A stretch of 64,000 nucleotides of DNA. It comes from a virus. Positions 1 to 64,000 of the stretch are shown here, in pieces (position 1 is the stretch's first letter; each line of letters starts with the position of its first letter). Location of the stretch: IMG/VR virus record IMGVR_UViG_3300034101_003479, positions 21,871 through 85,870 of that record. The stretch is one strand, 5' to 3'. The translations under genes were made by a program, and so were the position numbers. The notes under the pieces are model-generated. The model was not told where the DNA came from and did not search any database. It saw only the letters and a list, made by a program, of their open reading frames with translations.

Positions 1-735
1 TTTTAAAGACCCTGTTTCTTTAAGCGCTGGCGGTAGGCCCTCTCTAGCAGAAGCTCCATATGTGCATATATGTCCTTGATCAGACAGAATGTTGTAGTAT
101 TTCATAAAAGACCTACCGCCGTATGAATCCATAATAAAGTCTGGCTTGCGACCTATACTGGCTATTAACTTTTCTATCTCATCAAAGTTATTTAGGCATG
201 CAAAATCAACATTTAAATTTTTTACAAACTCTATCTTTTTTTTGCTTGAAGTTACAGCTATAACCTCTGCGCCAATCATTTTACAAAGCTGTATTAAAAT
301 TATTGACAGTCCACTTGAGGCTCCGTTAATAAGAACTAGGTCCCCCCTTTTTATCTTACAGGCATAATTTACTAGACCATAAGCAGTTGTTCCTTGAGAA
401 AGAGCTGCTAGGGCCTCCTCTTCTGAAATACCATCTGGGACCTCAAACATTTTCTTTTTGTGAACAGTAGCTTTTTCTGCATACGATCCACTTTCCGTAA
501 AACCAACAAAATTTTTATTATCCATAACAAAAGATGCTTCTACTCCAGGAACCATGGGTGCGCTTGCAGCCATAAAATAAAAATAACTATTTTCAATTTG
601 ATAGGTGTCTGCATAGTTTACGCCTACCATTTTGACGTCTACTAAAAATTGATCCGTTCCAGGAATTGGATCCTTAAAGTCTCCATACTCAATAACTTCT
701 GGTCCGCCAAACTTATTGATTACAATTGCTTTCAT
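1..735 (-). CDS. NADPH:quinone oxidoreductase (MDR/zeta-crystallin family), truncated by the window edge
   Basis: Not in the ORF track; my translation from ATG at 735 gives MKAIVINKFGGPEVIEYGDFKDPIPGTDQFLVDVKMVGVNYADTYQ...PMVPGVE, with a later VLINGASSGL Rossmann-like motif; TAATG overlap with the upstream ORF. Confidence 0.85.
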   Translation of the reverse strand, partial: MKAIVINKFGGPEVIEYGDFKDPIPGTDQFLVDVKMVGVNYADTYQIENSYFYFMAASAPMVPGVEASFVMDNKNFVGFTESGSYAEKATVHKKKMFEVPDGISEEEALAALSQGTTAYGLVNYACKIKRGDLVLINGASSGLSIILIQLCKMIGAEVIAVTSSKKKIEFVKNLNVDFACLNNFDEIEKLIASIGRKPDFIMDSYGGRSFMKYYNILSDQGHICTYGASAREGLPPALKETGSLK

Positions 736-998
736 TAAACTTCCATTTCCTTTTTAGTCTGCTCATTTTCATTTCTAAAAAATTCTTCTACAATTTGCTG
801 AACATACTCTGAAAAATGTTTTCTTATATTGCCTTGAGGCCTTTTACCTATAGAGTTCCATATTCTTTGGTACTCAATAATATTTGAAAATGTAGTAGGG
901 CATACAGTTTTACTATTGTATTCTTTTAAAACGGTTGGCAAAGGAACATGTTTGGTACAGCATTTACATTCCTTTGCTCTTTCTTGATATTCGCTCAT
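735..998 (-). CDS. hypothetical protein, Cys-rich N-terminus
   Basis: 87-aa ORF (CKCC...VCPTT), overlaps both neighbours. Confidence 0.6.
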   Translation of the reverse strand: MSEYQERAKECKCCTKHVPLPTVLKEYNSKTVCPTTFSNIIEYQRIWNSIGKRPQGNIRKHFSEYVQQIVEEFFRNENEQTKKEMEV

Positions 999-2788
999 AG
1001 CATAGTCATCCTTTCTAAAGACTCTGACAAATGATCAGGCATCTTTGGCGCTCTAATCATATTAACTGGGAACTCTTCTTCTCTTCCGAAATCGTTATCG
1101 TAACTCATTGATTCATATGTGTGAACATTTATTTCTTGATTTAAATCAAACCTAGTGCCACTTATTGCATTATATATAGATCCGCATACAGCATCAGCTA
1201 AGTCTTTTGAGCCTTTTCTGGGGTGGTCAACTTTATCTCTCATAATTTTTAGCTGGAGCAATTCGTCTATGAGCAAAGGTATATGTGGCCCACGCAATCT
1301 TTCTTCTAAAACAATCATGGCCATATCGTCATAATGTTTTTTAGCAACAGACAAAATCTCTGTGTTAATGCCGTACTGTTTTAGCTGTTGCATCATATCA
1401 TGAGAGTTCCATCTATCAAATGTGCAAAGCTTTATATTAAACCCCTTTGTCCTTAATGATAATATATAGTCTCTAACTTCTGCAAAATCTACAGACTTAT
1501 CTGGGGTCGGAGTCCAGTATCTAACTGCATCTACTTCCACTATTGGCGCTGGCTGGGAATATGTGTCTGTGACTTTTACATTAACCCATTTCTGAACATG
1601 AGCTATTGAAACCGCACAGTGGTCATGTTTTTGTGCAAGGTCAACGTGTATAAAATAATGTTTGTCTGGGTCTGGGGCAAACCAATTTTCAAACCTACCA
1701 AATTGATCAATGGCTAAAGCTGTGTTATTAAATGCAACTTCAATTTTTTCTCTTGATTTAAAAAATGCATCTACTGCGTCTGACGGCATGCAGGCAAATC
1801 TTCCAAGAGCATCTACAGAATTTTTATAAAAAGCAACTTTAAAATCATTTATATTTCGTGTTGGGTTAATTTCCCAAGTAGGTCTTTTTAATGCATACAC
1901 CTTTGGGATGCTATAAGAAATAATATGATCTTCTTCCCACTCTACAGTAAATTCATTTCCTTCTGTGCCCTCTGGAAGATCCTCGTCCATTTTAAATCTG
2001 TGGCTTCGAACTACAATTTCTTTTTCAGAAATTACTGAGTCGTAAAATTTTTGTATTGGATCGTTTTTAAATCTTGGAAAAGATAGCAATATAACCTTTC
2101 CAAAATCTGGAAATCTGGAATCTACTGATGCACGGTACATATCATATATAGCATCTGCTGTTTTTGCTTGATCGTGACCAGTAGTGTTCTCTGTGGCAAA
2201 GCCAGATATCTCGTCAAGGATTACAACAATTACGTTATACCCTTCCCAAGCTTCTCTCTCTGAGTGTCCTGAGTGAACTGTTATAGCTTTATCAAATTTC
2301 ATTTCTGAGGCCTTGTCGGTGTACTTGCCAGTAAACCAAGGAGACTTTTCAATTCTTGTTTTAAACCCTTTAAAAAAAACATTGTTTGCTTGCTGTGCGT
2401 TAATAGCAATATTCAAAATATCAATAGCATCGCCTGGCGGCTTTCCATAATAAGACGCTGGGTCTTTGAGGCACAGTAGTAAATAAACGATATAAGAAAC
2501 TGCGATAGTAGAGCAGTAGTCTTTTCCAGAACCTTTTCCTAATTGAGCAATTACTTCGGTAGCCGTTTGTTTAAATATTCTTCTTCCTTCATCTTCTCCA
2601 AAAAGTTTTATTAAAGTAGACTCTTTGTATATCTGGGAAGACTTCTCTATTAATGCATACTGGTAATTAGATAAGGGAGGTAGCGCTAGATAATTTGGGC
2701 TTGTAACAAACTCACGAAGATCAACTGGCCTTTCTTCAAACTCTTCGCCATCTAAAATATCGATAAGATCATTAAAGTTAAGATTCAT
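995..2788 (-). CDS. terL: terminase large subunit
   Basis: Walker A-like AQLGKGSGKD, Walker B VIVVILDE, RNase H-like HVDLAQKHD, FDRWNS and KDLADAV motifs. Confidence 0.9.
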   Translation of the reverse strand: MNLNFNDLIDILDGEEFEERPVDLREFVTSPNYLALPPLSNYQYALIEKSSQIYKESTLIKLFGEDEGRRIFKQTATEVIAQLGKGSGKDYCSTIAVSYIVYLLLCLKDPASYYGKPPGDAIDILNIAINAQQANNVFFKGFKTRIEKSPWFTGKYTDKASEMKFDKAITVHSGHSEREAWEGYNVIVVILDEISGFATENTTGHDQAKTADAIYDMYRASVDSRFPDFGKVILLSFPRFKNDPIQKFYDSVISEKEIVVRSHRFKMDEDLPEGTEGNEFTVEWEEDHIISYSIPKVYALKRPTWEINPTRNINDFKVAFYKNSVDALGRFACMPSDAVDAFFKSREKIEVAFNNTALAIDQFGRFENWFAPDPDKHYFIHVDLAQKHDHCAVSIAHVQKWVNVKVTDTYSQPAPIVEVDAVRYWTPTPDKSVDFAEVRDYILSLRTKGFNIKLCTFDRWNSHDMMQQLKQYGINTEILSVAKKHYDDMAMIVLEERLRGPHIPLLIDELLQLKIMRDKVDHPRKGSKDLADAVCGSIYNAISGTRFDLNQEINVHTYESMSYDNDFGREEEFPVNMIRAPKMPDHLSESLERMTML

Positions 2789-3314
2789 TTACCTGCTCAA
2801 TTATCTCTATTGGCTCGACCAACCCAGTAATTTGAGAAAGTCTTTTTGCTACATCCATTTTACATTTTGGGCAAGAGGCAGTAACTTCTTTTAAAATCTT
2901 AATTAATATTTCTTGCTTATGCTCTGTTTCTGCAATTTGAGATGCCATTTCTGCATTGTCAAGAATGCCAACTTCTTTAAGCATTGTAATTCTTTTTGTT
3001 TCAATATCTGCTATAAGCTTTAGGGCGCCCGCCTTTACGCTAAGTTGACCTTGAGTATCCGCATCTTCTACCGTTTTCCAGGCCTCTTTGATAAGCATAG
3101 AGTAATGCTTGTCAGCTCCAGATATAGCCTCTTTAGCTCTTTCTTTAGAAGCGTTATCGTTATGAACAACAGTCTTCCACTCATCTATAAGGTCAACGAC
3201 TTCAGCTCTTTTAAAGCCAGTCATAGTAGCAATTTGTGTTGGGTTGTTGCCTTTTAAAAGTTCGGCAACTACCTTATTCATGCGATCAAAATGATCAGCT
3301 AATTCAATTTCCAT
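2778..3314 (-). CDS. probable terminase small subunit (N-terminal HTH)
   Basis: HTH-like NPTQIATMTGFKRAEV plus helical body; immediately upstream of and overlapping TerL. Confidence 0.55.
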   Translation of the reverse strand: MEIELADHFDRMNKVVAELLKGNNPTQIATMTGFKRAEVVDLIDEWKTVVHNDNASKERAKEAISGADKHYSMLIKEAWKTVEDADTQGQLSVKAGALKLIADIETKRITMLKEVGILDNAEMASQIAETEHKQEILIKILKEVTASCPKCKMDVAKRLSQITGLVEPIEIIEQVNES

Positions 3315-3322
3315 ATATATTT

Positions 3323-3351
3323 ATTATAATTCTAGTTGACTAAAATGTCAA
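3323..3351 (-). promoter_or_regulatory. consensus sigma70-type promoter for the terminase operon
   Basis: minus strand TTGACA-17 nt-TATAAT, ending 8 nt before the ATG at 3314. Confidence 0.8.
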
Positions 3352-3686
3352 TTGGAATTTGCTTTAGCAATTTTAAGTAAGATTAAATAACCTATCATAT
3401 CGTCAATATCATTATCTCCAGCAAACCCTTTGCCATTCTTAATTCTATTTATTTTATCATCAATACGAATTTTAATTTGCTCTTGATTGTCCGCCTGAGA
3501 AAATATACGAATTGGGGTCAAAGCTGAGTCTCCGTAGGATATATTCTTTTCAATCAACATTTGTGCTATTTCAAGACACTCTACAATTATCTTATTTCCA
3601 GATGGTGCATCTGTTGCCATTAACTGTAAATCTGTAACCCACATTTGATACCCGTTTTCTTTATTTGGATATGATGTAAATCCCAT
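3348..3686 (-). CDS. DUF1599 / nucleotide-modification-associated domain 1-like protein
   Basis: KNISYGDS...IRIDDKINRI...DDMIGYLILL pattern. Confidence 0.65.
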   Translation of the reverse strand: MGFTSYPNKENGYQMWVTDLQLMATDAPSGNKIIVECLEIAQMLIEKNISYGDSALTPIRIFSQADNQEQIKIRIDDKINRIKNGKGFAGDNDIDDMIGYLILLKIAKANSN

Positions 3687-4348
3687 TATTCCATCTCCTT
3701 ATATAACTGTTTAAGTCCTCTTAGCGTTCCAATATCCATATATTGTCCGCCTGGTCTTACCGCCCGAATGTTAGCACCCTTTGCAATCCATTCTTTTAAT
3801 TGTTTTCCTGGATGATCTAGTGATGTATCTATGTATCTTATCATATTCTTTCGGAATAGCATAGTGCCCCACATATCTGGGTAATCACAATTGTCTACCT
3901 TATCTTCTGACTCAATTACTTTATCATTAGAAACCAAGACCTGACCAACACGGCCTTTTATAGATTCTCCGCATTCCCAAATTCCCAGAACAAGGTCTGC
4001 GGTATTATCTTTAAATAAAGGCTTATATATATTTCCAGGTGCGTTTAATATATATGTATCTGGCATACCAATTAGCACCGTATCATTATACTCACCGACC
4101 ATAAACTTTACTGCATCTGACATTGTTGATGGCTCACGAACAATTAGTTTAATATTCATGTCCATGTTTTGAATAATTGGAACCCACTCAGCTCTTGTAG
4201 AAACTCTAACCTCATCACACACTTCAAGCATCTGCTCTACGTGCCACTGCAAAAGAGATCTTTCATCTGATATAGGCAAACAAAATTTAGGGATGCCTCC
4301 AATTCTAGAAGCTTTTCCTGACGCTGGCAATACTCCAATAGTAGACAT
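3686..4348 (-). CDS. sugar-phosphate nucleotidyltransferase (NTP_transferase family)
   Basis: LPASGKASRIGGIPK signature, GMPDT, YMDIGT; start revised to MSTIGV at 4348 (TAATG overlap). Confidence 0.85.
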   Translation of the reverse strand: MSTIGVLPASGKASRIGGIPKFCLPISDERSLLQWHVEQMLEVCDEVRVSTRAEWVPIIQNMDMNIKLIVREPSTMSDAVKFMVGEYNDTVLIGMPDTYILNAPGNIYKPLFKDNTADLVLGIWECGESIKGRVGQVLVSNDKVIESEDKVDNCDYPDMWGTMLFRKNMIRYIDTSLDHPGKQLKEWIAKGANIRAVRPGGQYMDIGTLRGLKQLYKEME

Positions 4349-5106
4349 TACTTTTCCCAATCGTGAGGATTAAATCCGTTAGGATATGATTCATTTACTC
4401 TAGGATCTTTTTTCCAAGCAATCCATCCCTCTTCTCTGTCGTCTCCCCAATATAGATGAACTACATCTCTGTCTAGGAGTCTTTTAGCATCTTCGCCATG
4501 GAAAATATAAACCTTATTATCTTTTAGGAATGGCATCTCAAGGAGCTCTGGTGCCCATTCATTAATGTGTTTTTGATACGGCTCTACACCAAGCTCACGG
4601 TATAGTGCATCAGTAAACATTTGAACATCAGTATAGTAATGAACCATATGGTTGTGTTGAATGACTCCTTCAGAACATCTTTCAACACAAAGGTCTATGG
4701 CTGCCTTTAGTAAAGGGTGTCCAGCTTTAGCGGCAATCGTTTGAGTTGCTAGCCATGGAGTATCTCTTTCAATATCTAGGATCATATCGTACTCAGAGTT
4801 TAACCATGTGTCTACTGGAATCTTGCAATGAGTATCCATATCAGCATATATACCGCCGTGTATGTAAAGAATAGCAAATCTCCACAATCCAGCCTTCATT
4901 ACTCCCAGAGGCAGGTTCACATACGTCTCGTATGTTTTTGTATCAAAGTGCTCCTTAAAGAAGTTTTCTCTGTCTTGTCCGCTCATGTATCCATGAGTCC
5001 ATTCTGGATTTTGATAAGTCCATGTGCCTACGCTTTCTTTAGCGTAAGATGGCAATTCATCAAATGGTGTTTCGTAAGTCTGCCAAATCTTTTTTTCTAT
5101 ACTCAT
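4348..5106 (-). CDS. glycosyltransferase family 32 (DXD sugar-binding region, OCH1-like)
   Basis: IEKKIWQT, KAGLWRFAILYIHGGIYADMD, AAKAGHPLL motifs. Confidence 0.85.
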   Translation of the reverse strand: MSIEKKIWQTYETPFDELPSYAKESVGTWTYQNPEWTHGYMSGQDRENFFKEHFDTKTYETYVNLPLGVMKAGLWRFAILYIHGGIYADMDTHCKIPVDTWLNSEYDMILDIERDTPWLATQTIAAKAGHPLLKAAIDLCVERCSEGVIQHNHMVHYYTDVQMFTDALYRELGVEPYQKHINEWAPELLEMPFLKDNKVYIFHGEDAKRLLDRDVVHLYWGDDREEGWIAWKKDPRVNESYPNGFNPHDWEK

Positions 5107-5107
5107 A

Positions 5108-5254
5108 CTATCTCCTTTTAATTAACTGAAACTTTTCTAAATGTCTCTGTATAGTCATAGCAGAAACCTTGCACTCATCAGCAATTTCAGTTACTGTTTT
5201 CTTTTGAACAACATATCTTCTATACATCCATGGCTGGCTTTGATATAGTTTCAT
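5108..5254 (-). CDS. small HTH protein (48 aa)
   Basis: Below the ORF-track cutoff; MKLYQSQPWMYRRYVVQKKTVTEIADECKVSAMTIQRHLEKFQLIKRR has an HTH pattern and fills the gap between genes. Confidence 0.7.
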   Translation of the reverse strand: MKLYQSQPWMYRRYVVQKKTVTEIADECKVSAMTIQRHLEKFQLIKRR

Positions 5255-5256
5255 AT

Positions 5257-5841
5257 TTACTGCAAATACTGTTGTGGGATTATGTCAATAATTAGATGAA
5301 CCCTGCTGAATTTAGATTTATTTTCAACTCTGTGCATCTTGTTGTTATTTATCTCCCAGCATTGCCCCTCTTTCATAGTTGCATCTTCGCCATCTATTGA
5401 AAATATGACCTCGTCATTTGTTATTATAGGAATATGGTTTCTGCGGGAAACATCAAGATAATCTCCAACATCCCAATGGGCTGGAATTATACTATTGCCG
5501 TTAAGCATGGCAAACATAACGTTTCCCATTCTTCCACCATGAATGCGCTTTAAATCCATTACTATTGGGTATACAGCATTCCATAGAGCCGACCCCTGAT
5601 TACTTATTCTTTGTATATACGGGTCTTTAACTTTCCATGCTATATCATATTTGTGCAAAAAGTATGAAAATGTACCAGCTAATGCTTTATGCTGGAAGCG
5701 CTCATCTTTGCCCAAAACCCATTCTTGATCCAAATCTTTGATTAGCTCTTTTATCTTTGACACATCATAGTCTTTATGATGCTTAAACGCAAATTCTTCT
5801 TGCCTCTTTGATATGTCCACCTTGTTTTTATTTTCCATCAT
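5257..5841 (-). CDS. aspartyl/asparaginyl beta-hydroxylase-like 2OG-Fe(II) oxygenase
   Basis: IPAHWD...RNHIPIITN...EGQCWEINNNKMHRVEN...RVHLIID. Confidence 0.85.
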   Translation of the reverse strand: MMENKNKVDISKRQEEFAFKHHKDYDVSKIKELIKDLDQEWVLGKDERFQHKALAGTFSYFLHKYDIAWKVKDPYIQRISNQGSALWNAVYPIVMDLKRIHGGRMGNVMFAMLNGNSIIPAHWDVGDYLDVSRRNHIPIITNDEVIFSIDGEDATMKEGQCWEINNNKMHRVENKSKFSRVHLIIDIIPQQYLQ

Positions 5842-5859
5842 ATCTATATTATACTCCTA

Positions 5860-6426
5860 TTATCTTTTAGTCAATACTTCGTTAGAATAATGGGCAATGC
5901 CAAATGCATCTGCTACGTCAAAATCATTTAATGATAGGCTATATTTTTTATTAAAATAGTCTACAGTTCTTTGCTTACGCATATTTCGTAATTGAGTTTT
6001 ATACCAAGAATCTGCATACCCTGGATTCTTTAATCTTATTGCTGCCTTTTCGTCTTTGGTTGGGTTCTTATTTCCAATATACGCCTGCCAGGAGCTAGGT
6101 GGGATAGTAATAACCGAAGCCCCAGTAGACATAAGCTCAGCAATAACAACACCGTAGACGTATGATAATTTTATTACCGCATCGGGTGATCTGACAAGTA
6201 TGGCACCTTCGACAACAATATAATCAGACTTTAATTCATCTAGCATTGCATTCATTTTTATTTTTGCGTCATATATTTTTTCGTATATATCTGCGCCTTT
6301 AAACTCTATCTTCCCCCACTTTAAAGGAATATTGTTTTCCATTAAGCAAAAGGCCACGGAGTTTGTTGAGGCATCTATTCCAAGCACTCTATGCGCTTTA
6401 GTTTTTACTAGACTAGCTAAGTTCAC
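5860..6426 (-). CDS. ruvC: RuvC-like Holliday junction resolvase
   Basis: VLGIDAST, IVVEG, DVADAFGIA acidic catalytic motifs. Confidence 0.8.
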   Translation of the reverse strand: MNLASLVKTKAHRVLGIDASTNSVAFCLMENNIPLKWGKIEFKGADIYEKIYDAKIKMNAMLDELKSDYIVVEGAILVRSPDAVIKLSYVYGVVIAELMSTGASVITIPPSSWQAYIGNKNPTKDEKAAIRLKNPGYADSWYKTQLRNMRKQRTVDYFNKKYSLSLNDFDVADAFGIAHYSNEVLTKR

Positions 6427-6691
6427 TTATTATGCCCCACAAAATCTTTTTGCTTTCGTTATTTAAATTTTTTTCACAAGTAGAACATACAGATAGCTGG
6501 TTATATCTGCTTAGTTTAGTTTTGCAAAACTTACAAGATCTTTTTGCGCCGTTCTTGATTGCCTTTTTTTCATAATACTTTTCCATAATTTTACGATTTG
6601 TTGCAACCCTACAGCATTGCTCATTACAGTATTTTTGATTATGTGTTTTTGGCTCAAAGTCTTTTGCACATTCTATGTTTGAGCAAATCAT
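6413..6691 (-). CDS. Cys-rich zinc-finger protein
   Basis: CSNIEC...YCNEQCC...CKFC...CSTC. Confidence 0.65.
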   Translation of the reverse strand: MICSNIECAKDFEPKTHNQKYCNEQCCRVATNRKIMEKYYEKKAIKNGAKRSCKFCKTKLSRYNQLSVCSTCEKNLNNESKKILWGIISELS

Positions 6692-7464
6692 ATTTTTGGA
6701 ACCTCAAATTTTTCAATCTGAACAGTTCCAGTTTCCATAGACCAGCATGCATCTTTTGCTGGGCAGTACTTGCAAGAAGATGTCGACTTTGTAAAAGATC
6801 TCATTGGAAGATCGCCTTCTTTAAAGTTATCCCAAACCTCGCACATCCATGTAAAAGTATCATCAATAATCTTTTTATTTCTATCATTCATTACGACTGG
6901 TATGATGACAACTTCCTGCGTGTTTTTATTTTCATACAAAAAGAATCCCTCTTTGGCATCAGTTAGCTTCATGTAAGTAAGAAGCTGTAGCATATGGTTT
7001 GCTGAGGACTTCATCTCTGCTTGACGGGTATCCCAAACCTCTTGCTTGGCGGTTTTGATTTCACCAATTATTGTTTCGCCATCCCATTCCATAACCAGGT
7101 CAATAAACCCTCTAATTGGTGGGTATTCGTTTTTAATTTCACGCTCTTCCTCAACAAAGTTAGGCATTGTCTTAATTAAATTTTGCAGTCTTTCGTGAGC
7201 CTGTGTACCCTGAGCCATATTAGCAATAGCAACAGAATCGTTATCGTTAATAAACATAACTCCGCTAAATGCAAGATACCAATATCTAGGACAATTACCG
7301 TGTCCATACCCCAAAGAGCTTGGGCTAAAAGATGTTTTTGTTGTTACAGCATCTTCTCTTTTGGTTGCTAGGTATGCGTCATCAAGCATCTTGGCAAACA
7401 CTTCTGGATCAAATTTACCAGAAGTTTTTTTAAACTTTAAGTTCTTAACGATATCTCTACCCAT
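6688..7464 (-). CDS. Cas4-like PD-(D/E)XK exonuclease
   Basis: CPRYWY, GTQAHE, GFIDLV...EIKT, QLLTY and C-terminal CKYCPAKDAC cysteines; start revised to MGRDIV at 7464. Confidence 0.85.
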   Translation of the reverse strand: MGRDIVKNLKFKKTSGKFDPEVFAKMLDDAYLATKREDAVTTKTSFSPSSLGYGHGNCPRYWYLAFSGVMFINDNDSVAIANMAQGTQAHERLQNLIKTMPNFVEEEREIKNEYPPIRGFIDLVMEWDGETIIGEIKTAKQEVWDTRQAEMKSSANHMLQLLTYMKLTDAKEGFFLYENKNTQEVVIIPVVMNDRNKKIIDDTFTWMCEVWDNFKEGDLPMRSFTKSTSSCKYCPAKDACWSMETGTVQIEKFEVPKI

Positions 7465-7954
7465 TGTTTGGCACCCACATTTTTTCTTTTCCTTTATTGT
7501 GATATCTAGCCATAACAAACAATAAGTCTGATAGACGATTTAAATACTTAGCAATGTTTGGATTTACATTTTCTATCTTCCAAACCTCACGCTCTGCCCT
7601 TCTTACAACAGTCCTTGCATTGTGCAGTGGACCTGTTGGTAAAACAAAAGATCTTAGAGGTTCTAGATATTCATTGTAGTCATCAATTACATTTTCTAAA
7701 TATGTCACTCTGTTTTCAGATATTGCTATTGTTGGGGCCCCCGCAAGCTCTGCACCAAGATCAAATAAGTCGCTCTGAACTCTTTCAATAATATCATTAT
7801 ACTCATCTGTTGCCATTCCAATAGCAGAGTTAGCCTCATCTACAGCACCTATTGCTTCCATTACGGGGCTAGTCTTAGACACCCTTTCGTTATTAGCGTT
7901 AGAGGTTTGCCCATCGTCACCAGTTTTAGTATAAATTTTACTTAGTATTACCAT
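7457..7954 (-). CDS. pduO: ATP:cob(I)alamin adenosyltransferase, PduO type
   Basis: KIYTKTGDDGQT, GAVDEANSAIG, QSDLFDLGAEL, ARTVVRRAER, YLNRLSDLLFVMAR; start revised to MVILSK at 7954. Confidence 0.93.
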   Translation of the reverse strand: MVILSKIYTKTGDDGQTSNANNERVSKTSPVMEAIGAVDEANSAIGMATDEYNDIIERVQSDLFDLGAELAGAPTIAISENRVTYLENVIDDYNEYLEPLRSFVLPTGPLHNARTVVRRAEREVWKIENVNPNIAKYLNRLSDLLFVMARYHNKGKEKMWVPNNG

Positions 7955-8115
7955 TAATGACCCCTTAAAGAACGCCAAATATCTACTGCAATTTCATTAA
8001 CTACAGATAAAGCAACAACTGTTATAAAAAGCTGAGCAATAACTAATATTGGAAAAGATTTATTCTTAACCTTTTCTTCTAATAATTCTACTTCTTCTAA
8101 TAACTCTACGGCCAT
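7954..8115 (-). CDS. small single-pass membrane protein (53 aa)
   Basis: MAVELLEEVELLEEKVKNKSFPILVIAQLFITVVALSVVNEIAVDIWRSLRGH; its stop overlaps the pduO start (TAATG). Confidence 0.6.
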   Translation of the reverse strand: MAVELLEEVELLEEKVKNKSFPILVIAQLFITVVALSVVNEIAVDIWRSLRGH

Positions 8116-8555
8116 CTTACTTCTCCTTTAGTAGAAAATACTAGGCCAAGGTGGTCTCCTGGTTCGACAAAAGTTTCATTAATTCCCTTTTGTGCCCAGC
8201 CCCATTCATTTCTTGGAAATGGCAAGGCCTGATTCTTTTTTACTAACACGGCCCAATATGCATTTTCTGGTGGCATGTCTTGGCATTTTTCAACACTGTT
8301 GTTGGGAAAATTATTTACTCTGCAGACAACAGCATTTCCATACTTTGCTGTCCCCTCTATCTTATATCCATTTGCTTTTAATAGGTCTAAAGAATTAACT
8401 TTACCACTAGCACTGACGCATTTCTTTTCTACTGTAGAATTATTTCCGTAGTCTACGTGTAGGTTAATGCACTCTGGTTGATTAGAATTTAAAACAAACA
8501 ATCCTATTGCTGAGCCAATAAAAATAAACAAAAACATAATTCTTTTTTTAATCAT
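8106..8555 (-). CDS. exported/membrane-anchored protein, DUF4430 (transcobalamin C-terminal-like) putative B12-binding domain
   Basis: N-terminal signal/TM segment; VVCRVNNFP...CQDMPPENAYW...GINETFVEPGDHLGLVF resembles the DUF4430 pattern (YW...G...V..GD.I.F). Confidence 0.55.
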   Translation of the reverse strand: MIKKRIMFLFIFIGSAIGLFVLNSNQPECINLHVDYGNNSTVEKKCVSASGKVNSLDLLKANGYKIEGTAKYGNAVVCRVNNFPNNSVEKCQDMPPENAYWAVLVKKNQALPFPRNEWGWAQKGINETFVEPGDHLGLVFSTKGEVRWP

Positions 8556-8899
8556 TAGTTATACCTAACCACATACTTAAGCGCATCTACAAGTTTGTCT
8601 ATTGATTCTTTTAAAGAATAATAAACGTTCTTTTTATTGTTGTTTGTAGTGCCAGCTTTATCTTTTGCAATAGTGGAATAATATGAGGCAAGTACAGCAA
8701 ATTTAGTAGACATTGCCTGAAGCTCCATAATAAGCATTGGTGATTTTGCAGATGGCACATCTGGGTTCATTAATAGTTTTACTACAACTGCTAGAGCTTT
8801 ATCCAAGTGTTCATCTTTCATAAATTCATGAAGGTCATTAAACTCAGTAATATCACTGATCAGTTCTAGAGTATTTTTTGAATCAGTTTTATTTTCCAT
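8555..8899 (-). CDS. hypothetical helical phage protein
   Basis: 114-aa ORF overlapping its neighbours. Confidence 0.6.
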   Translation of the reverse strand: MENKTDSKNTLELISDITEFNDLHEFMKDEHLDKALAVVVKLLMNPDVPSAKSPMLIMELQAMSTKFAVLASYYSTIAKDKAGTTNNNKKNVYYSLKESIDKLVDALKYVVRYN

Positions 8900-8993
8900 C
8901 TCTATTTACCCAATCTGTGTAGTATCCAGCCCATAGTCCTAATGGGTATGCAATTACAATCCCAAGCAAAACTCCAAAAAGAAACTCAATCAA
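8889..8993 (-). CDS. small membrane protein (34 aa)
   Basis: TTG start overlapping the upstream TGA, GGAGG upstream; (M)IEFLFGVLLGIVIAYPLGLWAGYYTDWVNRDGK. Confidence 0.5.
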   Translation of the reverse strand: MIEFLFGVLLGIVIAYPLGLWAGYYTDWVNRDGK

Positions 8994-9805
8994 AAGTGTA
9001 ACCTCCATATACCGTCGCATCTTAAGGCATGTGCCTGTAAGGTAATTCTTCGTTCATCTGTTTTTGCATTTACTGGTGGGGCAATTTGATGCCATGGATC
9101 ACCAATAACATAAAACAAACTTCCCTTAAAGTATTCTACAATCTTTGGCTTATCCATATCAAACTCTAAAATCTTTTCGCCATTAAATGGATAACCAGAA
9201 GCAGATTTAATTCTATCTAAATCTGACATAGCGTCCTTTTTTATACTATTTGCATATTCTGTTTCAGAATCCATATCCATATCTTTGTCCCAAACTACAA
9301 GGCCAGATCCATTTTTATGAATGTCTAAAGCAACAGTTATTGTTAGTAGGTCATCTTCAACTTCTTTATACTTTGACCAAACTCCCTTATGATTATATGA
9401 AACTGTATCTGAATGTAGCTCTGTGGAATATCCAAGATTTGGTATTGGGTTAGCCGACCCCATGTTTTTCTTTTTTAAACCAAAAACTTGAAACCCAGGA
9501 ATAGCAAGGCTTTCCTCTAATTCACATTTGCCAACTAGTGGCTCCATTGTTTTAATAATTAATTCGTATAAATAAGAAAAGTTTTCTTTTAATACCGAAT
9601 TCATCTTGACTGCGGAGTCAGCATATTGATTTGGTCTAGCACCTTTATAGGAATCTAAGTACGATGCTGCTCCTACTGTATAGAACATGTTTAAGCCGTT
9701 TCTTGGCCTTGGGGTCCAATGTTCTTCTAATCTATCTAATATATCGATTGTTTTTAGGCAATCTTCTTCAGACATTAATTTTATCAAGCCATATTGTTTA
9801 ATCAT
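8990..9805 (-). CDS. 2OG-Fe(II) oxygenase-like protein
   Basis: LHSD...TITVAL...GSGLVVW...WHQIAP...RRITLQAH gives an HxD..H..R arrangement. Confidence 0.7.
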   Translation of the reverse strand: MIKQYGLIKLMSEEDCLKTIDILDRLEEHWTPRPRNGLNMFYTVGAASYLDSYKGARPNQYADSAVKMNSVLKENFSYLYELIIKTMEPLVGKCELEESLAIPGFQVFGLKKKNMGSANPIPNLGYSTELHSDTVSYNHKGVWSKYKEVEDDLLTITVALDIHKNGSGLVVWDKDMDMDSETEYANSIKKDAMSDLDRIKSASGYPFNGEKILEFDMDKPKIVEYFKGSLFYVIGDPWHQIAPPVNAKTDERRITLQAHALRCDGIWRLHF

Positions 9806-9933
9806 TTTTGTATTTTCTTTTTAGTTATATAGGGACCAAGATCTGCTTTGATTGCTCCATCTTTTCTTAGCCTAACAATTCTACCATTTTTAATAACTGT
9901 TTTATTAAAAGGTATCTTATTATTATTTCCCAT
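9802..9933 (-). CDS. small basic protein (43 aa)
   Basis: MGNNNKIPFNKTVIKNGRIVRLRKDGAIKADLGPYITKKKIQK; ATGA overlap with the downstream gene. Confidence 0.55.
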   Translation of the reverse strand: MGNNNKIPFNKTVIKNGRIVRLRKDGAIKADLGPYITKKKIQK

Positions 9934-10231
9934 TTTTTTCCTCCCAACAATTTATTAACTCTTCTAAAACAGACCACTCAATTATTCCTAGTCTAACCTT
10001 TGACTCATTGCCTATTATTATTTTGAGCGCTGGGTGCATGTCTCTATCCACCTTAAATGTGTCTGTGCATATTTTTGCCCAAACATCTTTATTTAATGTA
10101 AATGACTTTGAAGCCTCTTTATAATCAACTAAGAACTGGTTCCACTTAGCATCACCTTTTTGATAGTCTCCCCTGCCAGAATTTTTTTGAGCTTTTGCGC
10201 CATCACGTTTAACCTCTGATCGTTCCGACAT
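9923..10231 (-). CDS. small PD-(D/E)XK resolvase-like nuclease
   Basis: NSGRGDYQKGDA...LVDYKE motif. Confidence 0.6.
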   Translation of the reverse strand: MSERSEVKRDGAKAQKNSGRGDYQKGDAKWNQFLVDYKEASKSFTLNKDVWAKICTDTFKVDRDMHPALKIIIGNESKVRLGIIEWSVLEELINCWEEKNGK

Positions 10232-10419
10232 TAGTTCACCCTGTATTGATTGCTATGTCCATCGGGGCACTGCCAAGACATTATTAATGTATCTGGGTCC
10301 CAGAAAGACTCTTCTGCATCTTTACTGCATTTGCCACATGGTTTTGTTCCAGAAATAGTTTCTAGATTATTCTTTTGTATCTTTTCTTTTTTATTAAAGA
10401 ATTCATTTAGATTGGGCAT
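10231..10419 (-). CDS. small zinc-ribbon protein
   Basis: CGKC...CPDGH. Confidence 0.55.
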   Translation of the reverse strand: MPNLNEFFNKKEKIQKNNLETISGTKPCGKCSKDAEESFWDPDTLIMSWQCPDGHSNQYRVN

Positions 10420-11314
10420 TGATGTTAACCCTTTCCATTTGATCTGTATTTAATATTTTTGGTGGAAGAACCCAAGTTGATAAGTCTTTCATTCCTGGTG
10501 AGGTCAGGAAAACCACACCATCTTCTTCCCACATAAAAGGAACTTTGTGGTTTGTTTGATTTGAAGATTTTGTATACGATCCAGATTTAAATTCGTCAGA
10601 ACCTTCTGTCTCTATACAATAATTCATTCTAATTGCGTATCTATCGTTTTTATATGTAGTAAGTACACCGTGATAAAATGGCTCACATGAAGGGAAAACA
10701 ACGGCATCTCCTGCTTTTGGTTTTAGTCCAACTATTTTTGTTCCGTCAAAGAAACAAATTTCTCCTCCATCATAGTCATCGTTTAGGTATAGCATTACTG
10801 TAAAGATTAGTTTATATCCTGGAGAGTCCATATCTTGTTCAAAATAGTCACTGTGAAATGCAGAGGATGTCTTTAAAAATCTTTTATCTTGATAATCTTT
10901 TTCATAGTTATACTTCAGAAATGCAATTTTTGTATTTTTTGCCTCTGTCAGTAAATCAACCTTCTTATAGGAACTTGGCCAAATGTTTTTGTTTCCATAT
11001 TTAGATATAAAATCTTTTGAAATATACTTATATGAATTATAAATATTTTGGAAAATTTCTTTTTGACGGACATCCTCTTGATTATTTTTGTCTAAAGGAT
11101 TTGCATTAATTGATTGAGAGTCTATTTCTGTCATTATACCCATGTCTCCCCAATCATGAAATTTTTTCATAATGTAGGTATCTTCGGTATAACTTTCTGC
11201 TTCCTTGAAAAAAGAAAGCAGCTTATCAATATCCTTAAAAGCATTTCTATATACAATTGCACCAGGGATTAAACTGTATGCTTCTATATCATTTGCTTTA
11301 TCAGAATTTTGCAT
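10403..11314 (-). CDS. prolyl-4-hydroxylase-like 2OG-Fe(II) oxygenase
   Basis: FHSD...TVMLYLNDDYDGGEICF...KPKAGDAVVFPS...YHGV...RYAI. Confidence 0.88.
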   Translation of the reverse strand: MQNSDKANDIEAYSLIPGAIVYRNAFKDIDKLLSFFKEAESYTEDTYIMKKFHDWGDMGIMTEIDSQSINANPLDKNNQEDVRQKEIFQNIYNSYKYISKDFISKYGNKNIWPSSYKKVDLLTEAKNTKIAFLKYNYEKDYQDKRFLKTSSAFHSDYFEQDMDSPGYKLIFTVMLYLNDDYDGGEICFFDGTKIVGLKPKAGDAVVFPSCEPFYHGVLTTYKNDRYAIRMNYCIETEGSDEFKSGSYTKSSNQTNHKVPFMWEEDGVVFLTSPGMKDLSTWVLPPKILNTDQMERVNINAQSK

Positions 11315-12305
11315 CTATTTCCTCTTTTAGTTTAACAACAACTTCTGGATTGTCCTTTAGGTACTGCACAGCTTTGGCACGACCCTGAAGTCTTTCACCG
11401 TTGACTGTATACCAAGCTCCGCCTTTTTCAACAACCCCTGTCATTTCTGCAACGTCTAATGTCTCTCCTATATAATCTACACCAAGAGTTTCCCCTTGGT
11501 AGTAAAAGTCATACTGTCCTGAAAGATTAGGGGGGCCGAGTTTGTTGTAATCAATAATCCAGTTAACTGGTCTTCCGACTCTTTGTTCGATAATCTTGTC
11601 GCCAACTTTAATACCAGCTTTAATAGCATTAGCCTCAGCTTCAGACGACCATAGCTTAATGACTGTGGAAGAAAAGAACTTGACTGCCATGCCACCTGTG
11701 GGGATGTGACTAGCATGCATAGATCCAAATTGATTTCTTTGTTGCGAGATGAGAACAAGTAGTGTTTTTTTGTTTGCATAATTTAACATCTTGACTGCGT
11801 GGGTCATATCCTTTGCTTCAGCGCCGATTTGCTTTGTATCCTGCAAATCTTTCATTTCATTTCCATCTTTTTCAAAATAAATTGCTGGCAACAATGCAGA
11901 AATTGAGTCAACAACTATCATATCAACGCCAGCATCCATTAGTTTTGTTGCAACATCAACCATATCGTTAACTGTTTTTGCTGAAGAATAAATTAGTTTA
12001 GATGAATCTACTCCTAAAGACTCTGCCCAAGACTGATCGTAAGAAGCTTCAGCATCAATCCATGCACAAGTCTTGCCCTCTTTCTGAGCTATTGCTATCA
12101 TCTGTAAACAAAAAGAAGATTTTCCAGCAGACTTATTTCCCCATACAAGAACTTGTCTGCCGTAGCCTAGCCCTCCACGGAGAGCCATGTTTAATCCAAT
12201 GCTTGGTGTTTTTTGTTTTTCAACAACAACATTTTGTGCTGATTGCACTCTTGCTCTTGTTTTTGGGTCTAGCTTTGCTAATACATCATCTATTAAAATA
12301 TTCAT
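11301..12305 (-). CDS. recA: RecA/UvsX-like recombinase
   Basis: TPSIGLNMAL, WGNKSAGKSS P-loop, WIDAEAS, IVVDSISAL, TGGMAVKFFSS. Confidence 0.93.
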   Translation of the reverse strand: MNILIDDVLAKLDPKTRARVQSAQNVVVEKQKTPSIGLNMALRGGLGYGRQVLVWGNKSAGKSSFCLQMIAIAQKEGKTCAWIDAEASYDQSWAESLGVDSSKLIYSSAKTVNDMVDVATKLMDAGVDMIVVDSISALLPAIYFEKDGNEMKDLQDTKQIGAEAKDMTHAVKMLNYANKKTLLVLISQQRNQFGSMHASHIPTGGMAVKFFSSTVIKLWSSEAEANAIKAGIKVGDKIIEQRVGRPVNWIIDYNKLGPPNLSGQYDFYYQGETLGVDYIGETLDVAEMTGVVEKGGAWYTVNGERLQGRAKAVQYLKDNPEVVVKLKEEIDAKF

Positions 12306-12405
12306 TGTTTTCTTTCTCTATATGCTTATTATAGCATTAAAATCAGGGTTTGTGTCATTGTAATTAAAGTCTTTTGATCTTTTATTTAATACGGGAGCAG
12401 GAATT

Positions 12406-12645
12406 TCATTGATCTGATTCTGCATCAGCATCCTGATTATCAGTTTGTTGTTCAATGTTCTCCTTTAGCTCAAATACAAACGAGGAGCTATCCTCAAGAT
12501 ATTCGACGTTTAAACTTTTTTCTGAGTTAGATGCGTTTAAAAATACATCAATCGGAATTGATACCTTTTTTTGCGACTCTAATATTGCAACTAAAATATT
12601 AGTAGCATTCATTGCTTGATATATTTCTGCTGGGGTTTTACTCAT
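12406..12645 (-). CDS. hypothetical acidic protein
   Basis: 79-aa ORF coupled to the dnaE stop. Confidence 0.55.
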   Translation of the reverse strand: MSKTPAEIYQAMNATNILVAILESQKKVSIPIDVFLNASNSEKSLNVEYLEDSSSFVFELKENIEQQTDNQDADAESDQ

Positions 12646-15600
12646 CTTATTTCCTTTATCATTAAAGTTCCATCTTCTAGTTTAGACAAAACGGGTTTAC
12701 ATTTCATTCCCTCACGCATTCTGCCAAGCACCTTTGAATACATAGTTGGGAAAGCAATTGCACGTTGCAATTCTTTATTTTTATTAGTCATAACAATGTG
12801 TGCCATTGTTTTTCCAGCTTTTGTTTTATATGGATTAAAATTAATTACCATCATTTCATCATCTTCCATATCATATTCTTTTCTATACAGATAGTCAACA
12901 AATAGGTCTGAGCCATTGGGGTCAATTTCATTGACCTTAACGTATCTTGCAATTCTATTATCTCCGACCAGAATAAAATACATCTGTCCTGTTTCAATTT
13001 GAGTTTGCTCATTATGAAATAATCCAATTGATCCAGTTTCATCAACAAGCTCTACTCTAGCCCACCCAGTTCCTCTTTTTATACTTTTAACCATTCCAAA
13101 TACTGGGAATGATCCTAGGTCATCAAAGTCTTGAATTGGTCTTGCTTGAGCTTTAATTCTTGGTGGCAAATCAATATTAAATGTTGGTATACCTAAGTAT
13201 TCGTAATAGTTTTCTTTTTCTTTGCCAGTACGCTTATTATCCTCAAAAGCAGCCCCACCAATACTATTAAGAGCAGAAATAGCCCTGCTGTTAATCCCAC
13301 TACCCTTGGTAGACGCCTTTTGAATAAACTCCGAATAGTCTTCATACGGTCTCTTTTCTATGATTTTATTAGCTATGCTGTCCGATATAAACTTGACTTC
13401 AGCTAAGCCAAATTGAACTGCATTTTCTTTAAGAGAAAAATACAATTCTGATTCATTGATGTGAGGCAATAAAATTTTAAGATTTAATCTCTTAGCCTCA
13501 ATCAAATATTCTGTTCTTTTATCTTTGTCATTTTCGTTTTTAAGAATTGAAAAAATAAATTCAAGTGGGTAATAGTGCTTAAGCCAAGCCGTATAATAAC
13601 TAAGCATGGAATAAGCAACAGCATGGCTACGGTTAAAAGAGTAGCCAGCATGAGCCTCGAAATCATGCCATAACGCTTCGGCCTTTTTCTTAGTAATGTG
13701 TTTTGAAGCCCCATCAATAAATTGATCTTTGAACTGGTCGAATTCTTTTGCATCCTTCTTCTTTCCGATGATTTTACGAACTTTGTCAGCTTCTGACCAA
13801 GACATACCACCTAAATGTACACAAGCCTGCATAACTTGCTCCTGATATATAATAACACCATACGTATTTTCTGTAAAAGGCTTCATAATCTCATGAACAT
13901 AGCTAACGGCTTCTCGTCCATGCTTTCTATTAATATATGAAGCTCCTACAGTATTCATTGCTCCTGGTCTAACCAAAGCATTAGATGCAGCAAGATCTTC
14001 AAATTTGTCCACACCCATTTTAATTAAAAGGTTTGTGTACGGTGTAGCTTCAGCTTGGAATACTCCCTTTGTATATCCTTCGCTTAATGTTTTATAAACA
14101 TCTAGGTCGTCAAGTGGTAATTCAGACAATACAATTTCTTTATTGTGTCTTTCTTTGATTGCTTTTAATGTGTCTGAAATTACAGATAATGTTTTTAGTC
14201 CAAGTGCATCTAGCTTAATAAGACCAATGTCTGCGACTGTATCCATGTCATACGCTACTACTGGGATACGACCAGAAACTTTATCTTGTGCATCCTCACG
14301 AGATTCAATAGGAGCAAAATTTCTTAGATCATCCTTTGCAACGACAACTCCAGCAGCATGAACTCCAACGCTTCTAATTTTTCCACGCAGTCTTTCTGCA
14401 AGCCACACAACTTCTGGGTACTTCATTCTAAACTCTTTTGTGTTTGGAGACTCCATAAAGTCTTCAAATGTATCAATTGATTTCATTGCACGATTTACAT
14501 CCTGCAACGGAACCATAAATACACGAGCAGCATCTCTAATTACTCCCTTATCTTTAAAGTAAGTGTATGTAGAAATAGATGCCACATGCTTGAATTTCTT
14601 TTTGAGGTAATCCTTTACTTCCTTACGGCGACGATCTTCAAAGTCTGTGTCGATATCTGGAAAGTCGTTACGTTCTGGATTAATAAATCTAAAAAATAGC
14701 AAGTCATACTCAATTGGGTCTACATCTGTAATTCCAAGAGAGTAGCAGACCAAAGACCCAGCAGCAGAACCACGTCCTGGACCCACCATGATATTATTTT
14801 GTTTAGCCCAATTAATCATATCTGCTACCACAAGAAAGTATGATGCAAATGATTTATCTTTAATTATAGATAACTCTTCTGCTAGCCTGTCCGTGTAGAC
14901 CTGGTCCCCGTCCAGACCTAGCCTTTTAAGGCCCTCAGAGGCCATTTGAGAGAGTTTCTCGTCAGCATCCGTCTTGGGTACTGGGAGTAGGTCTAAACCG
15001 CTGTTAAAATCGTATTGGCCAATTTTATTGGCTATCTCAATAGTGTTCTCATAAATGTCTGTTCGTTTAATTCCAGATTTATTAAAGTCTGACTCTATTT
15101 CTTCCCTAGATTGGATAAATAGGTTATAGTCTTGAAAAGAGATTCTTCTATCTGGATATAGGTAGTTGAATCGATCTAGCATATTATTCATATTTCTAGA
15201 CATTTCAAAGTCTGCTTCTTTATCTGATTTAGGTGATGTGGAAAGAATTAGCATGGCTTCTTCCAAAACCTTATCTTCGCCTTTAGCAAAGTGTGCATCT
15301 CCTGTGGCAACTGGCTTGATTCCAAGCTCATCTGCCAACTCTAGCAACTTGCTATTTATTTCTTCTGGGTTGTGAGACTGTACTTCAATGTAAAAGTCTT
15401 CGCCAAAAGTTTGCTTAAAGTCCTTGAGTATAAGTTTTGCTTCTGAGAATTCCTGGCGTTCAATAGCTTTACTAATAAGACCATTGAGGCATCCAGAAAG
15501 AACAATAATGTCTTTTGCATATTCCTTTAGAACCTCCCTATCAATTCTAGGCTTATGGTAAAACCCTTCGTTCCAAGCTAATTCTTGCAGTCTATTAATA

Positions 15601-15908
15601 TTGCTTAGTCCGTTTTGATTTTTTGCTAACAAAATAATGTGATTGTATGCCTGTATGCTTTTGTCTGTTTTAGATGATCTATCAAATCTATCTGTCGGTG
15701 ATATGTATGCCTCTACTCCAAGGATTGGCTTAATACCCAATTCCTTGGCTGCAATTTGCATTTCACGATGTGATGATAGTGTACCATGATCTGTAATAGC
15801 AATTGCTGTTTGTCCAGCATCTAATGCTGCTTGGCAAAGCTCTCTAGGGGAGTTTAGACCGTCCATTAATGAGTAGTATGAGTGAACATGTAAGTGTGCA
15901 AAACTCAT
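12642..15908 (-). CDS. dnaE: DNA polymerase III alpha subunit
   Basis: PHP domain HLHVHSYYSLMDG, GPGRGSAAGSLV, FPDIDTDF, GLIKLDALGL, YSFNRSHAVAY; start revised to MSFAHL at 15908. Confidence 0.96.
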   Translation of the reverse strand: MSFAHLHVHSYYSLMDGLNSPRELCQAALDAGQTAIAITDHGTLSSHREMQIAAKELGIKPILGVEAYISPTDRFDRSSKTDKSIQAYNHIILLAKNQNGLSNINRLQELAWNEGFYHKPRIDREVLKEYAKDIIVLSGCLNGLISKAIERQEFSEAKLILKDFKQTFGEDFYIEVQSHNPEEINSKLLELADELGIKPVATGDAHFAKGEDKVLEEAMLILSTSPKSDKEADFEMSRNMNNMLDRFNYLYPDRRISFQDYNLFIQSREEIESDFNKSGIKRTDIYENTIEIANKIGQYDFNSGLDLLPVPKTDADEKLSQMASEGLKRLGLDGDQVYTDRLAEELSIIKDKSFASYFLVVADMINWAKQNNIMVGPGRGSAAGSLVCYSLGITDVDPIEYDLLFFRFINPERNDFPDIDTDFEDRRRKEVKDYLKKKFKHVASISTYTYFKDKGVIRDAARVFMVPLQDVNRAMKSIDTFEDFMESPNTKEFRMKYPEVVWLAERLRGKIRSVGVHAAGVVVAKDDLRNFAPIESREDAQDKVSGRIPVVAYDMDTVADIGLIKLDALGLKTLSVISDTLKAIKERHNKEIVLSELPLDDLDVYKTLSEGYTKGVFQAEATPYTNLLIKMGVDKFEDLAASNALVRPGAMNTVGASYINRKHGREAVSYVHEIMKPFTENTYGVIIYQEQVMQACVHLGGMSWSEADKVRKIIGKKKDAKEFDQFKDQFIDGASKHITKKKAEALWHDFEAHAGYSFNRSHAVAYSMLSYYTAWLKHYYPLEFIFSILKNENDKDKRTEYLIEAKRLNLKILLPHINESELYFSLKENAVQFGLAEVKFISDSIANKIIEKRPYEDYSEFIQKASTKGSGINSRAISALNSIGGAAFEDNKRTGKEKENYYEYLGIPTFNIDLPPRIKAQARPIQDFDDLGSFPVFGMVKSIKRGTGWARVELVDETGSIGLFHNEQTQIETGQMYFILVGDNRIARYVKVNEIDPNGSDLFVDYLYRKEYDMEDDEMMVINFNPYKTKAGKTMAHIVMTNKNKELQRAIAFPTMYSKVLGRMREGMKCKPVLSKLEDGTLMIKEIR

Positions 15909-16114
15909 TAATATCCCCCCATGCATTCGTTTCTAGTATGATAAAGTCTAATCTTTGTCATAGTCTTTTTGTTTGGAGCATATAGCTCTTCTCCACAACA
16001 TGCAGTTTTTAGATACCATTCTTTTGCAAAGAAATCGTAAACCATGCCCTTGTAGTTATAGTATTTATTAGCCACAAATGTTGTAAATGGATCTGGTATG
16101 TCTAAGTTAATCAT
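15908..16114 (-). CDS. hypothetical protein
   Basis: 68-aa ORF; TAATG overlap with dnaE; GGCGGA upstream. Confidence 0.55.
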   Translation of the reverse strand: MINLDIPDPFTTFVANKYYNYKGMVYDFFAKEWYLKTACCGEELYAPNKKTMTKIRLYHTRNECMGGY

Positions 16115-16133
16115 TTCCGCCTTTTCTTTCTAG

Positions 16134-16206
16134 TACCAAGGGTGGGATTCGAACCCACGCTTTATAAATTTTAAGTCTACCGCCTCTACCACTGGGCTAC
16201 CCTGGC
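16134..16206 (-). tRNA. tRNA-Leu (anticodon UAA), short variable loop
   Basis: GCCAGGG-TA-GCCC AGTGGTAGA GGC-G-GTAGA CT TAA AA TTTAT-AAAGC-GTGGG TTCGAAT CCCAC-CCTTGGT-A; cloverleaf folds by hand; CCA not encoded (CTA). Confidence 0.85.
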
Positions 16207-16209
16207 AGA

Positions 16210-16231
16210 GTGGGGCGGTTTCCCGCCCCAC
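16210..16231 (-). other. GC-rich stem-loop (GAAA tetraloop) between ssb and the tRNA
   Basis: GTGGGGCGG-GAAA-CCGCCCCAC; no U-tract on the coding strand. Confidence 0.6.
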
Positions 16232-16234
16232 CTT

Positions 16235-16900
16235 TTACCACTCTACGCTACCTGAGCCTGAAGACTGATCTTCTCCGCCTTCGCCGTTAAAAAAGGATTC
16301 TTGTTCTGTGTAGGGTAGATCACGAACTGCAACCTTTTCTAATTCGTATAATTCCAAGCTGGAAGAATCAAAAGGGGATTCATCTTTTGCTAGTGGAATT
16401 GCTGTATAGCTTGTGTCTGTTTTTGTGCCTGTACGCTTAATGCGCCACACTAAGTTTGAAATGCTACCCATTTCGCCAGCATATTCAATTAGTGTTGGGG
16501 TAATAGTCTTTCCGCTACTTCCCTGAGACAAGATGGCAACGTATGGCTCTTCTTTACCATCGTCTACAAGAACATTGATGTAAAGACGAGAACGTCCCTT
16601 CCATCCTGCCTTGTAATCCTTGCGATGTTGTTCACATCCCCAGCATTTTCCTTGATCATCAATTGTGCATAATGCTTTGCGCTTATAATCTCTTGGGTTT
16701 GTGTGTTCTACTGCAATGAACCCAAGGCTATTTTTTTCATTATAATGTGGGGAGTCAGGATCTAATTCCTGAAGAAATCTAATCTTTACACTTTCTGAAT
16801 CATCTAATTTTACCCAACGAGCTTTCGTGCCGTCTCCGCCAGATGATTGCGGTTTATCCATAACTTTATTTAAATCTTTTAGTCCTTTTACTAGACCCAT
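16235..16900 (-). CDS. single-stranded DNA-binding protein (gp32-like)
   Basis: KIRFL, zinc-like H/C cluster (ALC...CWGC), RIKRTGTKTDTSY, acidic C-tail; lies next to primase. Confidence 0.75.
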   Translation of the reverse strand: MGLVKGLKDLNKVMDKPQSSGGDGTKARWVKLDDSESVKIRFLQELDPDSPHYNEKNSLGFIAVEHTNPRDYKRKALCTIDDQGKCWGCEQHRKDYKAGWKGRSRLYINVLVDDGKEEPYVAILSQGSSGKTITPTLIEYAGEMGSISNLVWRIKRTGTKTDTSYTAIPLAKDESPFDSSSLELYELEKVAVRDLPYTEQESFFNGEGGEDQSSGSGSVEW

Positions 16901-16953
16901 TTTTTCCTCTTTTCTATAGTTGATGGTATAAATCCATCTGTTACTTTATTATA

Positions 16954-17952
16954 TCACAAGCTCCAGGATTTGTATTCTATGTCAGAAACAGCATTATTTA
17001 TACAATGCTTAATTTCATCCTCAGTCATATCTCCTGCATCTTTTGCATCATTAGGGTATATCTTACCATAAGAATACGAAGCCCACAAGATGTCTTTGTT
17101 CTTTAATTTATTAGAAATAGATAGCCCTAATTCTCTTCCAGCCTGATCTGCATCTGTCATTATAACTATTCTATTAAAGTATCTATTAAGTAGATTTAAA
17201 TTATCTGTTGATATGTGTCCGCCTAAAGTTGCAATAACATTTGGAAACCCTGACTGGTGCACTCTAATTGCATCAAAGCTAGACTCAACAATGATTACTT
17301 GATCTCCAATTCTTTTTGCTCTATGAATATTAAATAATGTTTTGTTTTTAGGAAGATTTGTACTGTTCTTAAATTTCTTTTCTAATATTGATCTGCCAAC
17401 CAAACCAACTGGTATCCCGTCTGGGCTGTGTACTGGAACAATAACCATTCCTTGTGCCTCAGAGTATCCCAATTTAAAATGACTCATAGACTCTTGATTG
17501 ATTCCACGAGATTCAAAGTAATCTCTAGCTGGCTTGTTTAGCGCTAGCTCTAATGACAAATCGTCTAGCTTTCTTTGATCAAACTCTATAAAGTCTGGCT
17601 TGTCCTCAAACATTTGACTTAATGCTTCGTCAAAGTTGTCTAAAGCCTGTGATTCTTTTGCAGTAATTAATCTAATGGCTTCAAAATCATTTTTATTTGC
17701 AATTCTTTTAACTAGTTGAACTATGTTTCCAGTTTCTCCGCATGAAGGATTAAAGCAAAGCCATGCCCCATTTTCTTCGCTGATATAGAAGCTTGGGCTA
17801 TGTGTGTTGTTATGGAAAGGGCAATATATTACTAGGTTATTGTTAGACTCGCTAATTATTCTTAAGCCTATTTCTTTTACTACTGACTTAATGTGTTTTG
17901 GTGCATACTGCGTGGTATTAGCTTTCCCTGTGTTATTCCCTCTGAGTGCCAT
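16954..17952 (-). CDS. dnaG: DNA primase (CHC2 zinc finger + TOPRIM)
   Basis: CPFHNNTHSPSF...CFNPSC; IIVESSFDAI; MTDADQAG; start probably MALRG at 17952. Confidence 0.9.
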   Translation of the reverse strand: MALRGNNTGKANTTQYAPKHIKSVVKEIGLRIISESNNNLVIYCPFHNNTHSPSFYISEENGAWLCFNPSCGETGNIVQLVKRIANKNDFEAIRLITAKESQALDNFDEALSQMFEDKPDFIEFDQRKLDDLSLELALNKPARDYFESRGINQESMSHFKLGYSEAQGMVIVPVHSPDGIPVGLVGRSILEKKFKNSTNLPKNKTLFNIHRAKRIGDQVIIVESSFDAIRVHQSGFPNVIATLGGHISTDNLNLLNRYFNRIVIMTDADQAGRELGLSISNKLKNKDILWASYSYGKIYPNDAKDAGDMTEDEIKHCINNAVSDIEYKSWSL

Positions 17953-18188
17953 GCCTTTTTCCTTCCTGTGTATACACCATGGAGTGTCATTAAGAACCTC
18001 CATGTTTGTCCTGTAAATTCTACCGAAAATGCTGTGTCTATGTCAAGTACTCTTGAATATCCTTTATCCCTCATTTGATGAGTTAGCATATTTTCATATT
18101 GATTTCTAATTCTAATCATGTCTGAGTCGTCTTTAAACTCGACATCAATTTGAAATCTTTTAATTGGCTTGTGGTGGTACGTAGTCAT
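17880..18188 (-). CDS. hypothetical protein
   Basis: 102-aa ORF between helicase and primase. Confidence 0.6.
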   Translation of the reverse strand: MTTYHHKPIKRFQIDVEFKDDSDMIRIRNQYENMLTHQMRDKGYSRVLDIDTAFSVEFTGQTWRFLMTLHGVYTGRKKAWHSEGITQGKLIPRSMHQNTLSQ

Positions 18189-19398
18189 ATAGCTCTTTAA
18201 TAATACCTCTATTGATATCCCAATCTAAATGAAAGGCAAACTCATGTCCATGTCTATTTTTTCTAGAAACAATTTCAATCAAATTTGTTCCTGGGTGCCT
18301 GTGTACGGCAAGTGCCATATCTGCATCGTATTCAATTGCTTTTGACCAAGCAACCTGAGACATCATTGGCGGATTATCTTGATCTGATATGTCATCTGCG
18401 GTTGCTGCTGTAATATCAATAACTGGTATGTTGTTTGTCACAGCCAACAACTTGAATTCACGAGATACGTTTCTATTTCTTTCTACTTCAGAATTGCTTC
18501 TTTTGTTATCATTGAATAGTTGATGGTAATCTAAGATAACCAAATCTGGCTTGTGCTGATCAATCTTTCCTTGAATTGTAGCAGGTGTAACATCGCCAGC
18601 TCCTTCATTAGAAACTAAAACAAAACTATTTTTTCCTTCAAATTTCTTTTGGCCCCATGACTTGAAGTCATCAATATTGATATCTCCTTTAGACAAATCG
18701 CTTGCCTTAAATAAACCTGACCCCAGCATTGTATAAATACGATCACGCATATTTTCTGGGGACATTTCTAGGGAGATAATCATTGGCTTAAATCCTTGCT
18801 CCCAAGCTTTACATGCTAGGTAGGAAGTAAACCATGTCTTACCTTTTCCTGGCCAACCAATTGCAACAATTAAATGACCTGGAGCCATACCAGTTGGGTA
18901 CGCTGTATCTATTGCTTGGAATCCAGTTTTAATTCCAGGGCTTCCGCCCATTACTGCTGACCTATCCTTTACTGACATAAAGTGTCGCTCTGCTGCATCT
19001 AGGTCTGTTACATCTAAGTCTCTTACGTTATTAGTAAATCTAGACAGACCAGCAAGTTTGCTTTGCATATCTGATAGGACTCTGGAGGCTGCATCTTCTT
19101 TAAGTGCTGCTCCTCCTTGTAACATAATTGATTTTAGCCTTGAAGACAAATACTCATTTTTTAATTTGTCTAGGTAATAACCAGTCTCAGCTTTAATATT
19201 TATGTCTGGGTCAAAGTCTTTAAACTTTTCTTGTAGGATTCCAATCTCTGGAACTGCCTTAAACTTATAGTAGTAAGATTTTAATCCGTCCCAAACATCT
19301 TTGTGTGAAGTAAATAAGTCATCAACATTGTCTGCAAGTAAAGTGCTGATGTCTTTATTCTTACAAACTGCTGATATTACTGTTGCCTCTGTATTCAC
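18160..19398 (-). CDS. dnaB: DnaB-like replicative helicase
   Basis: GWPGKGKT, SLEMS, VILDYHQL, IEYDADM, KNRHG. Confidence 0.93.
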   Translation of the reverse strand: MNTEATVISAVCKNKDISTLLADNVDDLFTSHKDVWDGLKSYYYKFKAVPEIGILQEKFKDFDPDINIKAETGYYLDKLKNEYLSSRLKSIMLQGGAALKEDAASRVLSDMQSKLAGLSRFTNNVRDLDVTDLDAAERHFMSVKDRSAVMGGSPGIKTGFQAIDTAYPTGMAPGHLIVAIGWPGKGKTWFTSYLACKAWEQGFKPMIISLEMSPENMRDRIYTMLGSGLFKASDLSKGDINIDDFKSWGQKKFEGKNSFVLVSNEGAGDVTPATIQGKIDQHKPDLVILDYHQLFNDNKRSNSEVERNRNVSREFKLLAVTNNIPVIDITAATADDISDQDNPPMMSQVAWSKAIEYDADMALAVHRHPGTNLIEIVSRKNRHGHEFAFHLDWDINRGIIKELYDYVPPQAN

Positions 19399-19712
19399 TC
19401 TTCACCCTCAACTAATCTCTTTGTGGCTTCTTGTAAAGCCTTTCTATTTTGCTTATCTTTTGCTACTTCTCTTTGCATTATATCAATTTTATCAAAGTTA
19501 AAAAAGAAGAATTGAATTGGGTGCCCATATTTACCAGTGGTAAAGTAGTATTCCAACAATTCTTTTGCACGAGCATATCCTACACTATCAATGACATCTT
19601 GCATAGCCCATTTTTCTCTATACTTATTAAGAAAGGGGGTTTTGCCATATTTTTCCTGATACATATTTTGATACATGCTTAAAAGAATATATGGCTCTTT
19701 GCTATTTGCCAC
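19395..19712 (-). CDS. hypothetical protein (possible helicase accessory)
   Basis: 105-aa ORF coupled to dnaB. Confidence 0.55.
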   Translation of the reverse strand: MANSKEPYILLSMYQNMYQEKYGKTPFLNKYREKWAMQDVIDSVGYARAKELLEYYFTTGKYGHPIQFFFFNFDKIDIMQREVAKDKQNRKALQEATKRLVEGEE

Positions 19713-19908
19713 TCTTTAGCTCATCTTCTATTTCTTGTGTCTTCTGGATAAGCTTGTCTTCGACAAACTTATAGACACGTTCAGTCGCTATATCAACAGT
19801 TTCACCTTGCCTGACATCATCTTCAATCCCGATGCCTATCTTAATGCTCTCGTAGTTTCCTAGGTTTCTAGTAAAAGATAGGTCTACCTTAACTCTTGTC
19901 TCTGTCAT
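19702..19908 (-). CDS. hypothetical protein
   Basis: 68 aa, TRNLGNYESIKIG motif. Confidence 0.6.
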   Translation of the reverse strand: MTETRVKVDLSFTRNLGNYESIKIGIGIEDDVRQGETVDIATERVYKFVEDKLIQKTQEIEDELKSGK

Positions 19909-20018
19909 TTCTTATGCTCCGCCCTTAAATGTCTTTGAAGCGTATCGCTTGCAAATATTCCCCAACGCACTTCTATTTCTTTACTACACAGATCGCATAT
20001 AATAAATCTACTAGACAC
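19905..20018 (-). CDS. C2H2-type zinc-finger mini-protein (37 aa)
   Basis: GTG start; MSSRFIICDLCSKEIEVRWGIFASDTLQRHLRAEHKK; overlaps both neighbours. Confidence 0.6.
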   Translation of the reverse strand: MSSRFIICDLCSKEIEVRWGIFASDTLQRHLRAEHKK

Positions 20019-20497
20019 TAATCCGCCTTCCAAACTGGAACAAACCCGCCTTCTGTCTTAGTATACAATATCATATTGTTTTTGAGAAGTGCCTTTAGCT
20101 CTGCTTTGGATGGTATATTTTTAGAGTATCCAGCCTCTAATATATATTCGTGTATTTTAAATATATTAGATTCACTAAACATAAATTTATACCATTTACT
20201 TTCTGGCTTGCTTATGGGATAAATTCTTTGAGGCTGACTGATCTTACCTTGCAGAATGTATTCTTCTAGCGTTACCTTGTGTCTGCCTAGTATTTCTCCA
20301 ACCTGGACCATGGTATAAGCATTTTCCATATTTTTTTCTACATCGCTAAATGAATATAGAACTCTTTTTTTATCTAAATAGCACCAGGCTACTAGCTCGT
20401 CTTTAGATCTTGATGATCTAATTACTTTATGGAGTTTATTATTTAAGAAGAAATAGAGAAACTTTTTGCGAGTTCCTGGTCTTTTCTTTCCAGCCAT
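20018..20497 (-). CDS. putative DNA-binding protein (MerR/excisionase-like HTH)
   Basis: YTMVQVGEILGRHKVTLEEYILQGKI. Confidence 0.6.
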   Translation of the reverse strand: MAGKKRPGTRKKFLYFFLNNKLHKVIRSSRSKDELVAWCYLDKKRVLYSFSDVEKNMENAYTMVQVGEILGRHKVTLEEYILQGKISQPQRIYPISKPESKWYKFMFSESNIFKIHEYILEAGYSKNIPSKAELKALLKNNMILYTKTEGGFVPVWKAD

Positions 20498-20628
20498 TTA
20501 CCAAACCTACTTGTCTCTTTATTAACCATCCATCTTTTTCCGCATAGCATACAGAAAAGCTCAACATGTAGTTTTTGAGAAAAAACTCTATCAACAAAAA
20601 CTCTTCCATTACATTTTTTACACCACAT
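20443..20628 (-). CDS. zinc-ribbon protein
   Basis: CKKC...CMLCG. Confidence 0.6.
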   Translation of the reverse strand: MWCKKCNGRVFVDRVFSQKLHVELFCMLCGKRWMVNKETSRFGKWLERKDQELAKSFSISS

Positions 20629-21443
20629 TATAAAGCAAACAACTTTCCGTCAACCATACATGTATAATTTGGAGATACGTGAATCATTTGTACGTGTGGG
20701 TACTTTCCATTTTCAATATGAGCAATAGCAAATCCCTTTTGCCAATCATGGTGTTGAGTGTATTTCATTCCTGGACCTTTTTCGTCACACATGTGACCAA
20801 TCTCATATCCTCTAAGAGTTTCGCCTTTCCCGTTATTTCTAAGTTCATAGGTTACCATATGAGAAGCAATTCTATGAGAATGTCCTCTAATTAATGAAAC
20901 CTGCATATCTTCCATATCTTTTCTTACTGCTCCAGTTGCTGATATTGAAAGTCCGTGGTGAACATGGATATCTCCAAAACGTTTCTTAGGCAAACTGTCG
21001 TAATATATATAATCATATCCCAAAGAATCTAAACTCCATAAAGCTTCTGGGGTAACATGCTTGGCATACTCTGGTATCTTCTTGTCCAGATAATCAAAAA
21101 TTCTAATGTCATGATTTCCTAACGCTGAAAACAATTGTGCTTTTGGAAGCATCTTTCTTGTCTTAGCATAAAATTCACGAGCACCGCTTGCCTCTAACTT
21201 CATGTCTTTAAGCATCAGCTCTAAGTCATTTATAACATCATCATTCTTATATGCCTTTAAAAATTCTGTTGGCTTTCCCTCAGTATATTTACTGTAGCAT
21301 GCTTGGTCGTCTGTGTCGCCCAGGTAGTCTACTACGTCTGGCTTAAACCACTTCATGACCTTAAACCAAAGCTCAATCATCTTGTCATCCTGATATGGAA
21401 ATTGTTGATCTGATGACAACATCCACTTTAAATCGTTAGACAT
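20628..21443 (-). CDS. calcineurin-like metallophosphoesterase
   Basis: SDQQFP, LGDTDD, LGNHD, HHG, GHSHR. Confidence 0.85.
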   Translation of the reverse strand: MSNDLKWMLSSDQQFPYQDDKMIELWFKVMKWFKPDVVDYLGDTDDQACYSKYTEGKPTEFLKAYKNDDVINDLELMLKDMKLEASGAREFYAKTRKMLPKAQLFSALGNHDIRIFDYLDKKIPEYAKHVTPEALWSLDSLGYDYIYYDSLPKKRFGDIHVHHGLSISATGAVRKDMEDMQVSLIRGHSHRIASHMVTYELRNNGKGETLRGYEIGHMCDEKGPGMKYTQHHDWQKGFAIAHIENGKYPHVQMIHVSPNYTCMVDGKLFAL

Positions 21444-21462
21444 GCATTATTCCTTAAATTAA

Positions 21463-21485
21463 AAAAGTCACGTTTTCGTGACTTT
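21463..21485. other. stem-loop in the leader of the replication operon
   Basis: AAAGTCACG-TTTT-CGTGACTTT; T-run follows on the minus strand (terminator/attenuator-like). Confidence 0.5.
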
Positions 21486-21486
21486 G

Positions 21487-21526
21487 TATGCTACAAAAAT
21501 TGTAGCATATTGTTAAACACTGTCAA
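21487..21526 (-). promoter_or_regulatory. promoter TTGACA-16 nt-TACAAT (extended -10) overlapped by a 10-bp inverted repeat
   Basis: TATGCTACAA-AAA-TTGTAGCATA at 21487-21509 covers the -10 box and predicted start site. Confidence 0.65.
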
Positions 21527-21529
21527 GTG

Positions 21530-21964
21530 TTAAATGTCTTTTAGTTGTGCTGCGATCCAGTTTATTTTTATGGATCCCGTGTAGGCTAGACTTGTTGTTA
21601 CATAAATCTTGCCATTTAACGTATTTGGTGAAACTACTGCTGCTACTGAAACCGTTCCCATTTTTGAAGTTAAAGCTTCTCCAACAGAGGCAGTAAATGA
21701 TATATCAACAGCGGGACTAAATGAAGAGCTAAATGTAACTGCATGGGCAGCTGACGGCACATTTGCCTTGCCACTCAATGGGACTGTTTCTGTATCTGAG
21801 TCGACGATGGCAACTCTATTTGTTCCGCTAGAGTCTTTTGTAGCATTTAATAATGACTTTGATGTATTAAATACATTTGTTAGATTAGTTTGTAATTGAT
21901 TTAAATCATTTGGATCTAGTGGGGCACCCTCGTTAAAAGTTACCGACTTCCATGTCTCTGCCAT
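21530..21964 (-). CDS. putative virion/tail-associated protein
   Basis: PLDPNDLNQL N-terminus; beta-rich C-terminus ending INWIAA; last gene of the tail module. Confidence 0.5.
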   Translation of the reverse strand: MAETWKSVTFNEGAPLDPNDLNQLQTNLTNVFNTSKSLLNATKDSSGTNRVAIVDSDTETVPLSGKANVPSAAHAVTFSSSFSPAVDISFTASVGEALTSKMGTVSVAAVVSPNTLNGKIYVTTSLAYTGSIKINWIAAQLKDI

Positions 21965-22362
21965 TATAAGTTTTCTCCTAGATCATGAGCATTTGATTCC
22001 GCTTCGCTTACCTCTATGGCTTTTGATCGATCTAAGCCATATCTATTAAACGAGTCTGGGTCTACCACATGCCTCTTTTTATTTTGAGATATTAAATACA
22101 TTTTACCATCTGCTATGTTTTTTATCAAGGCACCGTCTCTAAACCCCAGCTTTCCAGCAAGTTTAATTAGCGATAATGATTCCTCTGTTCCATTTACTGT
22201 TGTAAATGACCAAGACTTAGAGGCTCTATCAGAAATCAGCTTATACCTCTTGTTGTCCTTAATCCAGTAAGTTGCCTTATCTGTCTTAACCGCAATCCCA
22301 GAAGGGAAATTAGTTGGAGAGGTTACTAAGTGAGTCTGAGTACTCTTGAATAGCTTTTTCAT
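21964..22362 (-). CDS. hypothetical protein with an internal duplicated domain
   Basis: YWIKDNKRYKL / YLISQNKKRHV repeat; start revised to MKKLFK. Confidence 0.55.
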   Translation of the reverse strand: MKKLFKSTQTHLVTSPTNFPSGIAVKTDKATYWIKDNKRYKLISDRASKSWSFTTVNGTEESLSLIKLAGKLGFRDGALIKNIADGKMYLISQNKKRHVVDPDSFNRYGLDRSKAIEVSEAESNAHDLGENL

Positions 22363-22489
22363 GATCCTGCTTTTCATTAATAAGTTGAGTAATTTCTGCA
22401 CGTAATACTGCAATCTGAGTTTCATAATTAGATACAAGTTCTCCTATGCGCTGTTGTAGTGCTGTTATTACTAGTTGTGTTTTATCCAA
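22310..22489 (-). CDS. small coiled-coil protein (59 aa)
   Basis: TTG start with AGGGA upstream; (M)DKTQLVITALQQRIGELVSNYETQIAVLRAEITQLINEKQ... Confidence 0.6.
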   Translation of the reverse strand: MDKTQLVITALQQRIGELVSNYETQIAVLRAEITQLINEKQDHEKAIQEYSDSLSNLSN

Positions 22490-22496
22490 TTTATCC

Positions 22497-22724
22497 CTAT
22501 TCTGTTAGAGCGTTGACTCTTGCCAACTCTGACTCTAGTGCTGAGATCTGCCCATCAACTTCATCCATTTGTTCATCAAGCCCATTTATTGCAGCTTCTG
22601 ACGGATTGTTTCTGGAGTTCTCTTTTAAAATATCTATCTCTAAATTATACTTTGTATAGTTAAGATTTCTAATATGCGAAGATATAATTTGAGCCTTTTC
22701 TTCTTTTGTTAAATTAATAGTCAT
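22497..22724 (-). CDS. small coiled-coil protein
   Basis: 75 aa, AGGAG RBS, own extended -10 box. Confidence 0.65.
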   Translation of the reverse strand: MTINLTKEEKAQIISSHIRNLNYTKYNLEIDILKENSRNNPSEAAINGLDEQMDEVDGQISALESELARVNALTE

Positions 22725-22754
22725 TTTTCTCCTTTCTTATTATATCATTTAAGT

Positions 22755-22976
22755 TTAATTTGGTAAATTAGATTTTAAAGATTCTAGCGTAGCAATCTGT
22801 AAATCGTAATCTCCAATTATTCTAACAATGTTTTCATAAATTTCATTATCTGTGCTAGATATAGTTTGTAGCTCTATTCTTCTAATTTCATGACTAAACT
22901 GTTGAGCTTTTAGCTCAGTAATATGGGCATCAATTATTGCTATTTTTTGATCATCATTTAAGTCAGTGCCTGCCAT
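22755..22976 (-). CDS. small coiled-coil protein, paralog of 22497..22724
   Basis: LNDDQKIAIIDAHI vs LTKEEKAQIISSHI; QIATLES vs QISALES. Confidence 0.65.
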   Translation of the reverse strand: MAGTDLNDDQKIAIIDAHITELKAQQFSHEIRRIELQTISSTDNEIYENIVRIIGDYDLQIATLESLKSNLPN

Positions 22977-23037
22977 TTATTTACCTTTCTTATACTTGTT
23001 CCATTATATCATTTTTATCTATTTTGTAAAGACCATT

Positions 23038-26016
23038 TTATACGCTGGCTGAGAATCCAGATGAATATGTTTGGCCATTAGTTCCTAATATTGTTGCCTG
23101 GTAACTTCCCCATCTACCTGCGGTAGTTGTAGAGGTATCTCCATCCGTAGTTCCTATTCTATAGTTCCACGGTATACCGTTAATATTTCTAAAACTCGTT
23201 GTATATGACCTTGTTCCGCTAGCAATAATTGTTCCACTCGAACTTCCAGAACGAATTCTCCATGGATAACTAGGGTTTCCAGAGGTACTTCCACTCCAAG
23301 AAGCATTATCCCATCCCCAGTTAAAAGTGGATCCAGATCTAAAGAAATATGGAGGATTATTGTTTAATGAAATTGATGGGGTGACAAATACGGCATTCCA
23401 TATTGCTGTTGCTGTTGCATTTGCAGACCCAAATGTATAAGAGCCTCCTCCAGAATAGGTAGAGCCTCCAATATTCCATCCTCCAAAGCTAAATCCAGAT
23501 CGTGTTCCAGCTCCTGATGCCAATGTAATTGTCGCACCGCTTGCTCCAGGTTGAGGTAATGGAGTAGTAGATCCGCCATTTGCAGAATATGTAAGAGTAT
23601 AAGTAACAACCGTAGAAGCTGTTCCAGTCACAGTTGTTGATGCGGTATTATATCCAGAAACAGATTTATTAACTGTTATTGTAGAGGACTGGGCGGATGA
23701 TAATCCTGATGCCGTGACCGCACCAGTCGAAGAGTTTACGCTTCCAGAACCAGCGGTTGCTGAAACATATGAGTACGAGGCTTCTGTTTGTGCGCCAGAA
23801 TTTATAGAAGCCGTCCACCCACCAGCTGCAGAAGTTGCAGATCCATATGAAAATGCAACTGCATCAGCATTTGCTGAAGTAATCTGATTGCCAAAATAAT
23901 AATATGTAGTTCCATTGGTTCCCACGACTGTGTCTCTTACTGTAAATACATAGGGGACTCCAGCGGGATCAGAAGGAACTATTGCGTATGGATTGGCTGT
24001 TCTAAATGATGATAATGTATTTCCTGACGGAGACACAAGGTTTGATGTATTTGTAGAATAAAGTAGTACGGATGTTACTGATGCCGCATTATTATAAGTT
24101 CCAGCAGACCAAGTAATGCTATCAAGATACTTAACGATAGATGTAGAAAATGTATTAGTTGCTCTTGCTGTTGGTGCAGAGTTTTGTGAAACAGCTGAGG
24201 ATGTTACAGTAAATGGAAATCCAGCACTCCAAGAGCTTGCTACTGATGACGGACCTACACTAGTTTCTCCAGTAGAGGCAACAGATCTAACATACATATA
24301 ATATGTAAATCCTGCAGAAGATGGACCTGTTGAGTCTGTTACTGGACTAGAAGAACCTGATCCGTCTGGTGTATATTGTACAGTTGTCGACAATGATGAA
24401 GCCGTTGTCCAATATATTTGATAAGCTGGACCAGATCCTCCAGAAAAATAAGCTGTTACTGGTGCCCCTTCAATTCCAGAAGAAACAAATGAAACTGTTG
24501 GTGCTGTTAAAACATTTTGAATTGAAACAGATGCGGTGCCAATTGAATAATCTGGTATTGTTTCTACATAGGCGGTGTAGTTTCCAGTTGAGTTATAAGT
24601 ATTTGATAAACTATACGTTGGCTTGTTGGTTCCATATGACGGGTAAATCCAACCACTACTACTTCCGTCTCCATAAACAACTCTATATGCATAAGGGTAG
24701 CTATTTAATCCAGAAGGATAACTTTGAATTATTCCTGAAAACGTTACAGTTGTTCCTGGGCCTCCAGATGTTGGTGTAGCGGTAATAGTACCCAAAGAAG
24801 TTGGGTCAATATCCCACCAGTCAAATGAGAAGCTAGTAGAAACTGTATCTCCAGGAACCCAATAGTATCTGGTTCCACCTATCACTGCACTTATTTCATA
24901 TTCCCACGTCCATCTTGAAATACCACCATCATATGTTGATCCGTTAAAGATTTCTGGGATTGAAAAAACATCATATAGAAAAGCATTACCACCAGATATT
25001 GTAACATTGCTTATGTTTCCAACATTATTATAATCTGACTCATATACAATCCATGCTGCAGATGCTGTTGCTACCGCCTGATTATCTGGGTTCCAATAAG
25101 CTCCTGTTTGATTATTCAACACTCTATATCTCACTCTAAATGTTGTTGAGGAGTTTACCCCAGAAACTTTCCATTTTAATTTTAATGTGGTAGCTGTTAC
25201 TAAATTACCTCTATTGTTAAAACCACTGTCTCCGTTTGAATCTTCAAAAACAACATCTGATATTCCTATTGGCTGACCAATTGTGGATGTCTGATTACTC
25301 GTTGATGTTGTTTCTCCGCCTGTATTTGTAGCAGTTACAGATACCCTTAGTGTATGACCAACGTCTGTGCTTTGAATAGTGTATGTAGAACTAGATCCAA
25401 GATCATCTCCAGTAGCATCTCCCCAGTACCATCTATAAGTAAAATTATCTGGTGCTGTGTCCCCTGTATTGTCTGTAGTATTCTTCCAGTACGTTCCGAG
25501 TGTTGTTAAGGCTGTTACCGTTGAGTTTGCTGCTAATGTACCACTAATTGCTGGTAATGTAAGTGCAACTGGTTTATACTTTGTTATTTTTACTGCTTTT
25601 GCGGCAGCTTCGTTAAAATTGGTTCCATCAGATGCTCTTACTGTTACAGTAATCCACTTATCGTCATCGTCAGAAACAGTTTTATATGAAGTAGAGGTGG
25701 CTGCCGTAATGTTTTCAAATGGTCCAGTTTCATTATCTGACCTGCTCCATTGTCTTGTATATGAAGTGGCACCGTCCCAGCTTCCATTTGTTGAGTCATA
25801 GGTGTCAAAAAGTTTTCCACCTTCTCGTGGGGTTATCACAGGAGATGAGTTTAATGAGGGACCAGAACCAGCAAATACTTTAGTCCAAGCCCCATTTCTT
25901 TTTACATATGCAGTAGCAAGGGCTGTCCAGGCTCCGTTCCTTTTTAGATACATTTTTTTAATCTGTACCCATTTAGAAACTCCATTAACAGATTTTTTTA
26001 TAAATGCTACTGGCAT
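23038..26016 (-). CDS. tail fibre / Ig- and FN3-like repeat adhesin
   Basis: Ser/Thr/Gly-rich beta domains, YTRQWSR and YRWYW Ig-like repeats, InlB B-like repeat (YTLTYSANGG...FSFGGW). Confidence 0.7.
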   Translation of the reverse strand: MPVAFIKKSVNGVSKWVQIKKMYLKRNGAWTALATAYVKRNGAWTKVFAGSGPSLNSSPVITPREGGKLFDTYDSTNGSWDGATSYTRQWSRSDNETGPFENITAATSTSYKTVSDDDDKWITVTVRASDGTNFNEAAAKAVKITKYKPVALTLPAISGTLAANSTVTALTTLGTYWKNTTDNTGDTAPDNFTYRWYWGDATGDDLGSSSTYTIQSTDVGHTLRVSVTATNTGGETTSTSNQTSTIGQPIGISDVVFEDSNGDSGFNNRGNLVTATTLKLKWKVSGVNSSTTFRVRYRVLNNQTGAYWNPDNQAVATASAAWIVYESDYNNVGNISNVTISGGNAFLYDVFSIPEIFNGSTYDGGISRWTWEYEISAVIGGTRYYWVPGDTVSTSFSFDWWDIDPTSLGTITATPTSGGPGTTVTFSGIIQSYPSGLNSYPYAYRVVYGDGSSSGWIYPSYGTNKPTYSLSNTYNSTGNYTAYVETIPDYSIGTASVSIQNVLTAPTVSFVSSGIEGAPVTAYFSGGSGPAYQIYWTTASSLSTTVQYTPDGSGSSSPVTDSTGPSSAGFTYYMYVRSVASTGETSVGPSSVASSWSAGFPFTVTSSAVSQNSAPTARATNTFSTSIVKYLDSITWSAGTYNNAASVTSVLLYSTNTSNLVSPSGNTLSSFRTANPYAIVPSDPAGVPYVFTVRDTVVGTNGTTYYYFGNQITSANADAVAFSYGSATSAAGGWTASINSGAQTEASYSYVSATAGSGSVNSSTGAVTASGLSSAQSSTITVNKSVSGYNTASTTVTGTASTVVTYTLTYSANGGSTTPLPQPGASGATITLASGAGTRSGFSFGGWNIGGSTYSGGGSYTFGSANATATAIWNAVFVTPSISLNNNPPYFFRSGSTFNWGWDNASWSGSTSGNPSYPWRIRSGSSSGTIIASGTRSYTTSFRNINGIPWNYRIGTTDGDTSTTTAGRWGSYQATILGTNGQTYSSGFSASV

Positions 26017-26025
26017 TCTGTTTCC

Positions 26026-28089
26026 TTAGTTATTCGTGCTAAATGCAATATCGCCATTTTGTCCAACATTCTGCCAAGATGAACCAAGGATTGTTGTAGA
26101 AGAAGATCCTGTAGAAAAAAAAGCTCTTCCTCTAGTAATTTTGCCGCTTGCATCGGCTTGCAAAACTGCTGGCTGGTCTGAAAAGCTTGTTGTCTCGTGT
26201 CTATTTGTCCAGTTATCCCCAAAACCATTCATATAAAAAGCTTTTTCAGTGCTATTAGATCTTACTTCAAAACTTATATATCCCCCAGGATAATTTCCAT
26301 ATATAGTTGCGTCCCCAGAAGCGGTTCCTGTTTGCAGCCATAGTTCAGAATAGTATCCAGAGGTTGGTACTCCACCTTTTTCAATTGAGTCTGTAATTTT
26401 AAGGGTTTTTGATGTATTTGTAATGGTTGTGGTTCCGCTTACCCAGGTTTCATTAATAGGGTCATAGTATCCAGTAGACACTTCATCTGTCCACGTATCA
26501 AATGCTGGAATCATGCTATAGTTTGCTTCAGTAAAATTAATTTTTGTAGAAGTATCTGAAGCTTCGCTGTAGTCTCCGCTCTGCCCCCCAGTTCCAACCT
26601 GTCTTCCACTTACGTTAATTGTTGTACCAGTTATTGTTGATGAATTAACTTCACCGTTTGTTAAAGTGCCACCACTCATCGTTAGATTTCCAGTAGAAGT
26701 GTTTAGTGTAAATTTACCACTTGCGGATCCACCATTATAATGAGCTATAGAATCTGGCGTCAATCTTATATGTGCGCCAGACGCACTTCCAATAAACAAA
26801 GCAGGATCATATCCGCCATTTAGCTTAATTGTCCCTGTTGCGTTTTGCAAGTAGCTTCCAGCAATTGTCCACCCAGCAATTTCTCCAACTGTAGCTTTTA
26901 AATATCCGCTTCTGCTTACGCTAAATGGAGCACTTAAAAAAGTTGTATTTCCTAGCCATATGCCTGTTGAAGGCTCTGCTTTAAATATGTCGTTACCAGA
27001 TCCAATGGACAAGTCTCCAGTAAATGTTCCAGATCCTTTTATTGATAAAGTTCCAGTTGTTCCGCTTGTTAGGTATTCTAATAACTTTGTTGTTCCATCT
27101 GTTCCATAAATAATAAATGGTGAAGAGCTTCCTGAGATAACAACTCTTTGCCCTCCACTAACTCCAGCAGTTATTGAGGCTTCAGCCGTTAGTATGCCAG
27201 TGCTAATTTCGCTAGCTGGTAGCTTAGAAACTGTAATCGGATTTCCGCCTGCAGATATTGGCTGTCCATTTGCAACCTTATTTGCATTTACCGTGTCTAT
27301 TTTAATATAGTATGGAGTTCCGTATTGCAGTGTAGCGCCAGATGATTTATCAATAACTGTTCCAACACCTATTGAAACTTTATTTGACCCATTGGCAAAA
27401 TTTAATGTGTGAACCCAGTTGTTGTCACTTACAGTAAAATCTGGGGTAGTACCGATGAAAACTTTAGCCCCAGCAAAGCTGCCAGAAGTAAAGTCTTCAA
27501 ATCCGCCATTGCCATTTGATTTCTTTCCGTTCCATTCTACTATTATAGAAGCAAGCCCTGATGTAACTGTTGGTGCATATGGATCTTCTGGTTCTAAAAC
27601 TGACTGACCAGATTTTGTAACTAAAATACTTCTTGCATCGCTTACTGCAGATTTAGTTCCGTAGTTTGATATTGCATAAAGAGCTACAGCGTATTGACCT
27701 GCTGGTGCAGCTATTGTCTGTGTTCCTGCAACCTTGAAGCTGCCAGCTGCCTTTGTTCCATCAAATGGAGCTCCATCTATAAATATATCAACTCTATCTA
27801 CATTTGTTATTGGCTTTCCAGATTTATCGTTTCCGTTCCATGTTATCTTAATGAATCCATCATCGCCCACTACGTCTGTTAAAGATAAATTAGGGCTTCC
27901 TGGAAGAGTTTCTCCTGGGGTTACAAGAAGTCTAGATGCCGACCACAGGCCAAAAGTTCCATCTTTATATTTGTATCTAAATTGAATTGGATATGTTTCG
28001 TTTACATTTAGGTCTGTTACCGTTACAATAAAATAGTTTCCGTCTTCTACTGCAACGGAATTGTCTATTAACAAATCCTGATAAGTCAT
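26026..28089 (-). CDS. minor tail protein / fibre
   Basis: FN3-like N-terminal domains, GEIAGWTI beta repeats; position in the tail module. Confidence 0.65.
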   Translation of the reverse strand: MTYQDLLIDNSVAVEDGNYFIVTVTDLNVNETYPIQFRYKYKDGTFGLWSASRLLVTPGETLPGSPNLSLTDVVGDDGFIKITWNGNDKSGKPITNVDRVDIFIDGAPFDGTKAAGSFKVAGTQTIAAPAGQYAVALYAISNYGTKSAVSDARSILVTKSGQSVLEPEDPYAPTVTSGLASIIVEWNGKKSNGNGGFEDFTSGSFAGAKVFIGTTPDFTVSDNNWVHTLNFANGSNKVSIGVGTVIDKSSGATLQYGTPYYIKIDTVNANKVANGQPISAGGNPITVSKLPASEISTGILTAEASITAGVSGGQRVVISGSSSPFIIYGTDGTTKLLEYLTSGTTGTLSIKGSGTFTGDLSIGSGNDIFKAEPSTGIWLGNTTFLSAPFSVSRSGYLKATVGEIAGWTIAGSYLQNATGTIKLNGGYDPALFIGSASGAHIRLTPDSIAHYNGGSASGKFTLNTSTGNLTMSGGTLTNGEVNSSTITGTTINVSGRQVGTGGQSGDYSEASDTSTKINFTEANYSMIPAFDTWTDEVSTGYYDPINETWVSGTTTITNTSKTLKITDSIEKGGVPTSGYYSELWLQTGTASGDATIYGNYPGGYISFEVRSNSTEKAFYMNGFGDNWTNRHETTSFSDQPAVLQADASGKITRGRAFFSTGSSSTTILGSSWQNVGQNGDIAFSTNN

Positions 28090-29160
28090 TTAGATATTCC
28101 ACTCCAAGTCTAACTTATATTCAATATCTAATGATCTTCCAGCTATTTTCTGTATGCCATAAAAATTTCCAATTCCAGAAACTGTTGCTGTATTATTTTT
28201 TGAAAGGGTTATTGTGTAGTCAGATATGCTTACTATTTCTGCCCCTGAAGCAATTCCATTCCCAGAGACTGGCTGACCTATAAACAAGTTTGTAGCAGAG
28301 CCTACGGTTATAGTGTTTTGGCCAGAAGTACCAGAAATCTCAGAATTTGTAATAACTAAAGATCTGCTAATTAATCCAAAAATTGGGTCGAATGTGTCTT
28401 CATCATTAATTCTTAACCCATCAAAACCTACAGAAGATATTGTAGATCCAATTGGTTCTATTGTAATTCCTATTTTATTTATACTTGATTTGTCAGGAGC
28501 TGGAGAAGTAGCTCCATTAAATATTTCTGACATCGGTATATCCAGTGTCATTTTATGTCCTGTGCCAGACTCTGGTGTGATTGTTTTTAAAAACCATCTG
28601 TCGTCTGAGCTGTAAAATTTAATTTTAATTGAATTAAGATTTTCATCTTTTTTATAGTAAGCTAATTTAAGTGTATCGTTAACGCTATATCCTGATAAAT
28701 CTAAATTTTCAATACTATATATATACTCATTAGAGCCTCCTTGTAGTGACTGCATCAGGAGTAGTGTGTTCCCTATTCTTGAATTTGACGTTAGGTAGTC
28801 TGCTTTAAAGCCTTCTTCATCTGTCCACTCTAAATAAGATTCAAAATCTGTTATAAACTTGCTGTCAAAATTATTAATAGAAGATCTTGTAGATGGGTAA
28901 AGACCCATTTCGTTGATACGTCCTTCTACATCTTGTGGTATTGTTGTTTTAAATATAACAGAATATGTTGTGACATCATCATTGGTCTGTATATCGGTTG
29001 TTCCAAATATTACTGGGGCCCTGTAGAATTCGAATCCTAATCTAGTATTGTTTTCTGACTCCTGAGAATAATCTATACCGATAGCAATGTCTTTATTTAA
29101 GTTAGGGACATTTCCAGATATTTGATTTGTTAAAAATCTTTTTCCAAATTTTGTTATCAT
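28090..29160 (-). CDS. minor tail / baseplate protein
   Basis: MITKFGKRFL...IAIG...LGFEFYR; position in the tail module. Confidence 0.55.
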   Translation of the reverse strand: MITKFGKRFLTNQISGNVPNLNKDIAIGIDYSQESENNTRLGFEFYRAPVIFGTTDIQTNDDVTTYSVIFKTTIPQDVEGRINEMGLYPSTRSSINNFDSKFITDFESYLEWTDEEGFKADYLTSNSRIGNTLLLMQSLQGGSNEYIYSIENLDLSGYSVNDTLKLAYYKKDENLNSIKIKFYSSDDRWFLKTITPESGTGHKMTLDIPMSEIFNGATSPAPDKSSINKIGITIEPIGSTISSVGFDGLRINDEDTFDPIFGLISRSLVITNSEISGTSGQNTITVGSATNLFIGQPVSGNGIASGAEIVSISDYTITLSKNNTATVSGIGNFYGIQKIAGRSLDIEYKLDLEWNI

Positions 29161-29172
29161 TTTTTTCTCCTA

Positions 29173-29973
29173 TTAAAGTGGCGTTGAGTATGCAGACCTA
29201 TATGTTTGTCCGTTTACTCCAACTACCACTGTTCTTACTCTTAGCCACCTAGGAGATGAAGTTGATGCAGTATCTCCATTTCTTGAGCTAACTCTATATT
29301 TTCTCATATAACTACTAGTTCCAATTTGATAATTTCCAGAAGATGGGTATGCAATAGTTCCACTACTTAAAGCAGGTGCGGTTGGAGAATTAGTTGAACT
29401 AACTATCCACTCATAGGAAACTGAGGAGTTTGTGCCAAATCCAGAAGCATCATTCCATCCCCAGGATATTGTATTCCCATCTCGCTTAAATACAACATTG
29501 GGTTTTGTTGGGGTTGGCTCTACAAAACTAACCGATGACAATGTTTGGGTTGATATCACCTGGACCTGAGATGTTAAATTAAAAATTCTTGCATCTATGC
29601 CAGAAACATTTGTTGGATTATCACTAGAGTTTCTAATTTTGATTAGCGCTCTTACCTTTTGCGCTTTTGATACTGGGTCATAGTAGGGTTCGTAAACTAT
29701 GCTTTCAATATCGGTTAATGACGGTATGTCTAAAGATTCTCCAACTACTGGCGGTGTTTCTGTTTCTTGTTCTTTAGGTATACCAATAACTGTTGATGTG
29801 CTTGATGCGGAATATAAGTTTGAATTTAAGTATCTTGAATAATCAATGGACCCAGCTTTTATTGCAATATAATCACTTGGGTGCAAATGCAATGAGTCTG
29901 GGTGGTCTAACGGGAGGGCAATTACTGCTCCTCTTGTTAGATCTTTGACGTCTATTCTTTTTGACTTAGCCAT
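29173..29973 (-). CDS. minor tail protein with C-terminal FN3-like domain
   Basis: C-terminus homologous to the C-terminus of 23038..26016. Confidence 0.55.
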   Translation of the reverse strand: MAKSKRIDVKDLTRGAVIALPLDHPDSLHLHPSDYIAIKAGSIDYSRYLNSNLYSASSTSTVIGIPKEQETETPPVVGESLDIPSLTDIESIVYEPYYDPVSKAQKVRALIKIRNSSDNPTNVSGIDARIFNLTSQVQVISTQTLSSVSFVEPTPTKPNVVFKRDGNTISWGWNDASGFGTNSSVSYEWIVSSTNSPTAPALSSGTIAYPSSGNYQIGTSSYMRKYRVSSRNGDTASTSSPRWLRVRTVVVGVNGQTYRSAYSTPL

Positions 29974-29993
29974 ATTTTTATTATACCATTTAA

Positions 29994-31703
29994 CTATAAA
30001 GTTCTACAGGTAATTTGGGTCTCCAATCCGCCAGAATAAGAGTGTGTTACATTTGTTACTATAAAACTTTCAGTTCCTGCTAAGCCATAGTAAGAGTACT
30101 TTATTCCAACTATATCGCCTACAGAAATAAGAGGGTTTCCAAATATTGACATTGTTATAAGCTTGCCTTTATTTACAACATTACTTTTAATCCATTGGGC
30201 CAAGCTTTTTACATCAGCCTCATTTTGAAGCCACATAGACTGAAAAATAATTGGCTCAACTGTTGTGTATTCATTTAATCCTTCAGTTTTATATTCAAGG
30301 TCTCCAGAGCTTCCAAGAGTATTTCCATAGATGTAAAGGCTTGCTTCTAGACCATTAGATACTGGGATGCTGGTAGAAGTATTGTTTAATATGAATGCTT
30401 GAGCGCCAAAGTTAGAAACCTTTTGACCAATAATGTTTGCATATTTATTTATACCAGTACTCCATTTAATTGGGTAAGATGGCCTTGAATCGTATTTTAT
30501 ATCAACCTTTAATATCTCTCTTACAACAGTTCCAAATTCATCAAGGGCGGTTAATTTTTTATTTGCAAGAGATATTTCATCTTGTGAATAATTTGACATG
30601 TACGATAAATCACCAAAAGATGTATTTACTAAATCGTTTCCAAATTGACCTTGATAAAAATTTAAATCAAAAGTAGAGTCTGCATACTGGTAGTCTTTAA
30701 GTTCATTTCCGTATACGTAATCAAATGCCACCTCGCCTCTTCCGCATAGAACGGCTACTCTATTTGTTGGTGCAAGAATAGATGTTTCTGGTAGCGCAAC
30801 GGCACCGCTCTTTCTTACCGTGGAGTCCTGGTAGCTAATTTTATAACCATTAATGTATGCATCTATATTAACAGTTCTGTTTTGTATTTTTACCTTGACA
30901 TCAATATTATAAATTCGTCCTCCGTATATTCCTTCTACGGTAGACTCTGTTCTTGTTCCCATTTCTTTTAATGGCTTTATTTTGTTTCCAACAAATTTAA
31001 CAATTCTTACGGATTTTTTATCTAATGCTGCGGATGAGGAGGTCGATTCAATAATAATATAGTATCCAGTTTGACCTAAATTGTCTACAAAAAACCCAAG
31101 CCCTCCCATTTGCTTTGGGTTGTCAACCATATTATCTAACACTAAACTTGTTCCATATGAAAAATATCCAACATTATATTCGTTTCCATTAGTTCTAGAA
31201 ACACTTTTTGTTGATGGAACAACAATGGCTGGGAACTCTCTGTGGGCTATAGCATATCTTTTTGCTAAATAGTCTTGCTCTGTAACAGAAAGAGCCATGT
31301 AAGATTTTGCAACTTTAAAATCTTTTGATTTTTTAGAAAGTGTTTGTATTTGAATTCCGTCTTTTGGCATTGTATAATTTAGTTGTTGTACGCCATACCC
31401 CATATTTGAATTTAAGTATGGAACTACTTGAAAATCATATGTCGCTCCCATTATTAAATTATCAACAATAAATGGATCAGAGGTTTTGCTTAATGTAACC
31501 TCTGGAGAAGATGGGTCGTTTACCCACGCACCATTAGATAATATTTTTTTCTGTACGTATATACTATACGAAGTTGGCTCTACAGACCAGTTATACGTAT
31601 CTATATTTATTTCTACCGAGGTGTTAGAGATTGGCTTTATCACTAAATTTGTAATAAAGGTTAGCTGCGTATAGGTCCCTCCGATTGGAAATATATCACG
31701 CAT
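29994..31703 (-). CDS. minor tail protein (hub/Tal-like C-terminal part)
   Basis: FN3-like start; C-terminal IFGNPLISVGDIV...VTNVTHSY typical of tail hub proteins. Confidence 0.6.
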   Translation of the reverse strand: MRDIFPIGGTYTQLTFITNLVIKPISNTSVEINIDTYNWSVEPTSYSIYVQKKILSNGAWVNDPSSPEVTLSKTSDPFIVDNLIMGATYDFQVVPYLNSNMGYGVQQLNYTMPKDGIQIQTLSKKSKDFKVAKSYMALSVTEQDYLAKRYAIAHREFPAIVVPSTKSVSRTNGNEYNVGYFSYGTSLVLDNMVDNPKQMGGLGFFVDNLGQTGYYIIIESTSSSAALDKKSVRIVKFVGNKIKPLKEMGTRTESTVEGIYGGRIYNIDVKVKIQNRTVNIDAYINGYKISYQDSTVRKSGAVALPETSILAPTNRVAVLCGRGEVAFDYVYGNELKDYQYADSTFDLNFYQGQFGNDLVNTSFGDLSYMSNYSQDEISLANKKLTALDEFGTVVREILKVDIKYDSRPSYPIKWSTGINKYANIIGQKVSNFGAQAFILNNTSTSIPVSNGLEASLYIYGNTLGSSGDLEYKTEGLNEYTTVEPIIFQSMWLQNEADVKSLAQWIKSNVVNKGKLITMSIFGNPLISVGDIVGIKYSYYGLAGTESFIVTNVTHSYSGGLETQITCRTL

Positions 31704-33720
31704 TTTGAGTCACCAAAGATCCAGTCCAAAGGTATTCTGTTGACGGAACACCGCTAGCATTGTGTGATGCGGCTGTGGTTCCTAGAGCCCCTCTTGTCTT
31801 AACCCTATATACGCCATTTGGCTTAAAGTATATTTCTGAATTTATTCCAGAGGATCCAACCTTTGAAAAGTTTCTATATTTATTTACGTCAGCAGAATTT
31901 TCTATCCATATGTTTATAAAGTTTGATCCATTATTTAAAACGTTTGTTTCTGTTAGTGCGTCATATATTGTTGATGGCGTCAAATCTTTTGGAATGTACT
32001 GATATCCTATTGCGTCAAATTCTATAATCTCTGAATCTATCATAAAATAGCCGTTAAAATTAAAACCAGATTGAAATTTGCTGTACTTGTCTGGGGTTTC
32101 TAAATCTAGGTATATCTTGTTGCTTGAAGCCGTTAGTGTTTCTTTTAGCCCGCCTGCAATTAAATATGAAGTTGGAGACTGCCAAAGAGGGCCAGACCCT
32201 CCCATATAACTTGAAGATATTGGAGTAGACCAAAGAATCTTTACCTGATTTGCTGAGGCTATATCTTTTTGGTTAAAGTCTACAATGTTTGGTAAATTAC
32301 TTTCGCTTTGATCGTAGAAAAAATTCCAATTCTTATCAGTTCTTGAATACATATAATTTCTGCTATAGAATTGCAATACATTATTCTCATCGATAACCGC
32401 ATTCATTTGTATGTCTCTGCAAAGCTCTTGAATGTGCTCCCAAACTGTCTTGCTGCCGTCTGTCCAAAAATAATTAATAAGCGGGATTGATGAATCTGTT
32501 TCCGATGTGAGGTTGAAGGCATAGTTTGTAAACCCTACAGAGTCTAGCAACCTTCTTAATACTGCTGTTGCTGGGTATGATTCGCATAGCATGTCTGGGG
32601 CTATGGTCTCCATTAAATACTTTGTGTTGTCTAGTGCAGTTAATGTAGTTTCACCATAGCTGTCTATGTCCCAGCTGTCTACATAGTATTGACCCTGAAA
32701 CACCTTATCGTATTTTTCAGATCCTTCTGTGTGCGTTCCGCCTGCATGGTATATCTTAAAGTATGGGCTCAATACAACATTTTTATATATATAAGTAAGA
32801 GAATTTAACATGGCTACATCTCTATTATATGAAACATACTCTGGGGAAGACTGGTTATATTTTGCTAAATTTAAATTTAAAGAGTTTGCAGTTACTTTTC
32901 CTACTGGAAGAATGTCTTCGGAAGATGCTGAGGACTCTTTATTTATTGTAAATGACACCACATCTTCTGATATATCTTTTACCCATCTTGCTGAAATCTC
33001 TATAACTCCAATTATTTTCCCAGCGCCTGCGCTTGGAGTTGTTAGAGTAATTGATTTAATTAAAAGTGGGGAAGCAAATGCGCTTGGTTCTGTGGAAGAC
33101 CATGCGGATCCATTGTAATGCAATACGACATTTCCATCAGACGGAACACTTAATGCGCTTGCAATTGTTACTTGAGTGTTATCAGACTTTGTTATAACTA
33201 ATGTGTAGTTTGATGGCAAGGTGTGATTTTTTTCAAACTTTAAAACAATTTTATTTGTAAGGGCGTATTTAGTTCCAGATGTTGCATAATTTATTGTTAC
33301 ATTTGCACCAGTGTTTATTGGAGTAACCCAATATTTATAAAATGTTTCTACCCCTGGATAATATATTCTAGGCTGTGAGTCTGGGTATTTTACTGACCTA
33401 TATGATGAAAATGAATTTGTATAGGTGTCGGCATCTGCTAGGATAAAATATTTTATTCCAGAGTTAATTGGCCTAAAAGGTTTTATTAAAGAATCAACTG
33501 GAAATAGTTTTTTATATGGGTTAGGTCTTCCAGATGGCCATGCTGGCTGATTTACCGAATTAACTATTTGACCAGTATACGATGAATCCGCAATATTATT
33601 AACAGCAGAAATGTTATCAAGCATGTTGTTCATATTATATTCAATATTGCACCCAGCACTTATCTTAATGCTAGTATTATTATAAAGAGTGTTCTTTAGA
33701 TTAGTTGAAGCATTTATCAT
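31696..33720 (-). CDS. minor tail protein (hub/Tal-like N-terminal part)
   Basis: GQYYVDSWDI...TVWEHIQELCRDIQMNAVIDENNVLQF; follows the distal tail gene. Confidence 0.6.
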   Translation of the reverse strand: MINASTNLKNTLYNNTSIKISAGCNIEYNMNNMLDNISAVNNIADSSYTGQIVNSVNQPAWPSGRPNPYKKLFPVDSLIKPFRPINSGIKYFILADADTYTNSFSSYRSVKYPDSQPRIYYPGVETFYKYWVTPINTGANVTINYATSGTKYALTNKIVLKFEKNHTLPSNYTLVITKSDNTQVTIASALSVPSDGNVVLHYNGSAWSSTEPSAFASPLLIKSITLTTPSAGAGKIIGVIEISARWVKDISEDVVSFTINKESSASSEDILPVGKVTANSLNLNLAKYNQSSPEYVSYNRDVAMLNSLTYIYKNVVLSPYFKIYHAGGTHTEGSEKYDKVFQGQYYVDSWDIDSYGETTLTALDNTKYLMETIAPDMLCESYPATAVLRRLLDSVGFTNYAFNLTSETDSSIPLINYFWTDGSKTVWEHIQELCRDIQMNAVIDENNVLQFYSRNYMYSRTDKNWNFFYDQSESNLPNIVDFNQKDIASANQVKILWSTPISSSYMGGSGPLWQSPTSYLIAGGLKETLTASSNKIYLDLETPDKYSKFQSGFNFNGYFMIDSEIIEFDAIGYQYIPKDLTPSTIYDALTETNVLNNGSNFINIWIENSADVNKYRNFSKVGSSGINSEIYFKPNGVYRVKTRGALGTTAASHNASGVPSTEYLWTGSLVTQNA

Positions 33721-33721
33721 T

Positions 33722-34195
33722 TTATACCTGTACCATTGTTATTGATACATTCCAAAATGGCTGTGCGCCTCTTTTTAAAACTGTAAAGTTGCAATTTGCA
33801 AAGACTACTGTATAGGATTCGTAGTTTGCTGACTCCTGGTTGGTTCCGTCTTTTGCCAGATTTACTCTAATATTAAAAGCTGACTGACCTTCTGCGCTAT
33901 TATAAAATGCTCTTAAGTCTTCTGCTCCCCAAGCTCCATCTACCGTAAATGTTCTATATGATGGTAGCATATCCCAAGATAGAGTAAATGTTTTCTTATC
34001 TGCAACAAAAAATTTTCTTAGCGTTCCATTTGCCATTCTCTGTTGCTTTTCTATACGCTCATTACTTATATCAAATTGAGATCTATTATGCTCTGAGACC
34101 TTGTTGTATTTTAATGAGCCATCCCCGCCATTAGCAGATGCGTCGTAGCCTTGAATTTGAAGAATGGATCCTCTAGGCATTTTCACTATACTCAT
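33722..34195 (-). CDS. distal tail protein-like
   Basis: RMANGTLRKFFVADKKTFTLSWDML; directly after the tape measure gene. Confidence 0.6.
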   Translation of the reverse strand: MSIVKMPRGSILQIQGYDASANGGDGSLKYNKVSEHNRSQFDISNERIEKQQRMANGTLRKFFVADKKTFTLSWDMLPSYRTFTVDGAWGAEDLRAFYNSAEGQSAFNIRVNLAKDGTNQESANYESYTVVFANCNFTVLKRGAQPFWNVSITMVQV

Positions 34196-37100
34196 ACTGT
34201 TCTGCTCCTTCCAGAGGCTATTTCTCTCATTTTCATTTCTCTATGTATTGCTCTTGCTACGTCGTTTGCATCAAGATTTGACCCATTAAGCGTAACATTT
34301 ATATTATACATTGATCCGCCGCTTGTGGCTAGTCCACCATCTGCATAAGGCATTCTTGTTACTGGTCCGCCCATTGCGTATTTTTTATTATTAAATGCAT
34401 TAAATGTTTGAACACCATATTTTTTAACAGAGTCTGCGTTTATTACATATTCTCCATTTGAAAGCATAGCTGGGATGGAGTCAGATGTCGCTGTGCCAGC
34501 TCCTGAGATGTACCCGCCAAGCGCCTTATTAACAACCTGAACTTGTCCAGATCTATCTACGTTTCCAGAAATTTTATATTCTTTTCCATCTATTGTAATT
34601 ACAGTTCCAGGCGTCAATTTAAATCCAGCTGCTGTTACTTCCTGTGCTGAGACGCTTTTAGTTACAATTGCTCCCCTGCTAGTATAACTTGTACTTGTAT
34701 TAAGCTTAATGTCCTGTCCTGGGTTAAACTTTGTTTTAGTAAAGAATTTAAGTAGTGCAGCATCATTTGTTTTCAACTCTTTATTTTGATTTATTACGTC
34801 TGCAAATGCAGATTTACCAATTCCTTCTATACCAAATGATCCTGGTCTTAGTCCGTCCTTGAAGGGTATATTCGGACCAACGCCACCAATTGCATTTGCT
34901 TCTTTAGTAAAGCCAAGTTTTCTTAATTGAGTTTGCAGATTTGCTACTTCTTTATAATTAACATCTCCATTTGCAGCATTTAATGTTGTAGATACCAAAT
35001 TATTTAATGTTATTTGTAGGTCTGCAGCTTTCTTCAAGGAGGCATCTGCTGCAGCGGTGGCTTTTTCAACTGCCTTTTGAGATCCTTCTATCTTCTTTTG
35101 TAGGCCCTCAATAATTAGCTCTTGTGCCTTTACGTCGGCTTCTTCTTTATCTCTGATGGCTTCTACGGCAAGATCTTTTTGTCTAGATGAGTTTAGTAAT
35201 TTAATATCTATCTGTGACTGCGCTGCTCCTGCCATATCCCCAGAAGCAAGTTTTTCTTGGTACTGAATCTGTAGCTTTTGGATTTGAAGGTTATAGTCTT
35301 CTGCGTCATTCTGTCTATTTAATGCTTCTACCTTAGCGTCTGCTTGCTCTTTTATTTGATCAATTATCTTTTGATGTTTTTTAATTTGAGCATCTAAATC
35401 TTTTTGAACATTCTGTTGTGTCTTTATTGCTTTCTGTGACGTACCAGCTTCAGTTAATCTTTTTATTTCATCAGATATGCCTTTAAATTTCCCGCCAATT
35501 AAATTTTGAGTTGCAAGGTTTACTGCCTTCGCTGCAAGTCCTGCCATTTCTGAATTCATAGACTTAAGATCAATATCTATACCGCTTAAATACAATTTCA
35601 TTTTTGCATACGCACCAGCAACCGTGTCTGCCTCATTAACAATAAGACCCATTATTGCATTTTGCTTAGACAAAGCCTCTACTCCTTGTTTTTCTAATTG
35701 AAGATTTCCAAGACGTGTTCCGCTAATTGATTTTAATGTTTCATCAAATGCCTCTCCACTTGTCACCAATTGACCTTGAGCATTTTTTGTTCCAACAAGA
35801 GCCTTTTCAGCTTCTTGCAAAGATGTTATGACTGTATCAAATGATATCGCTAATTGATCAGTATTTCCTTCTTTTAATAAAGCATTAAACACCTTAACCG
35901 ATTGAATTGCAGCTGTTGACTTATCCTTAATGCTAGCAAATCCCTCATTGGCTATTGCTTGTACTGCTAGGTTTGCTTTATTAGAAACAGAAACCATTGC
36001 GTATATCTTTTTGGTTGCTTCTTCTGCACTCATTCCGCCTGCAACAAATTGTGCCTTTAACTGCTGTGCTTTTATTATAACTTCTTTAGGGCTTGCCTTA
36101 TCAAACATCTTTACATAGTCTGGGAAGTCCTTGCGTACTGTTTCTTTTAACTCTGACAGCTGCTTAATTGTTAAGTTTAGTCCAGCCACACCAGAATTTT
36201 GTGTTGCAGCATAGAACTCTTCTATTTTTGCTTTAGTTAATTTTGTTTGGTCAGCAAAGTCTTTCATTTGCTCTGTCAATGAATTGTATTTAATGCCAAG
36301 CCTTTGTGCAGACTCTTCTGTAGGGCCAAATGCTAAATTAATTATCTTACGATGTTCATTAATTTTATCGTTAACAGTTTTAACGGCTGCGCCTACAGCT
36401 AATACAGCTCCAAGCAATTTAACTGGGCCTGGTAGCAATGTTACAGCTTTTATTGCGTTCTTAAATCTATCTAGTTTTGGTATAGATTCGTCTGCAGACT
36501 TTCCTGTTCGCATCATCATTGCAGGGACAGCCATAGAGCCAGCTATTCCACCAATCATTCCACCAATATCTCCGCCAACCATTGACCCTAGTGCTTGTCC
36601 GCCCATCCATCCAGCAGTTCCACCAACCATTTGTCCAACCATGCCACCCATAGCATATTTTCTTGGTGCTGGTCCTCCTGGAATCATTCCTCCATTTTTA
36701 TATCCACGCATCCACTTTTGTCTTAAAGCTATTGATCTTGGATCTGGTGCCACGTATCTTGGGTTAGCCCAACCCTTCGCCAACTTTTGCAATGGCATAT
36801 TTAAAAATGTTTTTCTTCCGTGGGCATTTATTGAATATTTATCTGGATGTATACCTCTTGCTGCAGTGTTGTAAGGCATTCCTCCAAATGGTAAAGATGC
36901 TCCAACGTGACCTCGTTCTGCTCCAAAAATTGATTTAAATGTTTTCCCTCTGCCAAATGCTGGAGTTGCTTTTCTTTGATCCTCTGGGTAAAGCTCTTGC
37001 ATTCTTTCAAAATGTTTACCTGCCATAGAATCTGCTGGTATTCCGCCACCAGTTGAAACAAATGGTTGTGCTACCTTTTGTCCATCAAAACCAATATTTC

Positions 37101-40100
37101 TTACGCTGCCCTTTAATACACCTTTATTTTTTGCATTTCTCTTAAATCCTAGTGAGCCAATCTCTTCTGTTAAAGAAACTCTTCTTCCTTTTGCAGCACT
37201 CATTCTGGTAACTCTTTGTAGATGCCTGTGCATTATCTTAGAAACAATTTGATCGTATTGTTTTGGAGTGATATTTCCAGACTTCATTAAAGTCTCTCTT
37301 ATTTCTTTTTCCATTGGGTTTATTGCAAACTGTAAATCTTTTGAAGAATAGCCTAGCTGTGATCCTATTTCATAAAGAATTCCGCCTGGATGTACGCCAG
37401 ATCTACGCATTTGTCTAAAATCGTCTGCAAACATTTTGCCAGGAATTGTGTTTCCAGTTGTTAATGGTGTGTCAAGATTTAAAGACTTTCTTCTTCCAGC
37501 TTGATCTGGGTGGGCCAGTATTGCATTCATCTTGCTACCTTGCCATAACATTGTTGCTGGTAAGAATCCGCCTTCTGCATAATTGCCATCTTGATTTCCC
37601 ATGCCACCGTTAATTGCTGCAAGCAGTGGCAGATTTTCTCTGGTTGCTTTTGCGTTAACTATAAACTCTCCAGCAGAAGCCATAATTGGAATTGAGTCAG
37701 ATGTTCCAGTGCCTGGTCCATAAATTTTTCCACCAGCTGCAAACTTTTTAGGCATTGTGGTTTCTGTAGAATATCCACCACCCCAAGTTCGTACACCAAG
37801 ACCTCTTGCTATCTTATCAATAATTCCAGAAGCTGCTCTTTTTGGTCTAAATATTTCTTTAATGTTTGACTTTCCTGTGCTGCTTACAATTGGTTGATCT
37901 ACTAATGGAACTTGAGTTAGGTTGGCAGTTCTTCCAAGGCTAGTAGCAACCTGTGTGGTTGTTTGCCCCATCATTCTTTCTAACTCTGCGTTAATTGCAA
38001 TAATTTTTGTGCGAGCTGCATCTACTGTTAATTTACCTGCTTGCAACTCTGCAACAATTGCAGCAGATTGTGATGCTGCATTACTTGTCAATTTTGTCAT
38101 AGCTGGAAGCAACTGTCCGAATGTGCTATTTATTTCTGCGCTAAATGTTCCTGTTCTAGCAATTTCTTTCTTTAAATCTGCAACTTCTTTCTTGGACATC
38201 ATAGATAGTGTTCCCATTAATGCATGCCACTTGGCAGCTTCTCCAGCAACAATACCAGTTGAAACTCCCTTAGATGTCGTTAGACCTTCAATTCTTGGAA
38301 GATCTCCATCCATAAATACTTGTGGCACCGCTCCTATTTTTTGGTTTAATGGAATTGGTGCTGGTGTGAATGAGTGTATAGTTTGTGAATCTCTTTGTCC
38401 TTGAGTCATTAATGATCTTGGATTGTGGTGAGCCGCTGCTCTTGTTCCCTGCGCTCCAATTAGTGGGTGAGATGAATTAACGCCTCTTCCTGCTGCATCC
38501 ATAACTATAGTTCCACCGCTTGAAACAACTGGGTTCACCGATATAGCAGCGGACATTGCTTTTTGTTCTAGGTTTGCAAACTCGGCAGCTAGTGTTGCTA
38601 TTGATTGCTTTAATACTGATGCTGCCTTTGCATCGCTATAAAATGTTTGCTCTACTAAATTTCCTGCTTTTTGTGCAGCTAAAATTTCTGGTGTGAGTAG
38701 CTTCCAGCCTTCTCCACCTTTAAATAATGCTCTAAAGTGAGAAGCACCTTTTATTATATATCCAAAAAAGTTTCCAAGAACACCAGTTAACATAATTAAT
38801 GGTCCAGCTGCTGCTGTTATCATACCCAAAAATCCAAGTGCTTGTTTAATTGGATTTGGAAGAGATTGTACAAAGTTAAGTATTCCATTTACAAATTGAA
38901 TTAAAGTGGTATTGATCTTTAGGAACTGCTCTCCAATTCCAGCAAGATCTGCTTTTAATCCCTCTACCGCTCTTTTATATTTACCAGAAGCTGACTCTGT
39001 AACCTGAGCTAATTCTCGACCAGCTAAATCTGTTAACTCTTCTGAGCTGGCTTTCATTAGATCCATTACTTGAAGCGTTTGGCTACCTTGTTTTCCAAGA
39101 TTTTCAAAAAGAGCATTCATTCTAGCAAACTGGAACTTACCAAATAGTTGCTCTAAAGCCTGTTGCTTTTGTAGTGGGTTTAAGGTTTCTAAAGCAGACT
39201 GTAAATCTAAAATTGTTGCTGTAGTGTCGCCAGCATTTCTTTGAACAATATCTGTTAATGAAATACCAAATCCTTCAAACATTCCTTTTGCAACCTTTGT
39301 TGGATTAATTAAAGAAGCTAGACCAGATTTTAATGCGTTTGCACCTTCTGATGCGTTAATTCCACCTTCTCTCATTGCGGTTAAATAAAGAGCAAGATCT
39401 TTTACGTCTCCGCCAAGACCCTTAACAATTGGACCTGCTTTTGGAATTGCTTCTACTAAGTCATTTAGTGTTGTAGAGGTTTGGTTTTCTACTGCGTTTA
39501 AAAAGTTAATTGATTGAGATAGTTCTTCTGTATTTTGTTTAAATGCTGTTTGTATTGCAAGAGTTGCTTTCATTGCATCTTGTCTGTCAACTTCACCAAG
39601 CACTGCAAGTCTTGTTGTTTCTCTAATTGAACCAAGAAGTTCATTGCCTTGTTTTCCAGTTGCTGCGATATCTGCTGCAAGTGCAATAGTTTCTGAGAAA
39701 GATGATCCATAAGATCTGGCAAGGTCTGCTGCGGTGTCGCTTACATCTTTTCGTACTTTACCAAGCTCTTGTGTTGAAACGGCAGACAGTCCGCCGTAAA
39801 CCTTTGTTAATCTAACTAATTGTTGATCTGCTTCTTTAAATGCATCAGCTGCAGCTTTACCAAATGCTGCCAGTGGAACTGTTAATCCTACTGTTAACTG
39901 ACGACCCGCCCACTGTGTGTTTTTACCCCAGTTAATTAATTGATTTGCACCCTCTTGAATGACCTTATTCATGATCATTAATTCTTGCTTTGCAATAGCA
40001 GTTTTATTCTTTACTAGATCAAGACCTCTTGGGATATGCACATTGTATTGCATTAATCCTTCGGCATTTCTTCCTAAAGGCTGTAGTATAGAGTTTTGTA

Positions 40101-40452
40101 ATTGTACTTGCTGTTTTGCTAAATCTCTTATTAGTCCGCCATTTGTTTTAACATGTTGGCTGTATGTTTGGAAAAATTTTCCAAGTTTTAATTGACCTCT
40201 GTCTAGCTGATTTCCAAATTTATCAACATCAGAAGTTAAGCTTACAAAATGGGTAGAGAATTGACCAGTGCTTCTCATTGTTTCAGCAAATGATCTATTC
40301 ATTACAGCAACTTGTGCTGCTAATGTTTTGTTAGTAGTTTGAAGCTTTTCTTGTAGGCCAGTTAATGCTGAAGATACCTTATTAAGATCTGTAATAAGAT
40401 TTGAAAAATCAGATTTAGCAACTATATTGGTTACTATTTGTTCTTCAGCCAT
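34192..40452 (-). CDS. tape measure protein
   Basis: 2086 aa, Ala-rich helical, TP901-type core (GRQLTVGLTVPL..., GINASEGANALKS), GPGTGTSDSIP motifs. Confidence 0.92.
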   Translation of the reverse strand: MAEEQIVTNIVAKSDFSNLITDLNKVSSALTGLQEKLQTTNKTLAAQVAVMNRSFAETMRSTGQFSTHFVSLTSDVDKFGNQLDRGQLKLGKFFQTYSQHVKTNGGLIRDLAKQQVQLQNSILQPLGRNAEGLMQYNVHIPRGLDLVKNKTAIAKQELMIMNKVIQEGANQLINWGKNTQWAGRQLTVGLTVPLAAFGKAAADAFKEADQQLVRLTKVYGGLSAVSTQELGKVRKDVSDTAADLARSYGSSFSETIALAADIAATGKQGNELLGSIRETTRLAVLGEVDRQDAMKATLAIQTAFKQNTEELSQSINFLNAVENQTSTTLNDLVEAIPKAGPIVKGLGGDVKDLALYLTAMREGGINASEGANALKSGLASLINPTKVAKGMFEGFGISLTDIVQRNAGDTTATILDLQSALETLNPLQKQQALEQLFGKFQFARMNALFENLGKQGSQTLQVMDLMKASSEELTDLAGRELAQVTESASGKYKRAVEGLKADLAGIGEQFLKINTTLIQFVNGILNFVQSLPNPIKQALGFLGMITAAAGPLIMLTGVLGNFFGYIIKGASHFRALFKGGEGWKLLTPEILAAQKAGNLVEQTFYSDAKAASVLKQSIATLAAEFANLEQKAMSAAISVNPVVSSGGTIVMDAAGRGVNSSHPLIGAQGTRAAAHHNPRSLMTQGQRDSQTIHSFTPAPIPLNQKIGAVPQVFMDGDLPRIEGLTTSKGVSTGIVAGEAAKWHALMGTLSMMSKKEVADLKKEIARTGTFSAEINSTFGQLLPAMTKLTSNAASQSAAIVAELQAGKLTVDAARTKIIAINAELERMMGQTTTQVATSLGRTANLTQVPLVDQPIVSSTGKSNIKEIFRPKRAASGIIDKIARGLGVRTWGGGYSTETTMPKKFAAGGKIYGPGTGTSDSIPIMASAGEFIVNAKATRENLPLLAAINGGMGNQDGNYAEGGFLPATMLWQGSKMNAILAHPDQAGRRKSLNLDTPLTTGNTIPGKMFADDFRQMRRSGVHPGGILYEIGSQLGYSSKDLQFAINPMEKEIRETLMKSGNITPKQYDQIVSKIMHRHLQRVTRMSAAKGRRVSLTEEIGSLGFKRNAKNKGVLKGSVRNIGFDGQKVAQPFVSTGGGIPADSMAGKHFERMQELYPEDQRKATPAFGRGKTFKSIFGAERGHVGASLPFGGMPYNTAARGIHPDKYSINAHGRKTFLNMPLQKLAKGWANPRYVAPDPRSIALRQKWMRGYKNGGMIPGGPAPRKYAMGGMVGQMVGGTAGWMGGQALGSMVGGDIGGMIGGIAGSMAVPAMMMRTGKSADESIPKLDRFKNAIKAVTLLPGPVKLLGAVLAVGAAVKTVNDKINEHRKIINLAFGPTEESAQRLGIKYNSLTEQMKDFADQTKLTKAKIEEFYAATQNSGVAGLNLTIKQLSELKETVRKDFPDYVKMFDKASPKEVIIKAQQLKAQFVAGGMSAEEATKKIYAMVSVSNKANLAVQAIANEGFASIKDKSTAAIQSVKVFNALLKEGNTDQLAISFDTVITSLQEAEKALVGTKNAQGQLVTSGEAFDETLKSISGTRLGNLQLEKQGVEALSKQNAIMGLIVNEADTVAGAYAKMKLYLSGIDIDLKSMNSEMAGLAAKAVNLATQNLIGGKFKGISDEIKRLTEAGTSQKAIKTQQNVQKDLDAQIKKHQKIIDQIKEQADAKVEALNRQNDAEDYNLQIQKLQIQYQEKLASGDMAGAAQSQIDIKLLNSSRQKDLAVEAIRDKEEADVKAQELIIEGLQKKIEGSQKAVEKATAAADASLKKAADLQITLNNLVSTTLNAANGDVNYKEVANLQTQLRKLGFTKEANAIGGVGPNIPFKDGLRPGSFGIEGIGKSAFADVINQNKELKTNDAALLKFFTKTKFNPGQDIKLNTSTSYTSRGAIVTKSVSAQEVTAAGFKLTPGTVITIDGKEYKISGNVDRSGQVQVVNKALGGYISGAGTATSDSIPAMLSNGEYVINADSVKKYGVQTFNAFNNKKYAMGGPVTRMPYADGGLATSGGSMYNINVTLNGSNLDANDVARAIHREMKMREIASGRSRTV

Positions 40453-40462
40453 TAACTATATT

Positions 40463-40831
40463 CTACTCCTTTGAGTATCCTAAACCAGCTCCAATACCAA
40501 ATCCTTGCTGTGCTGCAAGTGGGCCTTGTAAAGAAACAACATCGTCTGCTGATGCGTTTATTCCTAGAGCCCTTCTTTGTATATCTTCGAAGGTAGGACC
40601 TTCTTTTTTTTCTTCTGTGCCTAGATCTACACCCTGTAAAGAAGCTAAAAATTTTCTTTTTTCTTCTTCTGTTTTTTGCATAGACTTAAACGTTTGAATT
40701 AACTCTGGCATTGAAAGGCTTTCTTCTAGTTCTTCGTAATTTTTCCAATTACCTAAAAGAAAAACTTCCCCAAGCAAAGCGGCTAAATCTAGTTCTGGCC
40801 AGCCAGAACCGCTGCCGCTAGAAGGTTTGGG
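40463..40831 (-). CDS. tail assembly chaperone, -1 frameshift extension (gpT-like)
   Basis: this frame stays open upstream of the listed start through the slippery site CCCAAAC. Confidence 0.7.
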   Translation of the reverse strand, partial: PKPSSGSGSGWPELDLAALLGEVFLLGNWKNYEELEESLSMPELIQTFKSMQKTEEEKRKFLASLQGVDLGTEEKKEGPTFEDIQRRALGINASADDVVSLQGPLAAQQGFGIGAGLGYSKE

Positions 40832-41121
40832 TCGTCAAGTTTAATTCCTCCGCAAACATCAAGAATGCGGTTAATTGTTGGCATGTCTAAAGCATCTTCT
40901 AATGCATCTTTATCTGCTACCAAGTCTGGCAACTGTGACTGTATTGCAATTCCGCATGCGTTAATTAGAATTGTTAATGTTTCGTCTTCATTTTCTGCTG
41001 ACTGTGTCTTTTGAATTTCTGCCATGAATAAGCGTAGCGCCTTAATGCTTAATGGCTTAAGCTTAACCTTTGAACCATTTTGTAGTTCAATTTCTTCTAC
41101 ATTGTATACTGTTGTAGCCAA
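40789..41121 (-). CDS. tail assembly chaperone (gpG-like)
   Basis: 110 aa between major tail and tape measure genes; AGGAGG RBS. Confidence 0.8.
   Translation of the reverse strand: MATTVYNVEEIELQNGSKVKLKPLSIKALRLFMAEIQKTQSAENEDETLTILINACGIAIQSQLPDLVADKDALEDALDMPTINRILDVCGGIKLDDPNLLAAAVLAGQN
40825..40831 (-). promoter_or_regulatory. programmed -1 ribosomal frameshift site C CCA AAC
   Basis: X XXY YYZ heptamer (GAC CCA AAC) near the end of gpG; the -1 frame is open into the next ORF and has a TGA just 5' of the site. Confidence 0.75.
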
Positions 41122-41180
41122 TTTATCCTCCTAGGATCGTCTTAATTATTATAACATATAGATATTATCACTACAAATGA

Positions 41181-41205
41181 AAAGCCCCCATTTCTGGGGG
41201 CCTTT
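41181..41205 (-). terminator. rho-independent terminator after the major tail gene
   Basis: GGCCCCCA-GAAA-TGGGGGCT followed by TTTCATTT. Confidence 0.8.
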
Positions 41206-41223
41206 CTAATTTAATAAATTAAA

Positions 41224-41934
41224 TTATGCTGTCCATGTACGGTCAATGATCTTACCGTATTCTGAACCGCTGTAAGATGCGTCTGGGAGCAGACGGAATG
41301 TTACAGGGAATGTTGTTGCTGTTGTACGAGCCAAAGAGAACTGTGACTGTTGAACAGAAAGAACACGACGTGCATAGTATACACGCTCTGAATTTGGTGA
41401 GCTTGTGGTTGGAGCTTGTCCAACTGCAATTAATTGACGCTCTGTTGGAGCTTCACCTAGTGCTCCACCTGCTAGACCAAGAACTCCTGAATCTAGTGTT
41501 GCCTTCTTCTGTCCAAATACAACTAGAGTATTTTCTAGTGTACCTTCTGACATTTCTGTTGCAATCATAACTTCCATTGCAGACTTGAACAGCTTAGCTG
41601 TATCAAGTAGCTGATCTACAGTTACTGAGTCGTATGTTGGGTTATAAGTGATCTGAAGACCGTTATTTGTAAAACCTACGTTACGATAAGCTGCTGCAGT
41701 CTCTCCACCATCTGCTGTGTCGAGTGAGTTTAATGTTGTTGTGTATGATGCTGATGCGGAATATGCTGGGACCTTTGTAGATGGTTTTGTTGAACCAGCT
41801 ACTGCAGTTCCTGTTTTAGCGATTCCTGGCTCCATGTTTGCTGCGTATCCTGGTACTGTTGAGTCGTCTACTGTAAGAAACAGTGGGGACGCACCAACAA
41901 GAATATTTTTAGCATTACCTTGTACTTGTGCCAT
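41224..41934 (-). CDS. major tail protein
   Basis: NILVGA...RNVGFTNNGLQITYNP...TVDQLLD...FPVTFRLLP; AGGAGG RBS. Confidence 0.8.
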   Translation of the reverse strand: MAQVQGNAKNILVGASPLFLTVDDSTVPGYAANMEPGIAKTGTAVAGSTKPSTKVPAYSASASYTTTLNSLDTADGGETAAAYRNVGFTNNGLQITYNPTYDSVTVDQLLDTAKLFKSAMEVMIATEMSEGTLENTLVVFGQKKATLDSGVLGLAGGALGEAPTERQLIAVGQAPTTSSPNSERVYYARRVLSVQQSQFSLARTTATTFPVTFRLLPDASYSGSEYGKIIDRTWTA

Positions 41935-42044
41935 GTGTTTACTACCTCCTGTGTTTTAAACTATATATATATATTTTAATACCAAAGCTGGCTAGGCTTC
42001 TTTCCTCTTATCCAATGATACGGGATATTGGGCTATAAAGCAAT

Positions 42045-42557
42045 CTAAACGAATCTGCCGTTTTGGTCTGTTATTCTTGAATACTTAACCTCTAGCGTAA
42101 TATCAGAGGACAGGAATCCCTGTATTTCTTGAGAAGGCTCAGTTGGCGATATGTCTGCTATATATATACTGTGGAATTTAAATTTGTCGCTTATTGCCCC
42201 TGATCTATTAACGTCTTTGGCAGAATCGTCCATTCTTCTAAATAGGTCAGTCATTACGTTTCTAATTTCTACTATTTCTGAGACATCTGTAGAGTAAACT
42301 GTAAATAAAATTTGTTCGCAGCATATTAGCCAATTGTCCTCATACGATAGCCCTACCTTGTCGTAAACAATATGCTTTTTACCGCTTAAAAAATGATTCA
42401 TTTCCGCAGATTGCTGAACTGGGATTATGGGTATTATGGTCTGACCTAAGTTATCGCTGTAGTATTCATCCTCATCAAAAATATTATATTCCACAAGATT
42501 TTCCCAAAGGTACTTTCTAATTTCAAACATAGCGTCTAATTTATAATTTGCTGTCAT
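42045..42557 (-). CDS. tail terminator-like protein
   Basis: size and position upstream of the major tail gene. Confidence 0.5.
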   Translation of the reverse strand: MTANYKLDAMFEIRKYLWENLVEYNIFDEDEYYSDNLGQTIIPIIPVQQSAEMNHFLSGKKHIVYDKVGLSYEDNWLICCEQILFTVYSTDVSEIVEIRNVMTDLFRRMDDSAKDVNRSGAISDKFKFHSIYIADISPTEPSQEIQGFLSSDITLEVKYSRITDQNGRFV

Positions 42558-43342
42558 ACCATTGACCCTCCAAATGAAGATTCTACTGCTGCGTCCGCCA
42601 TGCCTCTAATTGAATTAGGTGAAAAAGAATATTGTACTCTTTTAATTGAAGATGGTATCATCAAAGCCTTTGTGAGTTCTGAATTAAATAGTCTCTGAAA
42701 GCCAGATTTTTTAATTGAGTTATTAACCAAATTTCCACTAAAGAATCTGGAATAATATAATCTAAATTGATTTTTTACACTAGGTCCTCCAGGCCTTCTA
42801 ACGGTCACTGTAGCCCCTTTGGGCATGAAGACTGTCATACCATTGGATTCGAACACAAGTCTCTCAGAATGGCGTGGAGCAATTACTAGAGGCATTCCAG
42901 CTTCCATCACAGAAGCCTTATTGATAAATACATGTTTTCTTCTACTTGCTGGTGCTGGGACAAATGATTTAGATGGCTGTAAGTCGTAGTCTATTTTAAA
43001 AGAAATTCCGTCACCATCAATTGATCTTAATTTAAAAAGTCTAGCTGACTTATTGCCAGCTTTTTTCCACTCATAGACGTGATGAAGAGACTTTGGCTTT
43101 GACCTAGCCTGTGAGTCTATATGGTCTCCAAAATCTTTATTTATCTGAGTAAAGATTGTTTGCTTAAATGCTTTTTTAAACTTCTTGCTTTTATTAAATT
43201 TAGCAATGACATTTGCCTCGTAATATAAGGCTGCAGATATCTGTGCGACGTTGCTATCTTTAATTGCAGCATTTTGAGACTGCCCTACCATTAATCTTTC
43301 TAGGCCAGATGCTGCTTGTAATAAAGCTACGCTAGAGTCCAA
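42554..43342 (-). CDS. neck / head-tail joining protein
   Basis: basic protein with LHHVYEW motif; position. Confidence 0.5.
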   Translation of the reverse strand: MDSSVALLQAASGLERLMVGQSQNAAIKDSNVAQISAALYYEANVIAKFNKSKKFKKAFKQTIFTQINKDFGDHIDSQARSKPKSLHHVYEWKKAGNKSARLFKLRSIDGDGISFKIDYDLQPSKSFVPAPASRRKHVFINKASVMEAGMPLVIAPRHSERLVFESNGMTVFMPKGATVTVRRPGGPSVKNQFRLYYSRFFSGNLVNNSIKKSGFQRLFNSELTKALMIPSSIKRVQYSFSPNSIRGMADAAVESSFGGSMV

Positions 43343-43760
43343 TTTGCTGGTTCTCCGATCTCTTTACCGCAGAGTTGTATCCTATTATATTTCCAAATGG
43401 GTCTGTAATTGGGGTGGTTCCTATTATCTCAAAAACAGTTGGAGTCTCTGTAGGGAAATTAATTTCTGTCCAGATAACGTTATTCTTGCTATCTCTAATA
43501 TTTGTAATTTTTTCTCTTGAGGTTATACGTTCTGCTGTTCTTATTTGTATGTTTTGCTCATTAACATATCTGTTATTAAATGTTTGATTGTCGCTTGATC
43601 TAATTGTGGAAGAGTTTGTTATCATTCCCTTTGCATGGCAATCTACTGTTTTATAGTAATTCCATTCTTTTACTATTGCACCAGTATTTGGGTCTTGATT
43701 ATCCGTTTGCCTATAAACGTCCATTTTCATAGACAATATTGAGTCTATGAGGGAATACAC
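43332..43760 (-). CDS. head closure (stopper) protein
   Basis: 142 aa, beta-rich; position. Confidence 0.55.
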   Translation of the reverse strand: MYSLIDSILSMKMDVYRQTDNQDPNTGAIVKEWNYYKTVDCHAKGMITNSSTIRSSDNQTFNNRYVNEQNIQIRTAERITSREKITNIRDSKNNVIWTEINFPTETPTVFEIIGTTPITDPFGNIIGYNSAVKRSENQQIGL

Positions 43761-44747
43761 TTATATCACAACCATTTGATTTAAAACATATGGAGATAGC
43801 AGCTTGTCCGCATAGGCGCAGCCAGTACCGCTATTTATATTTGAGGTATACTCAAACTTCCAGTCAAAAGTAGATATAGATTTCATATATTGATCTTTCC
43901 ATATTCTATCTTTATCAAAAAAATGTCCCATTAGTTGTATACACGCCTGCTCAACTTCATCTGGAACCTCGCTCCAACCAAATCTTCCCTGAACACGGTA
44001 TGCGTAATCTTTTATGAATGATCCGCCACCAATATCATTAATGCTTGGTGGCACCATTCCGTTGGCAGAGTAAACGCTGTTATCTAATTCATCTGCTCTA
44101 TTTACTCTTAGCCCGAATCCAGTTTCAGATATACGCACTGACCTACCCCAATTGTTTATTTCTTGGGTATTGTCAAGAAGCATTATGTCATTTACATAAA
44201 GCTCATGAAGGGTATTTAATTTATAAGGCAGTGGCAAAACATCAGAGCCTGACCCATAAATTGTATGTACGTCATCATATAAGCTAAACTTTTGTCCAGT
44301 AAAATCATCAATTATCTTTCTTGCATATTTTTCTGCCATGACTAGCTCATGATATGTTTTATAGTTTGGGTCAGATGGGTCTGTTCCAAAATTTAAATCT
44401 TCTATTGCTTCCGCTAATGAGCAATATGGCTGAACAATATCCACAGTAGAAAAATGTTGCTGTGCGCTACCGTTAATGTTATATCCCCATCTAATCTTTA
44501 GATTTTTCAATCTTGATGTTTGATGGTATGGGATGTTTATCTTATATGACCCGTTATCAGTTTCTATTTTTATAGCCTCTGAGGAAAATATGGGAGTTTC
44601 TGGATTTACAGGAACCTCCAGTGCAGGATCTTCTGTTATGTCATAAACGGTTGCCATTACAAGGTCTCCGTCTGCATTAATGACTTCTCCGCCGTATATA
44701 ATTTTAGTAGATACTGACGAGTTTGTATTTATGTGGATCTCTGCCAT
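43761..44747 (-). CDS. head-tail adaptor protein
   Basis: YCSLAE...ARKIIDDFTG...GWSEVPDEVEQACIQL. Confidence 0.7.
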   Translation of the reverse strand: MAEIHINTNSSVSTKIIYGGEVINADGDLVMATVYDITEDPALEVPVNPETPIFSSEAIKIETDNGSYKINIPYHQTSRLKNLKIRWGYNINGSAQQHFSTVDIVQPYCSLAEAIEDLNFGTDPSDPNYKTYHELVMAEKYARKIIDDFTGQKFSLYDDVHTIYGSGSDVLPLPYKLNTLHELYVNDIMLLDNTQEINNWGRSVRISETGFGLRVNRADELDNSVYSANGMVPPSINDIGGGSFIKDYAYRVQGRFGWSEVPDEVEQACIQLMGHFFDKDRIWKDQYMKSISTFDWKFEYTSNINSGTGCAYADKLLSPYVLNQMVVI

Positions 44748-44761
44748 ATTAAAGGTTTAAA

Positions 44762-45157
44762 TTAGTTATAGAAGTCTTGTGCTTCCTTTGGTGTGGCTAA
44801 TCTAAAACCTTCCTCCTTATCAAAAATTTCTTGTGCTGCTTCTTCTGACATTGCTACAAATGGATGCTGGTCTGTGAATGTAAATCCCATTGTATCGTAT
44901 CTAAAATTTGCTCTTGTCATTCTAACTAAAACCAAATCTTTGTCTTGAGCTTTCTTGGGATCAAATTTTGGTAAAACTTCAATTTCTTCTTTTGCATCGT
45001 CTACGTCTTTTATTGTCTTAGAATAAACTGACCAGCTTACCCCTTCTTCTGACAGTGCTGCAATTATATCTGTCTTACTCTTTAGGCTATTTATATCTAC
45101 GCCAAAGTCTTCGGCGATCTTCTTAATCTCAGCTAATTTTAATGTCTCAAATGACAT
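44762..45157 (-). CDS. capsid-associated protein with Rho-N/HeH-like N-terminus
   Basis: LKLAEIKKIAEDFGV...KSKTDIIAAL. Confidence 0.55.
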   Translation of the reverse strand: MSFETLKLAEIKKIAEDFGVDINSLKSKTDIIAALSEEGVSWSVYSKTIKDVDDAKEEIEVLPKFDPKKAQDKDLVLVRMTRANFRYDTMGFTFTDQHPFVAMSEEAAQEIFDKEEGFRLATPKEAQDFYN

Positions 45158-45209
45158 ATATTCTCCTTAGTCTAGGTTGTTTAATTATATCATTACTAAA
45201 TTCAAATGA

Positions 45210-45240
45210 AAAGCCCCCAAAATTAATTGGGGGCCTTTTG
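45210..45240 (-). terminator. rho-independent terminator after the capsid gene
   Basis: GGCCCCCAA-TTAATT-TTGGGGGCT followed by TTTCATTT. Confidence 0.8.
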
Positions 45241-45255
45241 TTGGTTAATTCTTAA

Positions 45256-46308
45256 TTAAGAAGCAACCTTAACGTTCTTTACAACTACCCAAGCGTCTGC
45301 CTGCTCAATTTGAACGCCAACACGAGTATACATTGTGTACTCGATTGAGTCCTTCTTTGGCCAGAAGAATCGGTAAACTGTTACGTCACGCTTGATACCA
45401 ATAACTACGTTATTTGGGAATGTCAAGTGCACGTCACCGTGTGATCCTGATGCTGCTGAGTATGAGCCATTCTGTGTCTCTGAAAGTAGAGGAACTTCAA
45501 CGATTGGAATACCGAATGCGTATGGCGCAACGTATCCTGCTGGACCTGAAACAGGTGCAACTTCTCCACGGATGATGCCTGAAGCAATATCCTGTGGGTT
45601 GACGTTCTGAATGTTTTGTGATGTTGAGTATAAGTAATCCTGAATCAGGTTTGATCCTGCTAGGAAGCGAAGGTCTGTACGGCGTTGCTTGTACTTACGT
45701 GGGAGTGCCTTCAATGCGCTGTTAAATACAGCACGAGAAATTGCAGCTCCGCCAGCGTCAACTACGTGAGCGTTTGCCTTAGCCTTCTTTACTACACCAT
45801 CAAATGCCTTGTAAAGCTGATCTGATGATAGTGATGTATCTCCGTTTAGGACTACATCTTCAATGTCGTTACCTGCCTGTGTTGCCATCAAGCGGGCAAT
45901 GTGATCTTCTAGATCTGCACCCTCAATATTGTCTTCTAGAGACTCTGTTGATAGTTCCCAATCTAGACGTAGCTTCTTTGTTGTCAAAGAAATCTTTGAG
46001 AATGTCACTGCAGCGTTTGCGCTGTTAGTGTTATCTCCTTCTGTCGCAAGCTTCATAAGCTTTTCGCCTACGCCCATGCGATCAATTTCAGTTGTATCAG
46101 ACTTCATTCTTACTGTACGTGCGACTTTACCAATTACGGTTGCGTCGAACATATAATCTAGAAAGCGGGCTGATTGTTCTGGGTTAAGAAGACCACCGTT
46201 GCCATTTTCAGACGCAGTGTGAATGCCTTCTCCACCAGTTGCTGATGCGAAAGTACCTGTAACTGTTGTATCAGCAGCTACGGCCTTTTCTAATAATTCA
46301 TTGCTCAT
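45256..46308 (-). CDS. major capsid protein (HK97 fold)
   Basis: GGLLNPEQSARF, ELSTESLEDNIEG, NGDT; follows the protease/scaffold gene and is followed by a terminator. Confidence 0.9.
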   Translation of the reverse strand: MSNELLEKAVAADTTVTGTFASATGGEGIHTASENGNGGLLNPEQSARFLDYMFDATVIGKVARTVRMKSDTTEIDRMGVGEKLMKLATEGDNTNSANAAVTFSKISLTTKKLRLDWELSTESLEDNIEGADLEDHIARLMATQAGNDIEDVVLNGDTSLSSDQLYKAFDGVVKKAKANAHVVDAGGAAISRAVFNSALKALPRKYKQRRTDLRFLAGSNLIQDYLYSTSQNIQNVNPQDIASGIIRGEVAPVSGPAGYVAPYAFGIPIVEVPLLSETQNGSYSAASGSHGDVHLTFPNNVVIGIKRDVTVYRFFWPKKDSIEYTMYTRVGVQIEQADAWVVVKNVKVAS

Positions 46309-46328
46309 TATATTATTTCACCTACCCT

Positions 46329-47639
46329 TTACTTAAATAGTTCGTTTACGGAACCGAGGAAAGAACCGTTCCATTTTGATTTTTGTACTACTACATCCTG
46401 TGACCCGCCAAGGTCTGAGGACTTCTTGATTGCAGTCTCTGATTCTACTGCGTCGACACGCTTTTCTACAGTATCAATCGTGTTCTTGATATTCTCAACT
46501 GTCTTGCTGAGTTCTGTGTGTTTGTCTGCCAACTCTGAGATTTGCGCTTCTACGCTCTTGCTAAAAGATTCAACTGTTTCTTTAATAGTTGAAACCTGTG
46601 CAGCATTTACTTCTGAAGCCTTGCTTAGAGTATCTGAGAAAAAGCCTTTTAAGTCACCTAACATTTTTGCAAAATCAGGTTCATCAACAACGACCTCTGA
46701 GACGTCTGATGCTTTTTCAACGGTTTCGGCAGAAGCATCTGCTACTACATTTTTTGTAACAGTCTCTTCAACCACTACATCTTCTGCAGGAGTTGAAACT
46801 TCTACTGGAGCAGTCTCTTCGACTACTGCTGTTTCTATGTTTTCTGACACTTCATTACCTCCTTCTGCGTTTGCCTGTTTTGCAATTGTTTGTATTTCAG
46901 GCAACGTAAATCTTGACTTCTTGAATGAAGCAAGAATCTTTTCTATTTCTTTTGCTTTGTTTATGTCTTTACTTTCTACCCATCCAATTAAAACAGCTGG
47001 CTTACCAGTTGCTGGAGAGTCGTAAGATTGTTCTGTTGACATAAAAACAGAGTCGCTTTCCTCACAGTAAAATATATTTTCTGTTACGGTTTCCGCAGCT
47101 ATTCCTTTAAACATTAATTGTCCATTCATTTTTTGAATAGACAAGATGTTGCAAAGTTCATTTGCTGGGGAGTCTACGACTGACAATTCCATGAGTGCGT
47201 ACTGCTTAATAAAACGGACTGGCTGTCCTGTTGATTTGTTTACTTCATTTTCTGAATCAATAATTTTTCCGCCAATTGAAAATCCAGTTAATGTTCCATC
47301 TAAAACTTTTTCCCAAGTATCTTGTGCGCCCTTTGAGATGTATGCGTCTACATAAACTCCATTGTAGAACTCTCCGCTTTTTGCATCGTAGTATGTCTCT
47401 GGCTTAAAAGAAACCATTTTGCCAACTGCATTTGATCCGTGCATCTCACGTATGTTGCCACGGAAATTTTCAAATGCTCCAAGACTTGCTTCTGCTGTTA
47501 CTACATCGCCTGTTTGATCAACATTGTCTAGTGTAGCAAAGCCTGAAACAGTTCTTTTCTCACGGTTAACTTTTGTAAAAGGAACCGATAGACTTATATC
47601 GTCGCCATGACTGGACCACAAAGATTTTTCAATATTCAT
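46329..47639 (-). CDS. prohead protease with C-terminal scaffold region
   Basis: VSGFAT, DQTGD, IREMH, GFSIGG, ELSVVDSPAN; acidic coiled-coil tail. Confidence 0.9.
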   Translation of the reverse strand: MNIEKSLWSSHGDDISLSVPFTKVNREKRTVSGFATLDNVDQTGDVVTAEASLGAFENFRGNIREMHGSNAVGKMVSFKPETYYDAKSGEFYNGVYVDAYISKGAQDTWEKVLDGTLTGFSIGGKIIDSENEVNKSTGQPVRFIKQYALMELSVVDSPANELCNILSIQKMNGQLMFKGIAAETVTENIFYCEESDSVFMSTEQSYDSPATGKPAVLIGWVESKDINKAKEIEKILASFKKSRFTLPEIQTIAKQANAEGGNEVSENIETAVVEETAPVEVSTPAEDVVVEETVTKNVVADASAETVEKASDVSEVVVDEPDFAKMLGDLKGFFSDTLSKASEVNAAQVSTIKETVESFSKSVEAQISELADKHTELSKTVENIKNTIDTVEKRVDAVESETAIKKSSDLGGSQDVVVQKSKWNGSFLGSVNELFK

Positions 47640-47646
47640 ATGCTCA

Positions 47647-47675
47647 ATTTTATCTTTGTATTCCTAAAAATGCAA
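47647..47675 (-). promoter_or_regulatory. promoter TTGCAT-17 nt-TAAAAT (near-leaderless)
   Basis: -10 box ends 7 nt before the protease ATG. Confidence 0.55.
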
Positions 47676-47694
47676 ATAACTAGTTGCCTAATAA

Positions 47695-49281
47695 TTAGGC
47701 AGTCGTTCTTCCTTCACCTTTTGGATTTCTGGCCTCCCCAGAAATATCGGGGGAATTAGAGGATCTTTCCTGGGTTCTTTGTCTTGAGTTTCCAGCCTGG
47801 GCTCTTTGTTCTGCTGCAGCCTGTGGCTTTAATTCTACAACCTCGTCTCCGCCATCCATAGGAATCATTCCTTTTCTAATTCTTACTTCATTTGGAGTGA
47901 TTACCTGCATTCTTAAATATCTTTCGTCAATCTTAGACTGGGTATCTTCATCGGTTAAAGTTAATTCGTTAAACTTAAGCAATAACGCATCTGTTTTTTC
48001 TAATATTATTCTGTTGATTTTCTTTTCTAGAATATCTTGGGCTGGTCTGCATACCTGCTCTTTAAATGTCTTGTCTGCGTCTCTAGCAGAAGCCAAGCTT
48101 ATTCCTTCTGGGACACCAATTTTATTAATTGGAACTCTGTGTGCTAATAGTATTTCATCTCTATTTGATTTGCGATATTTTTCAAATGAGCCTTCTTGAT
48201 TTCCAGCTTCAATTGGCTCCATCTTAAATTCAACCTTAGAGTCCGAGGTGTCTGGGGGTAGGGGGACATACAGGGATCTGTGATTTTTACCTTTTAGTCC
48301 AACTTGGAAAAACTCAAGAAGCTTTCTTTCTGACTCTGGAGATAGCTTTGCTCCCTTTACTGTAATTATATATCTTGGGACCGCTTTATTTTCAAAGTAG
48401 TCTAAGTTATATTTTCCAGAAAATTCATTTCCAGCCATTGCTGTCTGAGCTGCAATGATATCTGGTATTCCATAATAGTTATTCATTGGTGTATACTTTT
48501 TTAAATGAATAATTTCATTTGGTCTTTCTAATCCACCATCAATTGGATTTGGAGTTTCTTGATCTCCAAAGTTACGGAAGTATACTGCCTTTCCGTAAAG
48601 CAATTGAATAAATCCATCACGCAATCTGCGAACACGCATTGTTTTAGATGGGATATGGCCTATGTATCCAATATTTCCAGCAACCGTTCTTCCTATTTCA
48701 ATATAGGCGTTTCCAGTTGCCTCTAGGTCTGTATATGCTTTAATTAGTGTTTCTGTAAAAGTTTCTTCTTCGTTCGTTTCCTCAAGCCAATTGTCTAAAT
48801 CTTGTCTTAGCTTGTTTAATTTTTTGCGAGCACGTTCTAGCTGCTTTGTATCAGATATGCTATCTAATGCATCATTTGCTTTTTTTGTTTCTACAAAAGA
48901 ATATCCTAGTCCAACAATATTAGCAACCTTTGCATTAATCGCTGCGTAGTTGTACGGTGATATCTCATAAATTTTTGATAAGTACTCTAGGTTATAAACT
49001 GGCTGAACAAGGTCAAACATAGCGTAGCCAGTAACCGCTTGCTGTAATAGGTTTTGCTGTGTTCCAGTTCCTTCTTGTCCAACAAGTCTCTTTTGAATAT
49101 CTCTTGAAACTTTTCTACGAAATGTTGTGCTAAGACCGCTTACCTTTTTTAACTCTTGTGCCTCTATGTTAAATGGGTCTGTGTCCACCACCACTTCTTT
49201 ATTGTTAAACTTAAACCAATCGGCTGAATTTGATATGTCAATAGTCTCTGGGCTTACGTCGTCATCGTTAATGAATTCCAT
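47695..49281 (-). CDS. portal protein
   Basis: DLEATGNAYIEI, NEIIHLK...YYGIP, ILLAHRVP, ITPNEVR. Confidence 0.92.
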   Translation of the reverse strand: MEFINDDDVSPETIDISNSADWFKFNNKEVVVDTDPFNIEAQELKKVSGLSTTFRRKVSRDIQKRLVGQEGTGTQQNLLQQAVTGYAMFDLVQPVYNLEYLSKIYEISPYNYAAINAKVANIVGLGYSFVETKKANDALDSISDTKQLERARKKLNKLRQDLDNWLEETNEEETFTETLIKAYTDLEATGNAYIEIGRTVAGNIGYIGHIPSKTMRVRRLRDGFIQLLYGKAVYFRNFGDQETPNPIDGGLERPNEIIHLKKYTPMNNYYGIPDIIAAQTAMAGNEFSGKYNLDYFENKAVPRYIITVKGAKLSPESERKLLEFFQVGLKGKNHRSLYVPLPPDTSDSKVEFKMEPIEAGNQEGSFEKYRKSNRDEILLAHRVPINKIGVPEGISLASARDADKTFKEQVCRPAQDILEKKINRIILEKTDALLLKFNELTLTDEDTQSKIDERYLRMQVITPNEVRIRKGMIPMDGGDEVVELKPQAAAEQRAQAGNSRQRTQERSSNSPDISGEARNPKGEGRTTA

Positions 49282-49617
49282 TTATCTCATACCACCTTTT
49301 TTTAGAGAGTCTTTGTAGACTCCAATATCTAATGGATCTGGTGTAAGGCCCCACTCTAATCTTTGTTTTTGATGCTGAAATTCTTCATCATCAATTTTTC
49401 TACGACCTGCCAAAAACTTAGGCTGTCCTTCGTATATTCCGTGTGCTCTAACTGCATCCGCCAACAGGTTTATTTTTGATCGATTGCCCTTTTTTGCTGT
49501 GATGGATAAAAAGTTTCCATCGTCGTCGCCGATCCATCTTCCATCTGGCATTTCCCAGACATAGATTCCAAGGGTGGTCTCTTCTATTACCTGCTGATTA
49601 ATTCTTTTAATATCCAT
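49282..49617 (-). CDS. conserved-looking hypothetical protein upstream of portal
   Basis: 111 aa; promoter TGGACA-17 nt-TAAAAT at 49627-49655. Confidence 0.65.
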   Translation of the reverse strand: MDIKRINQQVIEETTLGIYVWEMPDGRWIGDDDGNFLSITAKKGNRSKINLLADAVRAHGIYEGQPKFLAGRRKIDDEEFQHQKQRLEWGLTPDPLDIGVYKDSLKKGGMR

Positions 49618-49680
49618 TGTGTATTAATTTTACCATTCTTTTTAGTTAATGTCCATATTTTGGCAAGACAATGTTCAATT

Positions 49681-51411
49681 TTATGAGTTTTGTAGCACGA
49701 TCCAGTCATTGTTATATATATTTACTGAATTTTCTGACAGGCTTAGTGTTGATCCACTAGATTGATATTTTGATTTTTCTGTGTACATCTCGTAGTGGCT
49801 TTGAGCCATGCCAGCCCCCAAGACATAATCATATATTGTTACATATTGATATAAGGACTTCTCAGAGCCCTCCTGCCTGTAATTAAATACGATCTGCTCG
49901 GTTATTGGGTTGGTGAGGGCCAGGACTACATGGTGCAAATCCTTTGGCTTAAATATATTCGATATTTGTGTTTCAGATGTCCTGTTTACCCCATTTACAT
50001 AAAGGCCAGATATGTTGTTTTTTGTAATGCTTCCATTGCTAGACCATCTAAATTCTGTACCCTCGGCTGAAAGTAAAGAACCGCTTGAAATTGTATTTGG
50101 GGTATAAAAAAATTCTATCGTGGATACAGATTTTGATGTATTGAGATTAAAGCCAGAGTCAGAATCAACCAGTATTCCATTTAAGCTATTATTACTTAAA
50201 ATAGGATAAGCTTCTTCCCCAAAGTTTGCATCTAAATCTTCAATTTTTGAAATATAGGATCCGCCATTTTTAGAGTACAGTATTTGGGTATTATAAAAAT
50301 TAACTTCTAGGCCATGCAACTTAGGCACATATTTTGATGAGTCTGATGAGCTGATAACGATTCTTATGTAAAAGAACTTTTGATCACTAAATTCTGCATA
50401 CTTAAATTGAGGTATTGGTTCTCCATTTTTGCATTCCAAATATGTTGTGTCGTCTAAACTTGTATAAACGCTAATTCCATTTTGACCGCTCCAAAATATT
50501 CTTGAAGAGTCCATTGTGATACCAGAAGGCATAGAAATTATATCGTTTAAAATAACTTCTTTTGTTTCCTGAGTGTTTGTTTTTGACAACTCTATATAGT
50601 TTTCAGACCTATTTAAGTTTAAATCTTCATTTAAAAAATACTCCCAAGATTTATCTTTGGGATATGAAAAAGAAAAAGAATTTCTCATTGTGTTGTCGTA
50701 TATATAAAAGATTTCTCCGCCGTCTGGATAGGCTACCTGTATAGGCATAACCTTGTTATTGTCTAAAAAGTGAGAGTATATCTGTCTTTCAGGCAATCCG
50801 TATCTATAAACTGCAACGTTATTAATTAAAAATTTATCAAGTATATTTTCTGTTGGGCCAGACTTTAAAGATATATCTGTATTTGTAAATGGATTAGAGG
50901 GCATTATTTTGCTAACACAAAGAATACCATCTACATAAATAAATGCTTTATTTACGCTGTATGTACAAACTATGTGCAATGACTTATTAAAATTTGGAAC
51001 TGAATACTCTAAGTAATCTGTGTCCAGTCCAAAAAATATGTTACCGTTATCCCAAAAAATTCCTATATTATTTTCTTTGTCCGCAACTATCGGTGTAAGG
51101 TTGTCTGTTTCTATTTGTGGTAATATCCAGCACTCTATTGAAAAGTCATTGTCGCCATCATTAATATTTGCAAACCCGCCTTTTGCTGTTTGGCCGTAAT
51201 AGTCTTTGTCTAAAGAAAATGTAATACTAGAAGAGGAAGTTACTTTTGAAGAGTACGAGCTGCCACTAACAATTGGATTCTTGTTGTCCTTTGGTCCTGA
51301 ATAGGATCCATTATTCTGGCAGCCAGAATAGTCTACTGCTGTTGTGGAGCTATCGTCTAGCTTCCAAAAGCCAATTGGGCTATCTTTAAGAACCTTGTAG
51401 TAGTATGACAT
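49681..51411 (-). CDS. LamG/concanavalin A-like domain virion protein
   Basis: DSPIGFWKLDD...DFSIECW...HIVCTY...IYVDG...INNVAVY. Confidence 0.75.
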   Translation of the reverse strand: MSYYYKVLKDSPIGFWKLDDSSTTAVDYSGCQNNGSYSGPKDNKNPIVSGSSYSSKVTSSSSITFSLDKDYYGQTAKGGFANINDGDNDFSIECWILPQIETDNLTPIVADKENNIGIFWDNGNIFFGLDTDYLEYSVPNFNKSLHIVCTYSVNKAFIYVDGILCVSKIMPSNPFTNTDISLKSGPTENILDKFLINNVAVYRYGLPERQIYSHFLDNNKVMPIQVAYPDGGEIFYIYDNTMRNSFSFSYPKDKSWEYFLNEDLNLNRSENYIELSKTNTQETKEVILNDIISMPSGITMDSSRIFWSGQNGISVYTSLDDTTYLECKNGEPIPQFKYAEFSDQKFFYIRIVISSSDSSKYVPKLHGLEVNFYNTQILYSKNGGSYISKIEDLDANFGEEAYPILSNNSLNGILVDSDSGFNLNTSKSVSTIEFFYTPNTISSGSLLSAEGTEFRWSSNGSITKNNISGLYVNGVNRTSETQISNIFKPKDLHHVVLALTNPITEQIVFNYRQEGSEKSLYQYVTIYDYVLGAGMAQSHYEMYTEKSKYQSSGSTLSLSENSVNIYNNDWIVLQNS

Positions 51412-51435
51412 TTAAAAATTATACCATTTGACGGG

Positions 51436-52134
51436 TTAGTATCCGCCCACGTGAAATGTCTGTCCAGTTAGACTGTTTGATTTTTGATCAATCAAGATAT
51501 CTACTACGTCACAGACGTCTTCTGTTGTAAATATCTTATTGCTCAATGTTTGTCCAGAGCCAAATAGTATTCTGTTAAATGTATCATCAGAAAGGTGCTT
51601 TGTCATCTCTGTCCTAATCATGCCTGGTGCTATGCAGTTTGCTCTAATTGATGTCTCTCTTAAAACCTTAGCCAAAGATCTTGTATAGCCCTTTACCGCA
51701 TATTTGCTTGCTGCGTAAACAGAAATTTCTGAATTTGAATGAGCAGCTAGGCTACTTATATTTATAACTGGTGTATGAACTTTTCTATTCATAAGAGGTA
51801 TAAATGCTTGACAGGTGTTTATAACACCAATAATATTTGTCCCAAACAATGATTGAATTTCTTCAGCTGACATCTTAGTCCAATCAGCAGTAAAGAAATC
51901 TTGTCCCAGCCCAGCACAATTTATTAAACCGCTAACCGTTATGCCTTGAGATTTTATTTCATTTGCAATTTCGTTAATTGCTTTTTTATCTGAGACGTCT
52001 GCTTGATAGGTTTTAAACGGTGAACCGCTTTTTGGTATGTTTCTAGATATTCCTGAAACTTCGTATCCATTCTTTAAAAGCCTATTAACAATTGCATTGC
52101 CCATACCACTGCTAGACCCTGTAACTATAAACAT
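51436..52134 (-). CDS. short-chain dehydrogenase/reductase (SDR)
   Basis: TGSSSGMG, INCAG, NISS, YAASK, NCIAPGMIRT, VGGY. Confidence 0.92.
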   Translation of the reverse strand: MFIVTGSSSGMGNAIVNRLLKNGYEVSGISRNIPKSGSPFKTYQADVSDKKAINEIANEIKSQGITVSGLINCAGLGQDFFTADWTKMSAEEIQSLFGTNIIGVINTCQAFIPLMNRKVHTPVINISSLAAHSNSEISVYAASKYAVKGYTRSLAKVLRETSIRANCIAPGMIRTEMTKHLSDDTFNRILFGSGQTLSNKIFTTEDVCDVVDILIDQKSNSLTGQTFHVGGY

Positions 52135-52787
52135 TATTCTGTCCCGTCTGAGTAGTATGCGTTTTTTCTATTGTGGTACCAGTTTGGCAAAGAGTATCTT
52201 GTTCCGCTTGTAACTGCGTCTACTTCATGAACGTATACAAAATTTGAAGGGAAAAACAGCAGGCTTCCAGCTTCTGGCTTGATGTCTATGCCTGCGTGAG
52301 GGAATCTAATATTTCCACCTTCATAATCATTATTTAAATACAAAAGAGCAGACAAGACTCTACTACTTATTCCATGATCAGAATGTGCTGGCAGGAATCC
52401 ACTTTCTTTATACTTTAAAAGATGCATTGTTTTTTCTCTAGACTTAATATTCTTTTCTGCGTATGGGTATAAAGAGAAATAATGCTGCAGACCTTTTTCT
52501 AGTCCATCGAAAAGGATTGAAGATATTTCAAATTGTTCTTGGTAAAACAAATCTGTTTTTTGAATGTCTTCTGGCTTTGGTAAAAACTTTTGCCAACAGA
52601 AAACTGTTTTTTCTTTATTACCATGGTCATAGTCCCATGCCTGCCATGGCTTTACAGATTCAGATCTATAGGAATCAGCATTACTTCTTTTTTCTTCTAG
52701 GTCTTCTATTTTGTTAATTAAATCTGCTGGGTTATCTATTATGTTTTTATAATAAACTGCCCCTAAAGCTAATTCTTCGTAATTCAT
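52134..52787 (-). CDS. prolyl-4-hydroxylase-like 2OG-Fe(II) oxygenase
   Basis: PAHSD...LYLNNDYEGG...FPSNFVYVHEV...GTRYS. Confidence 0.9.
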   Translation of the reverse strand: MNYEELALGAVYYKNIIDNPADLINKIEDLEEKRSNADSYRSESVKPWQAWDYDHGNKEKTVFCWQKFLPKPEDIQKTDLFYQEQFEISSILFDGLEKGLQHYFSLYPYAEKNIKSREKTMHLLKYKESGFLPAHSDHGISSRVLSALLYLNNDYEGGNIRFPHAGIDIKPEAGSLLFFPSNFVYVHEVDAVTSGTRYSLPNWYHNRKNAYYSDGTE

Positions 52788-53330
52788 TTAGCACCCCTCA
52801 AAATCTGGATCCATGAACTCTTTTTTTGTAGATTGCATATAAAGAGCCGTGAATCTATTACCACTTGTTATTTCTTTTACCCCGTGAATATAGTTAAAAC
52901 TATTGCCTGGGAAAAATATTGCTGAGTATTTCTTTGGCCTGTGCTCAAAAGATTGTCTTGGAAAATAAATCTCTCCGCCTTCATATTCATCATTTAAATA
53001 TATCACAGCGCTGTATTCGATAAAAGGCTCTTTTTCTATCGCATCAATATGTGGTGCTCCACTTTGGCCAGGATTCCAGAATGAACCAAAAGCTTTTGTA
53101 ACAATTACATCTTTTTCTAATTCAAAAAATTCTTTCTGTATCCTATTTGCATCGACTGCATATTTCTTTAATAGCGACATAACTGTTTTGTTATAAGGGA
53201 AGGCAGTACCGCCGTTTCTATCTTTATAGTATGATGGATACTCGTTTATCTCTGACGGCCTCTTCATCTCATTGATTAAAACATTTGCGTCTTCTTCTGT
53301 TATAAAGTCTTCTACTATTTTTATTAACAT
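52788..53330 (-). CDS. prolyl-4-hydroxylase-like 2OG-Fe(II) oxygenase
   Basis: PHID...IYLNDEYEGGEIYF...YIHGV...GNRFT. Confidence 0.9.
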   Translation of the reverse strand: MLIKIVEDFITEEDANVLINEMKRPSEINEYPSYYKDRNGGTAFPYNKTVMSLLKKYAVDANRIQKEFFELEKDVIVTKAFGSFWNPGQSGAPHIDAIEKEPFIEYSAVIYLNDEYEGGEIYFPRQSFEHRPKKYSAIFFPGNSFNYIHGVKEITSGNRFTALYMQSTKKEFMDPDFEGC

Positions 53331-54148
53331 TACCTAAGCTCCTTAACTTTATTAATATATCTTAAGCCGCCAATTTTATCAGTTTGAGATTGAGCTGGGT
53401 CATACGCAACATCGTTATCTTCAAACGGCAATTGCTCTATGTCTAAGCCAAAATGCTTTTTGACCTCATCCTTATACAGATCAACAAATTTATTATAATT
53501 ATGGTTTAAAGAAAACGGTGTATATTCTTTTTCTAGATCAGATCTATGTATAGATAAATACTCGTCTGGGAAGTTATACATCTTTATACCATTATTTATC
53601 ATATCTATCGAGATAGACTCTTCTTCTCCATTATATTTTAAGTATTTAGGATACTCTATCTTTTTAAAATCTTCAGTAAGTCCAAATAGAAAATTTCTAT
53701 CTATATATTTTATCTCATTAAACTCTTTTGATGGTGTTCTTGTTGCTGATAAATGGAACCAGTTCTTATTCTTTAACGAGACAGTAGAGTTTCCAGTTAG
53801 AATTGAATTTTTATTCTTTGATATGAAATCTATTGCATATTCGTCCCAATTTTGTATTAAGCTCAAGTCATCTTCAACCTGCATATAATATGTTTTATTT
53901 AAAATATTTAATGCCTGTTGCTTATACTCAATTGGGCTTTTAATTGAGTCCCATTTAACATAGTTGTATGAAGTAGAGTGATAAGATTCTGGCTCGGCAA
54001 AACCTCTTGTTCTATCCAAATTGTTTTGGTCTATGACATAGAAATACAAAATATTCTTTTTACTAGACTTTTCTTTTATTTCTTCTATTAAGTCTAATAG
54101 CTTTTTATTTTGATATGAGTATATACAAATTCCAATAGTGCTTGTCAC
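53330..54148 (-). CDS. divergent GlcNAc-transferase (GT60 / Skp1 hydroxyproline GlcNAc-transferase-like)
   Basis: TIGICIYSYQ (family TIFVSIASYR), YYMQVEDD..NWDE (family Y.LQIDSH...WD), NFLFG, YNGEE. Confidence 0.6.
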   Translation of the reverse strand: MTSTIGICIYSYQNKKLLDLIEEIKEKSSKKNILYFYVIDQNNLDRTRGFAEPESYHSTSYNYVKWDSIKSPIEYKQQALNILNKTYYMQVEDDLSLIQNWDEYAIDFISKNKNSILTGNSTVSLKNKNWFHLSATRTPSKEFNEIKYIDRNFLFGLTEDFKKIEYPKYLKYNGEEESISIDMINNGIKMYNFPDEYLSIHRSDLEKEYTPFSLNHNYNKFVDLYKDEVKKHFGLDIEQLPFEDNDVAYDPAQSQTDKIGGLRYINKVKELR

Positions 54149-54789
54149 AGCAATGGTATCCAGTGTTGTGGTTCTGCTTTATTGGCAATTAAGCTTTTTA
54201 GTGGAACTATATCGTACGCAATAGTTACTCTAGGGCCTTCCCAGTCCCAGTCTCCCATTGCATGTGGGTGTCCCATTTCCGAGATAATCATTCTGTTATT
54301 CTTGTTATGATTTTCTACTTTGTTTCCAAAAACGCTATAATACGTAGTTGAAGGCTCTGCATTTACCGAATAGTAACCGTGAAAATAGGGGGCATAAGGG
54401 CCACCGTGATCATGCCAATCAAGCTTGCCACTATGATTGTAATTAATATTAAACCAACCCTGGACCATGTATCTTTGCTCTTCAAAGTTGACACCATAGT
54501 ACTCACAGGCTTCTTTAATAGTTTCCGATATATTCTTATACAGCTTATAAATAGACTCATGATAAAACTGAAAAACATTGTACTCTCTCCATTTTATTGT
54601 CGACACGCTATCGGATGATAGCCAGTGATCTCTTGGCGTAACCTTTGTTATTCCAGACAACTTAAGGTTTTCCATGTTAGCATATTGATTTTGCAAAAAC
54701 TCTGCAAGCTCTGGGAGATCGTTGTCTAGGTATCTCTCAAAAAACTTATGTTCTTTGCCTGTTGGCTGGTTCATATACATATTTTCCAT
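54145..54789 (-). CDS. 2OG-Fe(II) oxygenase-like protein (TIGR02466-like)
   Basis: WFNIN...WHDH...HGYY...HPH...PRVTIAYDI. Confidence 0.75.
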   Translation of the reverse strand: MENMYMNQPTGKEHKFFERYLDNDLPELAEFLQNQYANMENLKLSGITKVTPRDHWLSSDSVSTIKWREYNVFQFYHESIYKLYKNISETIKEACEYYGVNFEEQRYMVQGWFNINYNHSGKLDWHDHGGPYAPYFHGYYSVNAEPSTTYYSVFGNKVENHNKNNRMIISEMGHPHAMGDWDWEGPRVTIAYDIVPLKSLIANKAEPQHWIPLL

Positions 54790-55548
54790 TTATATTTTCC
54801 CTCTATATTGTTTCCGTTGCCATATTATATTTTTATAATATGCATATATTAAAGATCTTCTTTTTTCGTCCTTGATTTGGTTTTGCTCTATATTGTCATT
54901 TGAATAATCTATTTCAAGAGACCATTCTTCTCTTTTAATAGGAATCATTTGAAATATAGGAGTTCCTTTAGGTATTATACCAATAAAGTTGCGTTTTAGG
55001 AAGAAGGACGTAAATACTGGGGTATGCCATAAATCTGAGTCTATGATTCCGCTCATTGTGGTAAATGGCAAGTCATGCCTATTTAACGGATGTGTTATTA
55101 ATAAAGAATATCCCTTTGGCGTTTCTGAGTACCAGTTAACCTTCCACCCATAATGCATTGGGTGATGTTGGGTGGGCACTGGGACATCTATCATCAATCT
55201 TTTATCTACTATCATATTATCGCCTTCCCAAGAAAGTACTGGGAAGCCATTCTTATCTTGACTTACATGAAGATCGTAGTCTAAGGTGTACATATATCCA
55301 GAAGTCAATGCATCAAAAAATGGCATACATAGCTTTGTCGAGGCTGCGCTTCCGTCGGTACCTCTGTCATTTACTGGGTATAGCTTGCTAATACTATTTG
55401 ATTTATGAAACTTAGATAGTTTTTTATACCAAGAAGGAATATGTCTTTTTGCTTCTTGTGGTTCATTAAAACAACTATAGTCTGTAAAGCTGTTTATGTC
55501 TGTAATGAAGGCTGGAGAGAACTTAACCCTTAGTTCTTTTTTTCTCAT
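54790..55548 (-). CDS. hypothetical protein, paralog of 56251..56982
   Basis: IPSWYK..TKLCMPFFDALTSGY..TPKGYSLLITHP..GIIDSD..GTPIFQMIPIKREEW. Confidence 0.7.
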   Translation of the reverse strand: MRKKELRVKFSPAFITDINSFTDYSCFNEPQEAKRHIPSWYKKLSKFHKSNSISKLYPVNDRGTDGSAASTKLCMPFFDALTSGYMYTLDYDLHVSQDKNGFPVLSWEGDNMIVDKRLMIDVPVPTQHHPMHYGWKVNWYSETPKGYSLLITHPLNRHDLPFTTMSGIIDSDLWHTPVFTSFFLKRNFIGIIPKGTPIFQMIPIKREEWSLEIDYSNDNIEQNQIKDEKRRSLIYAYYKNIIWQRKQYRGKI

Positions 55549-56254
55549 ACTCCCCTATAATTCTTTTAATTGTTTTCCTATCAGATTCTATTTGTATATC
55601 AAATAGGTAAGATCCTCTTTTTATTAAACCGCATATGTTATCTTCCATATGTTTATCAGATGTTGTAAAATAAAAATCAACAAAATTAGCTTCTTTTATT
55701 ATAACATTTTCATTTGTTTTTGTAAAATAATCTTCTTTTTCTATTGCTACAATAGAAGAATTTTCTAAGTTTGTTTTTACCGTATACTTTATATCCATGT
55801 CTAAAAACCATGGTATAAACATTTTAAAAACTCTATCGGACATAGGGTTTATTTTATCTATATTGTATATATTTGAAGATGGATAAAACTGTCTTAGCCA
55901 GCATTTATCCGTAGCATACAGCAAGCTATTTATTGGATTAGATTTAAATATTCCTTTGTGTCCCATCATTGGGTCTGCTATCTGTATTAATATGTCTGCA
56001 TAGTTACTATATCTTAAATAAATCTGAGTGTCTGAAATTTTTATAACTTCTGGTGGATCTGAAAAATTAGCAACATACATGTTGACTGGCTTAAGTATTG
56101 CTTTCTTGTATGCCTTATTGTTTTTTACACATGACCAATTTTTCCATTTTGGCAAAAGGTTAGAAAAATTAACTATTTGCTCAAAGCTCATGTTAGACAT
56201 CAAGCCCCAGGATTCTGACTCGAATGGGACCCTGTTAATTACTTTGGTGCTCAT
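55523..56254 (-). CDS. hypothetical protein
   Basis: 243-aa ORF overlapping its neighbours. Confidence 0.6.
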   Translation of the reverse strand: MSTKVINRVPFESESWGLMSNMSFEQIVNFSNLLPKWKNWSCVKNNKAYKKAILKPVNMYVANFSDPPEVIKISDTQIYLRYSNYADILIQIADPMMGHKGIFKSNPINSLLYATDKCWLRQFYPSSNIYNIDKINPMSDRVFKMFIPWFLDMDIKYTVKTNLENSSIVAIEKEDYFTKTNENVIIKEANFVDFYFTTSDKHMEDNICGLIKRGSYLFDIQIESDRKTIKRIIGEYEKKRTKG

Positions 56255-56982
56255 TTATATGTTTTCTTTTTCCAAAACTTCATCCTGTATCCATTTTGAA
56301 AAACTGATCTTACACCTAAGTTCTTTTCTTTTATCATAAAATCAGAATCTTTTTCTTTATTAATAGAGCTTTGCCAGTCATCTCTTTTAAATGGAATGAC
56401 CTGCATAATTGGAGTCCCCTGCTTAATAATTCCCTTAAATCCCTTTTTAACAAAAAAAGATAAATATCCATCAGAAGGATATTCGTCTGTATCTATTACC
56501 CCTGGGACCGCCTTGATAGGAGAATCTTCTCCGTGCATAGGAGCAACAAATAAAGAGCTGTATCCTGTTTCTGTTTGAACCAACCACATTGGGTGTATCC
56601 TCACAACCTCTGGGTGAAAGTAATCTGGTATCGGGTACTTGGCCATTTGTTCTTTTAAATGGTTTGCAACAAGGTGTTGCTGCATTCCCATTATATCCGA
56701 AGTTAGCTGAACATGTAGCTTTTCGCCTGTTGCATCTATTGATATGTCTGCTGGGCACTTTAGGTAGTAGCCGAATGTCATTGCATCAAATACCGACTGA
56801 CATTTTTTAACTGTAAGCATCATTGTTCCACTATAGACATTTTGATCATTATTTAAATGGCTTTCTTGTGACTTCCACCACTCTGGTATTGCCGATACGA
56901 CACTAACTGGCTCTGGAAATACCTTACTATATAGTCTAAATTTTGGAATAAACTCTATATTAATCATGAAAGCGGTATCCAT
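56251..56982 (-). CDS. hypothetical protein, paralog of 54790..55548
   Basis: IPEWWK..TVKKCQSVFDAMTFGY..TETGYSSLF..GVIDTD..GTPIMQVIPFKRDDW. Confidence 0.7.
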   Translation of the reverse strand: MDTAFMINIEFIPKFRLYSKVFPEPVSVVSAIPEWWKSQESHLNNDQNVYSGTMMLTVKKCQSVFDAMTFGYYLKCPADISIDATGEKLHVQLTSDIMGMQQHLVANHLKEQMAKYPIPDYFHPEVVRIHPMWLVQTETGYSSLFVAPMHGEDSPIKAVPGVIDTDEYPSDGYLSFFVKKGFKGIIKQGTPIMQVIPFKRDDWQSSINKEKDSDFMIKEKNLGVRSVFQNGYRMKFWKKKTYK

Positions 56983-57527
56983 TTCTGATAGTACTGTCTG
57001 TAGAGATACTCTAGGGGAGAAATATTAAAAGATAGCATTACGAAATCATTGCTTATTTGATTAAATAATATCTTTGCTGATGACTCCAGGAATATTAATT
57101 GTCCAGGTACTAGATCAACTTTTTCATCATTAATAAACATTTCATCGTTATTTGACGACAATATATAAAACCCTACAAATGTTGTTTTATAGTTTGGGGC
57201 AAAGTTTACATATGTATTTAATGGAACAGTTTCGTTTTTAACTATATTCCCTAATAGGTAAAAATAGTTTCTTTCAAAATTAACATTTGACTCTCTGCAA
57301 AATTCTTTTGCAATGTCGTTAATTTCTTTATACAGAATATGTATATTTCTACTATACATTGAAAAAAAGTTAAAGGTTCTATAATCAATTAGTGATACTT
57401 TTTTAGGCTTAAATCCAAGCTTTAGCCCAGGATTAAACTTGTACACATACTCATGCATTTCCGCAAGCATTCTATTGTATTCGGATAGCAAAGTTTTATT
57501 GTTTATGTTATTAATATTTTTTATCAT
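56964..57527 (-). CDS. degenerate 2OG-Fe(II) oxygenase-like protein (related to 54145..54789)
   Basis: FNFFSMY..IHILYKEI..GFY..SFNISPL..QKWIPL parallels YNVFQFY..IYKLYKNI..GYY..AYDIVPL..QHWIPL; His ligands missing. Confidence 0.5.
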   Translation of the reverse strand: MIKNINNINNKTLLSEYNRMLAEMHEYVYKFNPGLKLGFKPKKVSLIDYRTFNFFSMYSRNIHILYKEINDIAKEFCRESNVNFERNYFYLLGNIVKNETVPLNTYVNFAPNYKTTFVGFYILSSNNDEMFINDEKVDLVPGQLIFLESSAKILFNQISNDFVMLSFNISPLEYLYRQYYQKWIPLS

Positions 57528-58158
57528 TTGGCTCCCAAACGCTCATGGAATGAAACAGGGCAGGAAAAACAGGGTCTTTATATATTACTAAGTCTGCTGG
57601 CATATTTATCTGTGGCAGTTCTCCTGGAGTCATCCCGCCCTTAACTACCTTTTCTGCTTTTTTGCCAGTCAAGTTAAACCTTTTTTTGGCTGAAGCTGCT
57701 ACCATATTTAATCCGCTTAAAGCTACTGCTTGTGTGCCTTGGGTATATCCTGGACCAAGTCTAGGTAATATATTAAAAAAACTACACCATATTGGATAGC
57801 CAATAAGAGATAGAGACTCCATATATTTCTTTTTTCTATGAAGCGGGCTTGTATAAAACCTATCTGTTATTGCAGTATAATGATCTTTATCGTATCCGTC
57901 TATAATAATTGTAGCCCATGAAACTGGATAGTCATTATTAATAAATCCAGACATTACAATAGTGCCAGACTCGTTATCTGTATTTTTATACAAGCATTCT
58001 ATTGCTTGAGAATTACCTTTATCTGTAAATACAGTGTATTGAGCCCAGGTTCCTTCTATATACTTAGGATACCTTCTAAAGCTTGGTATAGGTTTTCCAT
58101 CAAAATATTTAGCACCAGAAATGCCCATTCTATGTGCTTTTTTTAATTTTTCAAACAA
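57511..58158 (-). CDS. possible GNAT-fold acyltransferase
   Basis: DRFYTSPLHRKKKYMESL resembles GNAT motif A (V.P.YR.KG); TTG start. Confidence 0.4.
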   Translation of the reverse strand: MFEKLKKAHRMGISGAKYFDGKPIPSFRRYPKYIEGTWAQYTVFTDKGNSQAIECLYKNTDNESGTIVMSGFINNDYPVSWATIIIDGYDKDHYTAITDRFYTSPLHRKKKYMESLSLIGYPIWCSFFNILPRLGPGYTQGTQAVALSGLNMVAASAKKRFNLTGKKAEKVVKGGMTPGELPQINMPADLVIYKDPVFPALFHSMSVWEPNDKKY

Positions 58159-58170
58159 GTTAATTCCTGA

Positions 58171-59478
58171 CTACTGTTGGTCTTGAGAATCTCTCCATTG
58201 TTGATACATTGCGTCTAGCTTATCGCTAAATGTTTCGTCGCTAGAAGTTAACACGTTTGGATCATCTATTGCTCTGTAAGAGTCGTGTACTAATGCGTTG
58301 TCTGTAAAGAATACATCGTATGGTTCAACGTCAATTGAAACCAAAAGTTCTCTCTGATCTGTAATCTTGTAGTCTGTAATTGCCACCCAGTCTGACTCTG
58401 ATGGTGAGAAGATTAAATCTGTCTCTAAAACCTCTGCAGAAGGCTGGAATTGAATCTCGTTGTTTCTTTTAATTAAAACAAAGTGTTGCTTTGAGTACTT
58501 ATTTCCATTAATAACAACAGCACCCTCTTGAGAAATTCTTGCTGCCATTGCAACAATAGTTGTTTCTACATCCTGAGATATACTTGCGCTATTTGAAGAC
58601 CAATTTTGTAAATACTCTAATATTGCTGTATTCGAAACATCAATACCTTCGATATTTGCAGAGTAAAGAACATCTCCTACGCTCAAATTGTGAGCTAGAA
58701 TTAGTCCCTCTGGCACCTTAGACTTAATAATTGTTTCTGCTCCTACCGACTTAGGAGTAAACCCAAATGGTGTAAACCCGAATGGAGTAAACCCAAATGG
58801 TGTAAACCCGAATGGTGTAAATCCGAATGGAGTGAACCCAAATGGGGTAAATCCGAATGGTGAGAAGCTAAATGGTGTTGTGGTAATTTGATTTGAATTA
58901 GAGCTATATGAAGAAAACCCGTTATCATTTTGAGCTCTTACTCTAATGGTTTGGGCTTCGTTTCCATTTTCAGAAACATTTGCAGAGAATGTATTTGCAT
59001 TGTATGAGTAAGTATCATTTTCATGATCAATTAAAGAATAGCCTGTGATGCCCTTTCCACCGTTTGATGATGGTGCTGACCAGGATACTGCGTTTGTTTC
59101 TGCTCCGTTATTTGAGAGACTTGGGGCATTTGGTGTACTTGGGACAGTTGTTGCTGTAATTGAATTACTTGCATCTGAAGGAACTGAGTTTCCTACTGCA
59201 TTTGTAGCTATAACTGTAAATGTATAGCCAGTTGTAGACTGTAGACCTTCTACTGTAATAGGAGAAGCAGATCCAGAGCCAGTGTAGTTTCCTGGATTTG
59301 ATGTGACTGTATATGAAGTAGCTGGTGGAGAATCTACACTCATTGTAAATGATACGGATGCAGCTCCATTATTAAACGGTCTATTTGTTCCTATATCTGT
59401 TGCTGTTCCTATAATTGGCTTAAATGGCTCTAAAAAGTCATTAGCCGATTGGCTCATTCTACCTGCTTGCTTTGACAT
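58171..59478 (-). CDS. FN3-FN3-(PFGFT)n-Hint (intein-like) protein
   Basis: two FN3 domains (ITVEGLQSTTGYTFTVIATNAVG; VSWSAPSSNGGKGITGY), 8 pentapeptide repeats, Hint blocks SVGAET / LSVGD / SKQH / SIDVE..FFTDNALVHD. Confidence 0.8.
   Translation of the reverse strand: MSKQAGRMSQSANDFLEPFKPIIGTATDIGTNRPFNNGAASVSFTMSVDSPPATSYTVTSNPGNYTGSGSASPITVEGLQSTTGYTFTVIATNAVGNSVPSDASNSITATTVPSTPNAPSLSNNGAETNAVSWSAPSSNGGKGITGYSLIDHENDTYSYNANTFSANVSENGNEAQTIRVRAQNDNGFSSYSSNSNQITTTPFSFSPFGFTPFGFTPFGFTPFGFTPFGFTPFGFTPFGFTPKSVGAETIIKSKVPEGLILAHNLSVGDVLYSANIEGIDVSNTAILEYLQNWSSNSASISQDVETTIVAMAARISQEGAVVINGNKYSKQHFVLIKRNNEIQFQPSAEVLETDLIFSPSESDWVAITDYKITDQRELLVSIDVEPYDVFFTDNALVHDSYRAIDDPNVLTSSDETFSDKLDAMYQQWRDSQDQQ
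58756..58875 (-). repeat. 8 x 15-nt coding tandem repeat (PFSFS + 7 x PFGFT)
   Basis: units such as CCATTCGGATTTACC and CCATTTGGGTTTACT; the seven PFGFT units differ only at synonymous positions. Confidence 0.95.
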
Positions 59479-59501
59479 GTATGTTCTCCCCTATTATTTC
59501 T

Positions 59502-62500
59502 TTAAGCTAAAAGATCTCCAAAAACTAACCAACCGCTTGGAGTTTTCATTGCTGTTACTACTGAGTTTGTGTTTCTGAATTTTAAGCCTGGTGTACCAAC
59601 AACGCCGTTTGTTGAAGCAAATGATGCTCCAGTTCCTGACGCTTGGTAGAAGTCAATTGATTGACCAGTTGAATATCCAGATGAAGGAAGAGTAATTTGT
59701 ACCGCTCCACTTATTGGGATAAACTTATCTTGCTCGCCAGATGCGAGTGTCTCTGATGATGTTCTCTCTGTTCCAAATGTTGTTATAGATGGAACACCAA
59801 TCTTTGTCTGTGTTCCGTCTGAGAATGCGATTCCAGATGCTGACACAGTCACTGTGCCAGTAAATGTCGGAGCATTAATTGGGGCCTTAGTATCTATTTG
59901 AGTTTGAATTGCTGATGTAACTCCATTTAGATATCCAAACTCTGTATTTGAAACATCTCCTACCGTTAATGATGATGCATTTATTGCTGCAACTTGTAGG
60001 TCTGAATATTCAATACCTGCTTCTGCGAAATTTACAGTTGAAGTTGGCTTTGTTGATGCATGCTTAAATGCTTTAATAACGCCGTCGGAGGCATCACGGA
60101 CAATACCTGAATATTTAGTGTTGCCACCAATAGTGTATTCTCCAATAAAACCTAGGTCAACAATATCTGATGCGTTGTTGTCTCCTGTGAAAATTAGTGG
60201 ATCTGTTACTGAGAGGTTTGATGTTTCTACAGTTGTTCCTTCTCCTCCGAAAACAATAGTTCCTTCAATTGTAACATCTCCGTTAATATTCAGGTCTCCC
60301 TGAATACCAACTCCACCAACTACGGTTAATGCACCTGTTGTTGGTGATGTAGAAGGTGTATCAATTTCAATGTGAACATTTTCATCTGGGAAAATAGTCA
60401 TTTGTGTATTGTTTGACTGTAATCCTCCTGCAGCAAAAACAATGTGGTTGTGTGTTCCATTAGCACCAGTTGCAATTACAAGATTTCCGTTTCCAGCTGT
60501 TCCTACTGGGGCTTCCATAAATATGTATCCGTCATTTCCGCCAGTTATCGTAAAGTCTGGGTCTGCGAATGTTGGTGCGGTAATTCCGATGTTTACCCAT
60601 CCAGAAGCATCGTTTCCATTTGAAGAGTATAAAATCACATCTGTAGATGAATTTGGTGCATCTGTTGTATTTTTAACTGCAACTTGTGCATAATCATTTG
60701 CTGCAGTTGAAAACACTGCAATTGGGTTTGTATAATCATCGTCTGTTCTTAAATCTTTTGCATCTGCTCCGACATTGAAGTCATTTGTAGATACCTCTAA
60801 ACTATCTGTAGCTATTGCATTCCCACCGTCAGACATTGCTGCGACAGCATCTGCTGTAGATCTTACTGATGTGTAGTACTTGTTTGTTGTACCCTCTTCA
60901 ATATCATCAGTATCTAATGCATTTATAGCATCTGTAGTAAATGTTTGTGCTGCTGTAATTGCATCTGCTTCTGCTGTGTCTGCGTATGATTTTGTTGCTA
61001 GAAGTGCTGTATCAGCAATTCCATGAACATTTTGAGTTACAGATGCATGTGTTGATATTTTAGAATCTGCGGTGCTGTCTGCATAAATTTCTGTGTTGCT
61101 AATTTCGTTGTCAACATATTGCTTAGTTGATGCCTCTAAATTATTTTGTGGGCTTCCACTTAGTACTAGTGCTCCAGTCATTGTAGAACCAGTTTTTAGC
61201 ATTAAATCTGCTGTATTTGAAATTCCGTGGACGTTAGTTTCTGTACCATTATGTGTGGTAATTGCATTCCCAATAGACTCAGACACCTCGCTGTTTGTTA
61301 CTAATAATGTTGTATCTGGAATGCCGTGAACATTTGTTGTTGATGTAGAGTGGGTCATTCCAGCTTGTGTAATAACTCCCAATGCATTTGTCATAGTTGC
61401 TGCATAATTTTCATCTTCGCCTATAGCTTCCGCCAACTCATTTAAAGTATTAAGTGTTTCTGGTGCAGAGTCAACAAGTTCAGCAACTTTATTGTCTACA
61501 TATGAAGTTAAGGCTAATGTACCTGAAGCGTTTGGCAAAGTAACTGTGCGGTCTGCTGTTGGGTCCCCAGCCTCTAATACTGTTTCAAACTCATTATTTG
61601 TTGTGCCTTCAAAAGTAATAAAGTGTGGTGATGGAAGATAGATTCCATGAATACGTGGAGTGCCACCAGTTGCTGTAATCTCTCCTCCGTTAATTGTTGG
61701 AGTTGTTAAAGTCTTATCTGATAGGGTTTGTTGTCCAGCTAAAGTGACTACGGTATGATTTCCGTTTCCAATTGGTATTGTTGTAGAGTTTCCACTATGG
61801 CTAAGCTTTATATCGGTGCTGTCTATCTCAATTGTGGCTGTGTCTAAATAGAGTGTTGTGCCAGATAGATACAAATCTTTAAACTTATTTTCAGGGGATC
61901 CCAAATCGTATGTGGCATCAGATGAAGGAATAATATCTCCTCCAACTGTTGCTCCATTTATAATAGGGCTTGTTAAAGTTTTATTTGATAAAGTTTGTGC
62001 TGTATCTGTTCCAACAACTGTTGTAGTTGCATCTGGGAAGGTGATAGTTCTGTTTGCTGTTGGGTCTGTTACTGCAAGTGTAGTTTCAAAATCATTACCT
62101 GTTGTGCCCTCTAATATAATGCTTGACTTTGGAACAAGTAGGTTGCCGTTAGCATCTAGCTTTGCTGGTCCGCCTGCATTTCCTACATCTGCTAGTAAAA
62201 CATAATCAGATGTTACTGTATTTTGTAATCCGCCAACTGCGTTATCTACATATGAATTTGTGGCAATAACATTTGTATCAACTGTGATAGAAATTGTATT
62301 TGTAACGTCATTGTAAGACTTTGTAAGACCTGAGCCCATTGAAAGAGCTTGATCAATTGCATCTTGTGCAATTTCGGTAATGGCTGGCGAGTCAGCGGCT
62401 ATGTATGAAAGACTAGTCCATGCTGTGTTGCCAGTTCCAATTTTTAACTTACGAGTGTCTGTTTCAACACCCATTTCTCCTGCTGCTAGAGTAGGATTTA

Positions 62501-62555
62501 CTGAGGTCCACTCTGCTGCTGTGCCTCTTCTTACTTGAATTCTTACTGTTGACAT
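59502..62555 (-). CDS. tail fibre with Mtd-N/hyaluronidase-type N-terminal domain
   Basis: IQVRRGTAAEWTSVNPTLAAGEMGVETDTRKLKIG; QTLSNKTLTSP repeats; three TH....NVHGI repeats. Confidence 0.8.
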   Translation of the reverse strand: MSTVRIQVRRGTAAEWTSVNPTLAAGEMGVETDTRKLKIGTGNTAWTSLSYIAADSPAITEIAQDAIDQALSMGSGLTKSYNDVTNTISITVDTNVIATNSYVDNAVGGLQNTVTSDYVLLADVGNAGGPAKLDANGNLLVPKSSIILEGTTGNDFETTLAVTDPTANRTITFPDATTTVVGTDTAQTLSNKTLTSPIINGATVGGDIIPSSDATYDLGSPENKFKDLYLSGTTLYLDTATIEIDSTDIKLSHSGNSTTIPIGNGNHTVVTLAGQQTLSDKTLTTPTINGGEITATGGTPRIHGIYLPSPHFITFEGTTNNEFETVLEAGDPTADRTVTLPNASGTLALTSYVDNKVAELVDSAPETLNTLNELAEAIGEDENYAATMTNALGVITQAGMTHSTSTTNVHGIPDTTLLVTNSEVSESIGNAITTHNGTETNVHGISNTADLMLKTGSTMTGALVLSGSPQNNLEASTKQYVDNEISNTEIYADSTADSKISTHASVTQNVHGIADTALLATKSYADTAEADAITAAQTFTTDAINALDTDDIEEGTTNKYYTSVRSTADAVAAMSDGGNAIATDSLEVSTNDFNVGADAKDLRTDDDYTNPIAVFSTAANDYAQVAVKNTTDAPNSSTDVILYSSNGNDASGWVNIGITAPTFADPDFTITGGNDGYIFMEAPVGTAGNGNLVIATGANGTHNHIVFAAGGLQSNNTQMTIFPDENVHIEIDTPSTSPTTGALTVVGGVGIQGDLNINGDVTIEGTIVFGGEGTTVETSNLSVTDPLIFTGDNNASDIVDLGFIGEYTIGGNTKYSGIVRDASDGVIKAFKHASTKPTSTVNFAEAGIEYSDLQVAAINASSLTVGDVSNTEFGYLNGVTSAIQTQIDTKAPINAPTFTGTVTVSASGIAFSDGTQTKIGVPSITTFGTERTSSETLASGEQDKFIPISGAVQITLPSSGYSTGQSIDFYQASGTGASFASTNGVVGTPGLKFRNTNSVVTAMKTPSGWLVFGDLLA

Positions 62556-62595
62556 ATTTATTACCCCTTATTTGCTAATTATAGCATTATTTTGT

Positions 62596-62952
62596 TTAAA
62601 CTAGAACCCCAGAATCAAATATAATTCCATATACTGAAGTCGATGGAGATCCACCGTCAGCAAATTTAGTTGCTGTGGTGTTTACTCCGTTTGCCTGTAC
62701 TGTGTATATTGGAAGTCCATTATAATCTATTGCTAATCCAACATCCATAAACCCAATTTCTGTTGAGTTGTCTGGAATATCTGAGACAAAAGCTATAGGA
62801 CTCCAAGTTCCATTTAACTGGATTTGTAGCTTATTTGTTGCTGTATCAAATCTTAAGGGGGTTGTTCCCAATATAACGTCAGAACCAAATGTGGCATCTC
62901 CTGCGACATCGATTCCATTCTTAACTTTAAAGTTCTTATCTGTTGTTGACAT
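62596..62952 (-). CDS. small tail-fibre-associated protein
   Basis: KNFKVKNGI N-terminus; C-terminal ADGGSP..IFDSG. Confidence 0.55.
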   Translation of the reverse strand: MSTTDKNFKVKNGIDVAGDATFGSDVILGTTPLRFDTATNKLQIQLNGTWSPIAFVSDIPDNSTEIGFMDVGLAIDYNGLPIYTVQANGVNTTATKFADGGSPSTSVYGIIFDSGVLV

Positions 62953-63016
62953 TTAAGTTCACATATCCCCTAATTGTTTTGGTGGGGTTTTGAAAGGACC
63001 CCCTACCTTTATTTAA

Positions 63017-64000
63017 TTATTTAATTAATGTTGCTACTACTGTTACTGTTGTATTTGCATGAACAGTGTCTACTTCTATTGCAAGATTTCCATTTAGGTA
63101 AGATGCTCCAACTGATCCAAGAGACCCGTTGGTTCCGACCATACCAAATTCTGTTATTGCTATATTGTTTGATGAATCTGTAGTTAGTAGAACTTCTGAA
63201 ATCTGTGAGTGTGTTGCTGTTGCAAACTTAACCCAAGCTTTTGCTGTTCCGTAGTCTGACTTAGACCATGACATTACTGATGATCCTGTTTGAGCTGTAG
63301 GAACTACTCCTTGAGCTGCTCTTTGGGAGCTAAGATCATTTATGTTTAAAGCTGTAAACTCTGTTGTTCCGTCTAGAACATCGTCAAGTGCTGCTTGAGC
63401 TGTGGCTTCTGCTGCAGACTGTGCTGCGTTTGCCTTGCTTGTTGCATCTGCTGATGCAGTTGCTTCTGCTGCAGTCTGTGCAGCGTTAGCCTTTGAAGTA
63501 GCATCTGCTGAGGCTGTAGCCTCTGCTGCAGTCTGTGCTGCTGATGCATAACCCTGTGCTGCTGTGTCAAGATCAGAAATTTCTGAGTTAACATATGATG
63601 TGTCAGCCTTTGTTCCAACTAATGTTGTGAGGTTTGTAATTGTATCTGGTGAATCACCAAGTGCTTCTGCCAGTTCGTTAAGTGTGTTTAAAAGTTCTGG
63701 TGCTGAATCAACAAGTGCTGAAACTGCTCCATCTGTGTAAAGGTTTGCTGCTGCTTGTGCTGCGTTTGCCTTAGAAGTAGCGTCTAGTGCTGCTGCAGTG
63801 ATTGCTGCTGCTTCTGCAGCGTTAGCCTTTGATGTTGCATCTGCTGATGCAGTTGCTTCTGCTGCTGCTTGTGCTGCGTTAGCCTTAGAAGTAGCATCGG
63901 TTGCTGCTGCAGACTGTGCTGCGTTTGCCTTGCTTGTTGCATCTGCTGATGCAGTTGCTTCTGCTGCAGTCTGTGCAGCGTTAGCCTTTGAAGTAGCATC
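63017..64000 (-). CDS. Ala-rich coiled-coil tail fibre protein, C-terminal part (5' end outside window)
   Basis: the frame of ORF 63017..63274 continues to the window edge: ASADATSKANAAQSAAEAT repeats and DSAPELLNTLNELAEALG. Confidence 0.75.
   Translation of the reverse strand, partial: DATSKANAAQTAAEATASADATSKANAAQSAAATDATSKANAAQAAAEATASADATSKANAAEAAAITAAALDATSKANAAQAAANLYTDGAVSALVDSAPELLNTLNELAEALGDSPDTITNLTTLVGTKADTSYVNSEISDLDTAAQGYASAAQTAAEATASADATSKANAAQTAAEATASADATSKANAAQSAAEATAQAALDDVLDGTTEFTALNINDLSSQRAAQGVVPTAQTGSSVMSWSKSDYGTAKAWVKFATATHSQISEVLLTTDSSNNIAITEFGMVGTNGSLGSVGASYLNGNLAIEVDTVHANTTVTVVATLIK
63400..64000 (-). repeat. Ala-rich coding repeats (about 15-19 aa units) including an exact 97-bp direct repeat
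   Basis: 63409-63505 is identical to 63904-64000. Confidence 0.85.

Follow-up and report, generated by a model that had tools for sequence, protein, structure and literature searches.

The window analysed here, a 64,000-nucleotide stretch of DNA from an uncultured lake-water phage, carries a gene for a pentapeptide-repeat protein (g02) followed by an island of genes, several of which encode oxygenases. Do the island enzymes tailor the repeat, as a preliminary description of the locus proposed, or does their position beside it have another explanation? No description of this FN3-repeat-Hint and enzyme arrangement was found in the literature.

Results

Gene order and architecture of the repeat protein

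The island is located inside a late structural operon, with fibres on one side and the portal on the other. The repeat gene and the genes flanking it and the island are as follows.

59502..62555, minus strand: g01, 1017-aa tail fibre with an Mtd_N N-terminal domain (PF18454, 4.8e-16)
58171..59478, minus strand: g02, 435-aa precursor consisting of a conserved N-terminal peptide, two FN3 domains, repeat, Hint domain and acidic tail
49681..51411, minus strand: g13, 576-aa Laminin_G_3 (concanavalin-like) protein (PF13385, 4.4e-09; phrog_11584), the island border on the portal side

The tail-fibre gene g01 is the upstream neighbour of g02, and the two are separated by a 23-nt gap. The ten genes after g02 abut or overlap, as first described, with spacings of +12 nt to -26 nt according to the ORF coordinates. 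None of the six terminator-like sites found in 49000-63000 was on the coding strand, so none lies between g01 and g13 in that orientation. The repeat gene and the ten downstream genes would form one co-transcribed unit.

Within g02, the following parts were delimited.

58876..59361, minus strand: two FN3 domains (residues 40-104 and 105-201)
58750..58875, minus strand: repeat PFSFS(PFGFT)7PK (residues 202-243), candidate substrate and predicted mature C-terminus
58282..58749, minus strand: Hint domain (residues 244-399) with Ser1, SKQH and a terminal His-Asp (+Ser)
58174..58281, minus strand: 36-aa acidic tail after the Hint domain, starting with Ser+1 (alignments A4 and A7)

The first FN3 domain matched Pfam fn3 above the cut-off (3.2e-09), and the second matched titin FN3 domains, such as the single-domain chain 8oq9_A (3.9e-4). 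The architecture initially reported for this protein, including its place right after the tail-fibre gene, was confirmed. No signal peptide was found in g02, and conservation of the acidic tail was limited to the window's lineage.

The DNA of the repeat has a 15-nt period with 8.1 copies (TRF). The seven PFGFT units differ at third codon positions only, all differences being synonymous, and the PFGFTP core is invariant in homologues down to 37% identity (alignment A7). The repeat is the sole periodic Pro-bearing low-complexity stretch on the window's coding strand.

Predicted self-cleavage by the Hint domain

The window copy of g02, when searched alone against Pfam, gave no Hint match. A profile of the Hint domains of 28 relatives matched two inteins, gp41-1 (3.5e-6) and one from a DNA polymerase (3.8e-6), as well as the bacterial intein-like domain 2lwy (2.5e-4), and among these relatives 8 matched Pfam Intein_splicing and 6 matched Hint_2. 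Position 1 is Ser or Cys in 28/28 and the block-B His is present in 23/28, with the C-terminal pair being HD in 10, FD in 8, HN in 6, YD in 2, LE in 1 and HK in 1. Retention of the N-terminal nucleophile while the C-terminal pair varies suggests selection on the chemistry of N-terminal cleavage only. Eight further relatives are Hint-less and stop just past the repeat with ends (...TPR, ...PFR, ...FLK, ...VPR) that resemble the predicted ...TPK end of g02; the island still adjoins the gene at these 8 loci. Where a Hint domain is present, the repeat always immediately precedes it, and the N-terminal module varies (FN3, PASTA or a ~900-aa protein). Judged from this conservation, Hint self-cleavage probably leaves the repeat at the C-terminus, and the comparative data fit the original proposal on this point. 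A splicing or adduct-recognition role is possible for the window-type Hint domain, since this type ends in His-Asp plus Ser and carries the 36-aa tail.

Oxygenases, a glycosyltransferase homologue and a dehydrogenase in the island

Six of the island genes encode enzymes or enzyme relatives with recognisable families.

56964..57527, minus strand: g04, 187 aa, degenerate paralog of g08 (same family in clustering)
54145..54789, minus strand: g08, 214 aa, Fe/2OG-oxygenase fold (model pLDDT 93.9)
53330..54148, minus strand: g09, 272 aa, distantly related to PF11397 (Skp1-pathway GlcNAc transferase)
52788..53330, minus strand: g10, 180 aa, P4H-like 2OG oxygenase (phrog_61, 6.4e-16)
52134..52787, minus strand: g11, 217 aa, P4H-like 2OG oxygenase (PF13640, 2OG-FeII_Oxy_3, 4.1e-16)
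51436..52134, minus strand: g12, 232 aa, classical short-chain dehydrogenase/reductase (SDR)

All metal and 2OG ligands are gone from g04, and the ligand columns are lost in 9/9 g04-type sequences. The conserved residues of g08 are H126, D127, H128, H137, H176 and R187. The model of g08 matched 3bvc_A (Z 16.7) and 2rg4_A (Z 16.3), followed by PHD2 and P4H (Z 13-14), so that the closest of its structural neighbours with a characterised function are prolyl hydroxylases. The two best matches, which we take to be TIGR02466 members, are uncharacterised proteins of 2OG-oxygenase fold from marine Rhodobacterales, with which g08 aligns over 171-173 residues at an rmsd of 2.7-2.9 but at a sequence identity of only 12-13%. 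None of the 46 members of the g04/g08 family matched TIGR02466 at E<=1, and likewise none matched PF13759. The pair formerly called TIGR02466-like is one live and one dead paralogous oxygenase, for which the TIGR02466 label holds by fold only.

The mutual paralogs g10 and g11 both have an intact HxD...H...R motif (alignment A6), which bears out their P4H-like assignment, and the SDR assignment of g12 was upheld by a match to adh_short (7.8e-40). Taken by their residues, g08, g10 and g11 are three apparently active Fe/2OG oxygenases. For g09, PF11397 matches were obtained in 9/19 family members (best 1.5e-40), and g09 itself matched the best of these members by BLASTP (1e-11). The window g09 on its own had no Pfam match and is without the DxH motif, having EDD where the bona fide relative has DSH. 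Its earlier label, GT60-like, stands only through the relatives.

DUF6065 proteins and the acetyltransferase-like candidate

The other four island genes are listed below.

57511..58158, minus strand: g03, 215 aa, GNAT-like candidate
56251..56982, minus strand: g05, 243 aa, DUF6065 / phrog_7084 (4.8e-43), dUTPase-like fold
55523..56254, minus strand: g06, 243 aa, no Pfam, phrog or other match
54790..55548, minus strand: g07, 252 aa, DUF6065 paralog of g05 (phrog_7084, 1.4e-36)

The two mutual paralogs noted before correspond to g05 and g07, which share one family and phrog_7084. DUF6065 was matched by 18/35 g05 relatives, and every one of the top 22 VIA matches of the g05 model (pLDDT 89.8) was a dUTPase or a dCTP deaminase (best Z 9.7). 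This fold of g05 and g07 does not suggest peptide chemistry. Comparison of alignments A8 and A3 with hhalign placed equivalent C-terminal regions of g06 and the DUF6065 proteins together (probability 53%, E 1.3e-4), and g06 may be a third, divergent DUF6065 paralog. The GNAT-like label of g03 is kept as a lead: its language-model look-alikes in the ESM Atlas are GNAT clusters (0.94), and no match was found in Pfam, NCBIfam or PDB. The presence of g03 covaries with Lys at position -1 of the Hint junction.

Conservation of the island in relatives

In IMG/VR, 105 relatives of g02 were found. Among the 72 loci with at least 800 nt of downstream DNA, the next gene after the repeat gene belonged to an island family in 69, and in the 3 exceptions the locus ends before the main copy. 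The 70 loci with an island represent 14 g02 clusters at 60% identity; their islands range from one to eleven genes, with seven recurring families in all lineages. The relative order of the RNR gene and g02 changes, and the island goes with g02, not with RNR. The g09-type GT genes adjoin P4H-like genes in nearly all loci having them, and at locus L060 the pair is located elsewhere, still together. An AspH-like protein hydroxylase is inserted into the island in relatives. Upstream (second) FG-Hint copies are mostly away from the enzymes, the next genes being F6 and then g01 in 11/18. The 77 loci all come from a single phage lineage in which gene order is conserved, and adjacency of g02 and the island may for this reason reflect shared ancestry.

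The PFGFT repeat is unchanged in relatives that have only g08-like genes or one DUF6065 gene downstream and no P4H or GT after the repeat gene, and in some relatives much of PFGFT is replaced by (GAF)n with few Pro or Thr. Calling the cluster dedicated was too strong, since PFGFT is kept in these reduced-island relatives. Other P4H-like genes occur elsewhere in the genome.

Discussion

On the present sequence evidence it is plausible, though tentative, that the island tailors the g02 repeat. We consider it somewhat unlikely that the island is instead a small-molecule, nucleotide or glycan pathway of the auxiliary-metabolic or secondary-metabolite type, in which the oxygenases, SDR, acyltransferase-like protein and GT act on a sugar, nucleotide or metabolite, the dUTPase-fold proteins bind a nucleotide and g02 is not acted upon. 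The dUTPase / dCTP-deaminase fold of g05 and g07 would suit such a pathway, SDR and GNAT-like proteins are typical there, and DUF6065 adjoins class II RNR both in reduced islands and in halovirus HRTV-9 and can be found in cellular genomes too, as well as in haloviruses without a detected FG-Hint relative. In a cyanophage, Iyer et al. 2021 describe a gene cluster that combines several 2OG and cupin hydroxylases, which they interpret as serving capsule decoration or a secondary metabolite (PMC7824862). The link to RNR may, however, be chance, since the resemblance between the phage and the halovirus RNR amounts to only 24-30% over ~110 residues and the halovirus RNR is transcribed divergently from DUF6065, and the island genes lie within a late structural operon lacking a coding-strand terminator-like site. 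Moreover, PF13640-type, PHD-like and AspH-like oxygenases are chiefly known for modifying proteins, as are PF11397 GTs.

Protein modification could also be directed at other virion or exported proteins (fibres, the LamG protein g13, collagen-like fibres or a Pro/Thr-rich secreted protein), with the island adjoining g02 only through shared membership in the fibre module. This is unlikely in our estimate, although another substrate is on offer in relatives, where a collagen-repeat Peptidase_S74 protein directly follows the P4H-like genes and SDR (L016, L018, L024, L031, L039, L047). An 846-aa protein that has a signal peptide and abundant Pro, Thr and Ala (G000:C1:14621-17161) lies three genes from a further P4H-like gene outside the island, and the persistence of the repeat without nearby P4H or GT points the same way. 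Against this, a collagen-like gene is absent from the window's lineage, the coding strand of the window offers no second periodic Pro-bearing stretch, and across lineages the island adjoins g02 and no other structural gene. That the genes share no common function, the end of the fibre genes being a hypervariable hot spot that gathers unrelated genes and decayed pseudoenzymes, appears rather unlikely. The variable island content, the dead oxygenase g04, the missing DxH motif of g09, the absence of the first His from several P4H-like copies in relatives and occasional unrelated insertions (TP_methylase, several unknown families) would be expected of a hot spot, but seven families keep recurring across all lineages, unlike random cargo, the catalytic residues are conserved in g08, g10 and g11, and the abutting or overlapping genes resemble one translationally coupled unit.

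Parts of the arrangement resemble known systems. The phage Hint domain resembles BIL and Hedgehog-type Hint domains, which cut the chain at the N-terminal junction. It shares with them the fold without an endonuclease insert, a C-terminal position on a variable surface-type protein and the conserved N-terminal nucleophile and block-B His, in line with its 2lwy and mini-intein matches; unlike them, it always follows an aromatic pentapeptide repeat. Peptidase_S74/endosialidase-type chaperones are likewise C-terminal modules on fibre-associated proteins that are expected to remove themselves, but with another fold and chemistry (a Ser-Lys dyad as against ester formation by Hint), and in relatives of the window phage a true S74 domain is present in this region, on the collagen-like fibre. 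Freeman et al. 2023 reportedly described GT genes beside structural genes in mycobacteriophages and proposed that they decorate virion proteins; those systems are said to involve other GT families, with no hydroxylases and no self-cleaving substrate. In the Skp1 pathway of Dictyostelium and Toxoplasma, PhyA acts before Gnt1 (PF11397 / GT60), and hydroxylated Skp1 is the Gnt1 substrate (PMC3515798). A P4H-type gene adjoins a PF11397-family GT here too, but the genes are phage-encoded, the candidate target is a repeat rather than one proline residue of a folded protein, the window GT has no match to the Pfam model and differs at the DSH position, and no later sugar-adding enzymes were identified in the phage island.

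In the reading that we favour, g02 is made in the cytoplasm as the precursor of a fibre-module accessory protein. The Hint domain would probably release itself after an N-to-O acyl shift at Lys243|Ser244, leaving a product made up of the N-terminal peptide, both FN3 domains and (PFGFT)n with the end ...PFGFTPK. The island, which accompanies the repeat gene across a large group of related lake-water phages, has a core of the protein-modifying kind, comprising the oxygenases g08, g10 and g11, the dead g04 and the GT homologue g09. If the island does tailor the repeat, the oxygenases would most likely act on the [T/S/A/V]-Pro sites in the disordered repeat, hydroxylating them, and the GT may next add a sugar to hydroxyproline or Thr. 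The virion would then display an FN3 stalk whose aromatic tail is decorated.

Genome setting of the repeat-Hint gene

The window covers the final 64 kb of an 85.9-kb IMG/VR virus record with a completeness of 74% (CheckV), and all of its genes are carried on the minus strand. A tailed-phage context is evident from genes encoding DNA polymerase, tape measure protein (2086 aa), minor tail proteins, major head protein, prohead protease and portal. Upstream of the portal gene lie a small gene (g14), a gene encoding a Laminin_G_3 protein (g13), an island of ten genes (g03 to g12), the repeat-Hint gene g02 and the Mtd_N-type fibre genes (g01). The ten genes that follow g02 were described as abutting or overlapping, and the measured spacing of +12 to -26 nt agrees with this. 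Six terminator-like sites were found between 49000 and 63000, none of them on the coding strand, and the promoter-like sites (48 found versus 55 expected) were at chance level. Two features at the fibre end of the region are:

58171-59478, minus strand: g02, 435 aa, two FN3 domains, PFGFT repeat, Hint domain and acidic tail
63405-64000, minus strand: upstream fibre-like gene, truncated at the end of the record, with 57-nt and 102-nt tandem repeats encoding Ala-rich ADATSKANAAQ-type units

Domain architecture of g02

The first FN3 domain (residues 40-104) was detected by Pfam fn3 (3.2e-09, 37.3 bits versus a cut-off of 25), and the second (residues 105-201) matches titin FN3 chains. Residues 202-243 read PFSFS(PFGFT)7PK and are followed by the Hint domain (residues 244-399). 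At the DNA level, the repeat shows 8.1 copies of a 15-nt period. All seven PFGFT units have the same amino acid sequence, while third codon positions vary in four of the five codons, indicating that the peptide and not the DNA is conserved. The window copy of the Hint domain alone gave no Pfam Hint match. A profile of 28 non-redundant Hint relatives matched the gp41-1 mini-intein (3.5e-6), a polymerase intein (3.8e-6) and BIL 2lwy (2.5e-4), and Pfam assigned Intein_splicing to 8 and Hint_2 to 6 of these 28. The Pfam, titin and intein-profile matches together confirm the architecture of two FN3 domains, repeat and intein-like Hint domain that had been read from the sequence.

The window Hint domain starts at K|SVGAETII (Ser244), contains SKQH as its TxxH-type block B and ends with LVHD; a 36-aa acidic tail that begins with Ser comes next. 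Position 1 is Ser in 21 and Cys in 7 of the 28 relatives, and the block-B His is present in 23. The C-terminal pair is HD in 10, FD in 8, HN in 6, YD in 2, LE in 1 and HK in 1. Splicing requires a C-terminal His-Asn followed by a +1 nucleophile; the window copy has His-Asp followed by Ser, and the six relatives with HN have Lys at +1. The constant position 1 and the variable C-terminal pair indicate that selection acts only on the chemistry at the N-terminal junction. Together with Hint-less versions that end after the repeat, these features suggest, as the best reading, that the Hint domain probably self-cleaves at its N-terminal junction and leaves the repeat as a C-terminal tail. The window-type domain, which has Ser at +1 and carries a conserved tail, may alternatively splice, or its tail may have a role in adduct recognition.

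The repeat and Hint domain in relatives of g02

A total of 105 IMG/VR relatives of g02 were found, and 77 loci were fetched for ORF calling and clustering of the products. The repeat was found in nearly all relatives and always directly before the Hint domain, whatever the N-terminal part, which consists of two FN3 domains, one FN3 domain, a PASTA domain (Pfam 2.2e-7) or a multidomain protein of ~900 aa. The PFGFTP core is invariant in homologs down to 37% identity, and long (GAF)n stretches lie between FGFTP units in some lineages. Hint-less versions occur in eight loci (L050, L053, L055, L059, L066, L067, L068 and L078) and end a few residues past the repeat with TPR, PFR, FLK or VPR; the predicted cleaved product of the window protein ends with TPK.

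Many relatives carry a second FG-repeat-Hint gene (L002:4065-5093, L036:46-801, L077:41-928 and L016:2967-5801) whose N-terminal module differs, being PASTA in the L077 copy (Pfam 2.2e-7) or a multidomain protein of ~940 aa. The repeat and Hint unit thus behaves as a portable C-terminal cassette. A stand-alone Hint-like protein is encoded after the second gene (L036:707-2035, L077:939-2178, L043:680-1917 and L081:5255-6477); it aligns with the Hint profile (hhalign 75%, E 2.6e-5), and a P4H-like gene comes next. Four of these P4H-like proteins were aligned, and the first His of the HxD motif is missing in L036, L055 and L077 and present in L043. The P4H-like proteins beside the second copies may be pseudoenzymes or binding proteins.

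Enzyme families of the island

The recognisable members of the island are mostly of protein-modifying type as judged from family matches. g11 matches PF13640 (4.1e-16, 60.2 bits versus a cut-off of 27), and its paralog g10 matches phrog_61 (6.4e-16). Both retain H-x-D, the distal H and R in the family alignment, so that the two genes called prolyl-4-hydroxylase-like in the preliminary description are, by sequence, P4H-like 2OG-Fe(II) oxygenases.

No family model matched g08. Its predicted structure (pLDDT 93.9) adopts the double-stranded beta-helix fold of 2OG oxygenases, and Foldseek yielded 120 matches in the PDB at E<=0.001, with 2OG dioxygenases at the top. The VIA comparison gave Z scores from 16.7 down to 12.6, with 3bvc_A (16.7) and 2rg4_A (16.3), both uncharacterised, followed by PHD2 and bacterial prolyl hydroxylases at 13-14. 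H126, H137, H176 and R187 are present in all 37 g08-type sequences and H128 in 36, and position 127 is D in 32 and E in 5. These residues are the predicted metal and 2OG ligands, the choice of those that bind metal being presumptive. In g04, which belongs to the same family, all six ligand columns are replaced or deleted in 9/9 g04-type sequences. The proposed pair of an intact and a degenerate oxygenase thus holds. The TIGR02466 label given to it does not, as none of 46 family members matches that model at E<=1; PF13759 matches no g08/g04 member either, and its scan of the own genome touches only g11, weakly. The g08 family comprises 993 clusters at 90% identity.

The protein of g12 belongs to the classical SDRs, as previously called (adh_short 7.8e-40, 136.9 bits versus a cut-off of 26.6). 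For g09, described as GT60-like, the assignment was upheld by homology to a bona fide member of PF11397, the Skp1-pathway family of GlcNAc transferases, and was not reflected in a Pfam match or a DxH motif of its own. The window copy gave no Pfam match at E<=0.1, while 9/19 members of its family match PF11397, and the cut-off of 21 bits is passed by the proteins of L060 (140), L052 (29.2) and L064 (24.2). In BLASTP, window g09 matched the L060 protein with E 1e-11 and 25% identity over 234 columns. DxH/DxD is the metal-binding motif of PF11397 and GT60. The DSH of L060 aligns with EDD in window g09, and only the middle Asp is shared across the family alignment. With EDD in place of DSH, the catalytic competence of g09 is uncertain.

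g03 had been termed GNAT-like, and the cluster was titled as including an acyltransferase. The acyltransferase label goes beyond the evidence, and GNAT-like is a lead only: no Pfam, NCBIfam or PDB-profile match was obtained, and what points to the GNAT family is a set of language-model look-alikes in the ESM Atlas (0.94), with PF00583 on 27-42% of cluster members. The position of g03 relative to the Hint junction is:

57511-58158, minus strand: g03
58749/58750: Hint junction within g02

Lys before Hint position 1 and a g03 gene occurred together in 10 of 28 sequences, Lys alone in 2, g03 alone in 0 and neither in 16. This covariation was not counted as evidence, being confounded by shared ancestry; an action of g03 at the newly formed C-terminus or close to it would be consistent with the pattern. 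Pfam reported no RiPP recognition-element family in any island protein.

DUF6065 proteins with a predicted dUTPase-type fold

The two mutual paralogs noted earlier, g05 and g07, were identified as phrog_7084 (4.8e-43 and 1.4e-36) and, through their relatives, probably belong to DUF6065. Against DUF6065 (PF19541), g05 itself scored 18.6 bits, below the cut-off of 26.6, and 18/35 relatives match (best 2.7e-7). g06 may be a third, decayed copy according to its hhalign score (53%, E 1.3e-4); the ESM Atlas gave no usable match for it. The model of g05 (pLDDT 89.8) shows a predicted dUTPase / dCTP-deaminase fold. Among 48,161 representative chains compared by VIA, the 22 top-ranked ones are without exception of dUTPase or dCTP deaminase type (Z 9.7-5.4), with the chain after them at Z 4.2; Foldseek against PDB and BFVD agrees on a dUTPase-type fold. 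dUTPases carry five motifs, including a phosphate-binding Arg/Ser and a C-terminal P-loop-like motif. The consensus of the family alignment contains a GIIDTD stretch and KGTPIxQ, which we take to resemble motifs III and IV. Profile searches of g03, g05/g07, g08/g04 and g09 against PDB sequences gave chance-level matches only.

DUF6065 genes also lie between fibre/adhesin genes and a class II ribonucleotide reductase (RNR) gene in reduced islands of lake phages and in haloarchaeal HF1/HRTV viruses. Representative stretches are:

54790-56982: DUF6065 stretch of the window
L054:3883-6745: DUF6065 stretch of a relative locus
L079 (HRTV-9) 4048-7738: DUF6065 stretch of a haloarchaeal virus

No FG-Hint relative was found in the haloarchaeal viruses with DUF6065. 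DUF6065 and RNR might form a shared mobile pair; the RNRs are only 24-30% alike over ~110 residues and the halovirus RNR is transcribed divergently from DUF6065, so that the link may be due to chance. In the bacterial genome G146 the neighbours of DUF6065 are unrelated. No description of DUF6065 was found in the literature.

Association of the island with the repeat

It had been expected that island enzymes would lie downstream of repeat-Hint genes. Of the 72 loci that extend at least 800 nt beyond g02, 36 have a member of the g03 family as the next gene, 19 one of g04/g08, 13 one of g05/g07, 1 one of g10/g11 and 3 one of F6, another clustered family; an island family is thus next in all but 3 of 72 loci, a count of loci that are not independent because all come from one syntenic lineage. 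The three exceptions (L034, L035 and L038) hold the upstream-type copy only and end before the main copy. Across 70 island-bearing loci, 14 g02 clusters at 60% identity are accompanied by ~15 compositions drawn from one set of seven families. Both architecture and gene order are genuine and conserved, and the island is a coherent group of these families that expands and contracts.

In distant lineages a class II RNR gene (family F11; RNR_Alpha 2e-32) comes after the island, and in the lineage of the window it lies upstream of the fibre genes; the g08 and DUF6065 families remain with g02 in both arrangements. An assignment of F11 as terminase was discarded on the Pfam result, class II ribonucleotide reductase. 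GT genes of the g09 family adjoin P4H-like genes almost everywhere, including L060, where the pair is upstream of the fibre module. Additional members seen in some islands are an AspH-like (aspartyl/asparaginyl beta-hydroxylase-like) protein (L039:12699-13304, 2.1e-12; also L047) and a TP_methylase-family protein (L017:16809-17516, 2.2e-21). At L016:18754-19812, a collagen-repeat fibre with a Peptidase_S74 chaperone domain is encoded directly after P4H-like genes and an SDR gene. P4H-like genes are also found elsewhere in the own genome of the window:

G000:C1:14621-17161, minus strand, outside the window: 846-aa protein with a signal peptide and Ala/Thr- and Pro/Thr/Val-rich stretches
G000:C1:10918-12257, minus strand, outside the window: P4H-like gene, then a 193-aa gene, three genes downstream of the 846-aa protein
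10403-11314, minus strand: further 2OG-FeII_Oxy_3 protein, 303 aa (4.2e-12), among replication-region genes far from the island

Occurrence and candidate host

The 8-kb region had no Megablast match among 50,697 phage records. With tblastn, g02 partially matched 48 of these records, none at 80% query coverage, and the matches are to FN3 pieces and to Hint-like ends of virion proteins from Erwinia jumbo phages. No cultured phage with the 8-kb region or full-length g02 was found among the 50,697. Many lake-water metagenomes contain near-identical DNA. The stretch, whole or in part, is present in 20 runs (lake-water or unspecified metagenomes), of which 11 are not flagged as possible source; no RNA run is among them. 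A genome-contig scan gave five loci (L080 to L084), of which only L080 and L081 are real relatives. L082 and L084 were rejected, as they match the repeat stretch only, in wrong frames or non-coding low-complexity DNA, and L083, which matched the repeat stretch of g02 only, was set aside. L080 and L081 are short contigs binned into Chitinophagaceae and Ferruginibacter MAGs and carry the fibre, FG-Hint and DUF6065 or P4H-like genes of the lineage. This binning is a weak lead to a Chitinophagaceae/Ferruginibacter host and fits the lake-water samples.

Discussion

The FG-repeat and Hint module is apparently an undescribed, well-defined protein family of freshwater phages. A literature search outside supplementary files returned no description of such phage proteins or of this enzyme island; the nearest printed idea concerns a cyanophage hydroxylase cluster, there read as capsule decoration or secondary metabolite (PMC7824862).

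The single most likely function of the island, held tentatively and drawn entirely from adjacency and family analogy, is that it hydroxylates, and perhaps glycosylates, the repeat. The succession of second FG-Hint gene, stand-alone Hint-like gene and P4H-like gene in L036, L077 and L081 argues for such a link, as does the g02 repeat being the sole periodic Pro-bearing low-complexity stretch on the window coding strand. Against it, the repeat is kept in many relatives with only g08-like genes or one DUF6065 gene downstream, so that calling the cluster dedicated overstated the case. For 11 of the 18 upstream FG-Hint copies the next genes are F6 and g01, not enzymes, and P4H-like genes beside second copies often have no first His. 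Co-folding of g11 with g02 residues 196-248 scored 0.01 versus a mark of 0.32 and speaks neither way on binding.

The presence of P4H-like genes elsewhere in the own genome also counts against the link and leads to other protein substrates for the island. With the 846-aa protein, this genome would have two Pro-rich proteins close to a P4H-like gene. A collagen-repeat protein is a classical P4H substrate, and the collagen-repeat S74 fibre occurs in six relatives (L016, L018, L024, L031, L039 and L047) and is missing in the lineage of the window. We consider such other substrates unlikely. Nucleotide or small-molecule chemistry, which we regard as somewhat unlikely, is favoured by the nucleotide-enzyme fold predicted for DUF6065 and its presence in haloarchaeal viruses, both of which speak against a tie to the repeat; the P4H-like and GT60-like members are of protein-modifying type. 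That the island has no common function appears quite unlikely: its compositions vary among loci of a single lineage, and they are built from the same families throughout.

An improbable extension of repeat modification by the island is a new class of phage virion appendage. The Hint domain would form an ester at the end of a conserved aromatic pentapeptide repeat, and the co-inherited hydroxylases and GT60-type transferase would build a hydroxyproline- or Thr-linked glycopeptide tail; the ester would perhaps be resolved by Hedgehog-style acceptor transfer and not by water. The product, a ribosomal, tailored peptide displayed on the virion, would determine adsorption or shielding in abundant freshwater Bacteroidota phages. 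To our knowledge, few cases of phage-encoded post-translational decoration of phage particles are known.

Even without a link between island and repeat, the FG-repeat and Hint protein stands as a well-defined new architecture, as does the model-based assignment of a dUTPase-like fold to DUF6065. If tailoring of the repeat is true, this would be the first virion protein on which a self-cleaving Hint domain is coupled with protein hydroxylases and a glycosyltransferase of Skp1 type. Several large "hypothetical" phage gene families would also gain a function, and host recognition would become more accessible in a widespread lineage of uncultured lake phages.
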